Shown: positions 1-34,090 of the stretch, one piece after another
Position numbering within the stretch: the first letter of the stretch is position 1
Layout: every line of letters starts with the position of its first letter
Source: an uncultured Flavobacteriaceae bacterium
Lineage (GTDB): Bacteria; Bacteroidota; Bacteroidia; B-17B0; Aurantibacillaceae
Assembly: GCA_964601535.1 (NCBI GenBank)
Contig: CAZRNW010000001.1
Coordinates: 1-34,090, forward strand
DNA: 34,090 nt
Direction: 5' to 3'
Translations under genes and position numbers: made by a program
Notes under the pieces: generated by a model
The model's database searches: none
The model's input: only the letters and a program-made list of their open reading frames with translations
What the model was told of the DNA's origin: nothing

Positions 1-2456
1 GAAATACAACAGATACTTTAACAAATAAAACAATTGATGGTGACAATAATACAGTCCAAGATCTTGCTCTTTCTTCATTAAAAACTAATCTTACTGATGC
101 GAGCAAGTTTTTAGTACGAGATGCATCTGGTGTTGTAGTTTCAAATACAAAAGCGGTTCCAACTGGTGTTGTTGTTGGAGATACAGATAGTCAAACTCTT
201 ACAAATAAAACTCTTACTTCTCCTGTTATTACAACTCCAACGGGGATTACAAAATCTGATGTTGGTCTTGGAAACGTAGATAATACATCAGATGCAACAA
301 AGAATGCGGCCTCAGTAACATTAACAAATAAAACAATTGATGGAGATGATAATACAGTTCAGGATCTCGCTTTAACTTCATTAAAGACTAATATTACGGA
401 CGCTAGTAAATTTATTGTTAGAGATGCCTCTGGTATTCCAGTTTCAAATACGAAAGCTGTACCTTCTGGTGTAGTAGTCGGGACTACGGATACTCAAACT
501 CTTTCTGCAAAAACATTCTCAGATGCCGTTACCCTCGCTGAAATAGCTACTCCTAGTACACCAAGCTCAGGAAACGGCAAAATTTATTTCAAGAGTGATG
601 GTTTCCTGTATCAATTAAATGATGATGGAACTGAAACTAAGGTAGGCGCTGGAAGCGGCGGCATTAATTACATTACAAATTCTGATTTAGAAAGTAACGT
701 TAGCGGTTATGTTGCCTATGCTGATGCTGCTGGAGTTGCTCCTGTGGACGGAACTGGCGGTGCTCCAACTGTCACAGCCACTCGTTCAACGTCTTCTCCA
801 TTACGCGGAACAGCATCATTATTACTCACAAAGGATGCTGCGAATAGACAAGGTGAGGGCATTTCATATGATTTTACTATTGCGTCGGCTGATAAAGGTA
901 AGGTGCTCCAAATTTCAATGGAATATGCAATTGGAAGTGGAACCTATGCTGATGATGATGTGCGTATATATGTTTATGATATTACAAATGCGACTTTAAT
1001 TTATCCTGTTCCATATTTACTTAAAAACCACACTTTAGCTGCTGAACGATTTGGTTTGGAGTTTCAATCTAGCTCATCTTCAACAAGCTATCGTTTGATT
1101 TTCCATGTTGCTTCAACTTCAGCTTCTGCTTACACATTAAAATTTGACACAATTTCGGTTGGACCACAAGCGAAATTGTATGGATCACCAATTACCGATT
1201 GGGTCTCTACGCCAGTACCATCTAGTTCTATAACAAATATGACTCGTGATGCCTATAATTGGAAACGAGTTGGTGATGAGGCGATAATTCAATTATCAGG
1301 CACATTTACTGGAGCTGGATCTCTTGGAAGTTTAACACCAGCTCAATTTCTTCCTTCAGGATTATCATTAGATACAACTAAAATTGCTGCGTTTGCTGCT
1401 GGTGCAAATAACGATGTTACCTCAGTGGGTACATATGCTGCAGTAGACGCCGGAGTGGTATATTATACCGGAATTGTTACTTATGATAAAACAGCCAATA
1501 CCTTCTTTTTACTAAGTGAAGCGACTGGGAGTCCGCCCTTTACGCCGGGATCTGGTGATGGGATGGCTATACTTATTCGAGTTCCTATTCTCGGTTGGTC
1601 ATCCTCTGTTATTATGTCAAATGATACTGATACAAGAGTTGTAATTGCTCAAGCAACAGGTAATGCCGCAAGTGCTTCTAGCACAAATCCTATTATTTTT
1701 CCTACAGTAAATTTTGATACACATAATGCATACAATAGTAGTACTGGTCGATACACTGTTCCTGTTTCTGGATATTATAAAATCTACGGAGCTATGTCTA
1801 CAGCTAATGCTGCAGTAGGTTTAAATATTTATAAAGATGCGTCAATTGGTCCATTTATAGGTTTTACAGACTCAAATGGTGAAGTTACTATTTCGGGTGT
1901 TATTTATGCTAATGCTGGTCAAATTCTTGATGTTCGTCCGGGAGCTACGTTAGATGCTGACGCAAGTTCCTCTCTTAACTTTGAAAAAATTTCAGGTCCC
2001 TCTCAGATTGCTGCGAGTGAAACGATTTCAGCAAAATATCGTTCAACAGTTGCTAACAATTTAGTAACTGATACAATTATTGATTTTGCGACAAAAGAAT
2101 GGGATAGCCACGGGGCTGTTACTACTGGTGCTTCTTGGAAATTTACGGCACCAATTTCTGGTGAATATGAAGTAAATGTAAATTACTTTTTAGCAGGCGG
2201 AACCGCAGCGGCAATTGGAAATTTTGTTGGCGCAACACTTAGAAAAAACGGAGCAGCTTCTGGTGACTTTATTGCAGGCGATTACGTTCGAACAACATCC
2301 TCAATTACGAAAAAATTTAATGGTACAGTGTCAATCAAATTATTGGCTGGCGAATATATTGATTTACGTGGTTATAATGACACTGGACAAACTCATGCTG
2401 CTCAAACAACTGCCGGATTAAATTATATTGAAATTAAAAGAACAGGAAATTACTAA
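1..2456 (+). CDS. Tail fibre / receptor-binding protein; the 5' end lies outside the window
   Basis: Frame 3 is open from nt 3 with no stop, and the track ORF at 744 merely begins at an internal GTG. The N-terminal part carries fibre-type repeats (TLTNKTIDGDxNTVQDLAL.SLKTN.TDASKF.VRDASG). The middle is beta-sandwich-like. The C-terminus has two C1q/TNF-like signatures (GRYTVPVSGYYKIYG; WKFTAPISGEYEVNVNYF). Confidence 0.8.
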   Translation, partial: NTTDTLTNKTIDGDNNTVQDLALSSLKTNLTDASKFLVRDASGVVVSNTKAVPTGVVVGDTDSQTLTNKTLTSPVITTPTGITKSDVGLGNVDNTSDATKNAASVTLTNKTIDGDDNTVQDLALTSLKTNITDASKFIVRDASGIPVSNTKAVPSGVVVGTTDTQTLSAKTFSDAVTLAEIATPSTPSSGNGKIYFKSDGFLYQLNDDGTETKVGAGSGGINYITNSDLESNVSGYVAYADAAGVAPVDGTGGAPTVTATRSTSSPLRGTASLLLTKDAANRQGEGISYDFTIASADKGKVLQISMEYAIGSGTYADDDVRIYVYDITNATLIYPVPYLLKNHTLAAERFGLEFQSSSSSTSYRLIFHVASTSASAYTLKFDTISVGPQAKLYGSPITDWVSTPVPSSSITNMTRDAYNWKRVGDEAIIQLSGTFTGAGSLGSLTPAQFLPSGLSLDTTKIAAFAAGANNDVTSVGTYAAVDAGVVYYTGIVTYDKTANTFFLLSEATGSPPFTPGSGDGMAILIRVPILGWSSSVIMSNDTDTRVVIAQATGNAASASSTNPIIFPTVNFDTHNAYNSSTGRYTVPVSGYYKIYGAMSTANAAVGLNIYKDASIGPFIGFTDSNGEVTISGVIYANAGQILDVRPGATLDADASSSLNFEKISGPSQIAASETISAKYRSTVANNLVTDTIIDFATKEWDSHGAVTTGASWKFTAPISGEYEVNVNYFLAGGTAAAIGNFVGATLRKNGAASGDFIAGDYVRTTSSITKKFNGTVSIKLLAGEYIDLRGYNDTGQTHAAQTTAGLNYIEIKRTGNY
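15..503 (+). repeat. Intragenic direct repeat: two 186-nt copies (15-200 and 318-503), offset 303 nt = 101 codons
   Basis: Direct reading shows ACA AAT AAA ACA ATT GAT GG at 21 and again at 324. Both copies end in CAAACTCTT (200 and 503). The protein repeat is conserved with mostly synonymous or conservative changes. More copies may lie upstream of the window. Confidence 0.85.
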
Positions 2457-2692
2457 TGAAATCTGAACAACAACGATTAGATGAATATCTAGCCCAAAAT
2501 AATTCAATTGACGATTTCAATTATGTTAAAGGAATTATACCAATTTGGTTAAATGATATTAAATATAATTTTGATAATTATACACAAACAGGTTTAAAAC
2601 CGATAACAGATTCTGATTTATTATTATTTAAAGCAATGCTTGAAGAAGGACTTAATAAAATCAATCTTGAAAAAGAAGACAGAGGACTTTAA
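2456..2692 (+). CDS. Hypothetical 78-aa protein between the fibre and tailspike genes (possible fibre assembly or adaptor factor)
   Basis: ATG start overlaps the upstream stop (TAATG), and its own stop is coupled to the next start in the same way. No recognisable motif. Confidence 0.5.
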   Translation: MKSEQQRLDEYLAQNNSIDDFNYVKGIIPIWLNDIKYNFDNYTQTGLKPITDSDLLLFKAMLEEGLNKINLEKEDRGL

Positions 2693-4275
2693 TGGCAATT
2701 GGCGCTTCAATTTGTGAAATTAGAGCAACCGGAGCTACTACTAATGGTGGCGGCTTTGTTATTGGAGCATCTGGAGTTGATTACTCTCAACAAGATAGTG
2801 CTCAATATGCATTAACCGGGCTTATAAGTGCTGGAGCTGGAGATACACTTCTTTCTGCTGCTGCTGCTGCTGACATGGTTGGAAATTGGGTATGTGCCAC
2901 TTCTGGAACAAATATAAATCAAGGATTTTATGCTGTAGCATCTGTTGTTGTTGGAGTTTCTATAACTTTTACAACAAATAAGGCAGGAACTTCTATTGCT
3001 TCAGGTATTGTAGCAAATGGTGTTATTAATATTGGTGGAGCATTTAAATTAGGAGCAACATCTGCCGGAAGAACTGATGATAACTTTTTTGAAGAAGCAC
3101 CAAATACTGGCGGAAACACCTATTATATTAAAGGAGCACATACAGTTGGAGGTGCTATTTCTTTATCTGCTACTGGAGTAGCTACATTAAAAAATATTAT
3201 TGTTGGTTATAATAGTGTTAGAGGTGATAATCCTACTATTACATCTGGAAATCAACCTAGTATAGCTGCTGGTATAAATGCATTTACTTTAGGAAATCAT
3301 TGGGAAATATTTTATGTTACTACTACAACAACTTCCGCAACTGGTGTTACTATTGGAGCAACATCTAAAATAACATCTTGTAAAATTATAAATAGTTCTG
3401 GAACGGCAAATCGAATAGCTTTAGGTTTAGGAAATGGCAGTTCTTTTGTTATTGGATGTGAATTAACATCAACAAATGGATATGCTATATCTTTTCCAAA
3501 TGCAAATGGACATTTTATAAAAGATAATCGTATTTTTGGATCAGTTAGTGGTATTCGTCCATCTGGGGCATTTTCTGGGACATTATATATTATTGAAAAT
3601 ATTATTTCAGGTTGTTCCACTGCCGGAATTGATTTGTCGGCAGGAGCTTTTACTGGAATGACAATTATTAGTTCTAATACTTTATATGGAGCTTCTACTC
3701 CTGCCGGTTCAGGTTTAGCTTTTGCTGCAAGTTCTGGCGGAATAAATCTTATTTCAAATATTTTTGCAAATTGGACAACTGGTGTTAATGGAGGTGGAGC
3801 AATTACTGCTCAATTCGCTATGAATAATAATTTCTTTGGAAATACAACTGACAGAATAAATTTTGCTATAGGAGCTGGTGATATTTCATTAAATCCAGGA
3901 TTTGTAAACGCCGCTAGTGGAAATTTTGCAACAGGAATTAATATGCAAAGAGTTGGCGGTTTAAGTTCGGCTTTTCCTGCCGGTTTAACTTCAACATATA
4001 GAGATATTGGAGCAGCTCAAGCTGATCAATCTTTATGGTTTACAGATATTGGTGAAAATAATGTAATTACTACTGCAGGAAATTATAAATATAATTCAAG
4101 TTCAAATAATAGAGTCCCGACAGTTGTTCAGCCCGCAACAGGAGATGTTCGTTCAGGAACAACTTATGGTCCCAATTCTTCATTAAGCGGAACATTAGTA
4201 GCTACTCCTCCGCCTGTGAAGAAAACATCAAGTTCGACATCTAAAATGGTTCGAAAAACAAGTGAAGCTTCTTAA
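2692..4275 (+). CDS. Right-handed parallel beta-helix protein, putative tailspike / polysaccharide depolymerase
   Basis: Repeated roughly 22-25 aa coils typical of pectate-lyase-like helices: ITSCKIINSSGTANRIALG, FVIGCELTS, FIKDNRIFGS, YIIENIISGCSTAGIDLS, IISSNTLYGAS, NLISNIFANWTTGV, MNNNFFGNTT. It sits among fibre genes. Confidence 0.65.
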   Translation: MAIGASICEIRATGATTNGGGFVIGASGVDYSQQDSAQYALTGLISAGAGDTLLSAAAAADMVGNWVCATSGTNINQGFYAVASVVVGVSITFTTNKAGTSIASGIVANGVINIGGAFKLGATSAGRTDDNFFEEAPNTGGNTYYIKGAHTVGGAISLSATGVATLKNIIVGYNSVRGDNPTITSGNQPSIAAGINAFTLGNHWEIFYVTTTTTSATGVTIGATSKITSCKIINSSGTANRIALGLGNGSSFVIGCELTSTNGYAISFPNANGHFIKDNRIFGSVSGIRPSGAFSGTLYIIENIISGCSTAGIDLSAGAFTGMTIISSNTLYGASTPAGSGLAFAASSGGINLISNIFANWTTGVNGGGAITAQFAMNNNFFGNTTDRINFAIGAGDISLNPGFVNAASGNFATGINMQRVGGLSSAFPAGLTSTYRDIGAAQADQSLWFTDIGENNVITTAGNYKYNSSSNNRVPTVVQPATGDVRSGTTYGPNSSLSGTLVATPPPVKKTSSSTSKMVRKTSEAS

Positions 4276-4284
4276 GGAGAATAA

Positions 4285-4521
4285 ATGAGTCAATCAAAAC
4301 TCGATGCAAATCAGGTAATTAAAAGTGTGTATAGCTCCTCTGATGAGGCTTTAAAAATTTCTAATATTTCTGGTTTGGTCCCCGAATCTTATGACACAAT
4401 TGAAATGACGTATAGTGGTTCAGATTTGTCTACCGTAATATATAAAAAAGATGGAAACACAATAGCAACTCTAACTTTAACCTACAGTTCGGGCAATTTA
4501 TCTAGCGTGGTACGATCATAA
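4285..4521 (+). CDS. Small virion-module protein with an N-terminal KLDANQVIK motif (paralogous N-terminus to 6727..7200)
   Basis: GGAGA Shine-Dalgarno 7 nt upstream of the ATG. MSQSKLDANQVIKSVY matches MAMTKLDANQVIKTVF of the ORF at 6727. Confidence 0.5.
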   Translation: MSQSKLDANQVIKSVYSSSDEALKISNISGLVPESYDTIEMTYSGSDLSTVIYKKDGNTIATLTLTYSSGNLSSVVRS

Positions 4522-4522
4522 T

Positions 4523-5149
4523 ATGAATTATAGAGATTTTAATCCTATACAAATTGATTTAACAGTAACTAAACGTGAATCTGATTGGGTTCAAGTTTGT
4601 CCTCATTGTCAAAATGAAAGAACACTTACTTATTGTCAAGCTTGGAATATTAAAAAACAAAAATGTAAAAAAGAATGTAAACCTTGTGCATTAGAATTAG
4701 GATTAATAACTATTAATATAATTGGTTTAGAACATGGTAGAAAATTTTATCCAAGAAAAAATAAATATAAAGGTAATAAATATACTTTATATAAAAATAT
4801 ATTTAATAATCCAAGTCATAATTCTGATATTAAAGAAAAAATGCGAAAAGCAAAATTAGGTAAAAGAGGAAAAGATACAAATAATTGGCAAGGTGGAAAA
4901 ATTTCAGATAGAAAACTTGAAATGTCTAGAGATACTTATAAACAATGGAGAACCTCTATTTTTCGACGAGATAATTATACATGTCAAATTTGTTTTGAAA
5001 GAGGCGGAAATTTAGAAGCAGATCATATTAAAGAATGGTGTAATTATCCTGAATTAAGATATGAATTAAATAATGGTCGAACTCTTTGTGTTGAATGTCA
5101 TAAAAAAACAGATAATTATGGACATAAAGCAAAAAGGAAAAGTGCATAA
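4523..5149 (+). CDS. HNH homing endonuclease (with a NUMOD3-like basic repeat)
   Basis: [19 protein letters not shown]...[15 protein letters not shown] is an HNH/His-Me finger with Cys pairs. [20 protein letters not shown] is NUMOD-like. The gene is inserted between structural genes with 1-nt spacing. Confidence 0.85.
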
Positions 5150-6714
5150 TGCCGGTTTTATTTAATGTGTTTACAGGTACGCTTGATTATATAGACCAAG
5201 GCGGAACTTTATGGTTACCTCCTGTATCAAATGAAGCAGCTTTACCCTTAACAGACCCCGATGGTTCTGCTCGTGTCGTTCTAAATCAAGAAGCTGTTTA
5301 TGTTTTTAATAGTTCTACAACACAATGGTATAGATCAGTTCCTGTTATTATTTCACCGGACGCGAGTTCTACCGCAAATGGTATTTCTCTTACTGCTGTA
5401 GATACCGGAGACATTACAAAATTTTCTTTAAAACTTCATCCTGCTGATAATACAAATCCTGGTATAGTCACTACGGGAAGTCAAACTCTCGCTGGTGATA
5501 AAACATTTAATGATGACGTTATTATTCAGGGCGATTTAACTGTAAACGGGACAACTGTTACAATTAACGCTACAAACTTAGATGTCGAAGATAAAAGCAT
5601 TACTGTCAATTTTGGCGGAAATGATGCGTCCTCTGAGGGAGCAGGGCTCCTTGTCGATAGGACAGGAACTAAGGGTAGTATTATTTATGCTAACGCAGCG
5701 ACTTCAAAATTTAAAGTTGGAGATTTAGCTTCCGAAGCCGAAATCGCAACAATATCTCATAGCCAAACGTTAACAAATAAATCAATAGATGCTGATGCAA
5801 ATACTATTACAAATATTGAAAATGCTGACATTAAGGTCGGTGCGGCCATTGATGCTGCTAAAATATCAAACGGTCTTATTTCTAATACTGAATTTGACTT
5901 TTTAGATAACGTTAGTTCAAATATTCAAACACAATTAAACAATAAACAACCTCTTGATGCTACGCTAACTTCGTTAGCGGCATACAACACAAACGGACTT
6001 CTAACACAGACTGCGGCTGATACGTTCGCGGGGCGAACGTTGACTGCTGGTTCAAGTAAAATTACTATCGCTAATGGTAACGGAGTTTCAGGAAATCCTT
6101 CTATTGATGTTAGTGAAGCTAACATCGATCATGACGCCTTGTTAAATTTTGTTGCTAATGAACATGTTGATCATTCCAGTATAAATATAAATACCGCTGC
6201 TAATTCCGGTCTTGCTGGAGGCGGAGATATTACAACAAGTCGAAGTTTAGTTGTTGATGTAAATAATGCGACCGCTGAAACTATAGCCGATAATGCTGAT
6301 ACAATATTAATTTATGATAATTCTGCGACAGCTTTACGCAAACAAACTAGAAGTAACTTCCTAGGAGCTTCTGCTCCGGTTACTGGAGATCTTGGTCATA
6401 CAAGTTTTTCGTTAGCTAATAATCAAGTAGCTCCTGCGAACGTGACTGGATTAGCTTTTGCAAACGGAACAGTTAGAGGTGCTTTTATAAAGTATTCGGT
6501 ATTTATTGACGCAACAAGTGATTTATATGAATCTGGAGAATTAGAATTAATTCAAAGAGGATCAGATTGGGTTCTTTCTCAAGAAAGTACTGGAGATAAT
6601 ACTCTGGTTGTTTTTGATGTTGATACAAGCGGGCAAGTAACATATACTTCTGATAATTATAGCGGCTTTTCAAGTGGGACCATGAAATTTAGAGCCCAAG
6701 TTGTTAATGTGTAA
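5149..6714 (+). CDS. Second tail fibre protein
   Basis: [28 protein letters not shown] and [19 protein letters not shown] resemble the TLTNK(T/S)ID motif of fibre 1. The sequence is long and rich in Ser/Thr/Asn/Gly. Confidence 0.75.
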
Positions 6715-6726
6715 TAGGAGATTTAA

Positions 6727-7200
6727 ATGGCAATGACTAAATTAGATGCAAATCAAGTTATAAAAACAGTTTTTGATGAAGCATCAGGAACATTAAAAAC
6801 TTCAGCTACTGCTGGAACTTTTGAAGTTAGCATTGATGCTGATAGTGGTGATAGTATTGAAGTTCGTCCTATGGCAGTAGATAACACAGTTTTATTAAAT
6901 GCTGTTAGTGGCGGGGCTGATGTAAATAGTTCTGCTGTAGATATTATAAACTATAAAAGTTATTTTATTTCTTTAAGTTGGACTGGTATTGGGGGCGGAG
7001 TTGATGGTTCAATTTCGGTCCAAGTAAGTACTGATAATTCGACCTGGCATACTGTTGCTAGTTCTACAACAGCAATAGATGCTGCTGGTGACGAAGGTTT
7101 AGAAGTTGATGTTGCGAGTTATAGATATTTTAGATTATCTTATTCACATGGTACAAGTACTGGTGGAACAATCACAGCTAAATACGTTTTAAAAGGCTAA
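6727..7200 (+). CDS. Hypothetical 157-aa protein, N-terminal KLDANQVIK motif plus a probable beta-sandwich domain
   Basis: AGGAG Shine-Dalgarno upstream. The C-terminal region (SYRYFRLSYSHG) loosely resembles discoidin/CBM-type sandwiches. It follows fibre 2 the same way 4285..4521 follows the tailspike. Confidence 0.5.
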   Translation: MAMTKLDANQVIKTVFDEASGTLKTSATAGTFEVSIDADSGDSIEVRPMAVDNTVLLNAVSGGADVNSSAVDIINYKSYFISLSWTGIGGGVDGSISVQVSTDNSTWHTVASSTTAIDAAGDEGLEVDVASYRYFRLSYSHGTSTGGTITAKYVLKG

Positions 7201-7202
7201 TA

Positions 7203-7607
7203 ATGGGTAAAGTTCATATTAATAGTGAAAAGCAAAATAGAAAAAAAATAAAACATGAAAATGTTTTACCCTTAAATCCTATTATTGGTCCAGGATTACT
7301 TCAAAAGGAAGAACAATCTTTATCTTCTGAAGTTGCTGAAAAAATTAGAGAAGTAATAAAAGAAGTTCCGGTTATCCAGTATATAGAAAGACCCATAGAA
7401 GTTATTAAAACTGTTGAAATTTTAGTTCCTTCAGAACCAAAGATTGAAATAAAAGAAGTAGAAAAAATAATTGAAATTCCTAGAGATATTTTAACTATTA
7501 TAAAAGAAGTTCCTGATGATTATGAATCACTTAAAAAACAAAATAAATTATTAAAAATACTTGTCCCGATTTTTGCCGTGGTAGCGATAATCGGATTATT
7601 TATCTAA
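7203..7607 (+). CDS. Tail-anchored membrane protein with (I/V)KEV(P/E) repeats
   Basis: C-terminal hydrophobic segment LLKILVPIFAVVAIIGLFI. The repeats VIKEVPV, EIKEVEK and IIKEVPD are mirrored by repeated ATAAAAGAAGT in the DNA. Confidence 0.5.
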   Translation: MGKVHINSEKQNRKKIKHENVLPLNPIIGPGLLQKEEQSLSSEVAEKIREVIKEVPVIQYIERPIEVIKTVEILVPSEPKIEIKEVEKIIEIPRDILTIIKEVPDDYESLKKQNKLLKILVPIFAVVAIIGLFI

Positions 7608-7617
7608 AGGAGATAAC

Positions 7618-7938
7618 ATGGACATGAAGAATTTAATGCAAATGTTAATGAATAAAGAAGACGAACAGCCGGAGATGTCTGATAGCGATATTATGGCTAA
7701 AATGGAAGTTTTAAAAGAACTTATTCAAATGGCTGAAGAAGCTGCCGGAAAGGGTGTTGGCGAAGGTCTTAAAAAAGTTACAGTCGCATCTCCTTCATCT
7801 GAAGGTTTAGAACAAGGTCTTGAAAAAGCTCAAGAATTAATTCCAAATGAAGGTGAAGAACCGATGGACGAAATGAGCGAAGAGATTATGGACGATGAAT
7901 CAGACGACGATGATTTAAAGAAAAAGTTTTTAAAATAA
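7618..7938 (+). CDS. Highly acidic 106-aa protein, function unknown
   Basis: AGGAGA Shine-Dalgarno upstream. The C-terminus is Glu/Asp-rich (EEPMDEMSEEIMDDESDDDD). Confidence 0.5.
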   Translation: MDMKNLMQMLMNKEDEQPEMSDSDIMAKMEVLKELIQMAEEAAGKGVGEGLKKVTVASPSSEGLEQGLEKAQELIPNEGEEPMDEMSEEIMDDESDDDDLKKKFLK

Positions 7939-7950
7939 TAGGGGTTTAGT

Positions 7951-8910
7951 ATGTCCCATTACATGACAAGTTCTGAATTGATTGCGAGTATTAAGCGCCG
8001 AGCTTTACTTCCTTCAAATCAAAACACTTTTACAAATAATGATTTTCTAGAATTAGCTAATGAAGAATTATCATTAGGATTGCTTCCTTCTATTCTTCGT
8101 TTACATGAAGATTATTTATTATATACAGAAGAAGTTGAACTTGAAGATGGACAGTCCCGTTATTCTATTCCTAGTCGTTCTATTGGTAACAAATTAAGAG
8201 AATTATCTTTTAAAGATACAAATGATAATATTTTTGAAATGACTAGAATTGGCATTCAAGATCTTCCTGATTATAATGATTCATATACAACGAATTTTTT
8301 CAAAACATTTTATGTTGAAAATAACGAAATTGTATTAGTTCCAACAATTAGTGGTACCGTAAGTGGATCGCTTATGATGAGTTACTATTTACGCCCAAAT
8401 GCGCTAGTTGAAGAAGATCGAGCTGCTAAAATTTTAAATATTAATACTGTTACTGGTGTATTAAATGTTGAGACTGTGCCTGAAGATTTTAGTACAGCAG
8501 ATAGTAATGGTCAATCGGTAAAATATGATTTAATAAAAAGTCAATCTCCCTTTATCACTTTACAAGCAAGTATTATCCCCACAGCAATTAATGCTACAAC
8601 AAAAGAAATCACTTTTGATCCAAATGATTTACCGTCATCTTTAGCGGTCGGGGACTATGTTAATTTTGAACATGAATGTATCATACCACAAATTCCTCAA
8701 GATCTTCATGTTGTATTAGCTCATCGTGTTGCTGCTCGATGTTTAGAAGCGTTAGGTGATGCTCAAGGATTGCAACTTGCAAATCAGAAATTATCTGAAA
8801 TGGAACTAAATACAACTAACTTAATTGATAATAGAGTAGAAGAAGCTCCTAGAAAAATTGTAAATAAACGTGGCACACTAAAATCCGGTCTTTATCGAAA
8901 ACGATGGTAA
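7951..8910 (+). CDS. Putative head-to-tail adaptor (T7 gp11 / tail tubular protein A-like)
   Basis: Sits immediately upstream of a very large tail gene. The N- and C-terminal helix patterns loosely resemble gp11-type adaptors (IPQDLHVVLAHRVAARCLEALGD). The call rests on position and weak pattern only. Confidence 0.4.
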   Translation: MSHYMTSSELIASIKRRALLPSNQNTFTNNDFLELANEELSLGLLPSILRLHEDYLLYTEEVELEDGQSRYSIPSRSIGNKLRELSFKDTNDNIFEMTRIGIQDLPDYNDSYTTNFFKTFYVENNEIVLVPTISGTVSGSLMMSYYLRPNALVEEDRAAKILNINTVTGVLNVETVPEDFSTADSNGQSVKYDLIKSQSPFITLQASIIPTAINATTKEITFDPNDLPSSLAVGDYVNFEHECIIPQIPQDLHVVLAHRVAARCLEALGDAQGLQLANQKLSEMELNTTNLIDNRVEEAPRKIVNKRGTLKSGLYRKRW

Positions 8911-8924
8911 TTTAGGAGTTAAAG

Positions 8925-11900
8925 ATGGCTCAATCTGCCCTTCTTAGATGTAGAGGTTTACATACTTTTAAAAACCTCTTAAGTGAAATTCCTGAAGGTT
9001 CATTAACCGAAGCAATTAATGTTGTTGTTGATCGCGACGGAATTATTGAACCTCGTCGCGGATTTACTCAATTTGGCGGAACATTTGGATCAGGTTCAGA
9101 TCGCGCTAAACAACTTTTAACATATAAAAATCGAATTCTTACACACTATGGTTCTAAACTTGCCTTTGATAGCAACGGATCTGGTTCCTTTTCCGATTTT
9201 AATGGTTCCTATAGTGAAGTTCAATCTGGACTTCGTATTAAATCTATTGAATATAATGGTAATTTTTATTTCACAACAAGTGAAGGTATTAAAAAAATTT
9301 CCGCTACATCGGCCTCTGAATTTACAACGTCTGCTGGATATATTACACAAGCTGGTGGAATTAAAGCGCTCGACGGTGAAGGTCTTCCGAACTACTCAAT
9401 TAGTGGATTTTTTTCTCCTTTAAGTAAAGTCGCTTATCGAATTGTTTGGGGAATTACTGATGCGAATTCTATTCCGATTTTAGGGAGTCCCTCTTCTCGT
9501 ATTGTTGTTGAAAATATTAGTTCAACAGATAATGCGGTTGTTGATTTAACTTTTCCGGTCCCCGACGATGTAAGTACAATAAGTTATTATTATCAAGTTT
9601 ATAGAACCGGAGTATTTACAGCGGGAAGTCTTTCAGCTTTAGATGATGTTGATCCTGGAGATGAAATGTACTTGGTTGTTGAAGATTTTGTAACTTCAGC
9701 TCAGATTAGTGCTGGATCGGTTAGTATTCAGGATATTACTCCAGAAGACTTTAGAGCCGGAGGGACTTTACTTTATACAAATCCTGTTTCGGGAGAAGGT
9801 ATTGAGCAATCAAACGAACCGCCTCCATTTGCTAAAGATATTGCTTTATATAAAAATATTACTTTTTATGGTAATACGACAACACGACATCGTTTAAATT
9901 TAAATCTATTAAGTATAGCCACATTAATTTCGGGAACATCAACTATTACTGTTAATAATGGAGTAACAAACCGAACCTATACTTTTCGAGGAACTGTTGA
10001 AAGTTATACTGTTACTCATACAGGAACAACCGGGGCTGACTATTTAGCCGGAGGTACAAATCCTGGTCTTTATTTTACATTAAATAGTTCTGACGATGAA
10101 AGAAAATATTATATATGGTATGCTTCTGCAGCAAGCGGTGCTGAGACAGATCCTGCTGTTGCAGGAAGAATTGGTATTCAAGTAGTTGTTGCTGGTGGTG
10201 ATACAGCCGCACAGGTTGCAACCAAAACTCGTACTGCTATTTTAGCTGATACAAATGATTTCAATATTGCGGTCCCTGGTGCTGCAGTTCTTACGGTTAT
10301 TTGTGCAAATAATGGTCCAGTTACTGCAAGTCCGACTGAAACTATTGGTGGAACATTTGCTATTACAAAAGATGGATTAGGAACTGGCGAAGATGGTGCA
10401 ACACAAAAAATCTTTTTACCCAAAATTCCTTCTGGATCAGATAATGGACCTACTACTGCTCAACAAGTTGATCAAGCGGCTCGATCTATGGTTCGCATTA
10501 TTAATGCTGATACTAGTGGAATTATAAATGCTTATTATTTATCAAGTTCGTCTGATGTTCCGGGACAAATGTTCTTTGAAGCTAGAGTATTAACTGGTCC
10601 CGCTTTTTATTTTATAGCTAATAGTACAACTACTGGTGATGAGTTTAATCCTTCATTGCCGACTTCTGGTCAAACTATTATTTCTGAAAATGAACAAAGA
10701 CCTAATAGAATTTACTATTCTAAATATCAACAGCCCGAAGCGGTTCCCCTTGTTAACTTTTTAGATGTTGGTCCCCGAGATCAGGAGATTCTAAGAATTG
10801 TTGCATTACGTGATAGTCTTTTTATTTTTAAAGAAGACGGTATTTATAGATTAACTGGAGATACAGCTCCATTCCAATTATCACTTTTTGATAGTTCTGT
10901 TTCTTTAGATGCACCAGATTCAGCCGCCGTTTTAAATAATATGGTTTATACATTTAGTGATCAAGGTGTTACAACAATAAGTGATACTGGTGTTAATATT
11001 ATTTCTCGACAAATTGAAGATAAATTTATTGCCATTCATAAAGATAATTTTGAATTTTCTACTTTATCCTTTGGTATTGCAAGCGAGACAGATAGATGTT
11101 ATTTTCTTTGGACTGTAACTAATGAAGATGATGCATCTGCTACTCAATGTTTCAGATATAATATTTTCACGAATAGTTGGACACGATGGACAGTTGAAGC
11201 TACTTGTGGTGTAGTTAATAAATTTGTTGATAAAATCTACATTGGAGCCAGTGATAATAATTTTATTGAACAAGAACGTAAGAACCGAGACAGAACTGAT
11301 TATGCTGATCGTCAGTTTAGTTTAACTATTATTACTGATAATATTACGGATAATGAAATTCAATTATCATCTGTTGCTAATATTGAATTAGGTGATGTTA
11401 TCATTCAAACACAATATTTAACTATAACTCAATTTAATCGACTTCTTCAAAAATTAGATCTTGATCCCTTTTTGGATGATGCTGATTATTTTACTGACTT
11501 AGAAGTAGAAGCCGGAAATGATATTTCTTTACATATGACAGATCTTGTTGCAAAATTAAATATAGATGATGCTTCGATTATAACTCAAACATTTACATCA
11601 GGAGATGTTAATACTGGAACTGAAACAATAACTATTAATTCGCATGGATTTACTAATGACGATATTGTTTATTTTTATAATGCGGTCCCTGCTAATCTTC
11701 CTGCTGGATTGAGTGAAGATACTAAATATTATATCGTTGGTGCGACTACAAATACATTTCAAGTTTCATTAACCGATGGGGGATCTGCTGTAAACATTAC
11801 TTCAGGTGGAACAGGAACCCATACGGTTTCTTCAAATTATAATTTTTCAGGAACAAGTACATTTTCTGCTATCCAAATTGAATTTAATAATTTAGTTGAA

Positions 11901-12440
11901 AAATTAAATATATCAAATGGTGTCTTTTTTAGTAACTATTTACCTTCAAGCGGAACTGTTGATTATGAAGGGACTGTTAGAGAAATTGATGATACTAACA
12001 ATATTGTGACTATTGTATATAATACTCCATTTTTAGCTGGACCAATTATTCATTATAGAGCTATTGCTTCACAAATAAATTGGGCACCACAAACATTCGG
12101 CGATCCTTCTATTAGTAAACAAGTAAGTGAAGGCACAATCATTTTTGAAGATAATAATTTCTCACAAGCTCAATTAGCATACGCTTCTGATCTTAGTCCC
12201 TCGTTTGAGGTCATTGATTTCTTAGGAACCGGGATTGGTGACTGGGGACAATTTATATGGAGTGAACAGAACTGGGGCGGTATTAGCGCGGCTAAACCTA
12301 TCAGAACATTGCTACCTCTCCAAAAACAAAGATGTAGATATATTAATGTTAGATTTAAACATCAAAATGCTTTTGAAAAATATGCAATTTTTGGAATATC
12401 ATTAACATATAGACCAATTTCACAAAGGGCGTATAGATAA
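8925..12440 (+). CDS. Large virion protein, putative tail tube / nozzle (T7 gp12-like position)
   Basis: 1171 aa with an AGGAG Shine-Dalgarno. It follows the adaptor-like gene and precedes the ejection-protein-like block. Beta-rich with insertion domains. No diagnostic motif was verified. Confidence 0.45.
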   Translation: MAQSALLRCRGLHTFKNLLSEIPEGSLTEAINVVVDRDGIIEPRRGFTQFGGTFGSGSDRAKQLLTYKNRILTHYGSKLAFDSNGSGSFSDFNGSYSEVQSGLRIKSIEYNGNFYFTTSEGIKKISATSASEFTTSAGYITQAGGIKALDGEGLPNYSISGFFSPLSKVAYRIVWGITDANSIPILGSPSSRIVVENISSTDNAVVDLTFPVPDDVSTISYYYQVYRTGVFTAGSLSALDDVDPGDEMYLVVEDFVTSAQISAGSVSIQDITPEDFRAGGTLLYTNPVSGEGIEQSNEPPPFAKDIALYKNITFYGNTTTRHRLNLNLLSIATLISGTSTITVNNGVTNRTYTFRGTVESYTVTHTGTTGADYLAGGTNPGLYFTLNSSDDERKYYIWYASAASGAETDPAVAGRIGIQVVVAGGDTAAQVATKTRTAILADTNDFNIAVPGAAVLTVICANNGPVTASPTETIGGTFAITKDGLGTGEDGATQKIFLPKIPSGSDNGPTTAQQVDQAARSMVRIINADTSGIINAYYLSSSSDVPGQMFFEARVLTGPAFYFIANSTTTGDEFNPSLPTSGQTIISENEQRPNRIYYSKYQQPEAVPLVNFLDVGPRDQEILRIVALRDSLFIFKEDGIYRLTGDTAPFQLSLFDSSVSLDAPDSAAVLNNMVYTFSDQGVTTISDTGVNIISRQIEDKFIAIHKDNFEFSTLSFGIASETDRCYFLWTVTNEDDASATQCFRYNIFTNSWTRWTVEATCGVVNKFVDKIYIGASDNNFIEQERKNRDRTDYADRQFSLTIITDNITDNEIQLSSVANIELGDVIIQTQYLTITQFNRLLQKLDLDPFLDDADYFTDLEVEAGNDISLHMTDLVAKLNIDDASIITQTFTSGDVNTGTETITINSHGFTNDDIVYFYNAVPANLPAGLSEDTKYYIVGATTNTFQVSLTDGGSAVNITSGGTGTHTVSSNYNFSGTSTFSAIQIEFNNLVEKLNISNGVFFSNYLPSSGTVDYEGTVREIDDTNNIVTIVYNTPFLAGPIIHYRAIASQINWAPQTFGDPSISKQVSEGTIIFEDNNFSQAQLAYASDLSPSFEVIDFLGTGIGDWGQFIWSEQNWGGISAAKPIRTLLPLQKQRCRYINVRFKHQNAFEKYAIFGISLTYRPISQRAYR

Positions 12441-12442
12441 TA

Positions 12443-12853
12443 ATGAGACCGCCAGATTTTAAACGCATAAGAACTGAAGATTTCCCAGAAGAAGTAAGAC
12501 CGACTATTGAAAAACTTGGTTTTATTTTTAATGCTTTTGCTGAACAATTGGTTAATCTTTTAAATAAGAATATAGATTTCCAAAATTTAAATATGGAAGT
12601 TGTTTCCTTGGATATTACCACTGATGGGTCTGGAAATTTGGTAAATCCTCCTAGTATTCGTACAACTCTTAATACGAAGATACAAGGCGCTATATGCATT
12701 AAGGCTGACAACTTGACATCAATTGGGACTTTTCCTACCTCTCAGCCTTTCGTTTCTTACAGTATGATAAATAATAATCTTATAAGCGTTTTAAACGTAT
12801 CTGGGCTTCAAAATAGCTCTACATATCGACTTAAATTGATGCTAATAGGGTAA
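12443..12853 (+). CDS. Hypothetical virion-module protein (136 aa)
   Basis: ATG 2 nt after the upstream stop, coding-like composition. The antisense ORFs 12355..12711 and 12362..12547 are judged spurious. Confidence 0.5.
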   Translation: MRPPDFKRIRTEDFPEEVRPTIEKLGFIFNAFAEQLVNLLNKNIDFQNLNMEVVSLDITTDGSGNLVNPPSIRTTLNTKIQGAICIKADNLTSIGTFPTSQPFVSYSMINNNLISVLNVSGLQNSSTYRLKLMLIG

Positions 12854-12882
12854 ATTTTAACAAGTATATATAGAGGAATATA

Positions 12883-14421
12883 ATGGCATCTATCCTTCAA
12901 GAAGACGAAAATAAAGATCAAGAAACCGGAAGTATGAATCTTGGACAACAAGATCAAGGGGATATTTCATCTCAACCCGGTAGCCCCGCTCCATCTCAAA
13001 CTCTTCGTCCTCCAACTCCAAAAGGGTCTGGACGATTTATGAATTTGCAAAAATATATTTCAGCTAATGCTCCTCAAGCACAACAAATGGCCGGATCAAT
13101 TGGTCAAGGTTTTGCTCAACGCGCAAATCAAGCACAACAAAATGTTTCAAATGCTCAATCTCAATTTCAAGCTCAAGCTCAAAAAGAACAAGATCGTTTG
13201 GGTCAAGCTGGACAATTTGTTCAACAATTACAGACAGCCCCTGGTGCTCAAAATATCGTCCAAAGTCCTGAACAGTTAAGTCAATTTCAAAGATTACAAC
13301 AAGGACAATTAGATTTATCTCAACCTAACTTAAGCGGCGAACAAAGTGAATTACAACAACTTCAACAACAAGCTCAAAATGCTAAAACTGAAGCTGGTCG
13401 TTTTCAAATGCTTCGAGATAAGTTTGGAAATCCTTCATATACATTAGGACAACGAAGATTAGATCAATTACTTTTACAAAATGCTCCTGGAGCTGCTAAT
13501 CAAATTCAACAACAAATTAATCCTGCTTTACAAAGTTTTCAACAAGGTTTATCTGGTGCTGAACAAGATATTTCATCTCGTTATAATGCACTTCAAGGGT
13601 TAGCCGGAGAAGCTCAAGGTCAAATTGAACAAGGTATTATAGGTGGTTTATCTAAAGTTGAAAGTGATGTTCAAGCTGCTCAACAAAAAGCTATTCAAGA
13701 TAGAGCTTTAAGAATGCAACAATTTGGAGTTGGAAATTTAAGTCCTGAAGATATGCAAGAATTAGGAGCTGGATTTTCTGATCCATATCAATCATTGTAT
13801 AATTTGAACTTAAGAGATTACTTAACTTCTCCTGATCAATTACAAGATATTTCAGTTGGACAAGCGGCTAGTCCTGAACAAATTTCTCAATATCAAGCTC
13901 TTCAACAATTAGGTAATAGAACAGGACAACTTGGTGGACAATTAGTTCCTGGACAACAACCAATTGATATGTTACCATTTCAAAATGAAAGATTAATGCA
14001 AGATATTGGGCAAAGACAATCTACGTTTGGACAACAATTCACACCATTAGCTAAATTTTATGAAAATTTAGGTTCTGCAAATTTAGTTAAAGGAAATGCA
14101 AATAATAATCAAATTATTCGTGATATTGCTTTACAAAGTGGAGTTGACCCTTCATTAATGGATTCTTATAGTGGTGGACTACAAAGATCAATTAGCCAAG
14201 CATTATCTGGAGGTTTTCAATCTCCTGAAGAAACAATTGCTCAAATTGTTCAACGTGGATCTCAGAATTATATGCAGGGAATTGCTCAACAAGCTGGTGC
14301 ATTAAATACTATTGGACAATTAGCTCCTGCTGGAACATATCAAGTTCCTTTAACACAACAAGATGTATTAAAACATTTAATTAATCAATATTCTGGTCAA
14401 ACTGTTGGAGCATTAACTTAA
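12883..14421 (+). CDS. Gln-rich putative internal virion / ejection protein
   Basis: AGAGGA Shine-Dalgarno 5 nt upstream. Low-complexity Q/A/G-rich sequence (QAQQMAGSIGQGFAQRANQAQQN...). Positioned after the nozzle-like gene as in T7-type gene order. Confidence 0.45.
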   Translation: MASILQEDENKDQETGSMNLGQQDQGDISSQPGSPAPSQTLRPPTPKGSGRFMNLQKYISANAPQAQQMAGSIGQGFAQRANQAQQNVSNAQSQFQAQAQKEQDRLGQAGQFVQQLQTAPGAQNIVQSPEQLSQFQRLQQGQLDLSQPNLSGEQSELQQLQQQAQNAKTEAGRFQMLRDKFGNPSYTLGQRRLDQLLLQNAPGAANQIQQQINPALQSFQQGLSGAEQDISSRYNALQGLAGEAQGQIEQGIIGGLSKVESDVQAAQQKAIQDRALRMQQFGVGNLSPEDMQELGAGFSDPYQSLYNLNLRDYLTSPDQLQDISVGQAASPEQISQYQALQQLGNRTGQLGGQLVPGQQPIDMLPFQNERLMQDIGQRQSTFGQQFTPLAKFYENLGSANLVKGNANNNQIIRDIALQSGVDPSLMDSYSGGLQRSISQALSGGFQSPEETIAQIVQRGSQNYMQGIAQQAGALNTIGQLAPAGTYQVPLTQQDVLKHLINQYSGQTVGALT

Positions 14422-14801
14422 TGAATATTAAACTGTTTGAAAAAGAAAAAGACTATCAAACTATTTGTAGTTGGTGGGAAAAACATAATTGGCCTAAAAT
14501 CCCTTTAGTTATGCTTCCTCAAACTGGATATATAATTGATAATGTTTGTGCTGGATTTTTATATCAAACTGATAGTAATATTGCTTGGTTAGAATTTATT
14601 ATTTCTAATCCAGATATTACAAAAGAAAATAGATCAAAAGCTTTAGATATTTTAATTGATAAATTAAGTGAAACAGCTAGAGGATTAGGATTTACAACAA
14701 TTTTTACTTCATCTAATCATCCTAGTTTAATTAATAAATATGAAAATAATGGTTTTACTAAAGCTGATTTTAATATGACAAATTTAATGAGGATATTATA
14801 A
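14421..14801 (+). CDS. GNAT-like N-acetyltransferase-fold protein embedded in the internal-virion-protein block
   Basis: ALDILIDKLSETARGLGFTTIFTSS..LINKYENNGFTK fits the GNAT alpha3-beta5-alpha4 pattern. A canonical Q/RxxGxG/A loop is not obvious. Both start and stop are TAATG-coupled to neighbouring genes. Confidence 0.5.
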   Translation: MNIKLFEKEKDYQTICSWWEKHNWPKIPLVMLPQTGYIIDNVCAGFLYQTDSNIAWLEFIISNPDITKENRSKALDILIDKLSETARGLGFTTIFTSSNHPSLINKYENNGFTKADFNMTNLMRIL

Positions 14802-15841
14802 TGGCAGTCGGAACAGCAACACTGGCAGCATTAGCTGCTGCACAAGTAATCGGCGGATTAGTTGGTCAAAATCAACAACGTCAAGCTGCGGCTGGCGCAC
14901 AAGCGGCTAGAGATAGAGCTATGCAAGGAATTGCTGGAGTTGAAATTCCAGATATTGAAAAAATGAAATTGGCATTTGAAATGCCGGAACTTATTGGACA
15001 ATATAATCCATTATTAGAAACAGAGTTGCAACTTGGTCCCTCATCTATGGAAGGGGTTTCGACTGATCCAAGACTAGCTCAAGCTCAAATGTCCGCTTTA
15101 GAACAATTATCTGGTTATTCAAAAGGAGAAATGACTCCTGCTGATGCAATGGCACTAGAACAAATTCGAAGAAATTCAGCATCTCAAGGACAAGCTCGTC
15201 AACAAGCAATTTTATCCGAAATGCAACAACGTGGACAAGGTGGAAGCGGGGCTGAACTTATTGCTCGTTTAAAAGCTGGACAGGCAGAAGCCGATAGAGC
15301 CTCTCAAGAAGGAGCTGCTTTGCAACAAATGTTACAACAACGTGCGCTTCAAGCTATTACAAATCAAGCTACGCTTGGTGGAAGTATGCGATCTCAAGAA
15401 TTCGGAGAAAAATCCGATATTGCTAAAGCTAAAGATATTGTTAATCAATTTAATCTTCAAAATAAACAAAATGTTGGACAACGAAATGTGGGTCAACAAA
15501 ATGAAGCTCAAGCTATGAACCTAAGAGAACGTCAACGTATTGCGGATCAAGCAGTAGCTTTAAGAAATCAACAACAACAATTAAATCAGCGATTACAACA
15601 AGATAAATTTAATAATGAAATGCGTAGAGCACAAGCTTTGGCGGGTCAATATGATCAAAACGCTGCTGCTCTAACACAACGCGGACAAGCAGATTCTCAA
15701 GGTATTACGGATACAACTGGTGGATTAATTAATATGATTGGTATTGGTAGCATGATGGGAGGAAATTCTTCTCCTGCATCGATAAAACCGACTGAACAAT
15801 TTATGCTTCCAGCTCAACATTCTCCTTTTATGAGAAGTTAA
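14801..15841 (+). CDS. Gln-rich putative internal virion protein with hydrophobic termini
   Basis: N-terminal MAVGTATLAALAAAQVIGGLVG and C-terminal GGLINMIGIGSMMGG are hydrophobic segments. The core is a Q/A-rich coiled region. Confidence 0.45.
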   Translation: MAVGTATLAALAAAQVIGGLVGQNQQRQAAAGAQAARDRAMQGIAGVEIPDIEKMKLAFEMPELIGQYNPLLETELQLGPSSMEGVSTDPRLAQAQMSALEQLSGYSKGEMTPADAMALEQIRRNSASQGQARQQAILSEMQQRGQGGSGAELIARLKAGQAEADRASQEGAALQQMLQQRALQAITNQATLGGSMRSQEFGEKSDIAKAKDIVNQFNLQNKQNVGQRNVGQQNEAQAMNLRERQRIADQAVALRNQQQQLNQRLQQDKFNNEMRRAQALAGQYDQNAAALTQRGQADSQGITDTTGGLINMIGIGSMMGGNSSPASIKPTEQFMLPAQHSPFMRS

Positions 15842-15843
15842 AA

Positions 15844-17235
15844 ATGGCAAATAATTTTTTATTAGATCCAGAAAAACAAAAAGAATTAGAACAATATTTC
15901 AATGGATCTCAAACTCCAGAACAAAGTGATCCAAGATATGATCCATCAAGTCTTGGTGAATTTTTACCTTCGATGCCCGATTTAAGTGGAGTTCAAAATT
16001 TCTTATCGGGATTTAATACTCAGTCACTTCCTGCTAATGAAGAAATGAAAACTAATAATGATGGATATTTTGGATCTAAATTACCTGCTTCTCCTGAAGA
16101 GGTACAGCCCCAAATGGCTCCTAGTCCTATTTCGGCTAAACCTATTATTCCTACAGTTCATCAGCCATTAGCCCCTGAAACTGCCGTTCCTCAAGAAAGT
16201 CCAATGCAGAAAATTTTAAATGAATATCAAAAATTATATTCAACAGATCAATTACAATCTGATGCTGATTTAATGAATCAAGCTTTAGATAAAAAACGAG
16301 ATTTATCAATGTTAGATATGTTCTTAAAAGGTGGAGCACAAATGGCAGGAGGTATTGCACAAACAAAACCTGCTGAAATGGTCCAAACTGCGGGATTAGC
16401 TGATATCGATATTGAAAAAGCTAAACAAAAAACTAATTTAACAGATAGACAACGTCAAGCTCTTGAAGCGCAAATGAAAATTTTAGATGTTAAAGAAATG
16501 AATGATCCTACAAGTATGACTTCAAAAGTATATAGACGAACATTACAGGATCTATCTCCAGCAATTGGAAAAATGCCTGAATTACAAAATGCATCAGCTC
16601 AAGCTATTGGTAAAATATTTCCTATGGTTCAGGCTAAAATATCAAATGATGCCAGATTAGCTCAACAACAAATGTTATTACAATTTAAAAAACAAGGTGT
16701 TGATCAACGAAATGCTGAAGAAAAACGTCGAATGACAGCTTTACAAATAAATAGTGCTCGAGGATTATTAAAAGATGATCCAAGATTCAAAAAAGCTATT
16801 GAACAAGGTATGGAATTTGAATCTGTTGATAGTTTATTAAGTGAAGTTGAAAAAGGTAATGAAACTGCATTATCTGCACTTGGAACTAAACTTGCTAGAG
16901 CAATGGGTGAAGTTGGTGTACTAACTGATTCGGATGTTATACGTTATATAGCTGGACAAAGTTGGGGCAGACGCTTAGAAAAATGGTATAAGGGCGGAAT
17001 GCAAGGTAAAATGCCAAAAGAATCTCTCACTGAAATTAAGAAAAATCTAAAATTGCTTCGTGGAAAATTATCAGGAGATGTTAATAAAGTTTACAGTAAT
17101 GCTAGTTCTCGAATGAAAACTGCATTTCCAGATATGGACGATATTACTATTAAAGGTCTTTTAGGTCAACCAATGATCGAATCTGAAAAACCTCAAGAAG
17201 CTCCTTCTTGGAATGATTTTGAGGATATTGAATAA
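15844..17235 (+). CDS. Putative internal virion protein (463 aa)
   Basis: Call rests on position in the ejection-protein-like block. Pro-rich N-terminus and helical remainder, with no diagnostic motif. Confidence 0.4.
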   Translation: MANNFLLDPEKQKELEQYFNGSQTPEQSDPRYDPSSLGEFLPSMPDLSGVQNFLSGFNTQSLPANEEMKTNNDGYFGSKLPASPEEVQPQMAPSPISAKPIIPTVHQPLAPETAVPQESPMQKILNEYQKLYSTDQLQSDADLMNQALDKKRDLSMLDMFLKGGAQMAGGIAQTKPAEMVQTAGLADIDIEKAKQKTNLTDRQRQALEAQMKILDVKEMNDPTSMTSKVYRRTLQDLSPAIGKMPELQNASAQAIGKIFPMVQAKISNDARLAQQQMLLQFKKQGVDQRNAEEKRRMTALQINSARGLLKDDPRFKKAIEQGMEFESVDSLLSEVEKGNETALSALGTKLARAMGEVGVLTDSDVIRYIAGQSWGRRLEKWYKGGMQGKMPKESLTEIKKNLKLLRGKLSGDVNKVYSNASSRMKTAFPDMDDITIKGLLGQPMIESEKPQEAPSWNDFEDIE

Positions 17236-19619
17236 TGGCTGAAATTCAGCGACGTAATAAAAAAACAGGTCAAGTTGGTATCTTCGATAGCAACACTAAA
17301 CAATTCTTAAGATGGGCCGATGAACCTAAAATGGCACAGTCTCAATCTGAAGAACCTAGCTTTGGAGATGCAGCACTTGTTTCTGGTCTTCAAAGTGCAA
17401 CATTTGGTTTATCTGATGAACTAATTGGTGCCTTAGAAACTCCTGGTCGTCTATTAGAGGAAAGAAAAACTGGAGAAAGTTTTTTAGATAAAATCGGTCG
17501 AATATATAAAGAACAGCGTGATTTAGAAAGAGCCAATATAAAACATGCAGAAGAAGAAGCTCCTATGGGTTCCTTAGTTGGAACACTAGCTGGAGGATTT
17601 GCTATGCCTGGTGCATGGCTTGCAAAGGGCGGTTTAGCTGCATCAAAAAGTTTACCTATGATAGCAGAAACAGCACCAAATCTTGTCAAAGCCTTACAAT
17701 CTCCTGTCGGAAAAATGGTTACTGGTGGAGCTGAGGCTGGCGCATTAATGGGTCTAGGTACTAGCGAAAAAGAAGATCTAAGCGGAATGTTATCCGATAC
17801 TTATAGTGGATTAAAAACTGGAGGAGTACTGGGTGGAGGTTTAGGAGTAGCAGGAATGGGAATAGCAAAAGCGGCTCCGATCTTGCAAAAACTTATGCCC
17901 AAATCTGAAGGTGTATTAGCTCGATCATATCAAAAAGGTCGTGAAGGTATTGATATATTAGCCCCAGAATTTGAACAAGGTGTTTCTCAACGGATTAAAC
18001 AAGAAGCTGGTGATTTGTCTCAAATGTTAGGTGGAGAACAAAAAGCCATTCAAGAAACTATTGAGACAGGTGAAAAAGAAGCTTTTAAAACTCTTGAAAA
18101 AACAAGAAGTTCCGTTAATGATAAATTAGATGATATTCAAAAGAATACTAGTGATTATCTAGAGAACCAAACGCAGATCCAAAAAGCTGCAAATAAAAAT
18201 TTACAAGAAAAATTACAAAAAGATCTTGAAAAGAAAGCTCTACAATTACAAAAAGATGTAGATGATGTTAGAGTTAAGCTTGGTAAAGAATACGATACTA
18301 TAGATGATATGGCAGCTAAAGCTGGTGTACAAGTCGATACAACTCCTGTAATTAACAATATTATTGATGAGTTAAATACTACTGGATTAACTGAAAATGC
18401 AGTTAAAGCTATAAGTAAAAAATTTGAACCTGAATATGGAAAAGTAGATTTCCAACAATTTCAAAGTTTAAAACGAAAACTTCAAGAATTGTTTGATCAT
18501 GCAGATCCTATGGTTCGAGGTATCGCTAAAAAGTCTTATGGAAAAATGAGTGAAGCCTTTGAGAAAACATTACGATCAAATGGTCTTAATGATCTAGCTG
18601 ATCAAATTGCTCATACAAATCGTCGTTGGGGTATTTATGCTAACATGGATGATTTTGTTCAAGGAACACGAGTTCAAAAACCTTTTGATCAAAGATTCGC
18701 TGAACCTAAAACTATTAGAACTATCGAAAAATTAGGACTTCCTGAAGCTGAGTCTATTAGCATGAAAAAACAACTAGAAGCTCGTCTTCCAGAAATCATG
18801 CCAGAGACTGCTCCTACTCGTTTACAAGAAATGACTAAATTATCTCAAGATATTGAAGCTGCAAATAAAGCTAAACCTATGGTTCCGACTTTAGATGAAT
18901 CTTTAGGTCAAAATAAAGAATATCAAAAGCTTCAAGAGATGTTAGATGAATTAAAAGGAGTCAAAGTTAAAGCTTTGGATAAGTTAGCTCCTGAAACACA
19001 AAAAGTTCGTGATATTATTAAGGAAGTTCATGGAGAAGAAGCTGCAGAACAATTTATGAATGCTTTATCTCAAATGGAAGTTCCTGCTCAAAAATCATTT
19101 ATTCAACAATTTGGAACAACTCCAGAATCTGTTAAAAAGAAGCTTCTTTCTCTTATTCCGCAAACTGGTGAAAAATTCGGTAGTTTTGCAAAACAACAAG
19201 AACTTGAAGATTTACTTAAAGTATTTGGACAAAAGCATGGTCCCGAAAAGGCGGAAAAATTACAAGGTCGCTTAGAAGAATTAGCTAAGGATATTGAATT
19301 AGGCCGTTCTGTTCAAGGTAGTTCATTTGGTTCAGAAAGTTTTACTCGTCCTGGCGCAATTAAAGCTGCTGCTGGCGGGGGCTTTACAACTGCAGGAACC
19401 AAGATTGCTAACGTAGTTGGAATGTCCGTGCATGATTTCCTAAACTCAACTCCAGGTAAACTACTAGAAATGGCTACAAAAAGCTCTAATAAAGTTATTC
19501 AAGATATTTTAAAACAAGCTGGCACAAGAGATAAGGCGGGACGCCAAGCTTTGCTATTTACTTTAATGCAAAATCCTGCTTATAGAGAATATATACAGGC
19601 CGAACCAGAAGAGAAATAA
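17235..19619 (+). CDS. Large putative internal virion / ejection protein (794 aa)
   Basis: Gly-rich hydrophobic segments (GSLVGTLAGGFAMPGAWLAKGGLAA; GGVLGGGLGVAGMGIAKAAPIL) followed by a long coiled-coil region, as in channel-forming ejection proteins. No transglycosylase motif was seen. Confidence 0.5.
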   Translation: MAEIQRRNKKTGQVGIFDSNTKQFLRWADEPKMAQSQSEEPSFGDAALVSGLQSATFGLSDELIGALETPGRLLEERKTGESFLDKIGRIYKEQRDLERANIKHAEEEAPMGSLVGTLAGGFAMPGAWLAKGGLAASKSLPMIAETAPNLVKALQSPVGKMVTGGAEAGALMGLGTSEKEDLSGMLSDTYSGLKTGGVLGGGLGVAGMGIAKAAPILQKLMPKSEGVLARSYQKGREGIDILAPEFEQGVSQRIKQEAGDLSQMLGGEQKAIQETIETGEKEAFKTLEKTRSSVNDKLDDIQKNTSDYLENQTQIQKAANKNLQEKLQKDLEKKALQLQKDVDDVRVKLGKEYDTIDDMAAKAGVQVDTTPVINNIIDELNTTGLTENAVKAISKKFEPEYGKVDFQQFQSLKRKLQELFDHADPMVRGIAKKSYGKMSEAFEKTLRSNGLNDLADQIAHTNRRWGIYANMDDFVQGTRVQKPFDQRFAEPKTIRTIEKLGLPEAESISMKKQLEARLPEIMPETAPTRLQEMTKLSQDIEAANKAKPMVPTLDESLGQNKEYQKLQEMLDELKGVKVKALDKLAPETQKVRDIIKEVHGEEAAEQFMNALSQMEVPAQKSFIQQFGTTPESVKKKLLSLIPQTGEKFGSFAKQQELEDLLKVFGQKHGPEKAEKLQGRLEELAKDIELGRSVQGSSFGSESFTRPGAIKAAAGGGFTTAGTKIANVVGMSVHDFLNSTPGKLLEMATKSSNKVIQDILKQAGTRDKAGRQALLFTLMQNPAYREYIQAEPEEK

Positions 19620-19620
19620 T

Positions 19621-19983
19621 ATGGATGATAATCAAAGAATACTTGATAAACTTGATAAGGTTGAAGATAAATTAGATAGAAAATTCGATCGTCTCGATCG
19701 TCGTGTTGATGGAATGGAAAAAGAACTAGCTATTTATAATGAACAATTAAAACATCACATCGAAGGTGTTCGTCAATTAAAAACGGAAAATGAAATGCTT
19801 CGTGAGTATATTGATATGGAAACACAAAAAATTCAAGTAGAATTAAGTCCGATTAAGCTTCATGTTGAAAAGGTCAGTTCTTTAGCTAATAGTATTAGAG
19901 GATTTGGAAATTTATTTCTAAAAGTAGCTGGAGCAATAACAATTATTACTGGTGCCATTTATGGTATCCAACAACTATTATAA
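19621..19983 (+). CDS. Tail-anchored coiled-coil membrane protein (XhlA-like architecture)
   Basis: N-terminal coiled coil (LDRKFDRLDRRVDGMEKELAIYNEQLKHHIEG) plus a C-terminal TM segment (FLKVAGAITIITGAIYGIQQLL). The XhlA comparison is from memory of that family's layout. Confidence 0.5.
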   Translation: MDDNQRILDKLDKVEDKLDRKFDRLDRRVDGMEKELAIYNEQLKHHIEGVRQLKTENEMLREYIDMETQKIQVELSPIKLHVEKVSSLANSIRGFGNLFLKVAGAITIITGAIYGIQQLL

Positions 19984-19990
19984 GTGATAT

Positions 19991-20545
19991 ATGCCATTTA
20001 AATTTAAAGAAGACGAAGAAGATGATTTAGAACCAGGAATGCCAGGGGCCCATGAAGAACCTAGTATTCTTGATAAGATTAAAAGTTTAATACCTGAGGA
20101 TATACAAGAACAAATTCCTGATATCAATGATTATAAAAAATCAGCATTAGAAGGTTTATCTGGAATGAAAAATTCCTTTATGGGCGGTTTAGAACGTTTC
20201 GAAAATCAATATAATGCTATGACTCCTGAACAAAAAGCTGAACAGGCATTAGGTATGGCAATGGGATCTGTTGGCGGTATTGGAAAATTAGGTAATGTTT
20301 TAAAAACTGAAGTCCCCATCGCTCAATCTCTTAGAGCTAAAGCTCTTGAAAAATTAGCTCAAGGATCGGAACAAGCAGGTGGATTTATGGGTAAACATTT
20401 ACCAGAATTGCAAGGTGTCCAAAAAGGGACCTTACAAGCAACACATCCTGCTATGCAAAAAATTGAACAAATGATGGCATCTCCTGAAAATATGGATATG
20501 CTTAGAAAACTTCAATCTTTAAAAAATCAATATGGAAAATTTTAA
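19991..20545 (+). CDS. Hypothetical protein, last gene of the plus-strand module
   Basis: ATG start and coding-like composition. Its TAA stop overlaps the stop of the convergent gene. Confidence 0.5.
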   Translation: MPFKFKEDEEDDLEPGMPGAHEEPSILDKIKSLIPEDIQEQIPDINDYKKSALEGLSGMKNSFMGGLERFENQYNAMTPEQKAEQALGMAMGSVGGIGKLGNVLKTEVPIAQSLRAKALEKLAQGSEQAGGFMGKHLPELQGVQKGTLQATHPAMQKIEQMMASPENMDMLRKLQSLKNQYGKF

Positions 20546-21045
20546 CGTTTTTTCTTACGTTTCTTTTTAATAATTTTTCTATATCGTTTAACTAATTTCT
20601 TTTTCTTTCTTTTTTTCTTAAATATTTTAACAGGATCAGGAATAGTTTCTAATATATTTTTATTATCTATATATGCTATCATAGCATCTTCAGCTAAATC
20701 TGGATTAGACATATTTAAATTATGATCATAGAGTTGATCATCAGAAACAGTTAATCCGTTTGCCTTAGCAAACCCTAACATATCTCTATTTCTAGCATTA
20801 TTTCTATCAGTACAATCTTTTTTAAGTTTTTTTGTATTATGAAGATTTTTCTTTAGATTTTTATAATCTAAATCCGCACCGACATACTCTTCAATAAACT
20901 TGTGTACCCATTCTTTTTCTTCACCACTTAATTGATCTAAATAATCCATATCAATCAATTCGCGTCGTATTTTGGGAGAATAAGCTAAATCAAATGCTGG
21001 ATACTTAATCTGATCCCTTCTCGTCTTTTTTGTCTTCCTTGACAT
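20542..21045 (-). CDS. Hypothetical protein with an extreme polybasic C-terminal tail
   Basis: ATG start. The C-terminus is KKKRKKKKLVKRYRKIIKKKRKKKR, suggesting nucleic-acid binding. Last gene of the minus-strand module. Confidence 0.55.
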   Translation of the reverse strand: MSRKTKKTRRDQIKYPAFDLAYSPKIRRELIDMDYLDQLSGEEKEWVHKFIEEYVGADLDYKNLKKNLHNTKKLKKDCTDRNNARNRDMLGFAKANGLTVSDDQLYDHNLNMSNPDLAEDAMIAYIDNKNILETIPDPVKIFKKKRKKKKLVKRYRKIIKKKRKKKR

Positions 21046-21412
21046 TGTTGTAACCTTTAGGACGAATTACTGCATGATGATAATTATCGAACATATCTTC
21101 AGTGATATTCATATTCTCTATATCCATATAGTAATACATTAATCCTTTAACTTTTATTTTTTGAAAAATCTTTGAAAAATTTGTTAGGAATTTTTGTTCT
21201 TTTTCTAAATCCTTATAATTTTTCCATGCCTTATACATTTCGAATATAACCCCGGCTCTGACTTTATATGGTCCCGACTTTAGATCATTATCGATAACAA
21301 ATCGTTTGACATCTGATAATGGTTCTACGTCTGCATTTTCTGGAGCGGTGCTAGCTATCTCTAAAAGAGTCGCTAGTGCATCATCTTTTTTATCTTCCGA
21401 CATTTGTTGCAA
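21005..21412 (-). CDS. Hypothetical protein (135 aa)
   Basis: The track start is TTG at 21412. An in-frame ATG three codons downstream (21403) is an equally plausible start. Confidence 0.45.
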   Translation of the reverse strand: MQQMSEDKKDDALATLLEIASTAPENADVEPLSDVKRFVIDNDLKSGPYKVRAGVIFEMYKAWKNYKDLEKEQKFLTNFSKIFQKIKVKGLMYYYMDIENMNITEDMFDNYHHAVIRPKGYNNVKEDKKDEKGSD

Positions 21413-21734
21413 TAAAGCCCGTAAGAACGGCTCCTAAAATGAAATAGCCCGTTTCTCGCCAAAACTGACGATCTCGGCTAGCTTCTAAAGAAGTAATATA
21501 TTCTTGATGATTTTTTAAACGTTGTTCCAATATTCCTGAGATATCTTCTTGAGCTTTTAATTTTTGTTCTAAAATTGGAAATTGATCATATCTAATACGA
21601 ACTTCTAGTTCCTTTTCAGGACTAAATATGTAACCTGTACATTCAGCAACTTGACCTTTTTCTACACGTTTAACCGGAGGACAATCTGCATATGCGATAT
21701 TGAATAATAGTAGGATAGCTAATAATATTTTCAT
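21390..21734 (-). CDS. Exported protein with an N-terminal signal peptide, Cys18 and a C-terminal TM (u-spanin-like topology)
   Basis: MKILLAILLLFNIAYA/DC at the N-terminus, a coiled-coil middle, and a C-terminal GYFILGAVLTGFIATNV. The lipobox is non-canonical (YADC). Confidence 0.5.
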   Translation of the reverse strand: MKILLAILLLFNIAYADCPPVKRVEKGQVAECTGYIFSPEKELEVRIRYDQFPILEQKLKAQEDISGILEQRLKNHQEYITSLEASRDRQFWRETGYFILGAVLTGFIATNVGR

Positions 21735-21925
21735 TATTTTAAATGCTCATCAATTTCTTTAATATATTTAAGCATATCTTCTCGGTATTTTTTAAGTTCA
21801 TTTAACCTAGACTCTAGCTCTGCAATTTCTTTTTCTTGACCCGTTAATTCTTTACTTAAACTAACTTTTCGAGCTGAAAGAATACCTTTAATGTATTCAG
21901 TGATTCCATTTTTTTTCGATTTCAT
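21734..21925 (-). CDS. Small coiled-coil protein (63 aa)
   Basis: ATG start, TAATG coupling to the next gene, heptad-like charged sequence. Confidence 0.4.
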   Translation of the reverse strand: MKSKKNGITEYIKGILSARKVSLSKELTGQEKEIAELESRLNELKKYREDMLKYIKEIDEHLK

Positions 21926-22133
21926 CTGGTGTTTTTCCTTTAGAATCTTCTTCGACTTTTTTCATTTCATTATCTAATTTTTTAGATTCAGCTTCTTTAT
22001 TTTTTTGTTGCTCATCTAAGCGAGCATCAATAATTGCATGATTGACAGCATCCTTGCTATCTCTATTCTTCCTGAAAAATAAAAATATAGCAGCAATACC
22101 AACTGCTCCTAACATATAATTTAATAAATCCAT
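21897..22133 (-). CDS. Small membrane protein with an N-terminal TM and a charged coiled tail (i-spanin/holin-like layout)
   Basis: LNYMLGAVGIAAIFLFF is followed by a Lys/Glu-rich tail. ATG start overlapping the protease gene's 3' end. Confidence 0.5.
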   Translation of the reverse strand: MDLLNYMLGAVGIAAIFLFFRKNRDSKDAVNHAIIDARLDEQQKNKEAESKKLDNEMKKVEEDSKGKTPDEIEKKWNH

Positions 22134-22975
22134 TGTAAATTATCAATCTTATAAATAAATTGTTTTTTAGATTCTTCAATTTCTCGTGAAAACATTCTAA
22201 ATGATGAACTTGGAGCCATATAAATAATACTATCAACTACATTCGCTTTTAAACTATCTTCACTATCAATCCAATATTCTTTAGATGCCCGTTTTTTATA
22301 TTCATCAAAGGAAATCTTCATTTTATTAGCAACTTCTATTTCGATTTTATTAATATATCGTTGAATAGTTTGAGTTTGAGAAAAAACTTTATCTACTTCT
22401 CCTTGAGTTCCAAAACTCGCTGGATGAAACATAAGTATAGAACGATCTGTCATATAACGTTGAATTCCATATTGATGGATCATAGCTGCCATAGATGCAC
22501 AAAAAGAATAGCATATTGTATGAACCGGAGCATCACTGGCTTGCATCGTTGAAATTAGTGCAGCCCCGTCGATAACCGAACCGCCGGGAGAATAAAGAAC
22601 AACATAAATTGGACTCTTACTCATTGTATTCATTGATCTGATAGCCGCTGCTGCCTGATGGGCATTATTACCAATTGGACCAAATACATTAATCGTTCGA
22701 TCTGGATCTAATCTAAGAACTTTAACTTTTTTGACAGGAGCTATGGGGGGTATATCAGTTGGTGTTATTGGATTTAACGTAACACTTGAAATGGTTTTAT
22801 CGCTTAAATTTGCTTCAACGGAAGCAGTAGGAATATCTAAACTAATTAATGGTGATTTATTGGCTTGAGGAGCTGTTAAATTATTTATCCCAGAGACTAC
22901 AGCTCCAAGACCTATTACAACAAGAACCGTTGCTATTGCTACAAATAGATTATTGTTTGTTTTCTTTACCTGCAC
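22121..22975 (-). CDS. Signal-anchored ClpP-family (S14-like) serine protease
   Basis: The core aligns by eye with E. coli ClpP: IYVVLYSPGGSVIDG (INSPGG), FCASMAAM (GxASM catalytic Ser), ILMFHPAS (HQP catalytic His), VVDSII (LVDSIL). The N-terminus LFVAIATVLVVIGLGAVVSGI is a Gly/Ala-rich TM segment followed by a Pro/Thr linker. GTG start with a strong GGAGGAG Shine-Dalgarno 6 nt upstream. Confidence 0.8.
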   Translation of the reverse strand: MQVKKTNNNLFVAIATVLVVIGLGAVVSGINNLTAPQANKSPLISLDIPTASVEANLSDKTISSVTLNPITPTDIPPIAPVKKVKVLRLDPDRTINVFGPIGNNAHQAAAAIRSMNTMSKSPIYVVLYSPGGSVIDGAALISTMQASDAPVHTICYSFCASMAAMIHQYGIQRYMTDRSILMFHPASFGTQGEVDKVFSQTQTIQRYINKIEIEVANKMKISFDEYKKRASKEYWIDSEDSLKANVVDSIIYMAPSSSFRMFSREIEESKKQFIYKIDNLQWIY

Positions 22976-23273
22976 TTTCTTCTCCTCCGTCTAGTTCGAC
23001 ACTTTTATCGTCTAGATCAATTTTGGCTTTTGTTATTCTTCTAATCATATATAGAATGGTCGAAACAAGCCAAAACATCAGAGTTGTGGAAGTTGCAACA
23101 AATAATTCTACTTTAAAATGTAAAGCTATTGTACTTAAAATAGCTAATAAAAATGTAATGTATGGAAACATTAATGTGATTGATGGACCGTTAGTTGATG
23201 GATCATAAATGAATGGAAGTCTCAATCCTGAGTGAGACCAATCCCGCCATTTAGTTAAAATTTTATCTAACAT
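22950..23273 (-). CDS. Two-TM membrane protein with a charged C-tail (class II holin-like)
   Basis: TM1 ITLMFPYITFLLAILSTIALHF, TM2 LFVATSTTLMFWLVSTILYMI, then RRITKAKIDLDDKSVELDGGEESAGKENKQ. ATG preceded by AAGGAG. First gene after promoter P3. Confidence 0.55.
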   Translation of the reverse strand: MLDKILTKWRDWSHSGLRLPFIYDPSTNGPSITLMFPYITFLLAILSTIALHFKVELFVATSTTLMFWLVSTILYMIRRITKAKIDLDDKSVELDGGEESAGKENKQ

Positions 23274-23305
23274 TACGCTCCTTGCAAAAAGTATGCCACA
23301 TTTTT

Positions 23306-23334
23306 AGTATATCATATATCATCATCGTTGTCAA
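23306..23334 (-). promoter_or_regulatory. Consensus sigma70-type promoter P3 (TTGACA-N17-TATACT, extended -10 TGA)
   Basis: The minus strand reads GCTTGACA ACGATGATGATATATGA TATACT. The -35 is at 23334-23329 and the -10 at 23311-23306. The TGA extended -10 element (23314-23312) is also the stop codon of the HNH gene. A leader of about 35 nt with AAGGAG precedes the ATG at 23273. Confidence 0.7.
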
Positions 23335-23689
23335 GCTTTTTCTTTGCTTGACGTGATTTTGTACGTATTTGGTTTTCTTTGGCTGTTTTATAATCATGAC
23401 AAGCGTCACATAAGATTTGGAGGATATCTTCATTACAAAATAAACGAGTAATGAAACCATCCCAATTATCCCATCCAGAAGGGGGGACGACAGGGATAAC
23501 GTGATCGACGCTTATATCTTTAGGTCCCCAAAGATGAGTTCGACCTTGACGTTTACATTCAGCACATTCATATAAACCACGAGAAACTCGTGCTTTTCCT
23601 AGTGCTAATTTTCGTTTAGACCATTGGTAACTTAACTTTCTGAGCTTCGGAACTAACCAGCTCCGAAGCGAAATTTCTTTTTTAGCCAT
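23312..23689 (-). CDS. HNH endonuclease
   Basis: CAECKRQG...DISVDHVIPVVPP...LCDACHDYKT is an HNH finger with two Cys pairs. ATG start. Confidence 0.8.
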   Translation of the reverse strand: MAKKEISLRSWLVPKLRKLSYQWSKRKLALGKARVSRGLYECAECKRQGRTHLWGPKDISVDHVIPVVPPSGWDNWDGFITRLFCNEDILQILCDACHDYKTAKENQIRTKSRQAKKKLDNDDDI

Positions 23690-23690
23690 C

Positions 23691-24011
23691 CTAGCTATTC
23701 GTTCGAACGCGCTCCTCGTACTTACATAAACCGCATCGTTTAATTATTAAAAATTTTAAATCACTTTCTTCAAGTGGACATTTTCCACACTCAGGACATA
23801 TCGGTTTGTTTGAGAATTTGATCTCAATATCTCCGTTCTCAAAAGCGTCATTAATAATTTCTTCATAATTATGTTCTTGTCTCTCAAGTTGTTTAAGTCG
23901 TTTTTTGAGATTTCGATTTTCACTTTTAAGATTTTGAACTTGTCTTTTAAGATGCTGAACTTCATTTAATTCTTTATTGTTCCGATGCGTTCTTTTCATT
24001 TGTACTTCCAA
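23691..24011 (-). CDS. Coiled-coil protein with a C-terminal zinc-ribbon-like motif
   Basis: CPECGKCP...CGLCKY. The track start is TTG at 24011. The in-frame ATG at 23999 (MKRTHRNN, GGAAG upstream) is the more likely start. Confidence 0.45.
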   Translation of the reverse strand: MEVQMKRTHRNNKELNEVQHLKRQVQNLKSENRNLKKRLKQLERQEHNYEEIINDAFENGDIEIKFSNKPICPECGKCPLEESDLKFLIIKRCGLCKYEERVRTNS

Positions 24012-25068
24012 AAGCGCCAGTATCTCTTTCCGTTAATTCTAAATCATCAACAACTTTAAATTCAAAATGCTGAATCTGTTGTGGAATTAATTGCGCAACA
24101 CGCATTGGTAATTTAATTTCGGGCATATTTTTATCAATTTTCGTTAAAGCAATAATTATATTTCCTAAATATGTTCTATCAATAATACCAACAGAATTTG
24201 TCATAATATAACCGCTCTTACTTAAAGAACTTCTAGGAACTACTAAGCCATAATAACCAAAAGCCGGAGAAACTTTTATTCCGGTATCATAAAATGTGGT
24301 ATCCCCATTAGTTTTAATTTTATCAATAATCGTTAAATCATATCCAGAATCTGATGCTCGTACTTTAGATGGAATTACAGCATCTGGGCGACTTTTAGCC
24401 CATCGAAAAAAATCAGTTTTCCAAAATCTAGAATAACCAATTGATGGAGTCCACGTTGCTATATCTTGATATAAATTAGCCTTTCGGTTTAAATAAATAT
24501 GCGAATTGTTATACAATTTATATAACATATCTAAAGCGTTATTACCTGACCAAACAATTCTTTCTTTATTATCGGTCCAAAATGGAATTTGTAAAAAATC
24601 TGTAATTCCGTTTCTCATTGATTCAGAATTTGTTGTTATTCCACATCGAGGAAGAGTATTATTTTTAGAAATAATAGTTACATGACCATCTCCATCAAAA
24701 AATCCTCTAATAAAATGTCGTTTTAAATTTTCTGATAATAAATATGGAAAATTAACAGTAAAACTTTTTTTACCTGGAACAATATTCAGCCAATTACATA
24801 TATTTTTAACTATTTTGACCGAATTAATTGTAAAACCTACTGTATTTTTCTTAGATTCAAAAATTGGGATATTTAAATTTAATAACAATAATAGATCTTT
24901 AAGAATATGTTTATCTTTTTTATGAATTTCAAGTTGAACTCGATTTTTTTGAATAGTTCCGTCACTTGCTATCCATCCAAGAAAATAAGCTAATTCTTCA
25001 GTTTCAATTGTCGAAAATAAATCTCGATTATAATTGTACTTTATCTTTGAGTTCGATAATTTGCCCAA
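23974..25068 (-). CDS. dut: In-frame fusion: double-motif LAGLIDADG homing-endonuclease domain (N) + complete dUTPase (C)
   Basis: LAGLIDADG motifs LAYFLGWIASDGTI and FIRGFFDGDGHV lie at about nt 25011-24424. All five dUTPase motifs follow: SDSGYDL, VPRSSLS, GIIDRTYLGNI, RVAQLIP, RDTGAFGSTNE. TTG start with an AAGGA Shine-Dalgarno 7 nt upstream. There is no in-frame ATG/GTG/TTG at the domain boundary. Confidence 0.8.
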   Translation of the reverse strand: MGKLSNSKIKYNYNRDLFSTIETEELAYFLGWIASDGTIQKNRVQLEIHKKDKHILKDLLLLLNLNIPIFESKKNTVGFTINSVKIVKNICNWLNIVPGKKSFTVNFPYLLSENLKRHFIRGFFDGDGHVTIISKNNTLPRCGITTNSESMRNGITDFLQIPFWTDNKERIVWSGNNALDMLYKLYNNSHIYLNRKANLYQDIATWTPSIGYSRFWKTDFFRWAKSRPDAVIPSKVRASDSGYDLTIIDKIKTNGDTTFYDTGIKVSPAFGYYGLVVPRSSLSKSGYIMTNSVGIIDRTYLGNIIIALTKIDKNMPEIKLPMRVAQLIPQQIQHFEFKVVDDLELTERDTGAFGSTNEKNASEQ

Positions 25069-25303
25069 GAATTGTTCCTTTAACTTGTTGATTAATTTTT
25101 CCTGGTAATCCTTTAAAAATTAGGACAATTTGATTATTTTCAAGTCGTTTTGAACCTAGGAAAAAAAAAGTATTATCTATTAATAAGTTAATATCAGGTT
25201 TAATAATAAAATTATCGTGTTCAATTGTATTAGAACAAATATAGTTAATTATACGAATTCCATACTCAAAAGTAATATCTTCTTTTTCTAAAATTATATC
25301 CAT
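25028..25303 (-). CDS. Hypothetical 91-aa protein, first gene after promoter P2 (probably leaderless)
   Basis: The ATG at 25303 lies 6 nt after the -10 hexamer with no Shine-Dalgarno. No recognisable motif. Confidence 0.45.
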   Translation of the reverse strand: MDIILEKEDITFEYGIRIINYICSNTIEHDNFIIKPDINLLIDNTFFFLGSKRLENNQIVLIFKGLPGKINQQVKGTILGQIIELKDKVQL

Positions 25304-25309
25304 TTTATT

Positions 25310-25338
25310 AGTATATCACATTTTATGTTAATTGTCAA
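25310..25338 (-). promoter_or_regulatory. Consensus sigma70-type promoter P2 (TTGACA-N17-TATACT, extended -10 TGA)
   Basis: The minus strand reads GCTTGACA ATTAACATAAAATGTGA TATACT AATAAA ATG. The -35 is at 25338-25333 and the -10 at 25315-25310. The -35 is formed by the last codons (CTT GAC AAT TAA) of ORF 25328..25579. Confidence 0.7.
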
Positions 25339-25579
25339 GCGTTTTCTTTCTTCCGCGCTTTTTAGGTGGATCTCCCATGATTATCTCGGTTTTACCGCCA
25401 TGTGAATGAATCTCGATAAGATCATTAAGGCTTTTATAAATGGCGATAGAACTGGTAAATGTAAGCCATTCCATAACGCAATGACCTGATGGAAGGATTA
25501 CACCACGGGCGACTATTCCGGTTCCCGAAACGCCTGATTCATCTTCATTTCGTTTTAGATAAAAATGTTTTATTTCCAT
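25328..25579 (-). CDS. Hypothetical 83-aa protein with a basic C-terminal tail
   Basis: ATG start. A GVSGTGIVARGV...IHSHGG core is followed by PPKKRGRKKT, which is AT-hook-like but lacks the canonical GRP. Confidence 0.45.
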   Translation of the reverse strand: MEIKHFYLKRNEDESGVSGTGIVARGVILPSGHCVMEWLTFTSSIAIYKSLNDLIEIHSHGGKTEIIMGDPPKKRGRKKTLDN

Positions 25580-25947
25580 GTTTTTAAAATTACCTCATAA
25601 ACAGGTTTTTCTAATTTTAACATTGTTTCTTTCATATTTTTTGAACCAGGAGATGAACCATCCCATATTAATAATAGAGCATCTGCATAGTCCGCCATTT
25701 CCTTATTTCTAATTGGTCCGGCTTTTTTACCATGTTTATCCCAATCGGCATGAAATTGAATAGTTTTAATTGAATCTTCTCCACAAATATCTCGAATATT
25801 TAGTGCCCATTTTTCACCTACTAAATCTACTCCTCTTGCACATCCAGATACAACTTCGGTTACCATTAAATTATGATAACAAACAAGAGAATTAATAAAT
25901 TGTGTAGATATATCAATACTACGACTTCCTGCAATAATTAATTTCAT
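25570..25947 (-). CDS. SLOG-superfamily (DUF2493-like) protein
   Basis: KLIIAGSRS...VVSGCARGVDLVGEKWA...ADWDKHGKKAGPIRNKEM...LLLIWDGSSPGSKN matches the DUF2493/SLOG Rossmann pattern. I prefer the ATG at 25947 (ATGA overlap with the thyX stop, GGAG upstream) to the track's TTG at 25956. Confidence 0.65.
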   Translation of the reverse strand: MKLIIAGSRSIDISTQFINSLVCYHNLMVTEVVSGCARGVDLVGEKWALNIRDICGEDSIKTIQFHADWDKHGKKAGPIRNKEMADYADALLLIWDGSSPGSKNMKETMLKLEKPVYEVILKTWK

Positions 25948-26633
25948 ATACTCCAATTATTTCTTTCTAAAGCTTCTAAAGCAAAAGGTATCTTGTTTGA
26001 AGCTTTAATTGCTTCAAACATGAGATTGGCAATTTGTTGTATCTCGGGTTGAGCATGTTTATCAGAACGAAGTTTATAAAAATTAGCCCAAGATCGAAGA
26101 TTCATAATACTAATGCGTTCAGTCATATTATGTTGAGGTAAAATTCCTCTAAAAAATTCTCTTACTCTTTTATATTCATCATTATTAATAATTAAATTTT
26201 CAGATGCTATTTTTGCTTGATTACAAAATATTGAATAGAAATTATTTGCTTCTTCACATATATCATAATATCTTTGAAAAAAATCTTCTCCGTTTTGTTC
26301 AAATTTTTTAATAATATTATCAACATCTTCAGGTAAATCTAAATATTCTATCGGCATTCGACGATAACGAGCTGACATACCACTTGCACTTTGTAACCGA
26401 TGAGTCATTAATTGTCTATCAATAGCTATAGGAAGTTTAAGCCAAAATCGAAAAATAATAGATTCAAAGGGGACTGAATGTTTTTGATCTGCAAGTAAAT
26501 TAATTACTCTTTTAACATCATCATCTGATCTTTTTAATTTAGCTGTTCTTCCTAAACTTGATGTCCATGCAGCTTCAGCAATAGATCTATCGTTTCCCAT
26601 TATATCTTGTAATTCAACTAAAATTTGACTCAT
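25944..26633 (-). CDS. thyX: FAD-dependent thymidylate synthase ThyX
   Basis: The ThyX signature THRLQSASGMSARY fits RHRxxSxxxxSxRY with Thr replacing the first Arg. An upstream HSVPFESIIFRF block is also present. Confidence 0.8.
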   Translation of the reverse strand: MSQILVELQDIMGNDRSIAEAAWTSSLGRTAKLKRSDDDVKRVINLLADQKHSVPFESIIFRFWLKLPIAIDRQLMTHRLQSASGMSARYRRMPIEYLDLPEDVDNIIKKFEQNGEDFFQRYYDICEEANNFYSIFCNQAKIASENLIINNDEYKRVREFFRGILPQHNMTERISIMNLRSWANFYKLRSDKHAQPEIQQIANLMFEAIKASNKIPFALEALERNNWSI

Positions 26634-26854
26634 TAGTATTCATGACCTGTATATTTCATCATTAATTCTTTAAATAATTTATCTTGATATTCTGTTCCTG
26701 ATAGTGTCATACTTAGAAGAGTGGCATGAATGCAATCCATAACGCCTTGACGATAAGCATAATATGCGCTATTTCTATCGTTAGGAAATTCTACTTCAGC
26801 AATTGCTTCAGATATTTGCATTGACATTGTTCTCAATTTATCAAAATCTTTCAT
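26633..26854 (-). CDS. Hypothetical 73-aa protein
   Basis: ATG start, TAATG coupling to thyX, no motif. Confidence 0.45.
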   Translation of the reverse strand: MKDFDKLRTMSMQISEAIAEVEFPNDRNSAYYAYRQGVMDCIHATLLSMTLSGTEYQDKLFKELMMKYTGHEY

Positions 26855-26855
26855 A

Positions 26856-27278
26856 CTATTCCTTTATATATACTCTTTGACCCATAAATTCTTTACAATG
26901 TAAATCATCTATGTACCGATCCGGTTTTGTTTCAATAACGTGCACATATTTTTCAAGTTCCAAAACCTTAACAACTTCCTTGGCCCAAGCTGCCCCACCA
27001 TGACTCCAAACTTTAATCCCAAATCCTCTAAAATAATATTTTTTTAACAAATCAATATGTTTTTGATGAGGACGTAAATAGTAATAGCCTTGTCCGTATG
27101 GACATTTAAATTTTTTATTTTTAGGATTAATTTCATTTCTATCATCTTCCCACATCACCAAAGTATTATCGCAATCAAAAGGAATAATTACCTCAAATGG
27201 TAAATAAATAGGTTTTCTCCTAAAAAAATCTTGAATCTTTCTAAATTGAGCCTTTATATTCAACAATGAACTCCTCAC
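26856..27278 (-). CDS. HAD-superfamily phosphatase (possible nucleotidase)
   Basis: Motif I FDCDNTL (DxDxT), a motif II-like WSHGG, and a later K...DD. The track start is GTG at 27278. TTG at 27266 or 27263 behind the GAGGAG Shine-Dalgarno are alternative starts. Confidence 0.6.
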   Translation of the reverse strand: MRSSLLNIKAQFRKIQDFFRRKPIYLPFEVIIPFDCDNTLVMWEDDRNEINPKNKKFKCPYGQGYYYLRPHQKHIDLLKKYYFRGFGIKVWSHGGAAWAKEVVKVLELEKYVHVIETKPDRYIDDLHCKEFMGQRVYIKE

Positions 27279-27456
27279 TTTCTTCTATAAGTTTATTATC
27301 TTTTGTTCTTAAGATATAAACAGGTTTTAAATCTTCATTGTAAAAACGAGCTGTTATTTCATATATTTCAGTTGCTGTACCTATTCGCACAAGATCGCTA
27401 ATGTAATATTTATGAAGCGGTATTAGGAGCTTTCTTAAAAATTTTCTCACGTTCAA
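27241..27456 (-). CDS. Hypothetical 71-aa protein (uncertain)
   Basis: Only a TTG (27456) or a nearby GTG start is available. It overlaps both neighbours. Its 3' end carries the Shine-Dalgarno for the HAD gene. Confidence 0.3.
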   Translation of the reverse strand: MNVRKFLRKLLIPLHKYYISDLVRIGTATEIYEITARFYNEDLKPVYILRTKDNKLIEESEEFIVEYKGSI

Positions 27457-27661
27457 TCTCTTTGTTAACCTGTGAATTCATAATTTGTTTTTTATAAGCA
27501 CTTTTTTGTTTTAAATGATTATTTTCTTCTTTTAATCTAGCATTTTCATTCATTAAATCTTGAGCTACGCCTTTAGCAAAGGAATTCATAATACTTATTG
27601 ATCGCGTACATATATCTAGTAATAATAATTTTATTTTATTTAGCATTTTTAATTTTTCCAT
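27410..27661 (-). CDS. Hypothetical coiled-coil protein (83 aa)
   Basis: ATG start. The middle looks like a Leu zipper (NENARLKEENNHLKQK). Confidence 0.4.
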   Translation of the reverse strand: MEKLKMLNKIKLLLLDICTRSISIMNSFAKGVAQDLMNENARLKEENNHLKQKSAYKKQIMNSQVNKEIEREKIFKKAPNTAS

Positions 27662-28067
27662 TTTTACGTAATGGTTTTGTTAAAGTATCTTTTATACTCC
27701 ATCCTGATTTTAATCTATAATGAATAGTTTTAGTTGATAGACCCGTTTCTCTAGACCATTCAGCACATGTTTGTCTTTTATTATTAAATTTTAAAAATCT
27801 ATTTGTTGTTCTATTATTAGCTTGTTGTTGTGGAGTTGTCCATCTACAATTATCTGGTGTATATCCTTTATTGTTATTAATTCGATCTAAAGTTAATCCT
27901 TTAGGACATTCTCCCATATCAGCATAAAAATTAAAAAAATTTAACCATCGTTTACAAACTTTAATTTTTTTCTTGTTATATAATTTATAACTATCTTGAG
28001 ATGGATTATTACATCTTTGTATCATTGAATTCCATTTTCTATATGTTAATGTTTCCCAATGTTTCAT
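27636..28067 (-). CDS. HNH_3-type homing endonuclease with a C-terminal helix-turn-helix
   Basis: LTLDRINNNKGYTPDNCRWTTPQQQANN is the HNH_3 signature. CAEWSRETGLSTKTIHYRLKSGWS is the DNA-binding tail. ATGA overlap with the upstream gene. Confidence 0.8.
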   Translation of the reverse strand: MKHWETLTYRKWNSMIQRCNNPSQDSYKLYNKKKIKVCKRWLNFFNFYADMGECPKGLTLDRINNNKGYTPDNCRWTTPQQQANNRTTNRFLKFNNKRQTCAEWSRETGLSTKTIHYRLKSGWSIKDTLTKPLRKNGKIKNAK

Positions 28068-28378
28068 TTCTGATCTTTCCAGCGATCATCAAATTCTGGT
28101 TTATGAACTCTCATATATTCAATCATTGCTGCATTTGCTAATATATGATATGTATGCGGCAACCCCGATTCCGGGTCTAAATCTTCTCCCGCTAAAAAAG
28201 CAAGAGTGTGTCTACCTAATGAGTCTGTAAGTCTAGTGTAACTAAGTCCATTTCGATAATTAAACCTATCATATTTTTGTGCGCCATATGCAAAAGCTTG
28301 AGCCATTCCAAGTATTGCATCTTCTGGAATCATATGTAAGGGCGCCTTACCTTGATCGAATTTTTGTCCTTGACTCAT
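28064..28378 (-). CDS. DUF5664 / MazG-like dNTP diphosphohydrolase N-terminal-domain protein
   Basis: FDQGKAPLHMIP...GAQKYDRFNYRNG...LGRHTLAFLAGEDLDPESGLPHTYH matches the conserved D.GK...L.P / KY / RH / D.ESG..H pattern of this family as I remember it. Confidence 0.65.
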   Translation of the reverse strand: MSQGQKFDQGKAPLHMIPEDAILGMAQAFAYGAQKYDRFNYRNGLSYTRLTDSLGRHTLAFLAGEDLDPESGLPHTYHILANAAMIEYMRVHKPEFDDRWKDQK

Positions 28379-29160
28379 TTTCTAAGTGACTCCCTTTTTT
28401 CTTTTGATAATAAATTAGTTCTTCCTTGTTGATGAGCACCACATTCAATACATCTATAGCGTTGAAATTTTCCAGTTGTTGTAAATCGAACTCCATTTTT
28501 TGCAAATTTTTGACTTCCACAAGAACAAACCATATCTTTATCTTCATGATAAACACTAAAATTAATAGTACTATCCCACGGTATTAATTGATTGTATAAT
28601 TCTTCTAATGCCAAAACATCATGAATATTATATGATTTCATCTGGTTCCAAGCTTGTTTATTACCTAATAAACATTCCTTCCATAAAAGAAATCCAGGGA
28701 ATTTTTCATGTTTTAATTTTTTATATTTTTTATTTAATTTATCAGAAAGATATTCAAGTTTATTAGAAGTAAATGCGAAATGTTTAGTTGCTAAAAGTTT
28801 AGTATCAATTTTCTTATAATCACTTGGAGGTTGCATTCCATTTAGAATAAATCTTGCATTTAATTTTTTTAAATCAAAACGATTTGAATTTTGACCAACA
28901 ACAATATCTGCTTCATCTAATAATTTCCATATAATTTCTAAGATTTTTTTATCATTTTCAATATTTTTTGTATTTCTTTGATCAATATACATTACCTTAT
29001 TTTTTGGTTCTCCATGCCATTTTGCAGCTACTGCTAATATATGCCAATCTTTTTCAATCATGTTTAAAGGTATCGTTTGGTCCCATAATGACCAAACTGA
29101 TGCTAAAATTGGCGAAGTTTCAATATCTAATAATAAAATTCTTGGTTTTATTTTTTTCAT
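28375..29160 (-). CDS. Stand-alone PolB-exonuclease-like (DnaQ fold) 3'-5' exonuclease with a C-terminal zinc ribbon
   Basis: ILLLDIETSP (Exo I), VVGQNSNRFDLKKL (Exo II), YNIHDVLALEELY (Exo III), then CSCGS...CIECGAH. Confidence 0.7.
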   Translation of the reverse strand: MKKIKPRILLLDIETSPILASVWSLWDQTIPLNMIEKDWHILAVAAKWHGEPKNKVMYIDQRNTKNIENDKKILEIIWKLLDEADIVVGQNSNRFDLKKLNARFILNGMQPPSDYKKIDTKLLATKHFAFTSNKLEYLSDKLNKKYKKLKHEKFPGFLLWKECLLGNKQAWNQMKSYNIHDVLALEELYNQLIPWDSTINFSVYHEDKDMVCSCGSQKFAKNGVRFTTTGKFQRYRCIECGAHQQGRTNLLSKEKRESLRK

Positions 29161-29705
29161 ATTAAGTGTTTCTCATAAATATTTTTAATCATTTTAAAAA
29201 ATATTTCTTCAGTTAAAGTGTTTTTAGCATAATTACAATTTTTACAACAAGGACGAACATTAGATAATATATATCCTAAATTATTATTAATCCTATCAAT
29301 TCCGGTATAAGTAAATTGACCATGATGTCTTTTGTAATTCGTACTAATATATGGCAATGAACCACAATAAAAACATTTTTCTCTTGAAAAAGAATCAAAT
29401 TGTTCTAATGTTAATTCAAATAATAGATTTTTCTTTTTGGCCTTCTGTTTATAACTATCAAAAACTTTATTTCTAGATGATAATCCATATTCTTTTGATT
29501 TATATCTAGTTGGATGAATACATCCACAAGATTTTGTAAAATTTTTCATATTTAAACTTCTAGCTTTAATAATACGTTCTTTTCCACAATCACATCTACA
29601 TAACCAATTTATTAGTCTATAACCTAATTTATTATAAGCAGGCTCAACTTCTTTAATTACTGTTAGTTTTCCAAATTTTTTGCCAACTAGATTTTTTCGA
29701 GTCAC
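29157..29705 (-). CDS. HNH_3-type homing endonuclease
   Basis: FGKLTVI...WLCRCDCGKE...SCGC at the N-terminus and GIDRINNNLGYILSNVRPCCKNCNYAKN at the C-terminus. GTG start overlapping the upstream stop (GTGA). Confidence 0.75.
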   Translation of the reverse strand: MTRKNLVGKKFGKLTVIKEVEPAYNKLGYRLINWLCRCDCGKERIIKARSLNMKNFTKSCGCIHPTRYKSKEYGLSSRNKVFDSYKQKAKKKNLLFELTLEQFDSFSREKCFYCGSLPYISTNYKRHHGQFTYTGIDRINNNLGYILSNVRPCCKNCNYAKNTLTEEIFFKMIKNIYEKHLI

Positions 29706-29938
29706 TTATTTCCTTTAGGGTCTTCCCCTTTCTGATTGTATATATCACTATATATCTTATAGTGAATATCCAACATAATCTTCGCTTCATTTATAGCCCA
29801 AAGAACATCGGCTACATCTTTATAATGATTAAACTCATAGAGTTCTGATTGAGCTCTATCTAATTTAGTTAAGATTCCTGGAACATCTTCACAAACCTTT
29901 TTAGCAAAGCTGTATTCATATAAATTATGGACACTCAT
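29702..29938 (-). CDS. Hypothetical 78-aa protein, first gene after promoter P1 (probably leaderless)
   Basis: The ATG at 29938 lies 5 nt after the -10 hexamer with no Shine-Dalgarno. Confidence 0.45.
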   Translation of the reverse strand: MSVHNLYEYSFAKKVCEDVPGILTKLDRAQSELYEFNHYKDVADVLWAINEAKIMLDIHYKIYSDIYNQKGEDPKGNK

Positions 29939-29943
29939 AGGAT

Positions 29944-29972
29944 ATTATACCACATTTTCATACCGTTGTCAA
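29944..29972 (-). promoter_or_regulatory. Consensus sigma70-type promoter P1 (TTGACA-N17-TATAAT, extended -10 TGG)
   Basis: The minus strand reads CGTTGACA ACGGTATGAAAATGTGG TATAAT ATCCT ATG. The -35 is at 29972-29967 and the -10 at 29949-29944. The -35 lies in the last codons (ACG TTG ACA ACG GTA TGA) of the polymerase C-terminal ORF. Confidence 0.7.
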
Positions 29973-30713
29973 CGTTAACAACGCTTGTTCGTTTTTCTTT
30001 AGATGATATTTAGGAAATTTACTCATGTCAAGTAAATTTGATAAGATCTCGGTTGTTTTATATACACGTTCAACATAATGCAGTTTGTTCTCATCCTTCG
30101 ACCAAACTGCGGGGACTTTGAGGACCTCATTCGGGACCATCTTGGGGGCTCCATCTTTATAGAAGACTGGCTCACCTTTTGCATAGGCTTGTATCATCCC
30201 GTCTAAAGCGTTATATACCCAAACTTTATCACCTTCTTGGAGCGTTTGACCTTTTAATGCATCCATTACTTTTGTCTCATTTGTTCGTTCTCCAGTTAAG
30301 ACTTTTTTAGTCACAGTTTTTTTAACCGTCCAGCGATTGATATCCTGGATGTTCATAGCTTCTTTTGTGTATTTCTGGAAAATGGGGACTAATCTTTCAT
30401 AATCAATTCCATAACTTATTAATGAATCTATATATTCTTTTAACATATACTTTAATGCTGGTTCTTTTTTGGTATCTTTAAATGCTGAACCTTTAATTGT
30501 TATTTTTCCATCCTTAACTAATATATAGTTTTTAGCTTTTAATACTATACATTGATCATAATACCCGTCATCATCAAAAATCATAAAATCAGGCATTATT
30601 GAATTTAATTCAATTAATAGTAATTTTCGTTCTTCATTAGAAAACGGAGACATGTTATATTTACAAAAAGAAATACTGTCTGTATCTGTCGGGCCAATAA
30701 TAAAATTATACAT
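29958..30713 (-). CDS. Family B DNA polymerase, C-terminal fragment (motif C onward)
   Basis: FIIGPTDTDSISF is motif C (DTDS) and LKAKNYILV is KxY-like. The ATG overlaps the GIY-YIG stop (ATGTATAA). Confidence 0.8.
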   Translation of the reverse strand: MYNFIIGPTDTDSISFCKYNMSPFSNEERKLLLIELNSIMPDFMIFDDDGYYDQCIVLKAKNYILVKDGKITIKGSAFKDTKKEPALKYMLKEYIDSLISYGIDYERLVPIFQKYTKEAMNIQDINRWTVKKTVTKKVLTGERTNETKVMDALKGQTLQEGDKVWVYNALDGMIQAYAKGEPVFYKDGAPKMVPNEVLKVPAVWSKDENKLHYVERVYKTTEILSNLLDMSKFPKYHLKKNEQALLTLTTV

Positions 30714-31371
30714 AAAAGAACTTAACTCCAGGTCTAGACCATTCTGATCTATTTTTTAAATTATCACAAACCGCTTGAACTGATATATCCCAAAATTTAG
30801 AAGCTGCTATTAATGATTTATGAATTATTCCCATAGAATCTATCACTTTTTTTCGTCGTTTAGTTTGATCAACTCGACCAATAGAATTAACTCTTATAGC
30901 AGTTCTGGACATTTTTCTTTTAGTTTTTTCTGACCATTTTCTAAGTTTTCTTTTTTCAGACATTCGTTGTCTAGTTTCTAATGAGGCCTTCTTCCCGTAA
31001 TTTGGATGATTTTTACCTTTTGGCCATTTTATTTTCTTAAACTTAAATTTAGTTTTTCGACTATGCTTTCGTCCCGCCATCGGAGCTAAGGCATCTTTAG
31101 CTACATTATAAAGAGGAGTTAATGTATTTAAACAAAACTGTTCTAAAATTAATAAATCGTCTTTTTCGCAGTTAATAAAAATTTCAAATATTAGATTATT
31201 TAATCCATATTTATTATAAACTCTTTGTAAAATCGGACTATGATGTTTTTTCTTAAATAAATCCCTTTTATGTACTGATATTCTTTTGTTAATATCAATA
31301 GAACTTCCTATATAAAAATGATTATTAATTTTATTCCTAATAAAATATATTCCAGATATTTTACTCCTCAT
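30706..31371 (-). CDS. I-TevI-like GIY-YIG homing endonuclease inserted in the polymerase gene
   Basis: SGIYFIRNKINNHFYIGSSIDINKRISVHKRDL is the GIY-YIG motif. GKNHPNYGKKASLETRQRMSEKRK is NUMOD3-like. The C-terminal HTH IAASKFWDISVQAVCDNLKN parallels the I-TevI layout. Confidence 0.9.
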   Translation of the reverse strand: MRSKISGIYFIRNKINNHFYIGSSIDINKRISVHKRDLFKKKHHSPILQRVYNKYGLNNLIFEIFINCEKDDLLILEQFCLNTLTPLYNVAKDALAPMAGRKHSRKTKFKFKKIKWPKGKNHPNYGKKASLETRQRMSEKRKLRKWSEKTKRKMSRTAIRVNSIGRVDQTKRRKKVIDSMGIIHKSLIAASKFWDISVQAVCDNLKNRSEWSRPGVKFFYV

Positions 31372-33073
31372 CTGTTGCTCCTGTTTTTTCTTTAAAAATT
31401 TGAAACCAATAATCGGATTTGTATCCAGATGCCCATTCTAATGCTGTATCAATTATTTTTCTAGTTTCATGAGTAATTTTTTCAGCTAATTTAGGACTAT
31501 TGAAATTTAACCCTTGCGTATTACATAGACCATATGCGCTATTAATAAAAATCTTAGCGGTTTGTTCTCTATTCTTATAATAATCATCTTTAGTTTGTTT
31601 ATATAAATCCTTTAATTTGAAACGTTCTTCTGTAAAATATTTTACCATTTTATAAAAATTTGAATTTGGGTCCTTTACTTTATCATGTAATTTAAATCTT
31701 AAAACTTGAGAAGGATATGCCGATTTTAAATCAACTTTTAACATATTTTTATATATACCAGGAACTGCAAATGATATTCCGCCTTGAACATAATCTAATT
31801 GGCTCGCTCTAGGGATACTCTGATCATGTTGTAAATAAGAGCGGATCATAAAACTATTAATCTGTGCCCCTGTTGCACTGTTAATAATTTGCTGAAGTGT
31901 CTTTGGAATAGATTGAGTATAATAGAAAAAGGGGGGGATCATGCGTTCATAGAGTGCCATGGCGTCGTCCGAATCGTCCATCGCATACGCCTTTATTTTT
32001 ACCCGTTCTGATGCTTTATTCCAGTTTTCAGCAATCTTAGAAGCATCATAATGTTGTCTATCTTTTTTTTCTAAACCAAGTTGGGCTATAATAGATTTTA
32101 ATCCATAAGAAGTAAAATTTCGCTCAGCAGCATCGTATTTAATAGATAGAAACATTGTATCGACAATTTCTCTGCCAGCTATAAAACAATTTTGATATGA
32201 ATACGTCTGACTTCCATCTTTTCGGAACTCAGACGTGTATTCGTTAAATTTTATACCCGATTCGTCTCGACCAAGACTAACGTTTTCAAATTTGGTTCTT
32301 GAATAACAATGATTTATATATGGTAAATCGTATGAAAAAATATTGTGACCGCACATAATGCTAGGGTTCATCTTGCGAACCCAAGATGACCAATCTTCTA
32401 TCATGTTAGCGTCATTATTTTCGTAGTCATCTACAGAAAACATTTTCTTTATTGTCTTTCCGTTTTTCTTAAATGTGTTAGAAATAATTAAGACGCGACT
32501 AGTCTGGTCCCGATTTAGTCCTGTTGTTTCTATATCGAACGCGAGAACGGACACGTCCTCTACTTTCATTCCTTTAAAGTACGTTATACCTTCACGAACT
32601 AAGGCTCCTTCTTCTCCACTATAAATTGAAAAAAAGTCTAATTTATAACCCTTCTGTCGAGCAGCATCAAATTCGGAACGAGTATCTACTTCATGAATAT
32701 ATTTATAATATCCATTTCCACGTAAACGACTAAAGCCTTCATAATTCTTCGGCGCCAATAGCCAATATTTGTTCTCCCGAATTTCTGTTTCTATCTTTCC
32801 ATTTATTTCTTTGTGTAAATAAAGAATATTATCATCAACATTAATTGATACTATATTTTCCGTTCTGTCTTTTCCAAAAATAAGATCATTATGACTCTCT
32901 TCTTCGGAACGAATAAATGAGTTCGGAAGAAGAATTTCATCACCTGTATTAAATTTATATAACTTTCCTTCTTTTTGCTCAACTTGTTCTAAAATACTAA
33001 CTTCAGGATCATTAGTAAAAGCTAAAAAATCTTGATACATATCCTTTGAGTCAATAATTGTAATATTATTCAT
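31361..33073 (-). CDS. Family B DNA polymerase, N-terminal fragment (exonuclease domain, motifs A and B)
   Basis: VLAFDIETTGL (Exo I), HNIFSYDLPYI (Exo II), YAMDDSDDAMALY (Exo III), VDLKSAYPSQV (motif A, DxxSLYPS type), KIFINSAYG (motif B, KxxxNSxYG). I prefer the ATG at 33073 to the track's TTG at 33097. Confidence 0.85.
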   Translation of the reverse strand: MNNITIIDSKDMYQDFLAFTNDPEVSILEQVEQKEGKLYKFNTGDEILLPNSFIRSEEESHNDLIFGKDRTENIVSINVDDNILYLHKEINGKIETEIRENKYWLLAPKNYEGFSRLRGNGYYKYIHEVDTRSEFDAARQKGYKLDFFSIYSGEEGALVREGITYFKGMKVEDVSVLAFDIETTGLNRDQTSRVLIISNTFKKNGKTIKKMFSVDDYENNDANMIEDWSSWVRKMNPSIMCGHNIFSYDLPYINHCYSRTKFENVSLGRDESGIKFNEYTSEFRKDGSQTYSYQNCFIAGREIVDTMFLSIKYDAAERNFTSYGLKSIIAQLGLEKKDRQHYDASKIAENWNKASERVKIKAYAMDDSDDAMALYERMIPPFFYYTQSIPKTLQQIINSATGAQINSFMIRSYLQHDQSIPRASQLDYVQGGISFAVPGIYKNMLKVDLKSAYPSQVLRFKLHDKVKDPNSNFYKMVKYFTEERFKLKDLYKQTKDDYYKNREQTAKIFINSAYGLCNTQGLNFNSPKLAEKITHETRKIIDTALEWASGYKSDYWFQIFKEKTGATDEE

Positions 33074-33278
33074 TTTCTTGTTCCCAAATATTTTCAAAAT
33101 ATTTAGTTCCTTCAGGAAATCCCATTTCTTCAGCAGAAGAAAAATTTGTTGATGGAGGTAGCATTCCCATATGTTCTAAACCTTCTAAAATTTCATTAGC
33201 CACCGTTTCATCTAATTGACAATCTTCATAAGTATTGATTAGTTTTGTAAGATAAGTTACCATTTCACTACGTTTCAT
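33066..33278 (-). CDS. Hypothetical 70-aa protein
   Basis: ATG start, ATGA coupling with the upstream gene, no motif. Confidence 0.4.
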   Translation of the reverse strand: MKRSEMVTYLTKLINTYEDCQLDETVANEILEGLEHMGMLPPSTNFSSAEEMGFPEGTKYFENIWEQENE

Positions 33279-33484
33279 AGCTCTCCAATAAATACAAAAA
33301 AGTTTTTAAGAGTTTTATAATATAATCCGTATGTTGCTAACATTTTTTCACTAGAAGAATATTCAATATATTTTTGTCCTAAATAATTAAAAGTTTTTGT
33401 AACTAAAATAATCTTATTCGAAATAGGACAACAATAAATATCGCCACTTTTTATTCTACTATATTTTTTTCTCATTGTACTCAA
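33275..33484 (-). CDS. Hypothetical 69-aa protein
   Basis: The track start is TTG at 33484, with an in-frame ATG at 33475. No motif. Confidence 0.35.
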   Translation of the reverse strand: MSTMRKKYSRIKSGDIYCCPISNKIILVTKTFNYLGQKYIEYSSSEKMLATYGLYYKTLKNFFVFIGEL

Positions 33485-33780
33485 TGAACCTCATCTTCTT
33501 CACTCGGCATCTCAAGTAAGAAATCGGGGATCTCATCTTCAGCTAAAGTTATAGCGGCTATATCTGTTAAATCAACCACTGCTGTAACATCAAATTTATC
33601 ACTATCTTCATATACATTACCCATAAAAACTGCACTATCACTTAATCGAACAATAAAACCTTGATAAATATTAGACATCATAGCTTCACCATCATCGTCA
33701 TTCTTAATAGTTGTTGTTCTAACATGTAGTTGAACCATTTGATTCAAAAAGGATTCAACATCTTCTTTTTTCATATCCAT
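33481..33780 (-). CDS. Hypothetical acidic 99-aa protein
   Basis: ATG start. The acidic C-terminal tail is EDEIPDFLLEMPSEEDEVH. Confidence 0.45.
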   Translation of the reverse strand: MDMKKEDVESFLNQMVQLHVRTTTIKNDDDGEAMMSNIYQGFIVRLSDSAVFMGNVYEDSDKFDVTAVVDLTDIAAITLAEDEIPDFLLEMPSEEDEVH

Positions 33781-34090
33781 GACTCCTGTTCAGCTTCAGC
33801 TTTTTCTGCTTCAAGTCGAGTTTCAAATTCTTGAAACTCATATTTTTCTTCATCTGTCATTTCTCGAAATTTACCAGATATTCCATCCCAAATATAATCT
33901 AATTTACAAGATTCACCTAAGTTATTTTTAACAATTGCTATAGAAGCATATTTATCATCACTATTATCTTCTGGATTAAAACCGGGACGCCACATTGTCA
34001 TAATAATTCTGCAGTCTTGCTCGATAACGGATGATCCTTTAACTTTTCGCATAGATAACAAAGGCTCTCTCGCATCACCTGCAGACTTTT
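33771..34090 (-). CDS. DnaB / T7 gp4-type replicative helicase (or primase-helicase), C-terminal end; the 5' part lies outside the window
   Basis: The frame is open to the window edge (...SAGDAREPLLSMRKVKGSSVIEQDCRIIMTMWRPG...), and the track 'M' at 34061 is only an internal TTG. KGSSVIEQDCRIIM resembles the (R/K)GSGxIEQDAD helicase motif. Confidence 0.65.
   Translation of the reverse strand, partial: KSAGDAREPLLSMRKVKGSSVIEQDCRIIMTMWRPGFNPEDNSDDKYASIAIVKNNLGESCKLDYIWDGISGKFREMTDEEKYEFQEFETRLEAEKAEAEQESWI

What the first reader, a model, noticed from the sequence alone, without database searches (positions are those of the whole stretch)
21390..23334. Promoter-led membrane-protein operon with a signal-anchored ClpP-family protease where an endolysin would be expected
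Directly downstream of promoter P3 lie five tightly overlapping genes.
- A 2-TM protein with a charged C-tail, which has a class II holin-like layout.
- A 284-aa protein with an N-terminal Gly/Ala/Ser/Thr-rich TM segment (LFVAIATVLVVIGLGAVVSGI, compositionally like a SAR signal-anchor), a Pro/Thr linker, and a complete ClpP/S14-type core (SPGGSV; Ser in CASMAAM; His in FHPAS).
- A 78-aa protein with an N-terminal TM and a charged tail.
- A 63-aa coiled coil.
- A 114-aa protein with a signal peptide, Cys18 and a C-terminal TM, which is a u-spanin-like topology.
I could not recognise any lysozyme, amidase, transglycosylase or cell-wall peptidase motif anywhere in the 34 kb. Phage ClpP-like proteases are normally soluble prohead proteases next to portal and capsid genes. 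This one appears exported or membrane-tethered and sits in the opposite-strand module. It may be a protease-based envelope-disruption (lysis) cassette, or an envelope-remodelling or exclusion system. This is the candidate I rate highest for undescribed biology.
Basis: partly seen in the sequence, partly recalled or inferred. Interest (0 to 1): 0.75.

Follow-up and report, generated by a model that had tools for sequence, protein, structure and literature searches.

The report
Exported ClpP-like protease in phage lysis-type module
An uncultured phage encodes a ClpP-type protease that is exported and anchored to the cell membrane rather than working inside the cell; its relatives sit inside classical lysis gene cassettes, which points to an undescribed proteolytic helper in phage exit and not to a replacement for the cell-wall enzyme.

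Summary
The five overlapping minus-strand genes and their promoter are real. The 284-aa protein has an N-terminal membrane anchor, a disordered Pro/Thr linker and a confident ClpP fold. Ser161 and His184 are invariant, and Glu233 sits at the Asp position.

About 95% of more than 230 homologs carry an export signal (anchor, cleavable signal peptide or lipobox). The figure is 0/120 for control virion proteins and 0/102 for ordinary ClpPs.

The order HNH-(U)-protease-D1-D3-D4-D5 recurs in about 19 loci of an abundant uncultured podophage group. In the sister clade the exported protease sits inside canonical lysis cassettes (holin, protease, GH24 lysozyme, i-/o-spanin). Seven of ten other contexts are directly adjacent to lysis or muralytic genes.

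The "no endolysin" argument fails. The window is a genome fragment, and clade genomes encode M15 peptidase and/or GH24 lysozyme elsewhere.

It is not a prohead protease: the head module has a scaffold and MCP but no protease. The 114-aa protein is not a lipoprotein u-spanin, and the anchor is not SAR-like.

Best reading: a periplasm-facing accessory protease of the lysis/envelope programme whose substrate is unknown. I found no literature on it. It is a new variant of a known kind, and interesting.

The parts
23306..23334 (-). Sigma70-type promoter (TTGACA-17-TGnTATACT) leading the module
   Evidence: 11/12 match with an extended -10. The sequence was read. The same element is present in L001, and sigma70-like pairs precede U in L007 and L003. 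A consensus match plus conservation is not proof of activity.
22950..23273 (-). U: 107-aa membrane protein with two hydrophobic segments (34-50, 57-73), a conserved N-terminal motif (GLRLPFIYDP..PSITL) and a charged C-tail; class II holin-like layout; optional in the clade
   Evidence: No Pfam, PHROG or NCBIfam family. Found in 11 of about 19 syntenic loci; in the others the HNH gene abuts the protease. Its stop overlaps the protease start by 26 nt.
22121..22975 (-). P: 284-aa signal-anchored ClpP-fold serine protease (whole gene)
   Evidence: PF00574 E=2.4e-21. AlphaFold2 pLDDT 84, core >=95. Foldseek to ClpP crystal structures: TM-score 0.82-0.88 on the target, rmsd 1.3-1.7 A over about 165 residues. 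Below the curated cut-off of every NCBIfam ClpP, head-maturation and SppA family.
22886..22954 (-). N-terminal membrane anchor of P (residues 8-30); Lys4/Lys5 precede it, so N-in/C-out is predicted
   Evidence: KD 2.7-2.85. Helix 8-30 in the model. An N-terminal hydrophobic export signal is present in 116/120 and 108/114 homologs, against 0/120 and 0/102 controls.
22715..22885 (-). Pro/Thr/Ser-rich linker of P (residues 31-87), predicted disordered
   Evidence: pLDDT 57-71 and almost no secondary structure. Not conserved in sequence.
22220..22714 (-). ClpP-fold catalytic domain of P (residues 88-252). Ser161 = 22493-22495, His184 = 22424-22426, Glu233 = 22277-22279, oxyanion-region Gly131/132 = 22580-22585, clade-marker Cys155/Cys159 = 22511-22513 / 22499-22501
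   Evidence: Alignment to ClpP. Column conservation. Codon coordinates verified.
21897..22133 (-). D1: 78-aa bitopic protein with an N-terminal TM followed by a basic cluster and a highly charged ~59-aa tail ending EKKWNH; the tail is predicted cytoplasmic
   Evidence: Family found in 15 loci. No known family. Similarity to short i-spanins was tested and is not significant.
21734..21925 (-). D2: 63-aa soluble coiled-coil protein; present only here and in L001
   Evidence: Only weak coiled-coil-type hits.
21390..21734 (-). D3: 114-aa protein with a cleavable AxA-type signal peptide, a conserved N-terminal motif (KGxxAxCxGYxFxPEKE), a coiled coil and a C-terminal TM; not a lipoprotein
   Evidence: Family of 17 loci. 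All have AxA-like sites, most have no Cys, and all have the C-terminal hydrophobic segment. No known family.
21005..21412 (-). D4: conserved downstream gene (135 aa), no TM, function unknown
   Evidence: Syntenic in 18 loci. No family.
20542..21045 (-). D5: conserved last gene of the leftward operon (167 aa, 'NNARNR' motif, basic C-tail), function unknown
   Evidence: Syntenic in 17 loci. D5-like ORFs occur in the Silvanigrella phage CP017838.1. No family.
23312..23689 (-). Conserved HNH-family gene immediately upstream of the module (125 aa)
   Evidence: PF01844 E=6.8e-5 and PHROG HNH families. Conserved at this position in 18-19 loci.

Best explanation
**What it is.** The 284-aa protein is a Sec-exported ClpP-fold serine protease. 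It is tethered to the cytoplasmic membrane by an N-terminal signal anchor, and its catalytic domain (Ser161-His184-Glu233) faces the periplasm on a flexible linker of about 55 residues.

**Family.** It belongs to a large, phage-specific family of exported ClpP-like proteases. That family is separate from the cytoplasmic ATP-dependent ClpP, from phage prohead proteases and from S49 SppA/SohB.

**Context.** In this phage it is transcribed from its own promoter. It is translationally coupled with small membrane proteins: U (holin-like, optional), D1 (N-terminal TM with a cytoplasmic charged tail) and D3 (a periplasmic coiled coil held by a C-terminal TM).

**Proposed role.** It most likely works as an accessory proteolytic component of the phage's lysis/envelope-disruption programme. 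It acts in the periplasm beside a conventional muralytic enzyme encoded elsewhere in the genome, not instead of one.

**Shown and inferred.**
- Shown: fold, catalytic residues, export signals, conserved synteny, and lysis-cassette residence of the sister clade.
- Inferred: periplasmic orientation, timing, and the substrate.

**Preferred substrate guess (about 25% on its own).** The flexible or membrane-proximal tethers of co-encoded exported lysis proteins. Candidates are D3 here, and in relatives the lysozyme with a Pro-rich linker and C-terminal membrane domain or the lipoprotein SLT. The alternative is that it cuts host envelope tether proteins.
For: **Fold and active site.**
- PF00574 E=2.4e-21; PDB ClpP matches by sequence.
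- AlphaFold2 core pLDDT >=95; Foldseek TM-score 0.82-0.88 on ClpP targets, rmsd 1.3-1.7 A.
- Ser161 and His184 invariant in 62/62; Glu233 in 55/62.

**Export.**
- An N-terminal hydrophobic signal is present in 116/120 and 108/114 homologs. It is variously a signal anchor, a cleavable signal peptide or a lipobox.
- Controls: 0/120 adaptor proteins from the same phages and 0/102 ordinary ClpPs.

**Synteny.** HNH-(U)-P-D1-D3-D4-D5 occurs in about 19 loci. The promoter is conserved.

**Lysis link.** By NJ tree the sister group of the window clade is L024/L025.
- L024: holin phrog_920, P, Phage_lysozyme E=1e-34, i-spanin phrog_1026 E=3.5e-10, o-spanin phrog_1275 E=2.7e-16.
- L025: holin, P, lysozyme E=1.8e-41, i-spanin E=3.7e-14.
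- L045: P followed by Phage_lysozyme.
- L208: a P22-like phage with P, a 53-aa ORF and Phage_lysozyme just upstream of TerS/TerL/P22 portal.
- P0247 contig: Phage_lysis (Rz) directly before P.
- L027 and L030: SLT transglycosylase directly before P.
- Tally: 7 of 10 non-clade contexts.

**Not a head protease.** The clade's head module is TerS-TerL-portal-...-scaffold-MCP with no protease. NCBIfam head-maturation score is 67.9 against a cut-off of 120.
Against: - No experiment exists, and no substrate is identified.
- In the window's own clade the module contains no recognisable holin, endolysin or spanin family. The lysis link therefore rests on protein topology and on the sister clade.
- The module sits at the end of the replication/nucleotide-metabolism operon, not beside the clade's M15 peptidase and pre-TerS membrane protein, which may be the real endolysin and holin.
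- Three exported homologs are not next to lysis genes: L026, the jumbo phage L043/L044, and L209.
- Genes next to lysis cassettes can be unrelated cargo.
- In L001/L002 the protease is split by a 2-nt deletion, so it may be dispensable.
- Orientation of the anchor rests on the positive-inside rule only.
Confidence: 0.55

Rival explanations
1. Envelope remodelling unrelated to lysis. The exported protease degrades host surface or periplasmic proteins during infection. Possible targets are the phage receptor, uptake machinery or envelope-stress sensors. The effect would be to exclude superinfecting phages or to stop progeny being lost on debris (a receptor-destroying enzyme).
For: - The protease is exported with an intact active site.
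- In the window clade it lies in the leftward replication-type operon with its own sigma70-like promoter, not next to the clade's M15/GH24 genes.
- Some homologs are in non-lysis contexts: the jumbo phage L043/L044 next to polysaccharide genes, and L209.
Against: - 7 of 10 non-clade contexts are directly adjacent to canonical lysis or muralytic genes. In four of these the protease sits between holin and endolysin, with translational coupling.
- No known exclusion family was detected.
- The PADLOC library was not searched.
Confidence: 0.2
2. One reading: the protease is the phage's wall- or envelope-breaching enzyme and takes the place of an endolysin (protease-based lysis).
For: - It is a signal-anchored enzyme between a holin-like and a spanin-like protein.
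- No muralytic domain is found in the 34-kb window by Pfam or PHROGs, or by tblastn with the clade's own M15, GH24 and SLT sequences.
- D1 has the architecture and relative position of Mu's releasin next to a signal-anchored enzyme.
Against: - The window is a fragment lacking the TerL/portal/MCP region.
- The clade genome L007/L086 encodes Phage_lysozyme and Peptidase_M15_3.
- M15 occurs in 18 loci of the group, and GH24 occurs in the protease-bearing genomes L017/L018 and L020/L021.
- Sister-clade proteases always accompany a lysozyme or SLT.
- From established knowledge, the ClpP fold has no known activity on peptidoglycan stem peptides.
Confidence: 0.07
3. An SppA-like housekeeping peptidase. 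It clears signal peptides or misfolded exported phage proteins from the membrane during the burst of phage protein export, with no direct role in lysis.
For: - Its topology matches the membrane-anchored, periplasm-facing ClpP-fold peptidases SppA and SohB (established knowledge).
- Weak SppA-domain hits occur in sister-clade members (TIGR00706 E=3e-7 to 7e-5, far below the cut-off).
- The module encodes a protein with a cleavable signal peptide, D3.
Against: - The window protein does not hit S49/SppA profiles at all.
- It has the S14-type Ser-His pair rather than the S49 Ser-Lys dyad.
- Hosts already encode SppA (established knowledge).
- The tight, recurrent placement inside lysis cassettes is not explained.
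Confidence: 0.1
4. A prohead (capsid maturation) protease, as the PHROG labels suggest.
For: The best PHROG hits are 'head maturation protease' families (phrog_94 E=4.7e-22 and others). NCBIfam NF045542 gives E=1e-18.
Against: - Those hits cover only the generic ClpP core and fall below the curated cut-off (67.9 against 120 bits).
- About 95% of homologs carry export signals, including lipoboxes.
- The gene lies in the opposite-strand non-structural module.
- The clade's head module has a separate scaffold protein and an MCP of about 400 aa, with no protease between portal and MCP.
- L208 is a P22-like phage. From established knowledge, P22-type heads mature without a protease.
Confidence: 0.02

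Closest known systems
ClpP, MEROPS family S14 (ATP-dependent Clp protease proteolytic subunit)
   Same: Same fold (Foldseek TM-score 0.82-0.88, rmsd 1.3-1.7 A). Same nucleophile Ser and general-base His in the same motifs, the GG oxyanion region, and the long 'handle' helix.
   Different: It is exported and membrane-anchored rather than cytoplasmic. The N-terminal axial-loop region that gates the pore and contacts ClpX/ClpA is replaced by a TM helix and a disordered linker. Asp is replaced by Glu at the third triad position. It scores far below the ClpP cut-offs (67.7 against 249 bits). No AAA+ partner could reach it in the periplasm (inference).
Phage ClpP-related head maturation proteases (NCBIfam NF045542; PHROG 94/133/2976)
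   Same: A phage-encoded ClpP-fold core, and the best PHROG labels.
   Different: It carries an export signal and lies in the non-structural module. It scores below the family cut-off. It branches apart from the prohead-type proteases L031-L039, which are only 18-23% identical. The clade's heads use a separate scaffold and no protease.
SppA / SohB (MEROPS S49), membrane-anchored periplasm-facing ClpP-fold peptidases
   Same: The overall design is the same: an N-terminal membrane anchor with a ClpP-fold peptidase domain on the outer face of the cytoplasmic membrane (established knowledge). It plausibly acts on membrane-proximal or unstructured peptides.
   Different: A different family. There is no PF01343 or SppA hit for the window protein. 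It has Ser-His(-Glu) rather than a Ser-Lys dyad. It is phage-encoded and lysis-cassette-linked.
Canonical three-step lysis cassette of phages of Gram-negative hosts (holin, endolysin, spanins)
   Same: Small overlapping genes for membrane proteins led by their own promoter. U has a class II holin-like layout, and D3 is a periplasm-spanning coiled coil anchored in the inner membrane. Sister-clade proteases lie inside bona fide cassettes.
   Different: None of U, D1 or D3 belongs to a known holin or spanin family. There is no muralytic gene in the module. A protease is not a recognised component of such cassettes, and my literature searches found no report.
Mu gp25 'releasin' (DUF2730) paired with a signal-anchored (SAR) endolysin
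   Same: D1, like gp25, is a short protein with an N-terminal TM, almost no periplasmic part and a charged tail predicted to be cytoplasmic. It is encoded just downstream of a signal-anchored periplasmic enzyme (PMC9239132).
   Different: There is no DUF2730 hit. D1's tail is roughly neutral, not anionic. The partner enzyme is a protease whose anchor is strongly hydrophobic, not SAR-like.
Unimolecular spanin (T1 gp11 type)
   Same: D3 has an N-terminal secretion signal and a C-terminal TM, with a coiled coil between them.
   Different: The defining outer-membrane lipoprotein signal is missing. The Cys is not conserved, the -1 residue is D/Q/E, and every member has an AxA signal-peptidase-I site.

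Membership tests
ClpP superfamily (clan SK fold) | ClpP/crotonase-like alpha/beta fold with the nucleophile Ser at the N-terminus of a helix | tested here: met
   PF00574 E=2.4e-21. Foldseek TM-score 0.82-0.88 on ClpP targets, rmsd 1.3-1.7 A.
ClpP proper (S14, ATP-dependent) | Ser-His-Asp catalytic triad | tested here: inconclusive
   Ser161 and His184 are invariant and aligned. The Asp position holds Glu233 (E 55, D 2, Q 4, N 1 of 62), so an acidic residue is mostly kept but not universally.
ClpP proper (S14, ATP-dependent) | Curated family score (NCBIfam/TIGRFAM equivalog or subfamily cut-off) | tested here: not met
   NF001368 67.7 bits against 249. TIGR00493 55.6 against 308.6.
ClpP proper (S14, ATP-dependent) | Cytoplasmic location, with N-terminal axial loops and docking of a Clp AAA+ unfoldase | tested here: not met
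   N-terminal TM helix 8-30 and disordered linker 31-87 replace the axial-loop region. Export signals occur in about 95% of homologs against 0/102 ordinary ClpPs. Docking itself was not testable.
ClpP proper (S14, ATP-dependent) | Heptameric rings stacked into a tetradecamer | not testable with these tools
   Only monomer prediction was available. The handle helix (194-218) is present in the model.
Phage ClpP-related head maturation protease | Curated family score (NF045542 cut-off 120 bits) | tested here: not met
   67.9 bits.
Phage ClpP-related head maturation protease | Gene in the head module (between portal and scaffold/MCP, or fused to them); cytoplasmic protein | tested here: not met
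   The gene lies in the opposite-strand module next to HNH and membrane-protein genes. The clade's head module is portal-...-scaffold-MCP without a protease. The protein carries an export signal.
SppA/SohB (S49) | Peptidase_S49 profile match and a Ser-Lys dyad | tested here: not met
   No PF01343 or SppA hit for the window protein. The catalytic His is invariant.
SppA/SohB (S49) | Membrane anchor with the peptidase domain on the periplasmic face | tested here: inconclusive
   The anchor is present and the positive-inside rule (K4, K5) favours N-in/C-out. Relatives with cleavable signal peptides and lipoboxes support export. There is no experimental topology.
Endolysin (any muralytic family) | Lysozyme, transglycosylase, amidase or cell-wall peptidase domain | tested here: not met
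   P hits only CLP_protease. No muralytic family appears in any window ORF scanned. No tblastn hit in the window to the clade's M15, GH24 or SLT.
SAR (signal-anchor-release) enzyme | Weakly hydrophobic N-terminal TMD rich in Gly/Ala/Ser/Thr | tested here: not met
   The window anchor has KD 2.71 and a GAST fraction of 0.37; the family mean is 0.37 +/- 0.07. Two classical SAR domains, quoted from memory and so a lead only, give 0.53-0.63. Many relatives use cleavable signal peptides or lipoboxes.
Class II holin (for U) | Two TMDs, N-in/C-in, with a charged cytoplasmic C-tail | tested here: inconclusive
   Two hydrophobic segments and a basic-then-acidic C-tail are present. The second segment is weak (KD 1.66) and is undetected in several homologs. 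U has no known holin family and is absent from about 8 syntenic loci.
Class II holin (for U) | Lethal, timed membrane permeabilisation | not testable with these tools
   Needs expression experiments.
Unimolecular spanin (for D3) | N-terminal outer-membrane lipoprotein signal (lipobox Cys) | tested here: not met
   Cys18 follows Asp. Homologs have D/Q/E/G/N after an AxA site, and most have no Cys.
Unimolecular spanin (for D3) | C-terminal TMD anchoring in the inner membrane | tested here: met
   A C-terminal hydrophobic segment followed by basic residue(s) is present in the family.
i-spanin, short Rz-like type phrog_1026 (for D1) | Sequence relatedness to the family | tested here: not met
   No PHROG hit for D1 members. 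D1 HMM scores against the L024, L025 and L045 i-spanins (2.3-7.9 bits) fall within a shuffled-tail control.
Releasin DUF2730 (for D1) | PF10805 profile match | tested here: not met
   No Pfam hit at E<0.1. The architecture is similar.

The most novel reading that the evidence does not exclude
Exported ClpP-fold proteases are a widespread, so far unrecognised fourth enzymatic component of phage lysis. More than 800 homologs are seen here. They would be periplasmic 'tether-cutting' proteases that release or activate membrane-tethered lysis proteins. Candidate substrates are lysozymes with C-terminal membrane domains, lipoprotein transglycosylases, and D3-type anchored coiled coils. Alternatively they sever protein links between the envelope layers. 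In either case they work alongside holin, endolysin and spanin.
Probability: 0.4. Interest if true: 0.8.

Novelty: new variant of a known kind. Interest (0 to 1): 0.66.

Why it matters
- **Lysis model.** Phage lysis of Gram-negative cells is taught as three steps carried out by holin, endolysin and spanin (or disruptin). A conserved, exported protease embedded in these cassettes across very different phages would add a proteolytic step that nobody has studied. The phages range from P22-like and GC-rich proteobacterial phages to an abundant low-GC uncultured podophage group.
- **ClpP biology.** This would be a ClpP-fold enzyme that works without an ATPase outside the cytoplasm, using the S14 Ser-His chemistry and not the S49 dyad.
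- **Annotation.** These genes are currently auto-annotated as 'ATP-dependent Clp protease' or 'head maturation protease'. For this family that label is almost certainly wrong.
- **Applications.** If the substrates are envelope tethers or anchored lysins, the enzymes could be useful tools or antibacterial adjuncts.

Tried and rejected
1. **D1 as a short i-spanin.** The tails look alike (EKKWNH against DKWSRD). However, profile scores are no better than a shuffled-tail control and there is no PHROG hit. Rejected as homology and kept as a resemblance only.
2. **Periplasmic disulfide between the invariant Cys155 and Cys159.** Both lie in one beta-strand (E151-160) four residues apart, too far for an intramolecular bond (inference). 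Cys155 is also present in E. coli ClpP. Rejected; the pair is only a clade marker.
3. **SAR-type anchor.** Rejected on composition.
4. **D3 as a lipoprotein u-spanin.** Rejected.
5. **Walking along viral contig IMGVR_UViG_3300034073_004114 with exact patterns.** One step worked. The next returned the same stored stretch. The merged 30 kb was collinear with the window and added nothing.
6. **Metagenome scan with the sister-clade alignment.** The pattern was too generic and returned only ordinary ClpPs. It was useful only as a negative control.
7. **Genome scan of GTDB species representatives.** It found only the L004 phage contig, binned in an uncultured Flavobacterium MAG, and no prophages. 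The host remains unknown. SD usage is uninformative.
8. **Cultured-phage searches.**
   - blastn found nothing.
   - tblastn with the window protease found only distant ClpP or prohead types.
   - The L024 and L027 proteases found no close relative.
   - The nearest cultured structural relative, Silvanigrella phage CP017838.1, lacks the module.
9. **PDB sequence searches for the clade's MCP and portal.** No hits.
10. **Literature.** Five searches found no description of exported ClpP-like proteases in phage lysis.
11. **Public source names for the contig.** None were available.

Full report
**1.

The minus strand between 21390 and 23334 holds five tightly packed ORFs:
- U: 22950-23273, 107 aa
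- protease P: 22121-22975, 284 aa, GTG start behind GGAGGAG
- D1: 21897-22133, 78 aa
- D2: 21734-21925, 63 aa
- D3: 21390-21734, 114 aa

They overlap by 26, 13, 29 and 1 nt. Two further conserved genes follow in the same operon: D4 (21005-21412) and D5 (20542-21045).

A near-consensus sigma70-type element (TTGACA-17-TGnTATACT, 11 of 12) lies at 23334->23306. It sits in the last codons of an HNH gene and is followed by AAGGAG and the ATG of U. The same element is present in the closest relative, L001. The more distant L007 and L003 also have sigma70-like -35/-10 pairs just upstream of U. The promoter is therefore more than a chance match, although its activity is untested.

**2. The protease has a genuine ClpP fold and an intact active site.**

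- Pfam gives CLP_protease, E=2.4e-21. phmmer against PDB sequences finds only ClpP chains.
- An AlphaFold2 model built on 62 homologs has pLDDT >=95 over residues 88-255. It shows an N-terminal helix (8-30) and a low-confidence linker (31-87).
- Foldseek superposes the core on ClpP crystal structures at TM-score 0.82-0.88 (target-normalised) and rmsd 1.3-1.7 A over about 165 residues.
- Ser161 (CASM) and His184 (MFHPA) align with the ClpP nucleophile and base and are invariant in 62/62 sequences. The Asp position holds Glu233 (55/62).
- NCBIfam places it in the superfamily but below the curated cut-off of every named family: head-maturation 67.9 against 120 bits, ClpP 67.7 against 249, and no SppA hit.

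**3. Export is a conserved property of the family.**

I applied one simple rule to all sets: a 15-residue Kyte-Doolittle mean of at least 1.8 within the first 70 residues.

| Set | With N-terminal hydrophobic segment |
|---|---|
| Best homologs of the window protein | 116/120 |
| Best homologs of the sister type | 108/114 |
| Adaptor proteins from the same phages (control) | 0/120 |
| Ordinary ClpP-like ORFs from the metagenome scan (control) | 0/102 |

The segment varies across the family. It can be an uncleaved anchor followed by a Pro/Thr/Ser linker, a classical cleavable signal peptide, or a lipobox. What selection keeps is export, not a particular sequence.

The window anchor is strongly hydrophobic (KD 2.71; Gly/Ala/Ser/Thr fraction 0.37), so it is not SAR-like. 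Lys4 and Lys5 before the helix predict N-in/C-out. This orientation is an inference.

**4. The gene neighbourhood is conserved.**

Context look-ups and iterative profiles built in the sandbox show the order HNH-(U)-P-D1-D3-D4-D5. It converges on the end of the structural module in about 19 independent loci whose proteases are 36-66% identical.

- U is missing from about eight of these loci.
- D2 is confined to the window and L001.
- D3 always has an AxA-type signal-peptidase-I site, a short conserved N-terminal motif, a coiled coil and a C-terminal TM. Most members lack any Cys, so D3 is not a lipoprotein.
- D1 has an N-terminal TM followed by a basic cluster, which points to a cytoplasmic tail.
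- None of U, D1, D3, D4 or D5 matches any Pfam, PHROG or NCBIfam family.

The phage group itself is abundant: more than 785 adaptor homologs, on contigs of 55-86 kb. It has an SU10-type adaptor and no close cultured relative. The nearest cultured relative is a Silvanigrella aquatica phage that shares structural genes but not this module.

**5. The functional clue comes from relatives outside the clade.**

A neighbour-joining tree of the catalytic cores places the proteases of L024 and L025 as sister to the window clade. They are well separated from the prohead-type proteases (L031-L039) and from E. coli ClpP. These sister enzymes are a signal peptide plus a ClpP core, and they sit inside textbook lysis cassettes.

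| Context | Genes around the exported protease (P) |
|---|---|
| L024 | holin (phrog_920, E=7e-10), P, Phage_lysozyme (E=1e-34), short i-spanin (phrog_1026, E=3.5e-10), lipoprotein o-spanin (phrog_1275, E=2.7e-16) |
| L025 | same order: lysozyme E=1.8e-41, i-spanin E=3.7e-14 |
| L045 | holin-like, P, Phage_lysozyme, short i-spanin-like |
| L208 (P22-like: Sf6-type TerS, P22 portal) | small TM protein, P, 53-aa ORF, Phage_lysozyme, short i-spanin-like, immediately upstream of the terminase genes |
| P0247 contig | P directly follows a Phage_lysis (Rz) gene |
| L027, L030 | P directly follows an exported SLT transglycosylase |

Three contexts show no lysis genes nearby: L026, the jumbo phage L043/L044, and L209. 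In total, 7 of 10 contexts outside the window clade are directly adjacent to canonical lysis or muralytic genes.

In all four lysozyme cases the lysozyme carries a Pro-rich linker and a C-terminal membrane domain. In L027 the SLT is a lipoprotein. So the neighbouring muralytic enzymes are themselves exported or tethered.

**6. The 'endolysin is missing' argument does not hold.**

It is true that no window ORF matches a muralytic family. tblastn with the clade's own enzymes also finds nothing in the window.

But the window is a fragment. A DnaB C-terminus runs off its right end, and TerS, TerL, portal, scaffold and MCP are absent.

I used the terminase as an anchor and recovered the missing region from two clade genomes.
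- L086 lies on the same 79.8-kb contig as L007, which has the HNH-U-P module. It encodes a Phage_lysozyme right after the portal (E=6.9e-6, above the gathering score). It also encodes a 141-aa Peptidase_M15_3 (E=1.4e-7, above the gathering score).
- M15 homologs occur in 18 terminase-anchored loci of the group, usually 1-2.5 kb upstream of TerS/TerL.
- GH24 homologs occur in the protease-bearing genomes L017/L018 (via L047/L048) and L020/L021.

The clade therefore has ordinary endolysin candidates, and the protease is an addition to them, not a substitute. Whether this particular genome has one cannot be told from 34 kb.

**7. It is not a prohead protease.**

The PHROG 'head maturation protease' labels reflect only the shared ClpP core, and the curated cut-off is not reached.

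In the clade's head module the order is membrane protein, TerS, TerL, portal..., acidic scaffold-like protein (about 320 aa), then an MCP of about 400 aa. There is no protease gene between portal and MCP. The MCP and TerL assignments are supported by matches annotated as such in cultured phages. The scaffold and portal assignments are my inference from position, length and conservation.

An exported protein cannot act on cytoplasmic proheads (established knowledge).

**8. How it most likely works.**

- Shown: an exported ClpP-fold enzyme with a complete Ser-His(-Glu) site; translational coupling with membrane proteins; and residence of close relatives in lysis cassettes.
- Inferred: it acts in the periplasm late in infection as an accessory to lysis.

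A ClpP-type chamber without an unfoldase accepts only peptides or unstructured segments (established knowledge for ClpP). The neighbouring proteins in every clade include exported proteins held to the membrane by flexible tethers. Examples are D3 here, the lysozyme with its linker and membrane domain, and the lipoprotein SLT. My preferred specific model is therefore tether cutting: releasing or activating anchored lysis proteins. Cutting host envelope tether proteins is the main alternative.

Two precedents show that lysis uses periplasmic proteolysis and dedicated release factors:
- Host DegP degrades the T4 antiholin RI (cited in PMC8385771).
- Mu's releasin gp25 is an N-out/C-in protein encoded downstream of a signal-anchored endolysin (PMC9239132). 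D1 shares gp25's architecture and relative position, but not its family or its net charge.

**9. Caveats.**

- In the window clade the module sits at the end of the replication-type operon. It is away from the M15 gene and from the conserved 90-99-aa membrane protein that precedes TerS, which may be the true endolysin and holin.
- A role in exclusion or receptor destruction is not excluded.
- In L001/L002 a 2-nt deletion splits the protease into 216-aa and 69-aa ORFs with a TAAAATG stop-restart. Both halves are intact. This is either a tolerated split or a sign of dispensability.
- The host is unknown. One clade contig is binned in an uncultured Flavobacterium MAG, which is weak evidence.

**10. 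Novelty.**

Five full-text searches found no report of an exported ClpP-type protease in phage lysis. Cultured phages in GenBank have no close relative of these enzymes.

The fold and chemistry are known, and so is the design of membrane-anchored, periplasm-facing ClpP-fold peptidases (SppA, SohB). What is new is a phage-specific exported S14-like family of more than 800 members that is recurrently wired into lysis cassettes. I rate it a new variant of a known kind, with interest about 0.66.

Noticed in passing
window 23974-25068 (-), 30706-31371 (-), 29958-30713 and 31361-33097 (-), 4523-5149 (+), 29157-29705 (-), 27636-28067 (-): The window is crowded with homing-endonuclease-type genes. A LAGLIDADG domain is fused in one 364-aa ORF with the dUTPase; relative L001 has a plain 148-aa dUTPase. 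A GIY-YIG gene sits between two pieces of the family-B DNA polymerase, which is a single ORF in L001. There is an HNH gene in the tail-fibre region and two further probable HNH-like ORFs (these last two were judged by eye, not tested). Possible intein or split-gene arrangements.
   Followed up: partly
L024 9479-10201; L025 10555-11484; L045 6652-7476; L208 5825-6535: All four GH24 lysozymes next to an exported ClpP carry the same unusual C-terminal extension: a Pro-rich linker, a weakly hydrophobic Gly/Ala-rich helix and a strong TM helix (pinholin-like). None has an N-terminal signal. I do not know of this endolysin architecture being characterised.
   Followed up: partly
window 21005-21412 and 20542-21045 (-); L127 23773-24108 and 32835-33170: The gene pair D4-D5 (D5 has an 'NNARNR' motif and a very basic C-tail) closes the leftward operon in 17-18 loci. 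D5-like ORFs occur twice in the Silvanigrella phage record. There is no family match. They may be DNA-binding or regulatory proteins.
   Followed up: no
window 23312-23689 (-): A 125-aa HNH protein is conserved at the same position, directly upstream of the protease module, in 18-19 diverged loci. It behaves as a resident gene and not as a mobile homing endonuclease.
   Followed up: partly
L077 88-387; L086 9270-9557; L017 9373-9651 (-); L022 9285-9563 (-); M15 e.g. L086 18963-19388 (-): A 90-99-aa two-TM protein always precedes TerS in this phage group, and an M15 peptidase often lies 1-2.5 kb upstream on the other strand. These are candidates for the group's real holin and endolysin. The membrane protein has no known family.
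   Followed up: partly
L001 10001-10862; L002 3796-4657: In the closest relative the protease gene is split by a 2-nt deletion into 216-aa and 69-aa ORFs joined by a TAAAATG stop-restart. The split is identical in two sequencing runs, and both halves are still conserved.
   Followed up: yes
window 25310-25338 (-) and 23306-23334 (-): The same promoter type (TTGACA-17-TGnTATACT with an extended -10) occurs twice in the leftward module. This suggests a set of host-sigma70-dependent phage promoters.
   Followed up: partly
window 22499-22513 (-), Cys155 and Cys159 of the protease: A TxCxxxCASM Cys pair flanking the catalytic Ser is invariant in the window clade, and is also present in L045 and L208. 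It is absent from L024, L025, L027 and L030. Its function is unknown. From the model's secondary structure, an intramolecular disulfide between the two is unlikely.
   Followed up: partly
L043/L044 6001-6642 (contigs of 68-295 kb, 29% GC): An exported ClpP homolog in a probable jumbo phage sits just after a block of polysaccharide-biosynthesis genes (PS_pyruv_trans, GT-D-like, DegT, PglD_N). It is a different context from the lysis cassettes.
   Followed up: no

Follow-up and report, generated by a model that had tools for sequence, protein, structure and literature searches.

Analysis of the window, i.e., the whole stretch of 34,090 nucleotides, revealed a gene whose product joins a LAGLIDADG homing endonuclease domain to a complete trimeric-type dUTPase in one reading frame. 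Judged from its homologues, this protein belongs to a large, old, and essentially undescribed fusion family and is not a one-off capture. The most probable explanation is that a dut-associated homing endonuclease has been joined in frame with a functional dUTPase, yielding a single bifunctional protein that would here probably still be an active nuclease.

The first-pass annotation had described a single 364-aa ORF containing two LAGLIDADG motifs followed by a dUTPase with all five motifs, and ORF analysis, Pfam, PHROG, and the motif positions confirm this arrangement on the minus strand (23974–25068, with the stop codon at 23974–23976; all features of the gene given below lie on this strand). 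Its proposed TTG start codon (25066–25068), preceded by an AAGGA Shine-Dalgarno sequence 7 nt upstream (25076–25080), is likewise supported. The TTG is the first start past an in-frame stop located 17 codons 5′ of it, no other start codon lies between them, and the short-form homologues, which open with “MGR.NPN.KY”, begin at the aligned position. An upstream ORF of 91 aa with unassigned function (25028–25303, minus strand), the last 41 nt of which overlap the start of the fusion gene, is mentioned for context only and has no match in Pfam or PHROG. That this ORF is what remains of a displaced dut was considered and rejected, as its dUTPase-HMM score of −0.4 bits is no different from that of shuffled sequences, 70 of 200 of which attain it. 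Elsewhere on the contig, a gene for a head-maturation or ClpP-like protease is found at 22121–22975.

Both domains of the protein are recognized far beyond chance. The Pfam dUTPase family matches at 68.9 bits (cut-off 22; E = 4.7e-19) and LAGLIDADG_3 at 48 bits (cut-off 22.5; E = 1.5e-12), and the PHROG matches are to endonuclease (4e-37) and dUTPase (5e-31). The N-terminal part is a monomeric two-motif LAGLIDADG endonuclease domain (residues ~5–205; 24454–25056), as assigned by a family HMM (1e-80), an AlphaFold2 (AF2) model, and Foldseek. Motif 1, YFLGWIASDG (residues 28–37; 24958–24987), and motif 2, FIRGFFDGDG (residues 119–128; 24685–24714), form two helices that each carry an acidic catalytic residue, Asp36 and Asp127, respectively, and each of these is at least 90% conserved in close homologues. 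A PGKKS loop (24763–24777) is the putative active-site lysine loop. The AF2 monomer model of the full ORF has a pLDDT of 88, with values >90 over most of the endonuclease domain. Foldseek aligned the N-terminal domain with I-Tsp061I (2dch) at E = 1e-9 over 201 columns and also matched the bI3 maturase, and a profile search recovered 2dch at 8e-10; the model and these matches display the pseudo-dimeric alpha-beta-beta-alpha-beta-beta-alpha LAGLIDADG fold. The endonuclease domain is followed by a 15-residue linker, WTPSIGYSRFWKTDF (residues 206–220; 24409–24453), which is modelled with lower confidence and in which W206 and P208 are conserved across homologues as a W-x-P-S motif. The dUTPase domain (residues 221–356; 24001–24408) contains motif 1 ASDSGYDL (24334–24357), motif 2 PRSS (24226–24237), motif 3 GIIDRTYLG (24163–24189), motif 4 RVAQ (24091–24102), and motif 5 RDTGAFGST (24001–24027). 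The PF00692 score together with these five motifs assigns it to the trimeric dUTPases, and it matches solved dUTPases at 1e-23 to 1e-16, including the T5 and M. tuberculosis enzymes; its NCBIfam TIGR00576 score of 90.4 is under the cut-off of 102.55 for that model. The C-terminal 145 residues are read as an ordinary trimeric-type dUTPase.

A homologue search with the full protein returned 972 matches; among the 120 matches listed, query coverage was 91–100% and identity 44–55%, the architecture was common to all 120, and both Pfam domains were detected in 117. When the dUTPase domain alone was used, 443 representatives were obtained at E ≤ 1e-30, and in 149 of the best 150 of these the aligned segment is the C-terminal end of a longer protein. 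There are almost no unfused members among the nearest dUTPase relatives. The carriers comprise phages, jumbo phages, giant viruses, and bacterial chromosomes, and the surroundings of the fused genes are unrelated between different phages and bacteria, with no conserved neighbourhood. The two domains co-vary (Pearson r = 0.68 over 7140 pairs), and in the fused branch, where the endonuclease would have become the N-terminal part of the dUTPase, both domains appear to be inherited as one unit. The suggestion that a homing gene had been captured as an N-terminal extension of its host gene is incomplete as to origin; the fusion did not arise by capture in this phage, and the family is old and present in phages, giant viruses, and bacteria. 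Recent acquisition was also rejected, as the GC3 values of the two gene halves (0.14 and 0.16) equal those of other contig genes (0.11–0.24), with no GC anomaly. No isolated phage carrying the fusion was found in GenBank, and the fusion has thus not been studied experimentally. Literature searches on the LAGLIDADG/dUTPase combination found no study of the fusion, and only an iridovirus table entry surfaced.

The endonuclease domain evolves under two regimes. Among 76 full-length representatives, both catalytic acids are kept in 33, and one or both are lost in 43. At a dUTPase identity of ~54%, the LAGLIDADG domains are 38% identical in Asp-keeping pairs versus 20% in decayed pairs. Asp-keeping forms more often retain a Cys-rich N-terminal module (24/33 versus 11/43), the NPN motif (23/33 versus 1/43), and the G-KKS loop, PGKKS in the window (23/33 versus 1/43). 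The acids are lost in most chromosomal copies, and decayed domains are retained across bacterial lineages (Polyangiaceae, Microscillaceae, Gloeobacterales, and Aquificota). A neighbour-joining tree, based on 136 residues and weakly resolved, interleaves active-looking and decayed forms. As the window copy retains both catalytic Asp residues and the KKS loop, it is probably still an active nuclease. It lacks the Cys-rich module and has a degenerate NPN motif (GKLSNSKIKY), and its nuclease function may be in the course of being lost. A Cys-rich module hidden by a frameshift was rejected, because an HMM of the module built from long homologues matched none of the reading frames in the window (best E = 0.6).

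These data also bear on the possibility that the LAGLIDADG domain has been domesticated and does not cut DNA here, serving the dUTPase instead in DNA binding, regulation, localization, or as a scaffold. A non-nuclease role could be possible, since decayed domains persist in whole bacterial lineages, and about half of the family keeps the domain after losing one or both acids. The near absence of unfused relatives, the two features missing or degenerate in the window copy, and the Foldseek match to the bI3 maturase point in the same direction. However, the window copy has the catalytic Asp pair and the KKS loop, unlike a non-catalytic domain that has lost its acids and kept its fold. Moreover, sequence constraint is approximately twice as strong in Asp-keeping forms as in decayed ones, more than a scaffold alone would require, and the low mutual identity of the decayed domains resembles decay rather than a new conserved function. 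Domestication in this protein is accordingly judged rather unlikely.

Regarding the target of the endonuclease, its closest free-standing relatives adjoin dut genes, an indication that dut is where this lineage homes. In an IMG/VR scan, where the closest relatives were defined by HMM E ≤ 1e-50, a canonical dut lies 44 nt to 1.8 kb upstream in three of the four distinct relatives (L015, L016/L017, and L020), whereas none of ~58 LAGLIDADG loci at greater distance from the family has one. The five free-standing relatives taken from the protein database, which represent one syntenic phage group, all directly follow dut and overlap its 3′ end. One locus (L006) carries the fusion and a second canonical dut 2.6 kb apart. 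The order differs between the two arrangements, with the free-standing relatives on the 3′ side of dut and the fused domain on the 5′ side of the dUTPase, and any path from one to the other is conjecture. Among the carriers, no allele without the endonuclease was found. For related phages without the insertion, a 10 kb megablast against GenBank phages gave no match, a ThyX-based search of IMG/VR gave no relatives, and the L017 dut used as a query recovered the same phage only.

In the preferred reading of a bifunctional fusion protein, the N-terminal 205 residues would be a monomeric two-motif LAGLIDADG homing endonuclease derived from this dut-dwelling lineage. As the fusion protein is the sole dUTPase within the 34 kb covered, which may be less than a complete genome, and its gene is three genes away from thyX (25944–26633), the dUTPase part most likely provides the dUMP from which thymidylate is made and prevents uracil from entering phage DNA; neither a second dUTPase nor a second copy of the endonuclease domain was found in the window. 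The endonuclease would cut dut loci lacking an endonuclease, and through repair the recipient would acquire a copy of both the endonuclease and the dUTPase attached to it, so that dUTPase function is proposed never to be lost in the recipient. Simple deletion of the endonuclease part is proposed to be impossible, because this part carries the start codon, and once homing ends, the endonuclease would decay in place. This scheme presumes that the protein cleaves DNA, that dut is its target, and that trimers form. More tentatively, the family may constitute a third route, besides introns and inteins, by which homing endonucleases settle in an important gene without damage to the carrier. The endonuclease would target the resident dut and bring a cleavage-immune dUTPase fused behind it, as a self-contained “cut and replace” cassette that passes among phages, giant viruses, and bacteria; in that case, the immunity change might be the unusual motif 3 seen in the fused clade (IDR[TS]Y). 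After fixation, the endonuclease would decay to a dead N-terminal domain that is trapped in place, since the start codon lies in it.

The fusion protein may alternatively be a precursor, cut after synthesis or accompanied by a dUTPase initiated inside the ORF, so that two proteins act. Some mitochondrial intron-encoded LAGLIDADG proteins arise as exon fusions and are then processed, the W-x-P-S motif is conserved despite the low model confidence of the linker, and a candidate protease is encoded on the contig. On the other hand, no in-frame ATG, GTG, or TTG exists between residues 186 and 288 of the fusion ORF, confirming the first-pass annotation on this point; therefore, a separate complete dUTPase cannot initiate at the domain boundary, and the homologues have no conserved Met near it. 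There is no known protease site or partner, and the bacterial chromosomal members would require the same processing. A precursor is thus quite improbable, and a single polypeptide translated from the TTG, with no need for splicing, restart, or processing, is the likelier product as part of the best explanation.

That the domain is what is left of an intein, or of an endonuclease encoded by an intron, inside dut is contradicted here and hardly credible. Inteins and group I introns do carry domains of this DOD/LAGLIDADG type, a weak Pfam Hom_end match was obtained (22.2 bits), and the authors reporting an iridovirus homologue labelled it “intein splicing domain” (PMC6669658). However, no Hint or intein-splicing family was matched in the window protein by Pfam at E ≤ 1, so that the profile check for a splicing domain was negative, and the earlier conclusion that the endonuclease is not an intein holds. 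Only 27 residues precede LAGLIDADG motif 1. The endonuclease domain is preceded by the start codon or, in long homologues, by the Cys-rich module, which has no dUTPase similarity, and in no homologue is this side dUTPase sequence; instead of an extein on both sides, a complete, uninterrupted dUTPase lies C-terminal to the endonuclease. An origin as a group I intron-encoded endonuclease was rejected as well, since no Rfam family, including group I introns, reaches its gathering score anywhere in the window and the frame is continuous in >100 homologues. In addition, each of the closest relatives is a free-standing gene that has a start and a stop of its own. A sequencing or assembly artefact joining two adjacent genes, conceivable for a metagenomic contig with AT-rich homopolymer runs, is practically negligible in view of >100 independent homologues from many samples that share the same uninterrupted frame and conserved junction.

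Homing endonucleases are known to persist in genes via introns or inteins, or to occupy intergenic positions. Another strategy would be represented by this family, in which the endonuclease is stably joined in frame to the N-terminal end of a metabolic enzyme, an arrangement conserved across hundreds of sequence clusters of phage, giant-virus, and bacterial origin. The family would provide a natural series of the homing cycle, with active-looking, half-decayed, and dead domains on the same enzyme. Hundreds of fused homologues retain all dUTPase motifs, which gives an indirect answer to the question raised in the first-pass annotation: trimeric-type dUTPases appear to accept an N-terminal domain of 200 residues. 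The fusion would also explain many 350–450 aa “dUTPases” in metagenomes that are mislabelled as intein-containing, and the family predicts new monomeric meganucleases, the target of which may be a conserved dut sequence.

Several known systems resemble parts of this arrangement. WhiA and intron maturases are domesticated LAGLIDADG folds and, like the decayed family members, keep the fold after loss of the catalytic acids; the window protein differs in keeping both Asp residues and in having no HTH or RNA partner. The betaretroviral nucleocapsid-dUTPase of Mason-Pfizer monkey virus, which is made by ribosomal frameshifting and works as a trimer, also places a nucleic-acid-binding module at the N-terminus of a trimeric dUTPase, but its partner is a zinc-knuckle RNA-binding protein and not a nuclease. 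The Seg- and Mob-type enzymes of T4 are free-standing phage homing endonucleases of the GIY-YIG or HNH type, encoded by separate ORFs beside their targets and known for “intronless homing”. The closest relatives of the window domain are similarly free-standing genes beside a conserved gene, dut, whereas the window enzyme is a LAGLIDADG protein that has lost its own stop codon. LAGLIDADG inteins such as PI-SceI share the in-frame endonuclease and the functional host gene; the window protein has no Hint domain, no N-terminal extein, and no excision, so that the endonuclease stays attached. The rps3-LAGLIDADG fusions of Ophiostomatales mitochondria, located in the mL2450 rnl intron, likewise place an endonuclease ORF in frame with a host protein gene without an intein (Gibb & Hausner 2005, as cited in PMC7902536). 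These fusions are organellar, lie within a group I intron, and occur in few taxa, in contrast to the window fusion, which has no intron, a phage host, a position at the N-terminus of an enzyme, and a family spanning viruses and bacteria. The nearest precedent is the “novel dUTPase” of a lizard-cricket iridovirus, in which an N-terminal “intein splicing domain” precedes a trimeric dUTPase; its gene adjoins the resident dut, and the best homologue is that of Pithovirus (Papp & Marschang 2019, PMC6669658). Its N-terminal domain is of the DOD/LAGLIDADG type, as in the window, and a Clandestinovirus dUTP diphosphatase (A0A8F8KKJ2, BFVD) aligns to the window model over its full length. These giant-virus copies are annotation-table entries only, labelled as “intein splicing domain” and never analysed. 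The giant-virus members inspected (L012 and L013) have decayed motifs, whereas the window copy retains both catalytic Asp residues.

The fusion ORF (23974-25068, minus strand) encodes one polypeptide of 364 aa and begins at a TTG codon (25066-25068), which is preceded at a 7-nt spacing by AAGGA (25076-25080). An in-frame stop lies 17 codons before this TTG and no other start codon occurs between the two, in keeping with the first-pass annotation, in which the TTG and its Shine-Dalgarno sequence had been read as the only start. The two LAGLIDADG motifs and five dUTPase motifs that the same annotation had assigned to a single ORF were all found in their places, and the fused gene is confirmed as it was described, on the minus strand, which the annotation had not specified. 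Pfam places a dUTPase match at residues 231-356 (68.9 bits; cut-off 22) and LAGLIDADG_3, LAGLIDADG_1 and Hom_end matches in the N-terminal 200 residues, and PHROGs returns both "endonuclease" (4e-37) and "dUTPase" (5e-31). Structure prediction of the full ORF, which had also been proposed, gave an AF2 model (70 homologues; mean pLDDT 88) with two domains and one linker: residues 24-204 form an N-terminal domain of helices and strands, residues 201-220 a less confident linker (pLDDT ~62-66), and the C-terminal domain is rich in beta structure, with a disordered motif 5 at its tail, as is usual in dUTPases. In Foldseek, the N-terminal domain matches I-Tsp061I (2dch), a monomeric archaeal intron endonuclease, and the bI3 maturase, and the C-terminal domain matches trimeric dUTPases, among them the enzymes of phage T5 and M. 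tuberculosis. By sequence and fold, the protein is both a LAGLIDADG protein of the monomeric type and a dUTPase of the trimeric type. The catalytic motifs of both domains are intact, including both catalytic Asp residues of the endonuclease, and PGKKS is present; the protein lacks the Cys-rich module of some relatives, and its NPN position reads SNS.

The fused gene is almost certainly a real member of an old family. Searched against 5.8 billion proteins, the window protein yielded 972 matches, and the 120 homologues listed all align over 91-100% of the query with 44-55% identity; both Pfam domains are recorded in 117 of these and the dUTPase alone in three. Short forms (~350-370 aa) begin with "MGR.NPN.KY" where the window's TTG aligns, and long forms (~410-450 aa) carry an additional Cys-rich module. 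The dUTPase domain alone matched 443 of 1.84 billion cluster representatives at E<=1e-30, and in 149 of the best 150 of these the match takes up the C-terminus of a longer protein, the remaining one being a free-standing protein of 148 aa. Across the 120 homologues, identity averages 48% in the endonuclease part and 63% in the dUTPase part and co-varies between them (Pearson r = 0.68); the two domains are inherited as a single unit.

Family members occur on phage-sized contigs with mutually unrelated neighbourhoods, in giant-virus bins, on an iridovirus-like contig where a major capsid protein gene adjoins the fusion, and on a contig of 503 kb, labelled "uncultured archaeon", which has the appearance of a jumbo phage and also encodes ClpB, ClpP, DnaJ and dCMP deaminase. 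Among 185,579 species genomes, 42 family loci were found, the bacterial carriers including Rubrivirga, where the chromosomal surroundings are ordinary, Salinibacter, Gemmatimonadota, Planctomycetota, Microscillaceae, Gloeobacterales, many Polyangiaceae and Desulfurobacteriaceae. None of 50,697 GenBank phage records had a match covering 80% of the window protein. In BFVD, a Clandestinovirus "dUTP diphosphatase" of 386 aa aligns along the whole model length. The literature search returned no study of a LAGLIDADG-dUTPase fusion and a single table entry in an iridovirus paper, where a "novel dUTPase", composed of an "intein splicing domain" at the N-terminus followed by a trimeric dUTPase, adjoins the resident dut and has its best homologue in Pithovirus (PMC6669658). 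The architecture itself can be found in databases and in that one table; what appears to be undescribed is the family, together with its two states and the association with dut loci.

For a comparison of the two states, the 76 full-length representatives closest to the dUTPase of the window protein were used: both catalytic acids are kept in 33, neither in 34 and only one in nine. On a rough, weakly resolved neighbour-joining tree of the dUTPase domain, Asp-keeping and decayed forms are interleaved, with at least 19 changes. Endonuclease identity is 38% between Asp-keeping pairs versus 20% between decayed pairs, with dUTPase identity ~54% in both, and the Cys-rich module (24/33 versus 11/43), the NPN motif (23/33 versus 1/43) and the G-KKS loop (23/33 versus 1/43) are usually retained together with the acids. 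Selection therefore maintains the complete endonuclease apparatus in one part of the family and not in the other, where it decays, and the dUTPase is constrained throughout. Decayed chromosomal copies were found in Microscillaceae, Polyangiaceae, Gloeobacterales, Planctomycetota and Aquificota; the Asp residues are kept in Rubrivirga, Salinibacter, Gemmatimonadota, one Deltaproteobacterium and most phage copies.

The endonuclease lineage resides at dut. A scan of IMG/VR with the family endonuclease HMM (E<=1e-50) identified four distinct free-standing relatives, and in three of them a canonical dut lies upstream on the same strand: at locus L015 (dut 246-680, endonuclease 724-1569), at L016/L017 (in L017, dut 5923-6492, endonuclease 6566-7492) and at L020 (dut 1868-2452, endonuclease 4214-5056). 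No such gene is present upstream at the fourth, L068, and no dUTPase gene occurs in the ~12 kb of any of ~58 more distant LAGLIDADG loci (Fisher's exact test about 1e-4, calculated by hand). The L015 and L017 proteins have the same Cys-rich module, the "GRNNPN" motif and both DG motifs, read GKKS and GKKD, respectively, in the loop, and end just where the fusions run on into the linker. When the L015 endonuclease served as protein query, the matches were free-standing (257-297 aa) and fused (410-456 aa) proteins, intermixed at 39-43% identity. All five free-standing matches examined directly follow a dUTPase gene with a 3'-end overlap of 26-59 nt; because they belong to one syntenic phage group, they were counted as one lineage, and the adjacency is found in three independent phage groups in all. 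At L006, the fusion is accompanied by a second, canonical dut 2.6 kb away. The dut genes beside free-standing relatives (L015 246-680, L017 5923-6492 and the upstream genes of L135-L139) all have an unusual motif 3 (GVIDPGYRAE, GTIDSDYVD, GIIDEHY; IDR[TS]Y in the fused clade), which may represent putative target-site immunity. The dut-then-endonuclease phage group has more homing-type genes a few kb downstream, namely a second LAGLIDADG ORF (L138, 5530-6384) and a GIY-YIG fragment (L137, 4663-4797).

At L011, a 1633-aa ribonucleotide reductase-like ORF with several LAGLIDADG intein-like insertions (663-5564) immediately precedes and overlaps a decayed-type fusion gene (5503-6564). On the jumbo-phage-like contigs L002/L003, a second LAGLIDADG ORF between ClpP and DnaJ (13461-14389) is intact in one sample (L003, 308 aa) and broken in another (L002, 212 + 101 aa), so that here a different homing endonuclease is polymorphic between presence and decay.

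Within its 34 kb, the window encodes no other dUTPase and no other domain of this LAGLIDADG lineage besides those of the fused gene; GC and GC3 of both halves equal those of the rest of the contig, which has no terminal repeat. The fused gene belongs to a minus-strand block for replication and nucleotide metabolism, in which thyX (25944-26633, minus) lies three genes upstream of it and is adjoined by a gene for a small SLOG/YspA-like protein (PHROG "GTP-binding domain"; 25570-25956, minus), the pair standing shortly before the fusion. A 91-aa ORF (25028-25303, minus), which matched no family, ends 41 nt inside the fusion ORF; tested as a candidate relic of a displaced dut, it was no more similar to dUTPase than shuffled sequences are. 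The gene for a ClpP-like or head-maturation protease (22121-22975, minus) stands among the replication genes and not in the structural block of the plus strand (700-20545). The family B DNA polymerase gene (29958-33097, minus) is apparently split by a homing endonuclease: an ORF with the PolB exonuclease domain and no more than the initial portion of the polymerase domain (31361-33097) is followed by a GIY-YIG + NUMOD3 endonuclease (30706-31371) and an ORF without Pfam or PDB match (29958-30713), whose beginning, "...GPTDTDS...", resembles PolB motif C. With an HNH endonuclease (23312-23689, minus), two genes downstream of the fusion, and an endonuclease VII/HNH-like protein (29157-29705, minus) counted as two more, the 10-kb replication block therefore holds four homing-type nuclease genes.

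As a whole, a mechanism in which a dUTPase trimer carries an endonuclease that still cuts dut loci lacking it is moderately favoured. The trimer would carry three peripheral monomeric endonuclease domains and perform the usual dUTPase job for the phage, and the endonuclease would cut a site at endonuclease-free dut loci, into which repair would copy the endonuclease-dUTPase cassette; because the whole cassette would be copied, the recipient would retain a working dUTPase. Activity of the dUTPase is predicted with good confidence, and the chances of an active, dut-directed endonuclease are about even. Since the endonuclease supplies the start codon, clean loss would be difficult and the domain would decay in place after fixation, which would account for the dead domains in bacterial lineages. 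The main rival, in which the endonuclease domain now has a non-cleaving role, is less likely, though the strongest of the alternatives. Processing or an internal restart is improbable; against a restart, no in-frame ATG, GTG or TTG occurs from residue 186 to 288, which bears out the earlier reading of a domain boundary without a start codon. An intein or intron remnant is less probable still. Profile searches of the window protein and five homologues found no Hint or other intein-splicing family, the dUTPase domain is uninterrupted, and an N-terminal extein is absent, the homologues having there a start codon or the ~85-residue Cys-rich module and never dUTPase; the earlier rejection of an intein thus holds. 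No Rfam family, group I introns included, reached threshold anywhere in the window. An artefact is virtually dismissed by the identical unbroken frame and conserved junction (W206, P208) in more than 100 independent homologues. Returning to the cutting, dut-directed fusion, the closest system in its working is the free-standing phage homing endonuclease beside its target gene, and the fused gene is similar to the in-frame rps3-LAGLIDADG fusions of Ophiostomatales mitochondria. In the retroviral nucleocapsid-dUTPase fusion, the dUTPase trimer accommodates a nucleic-acid-binding partner at the N-terminus.
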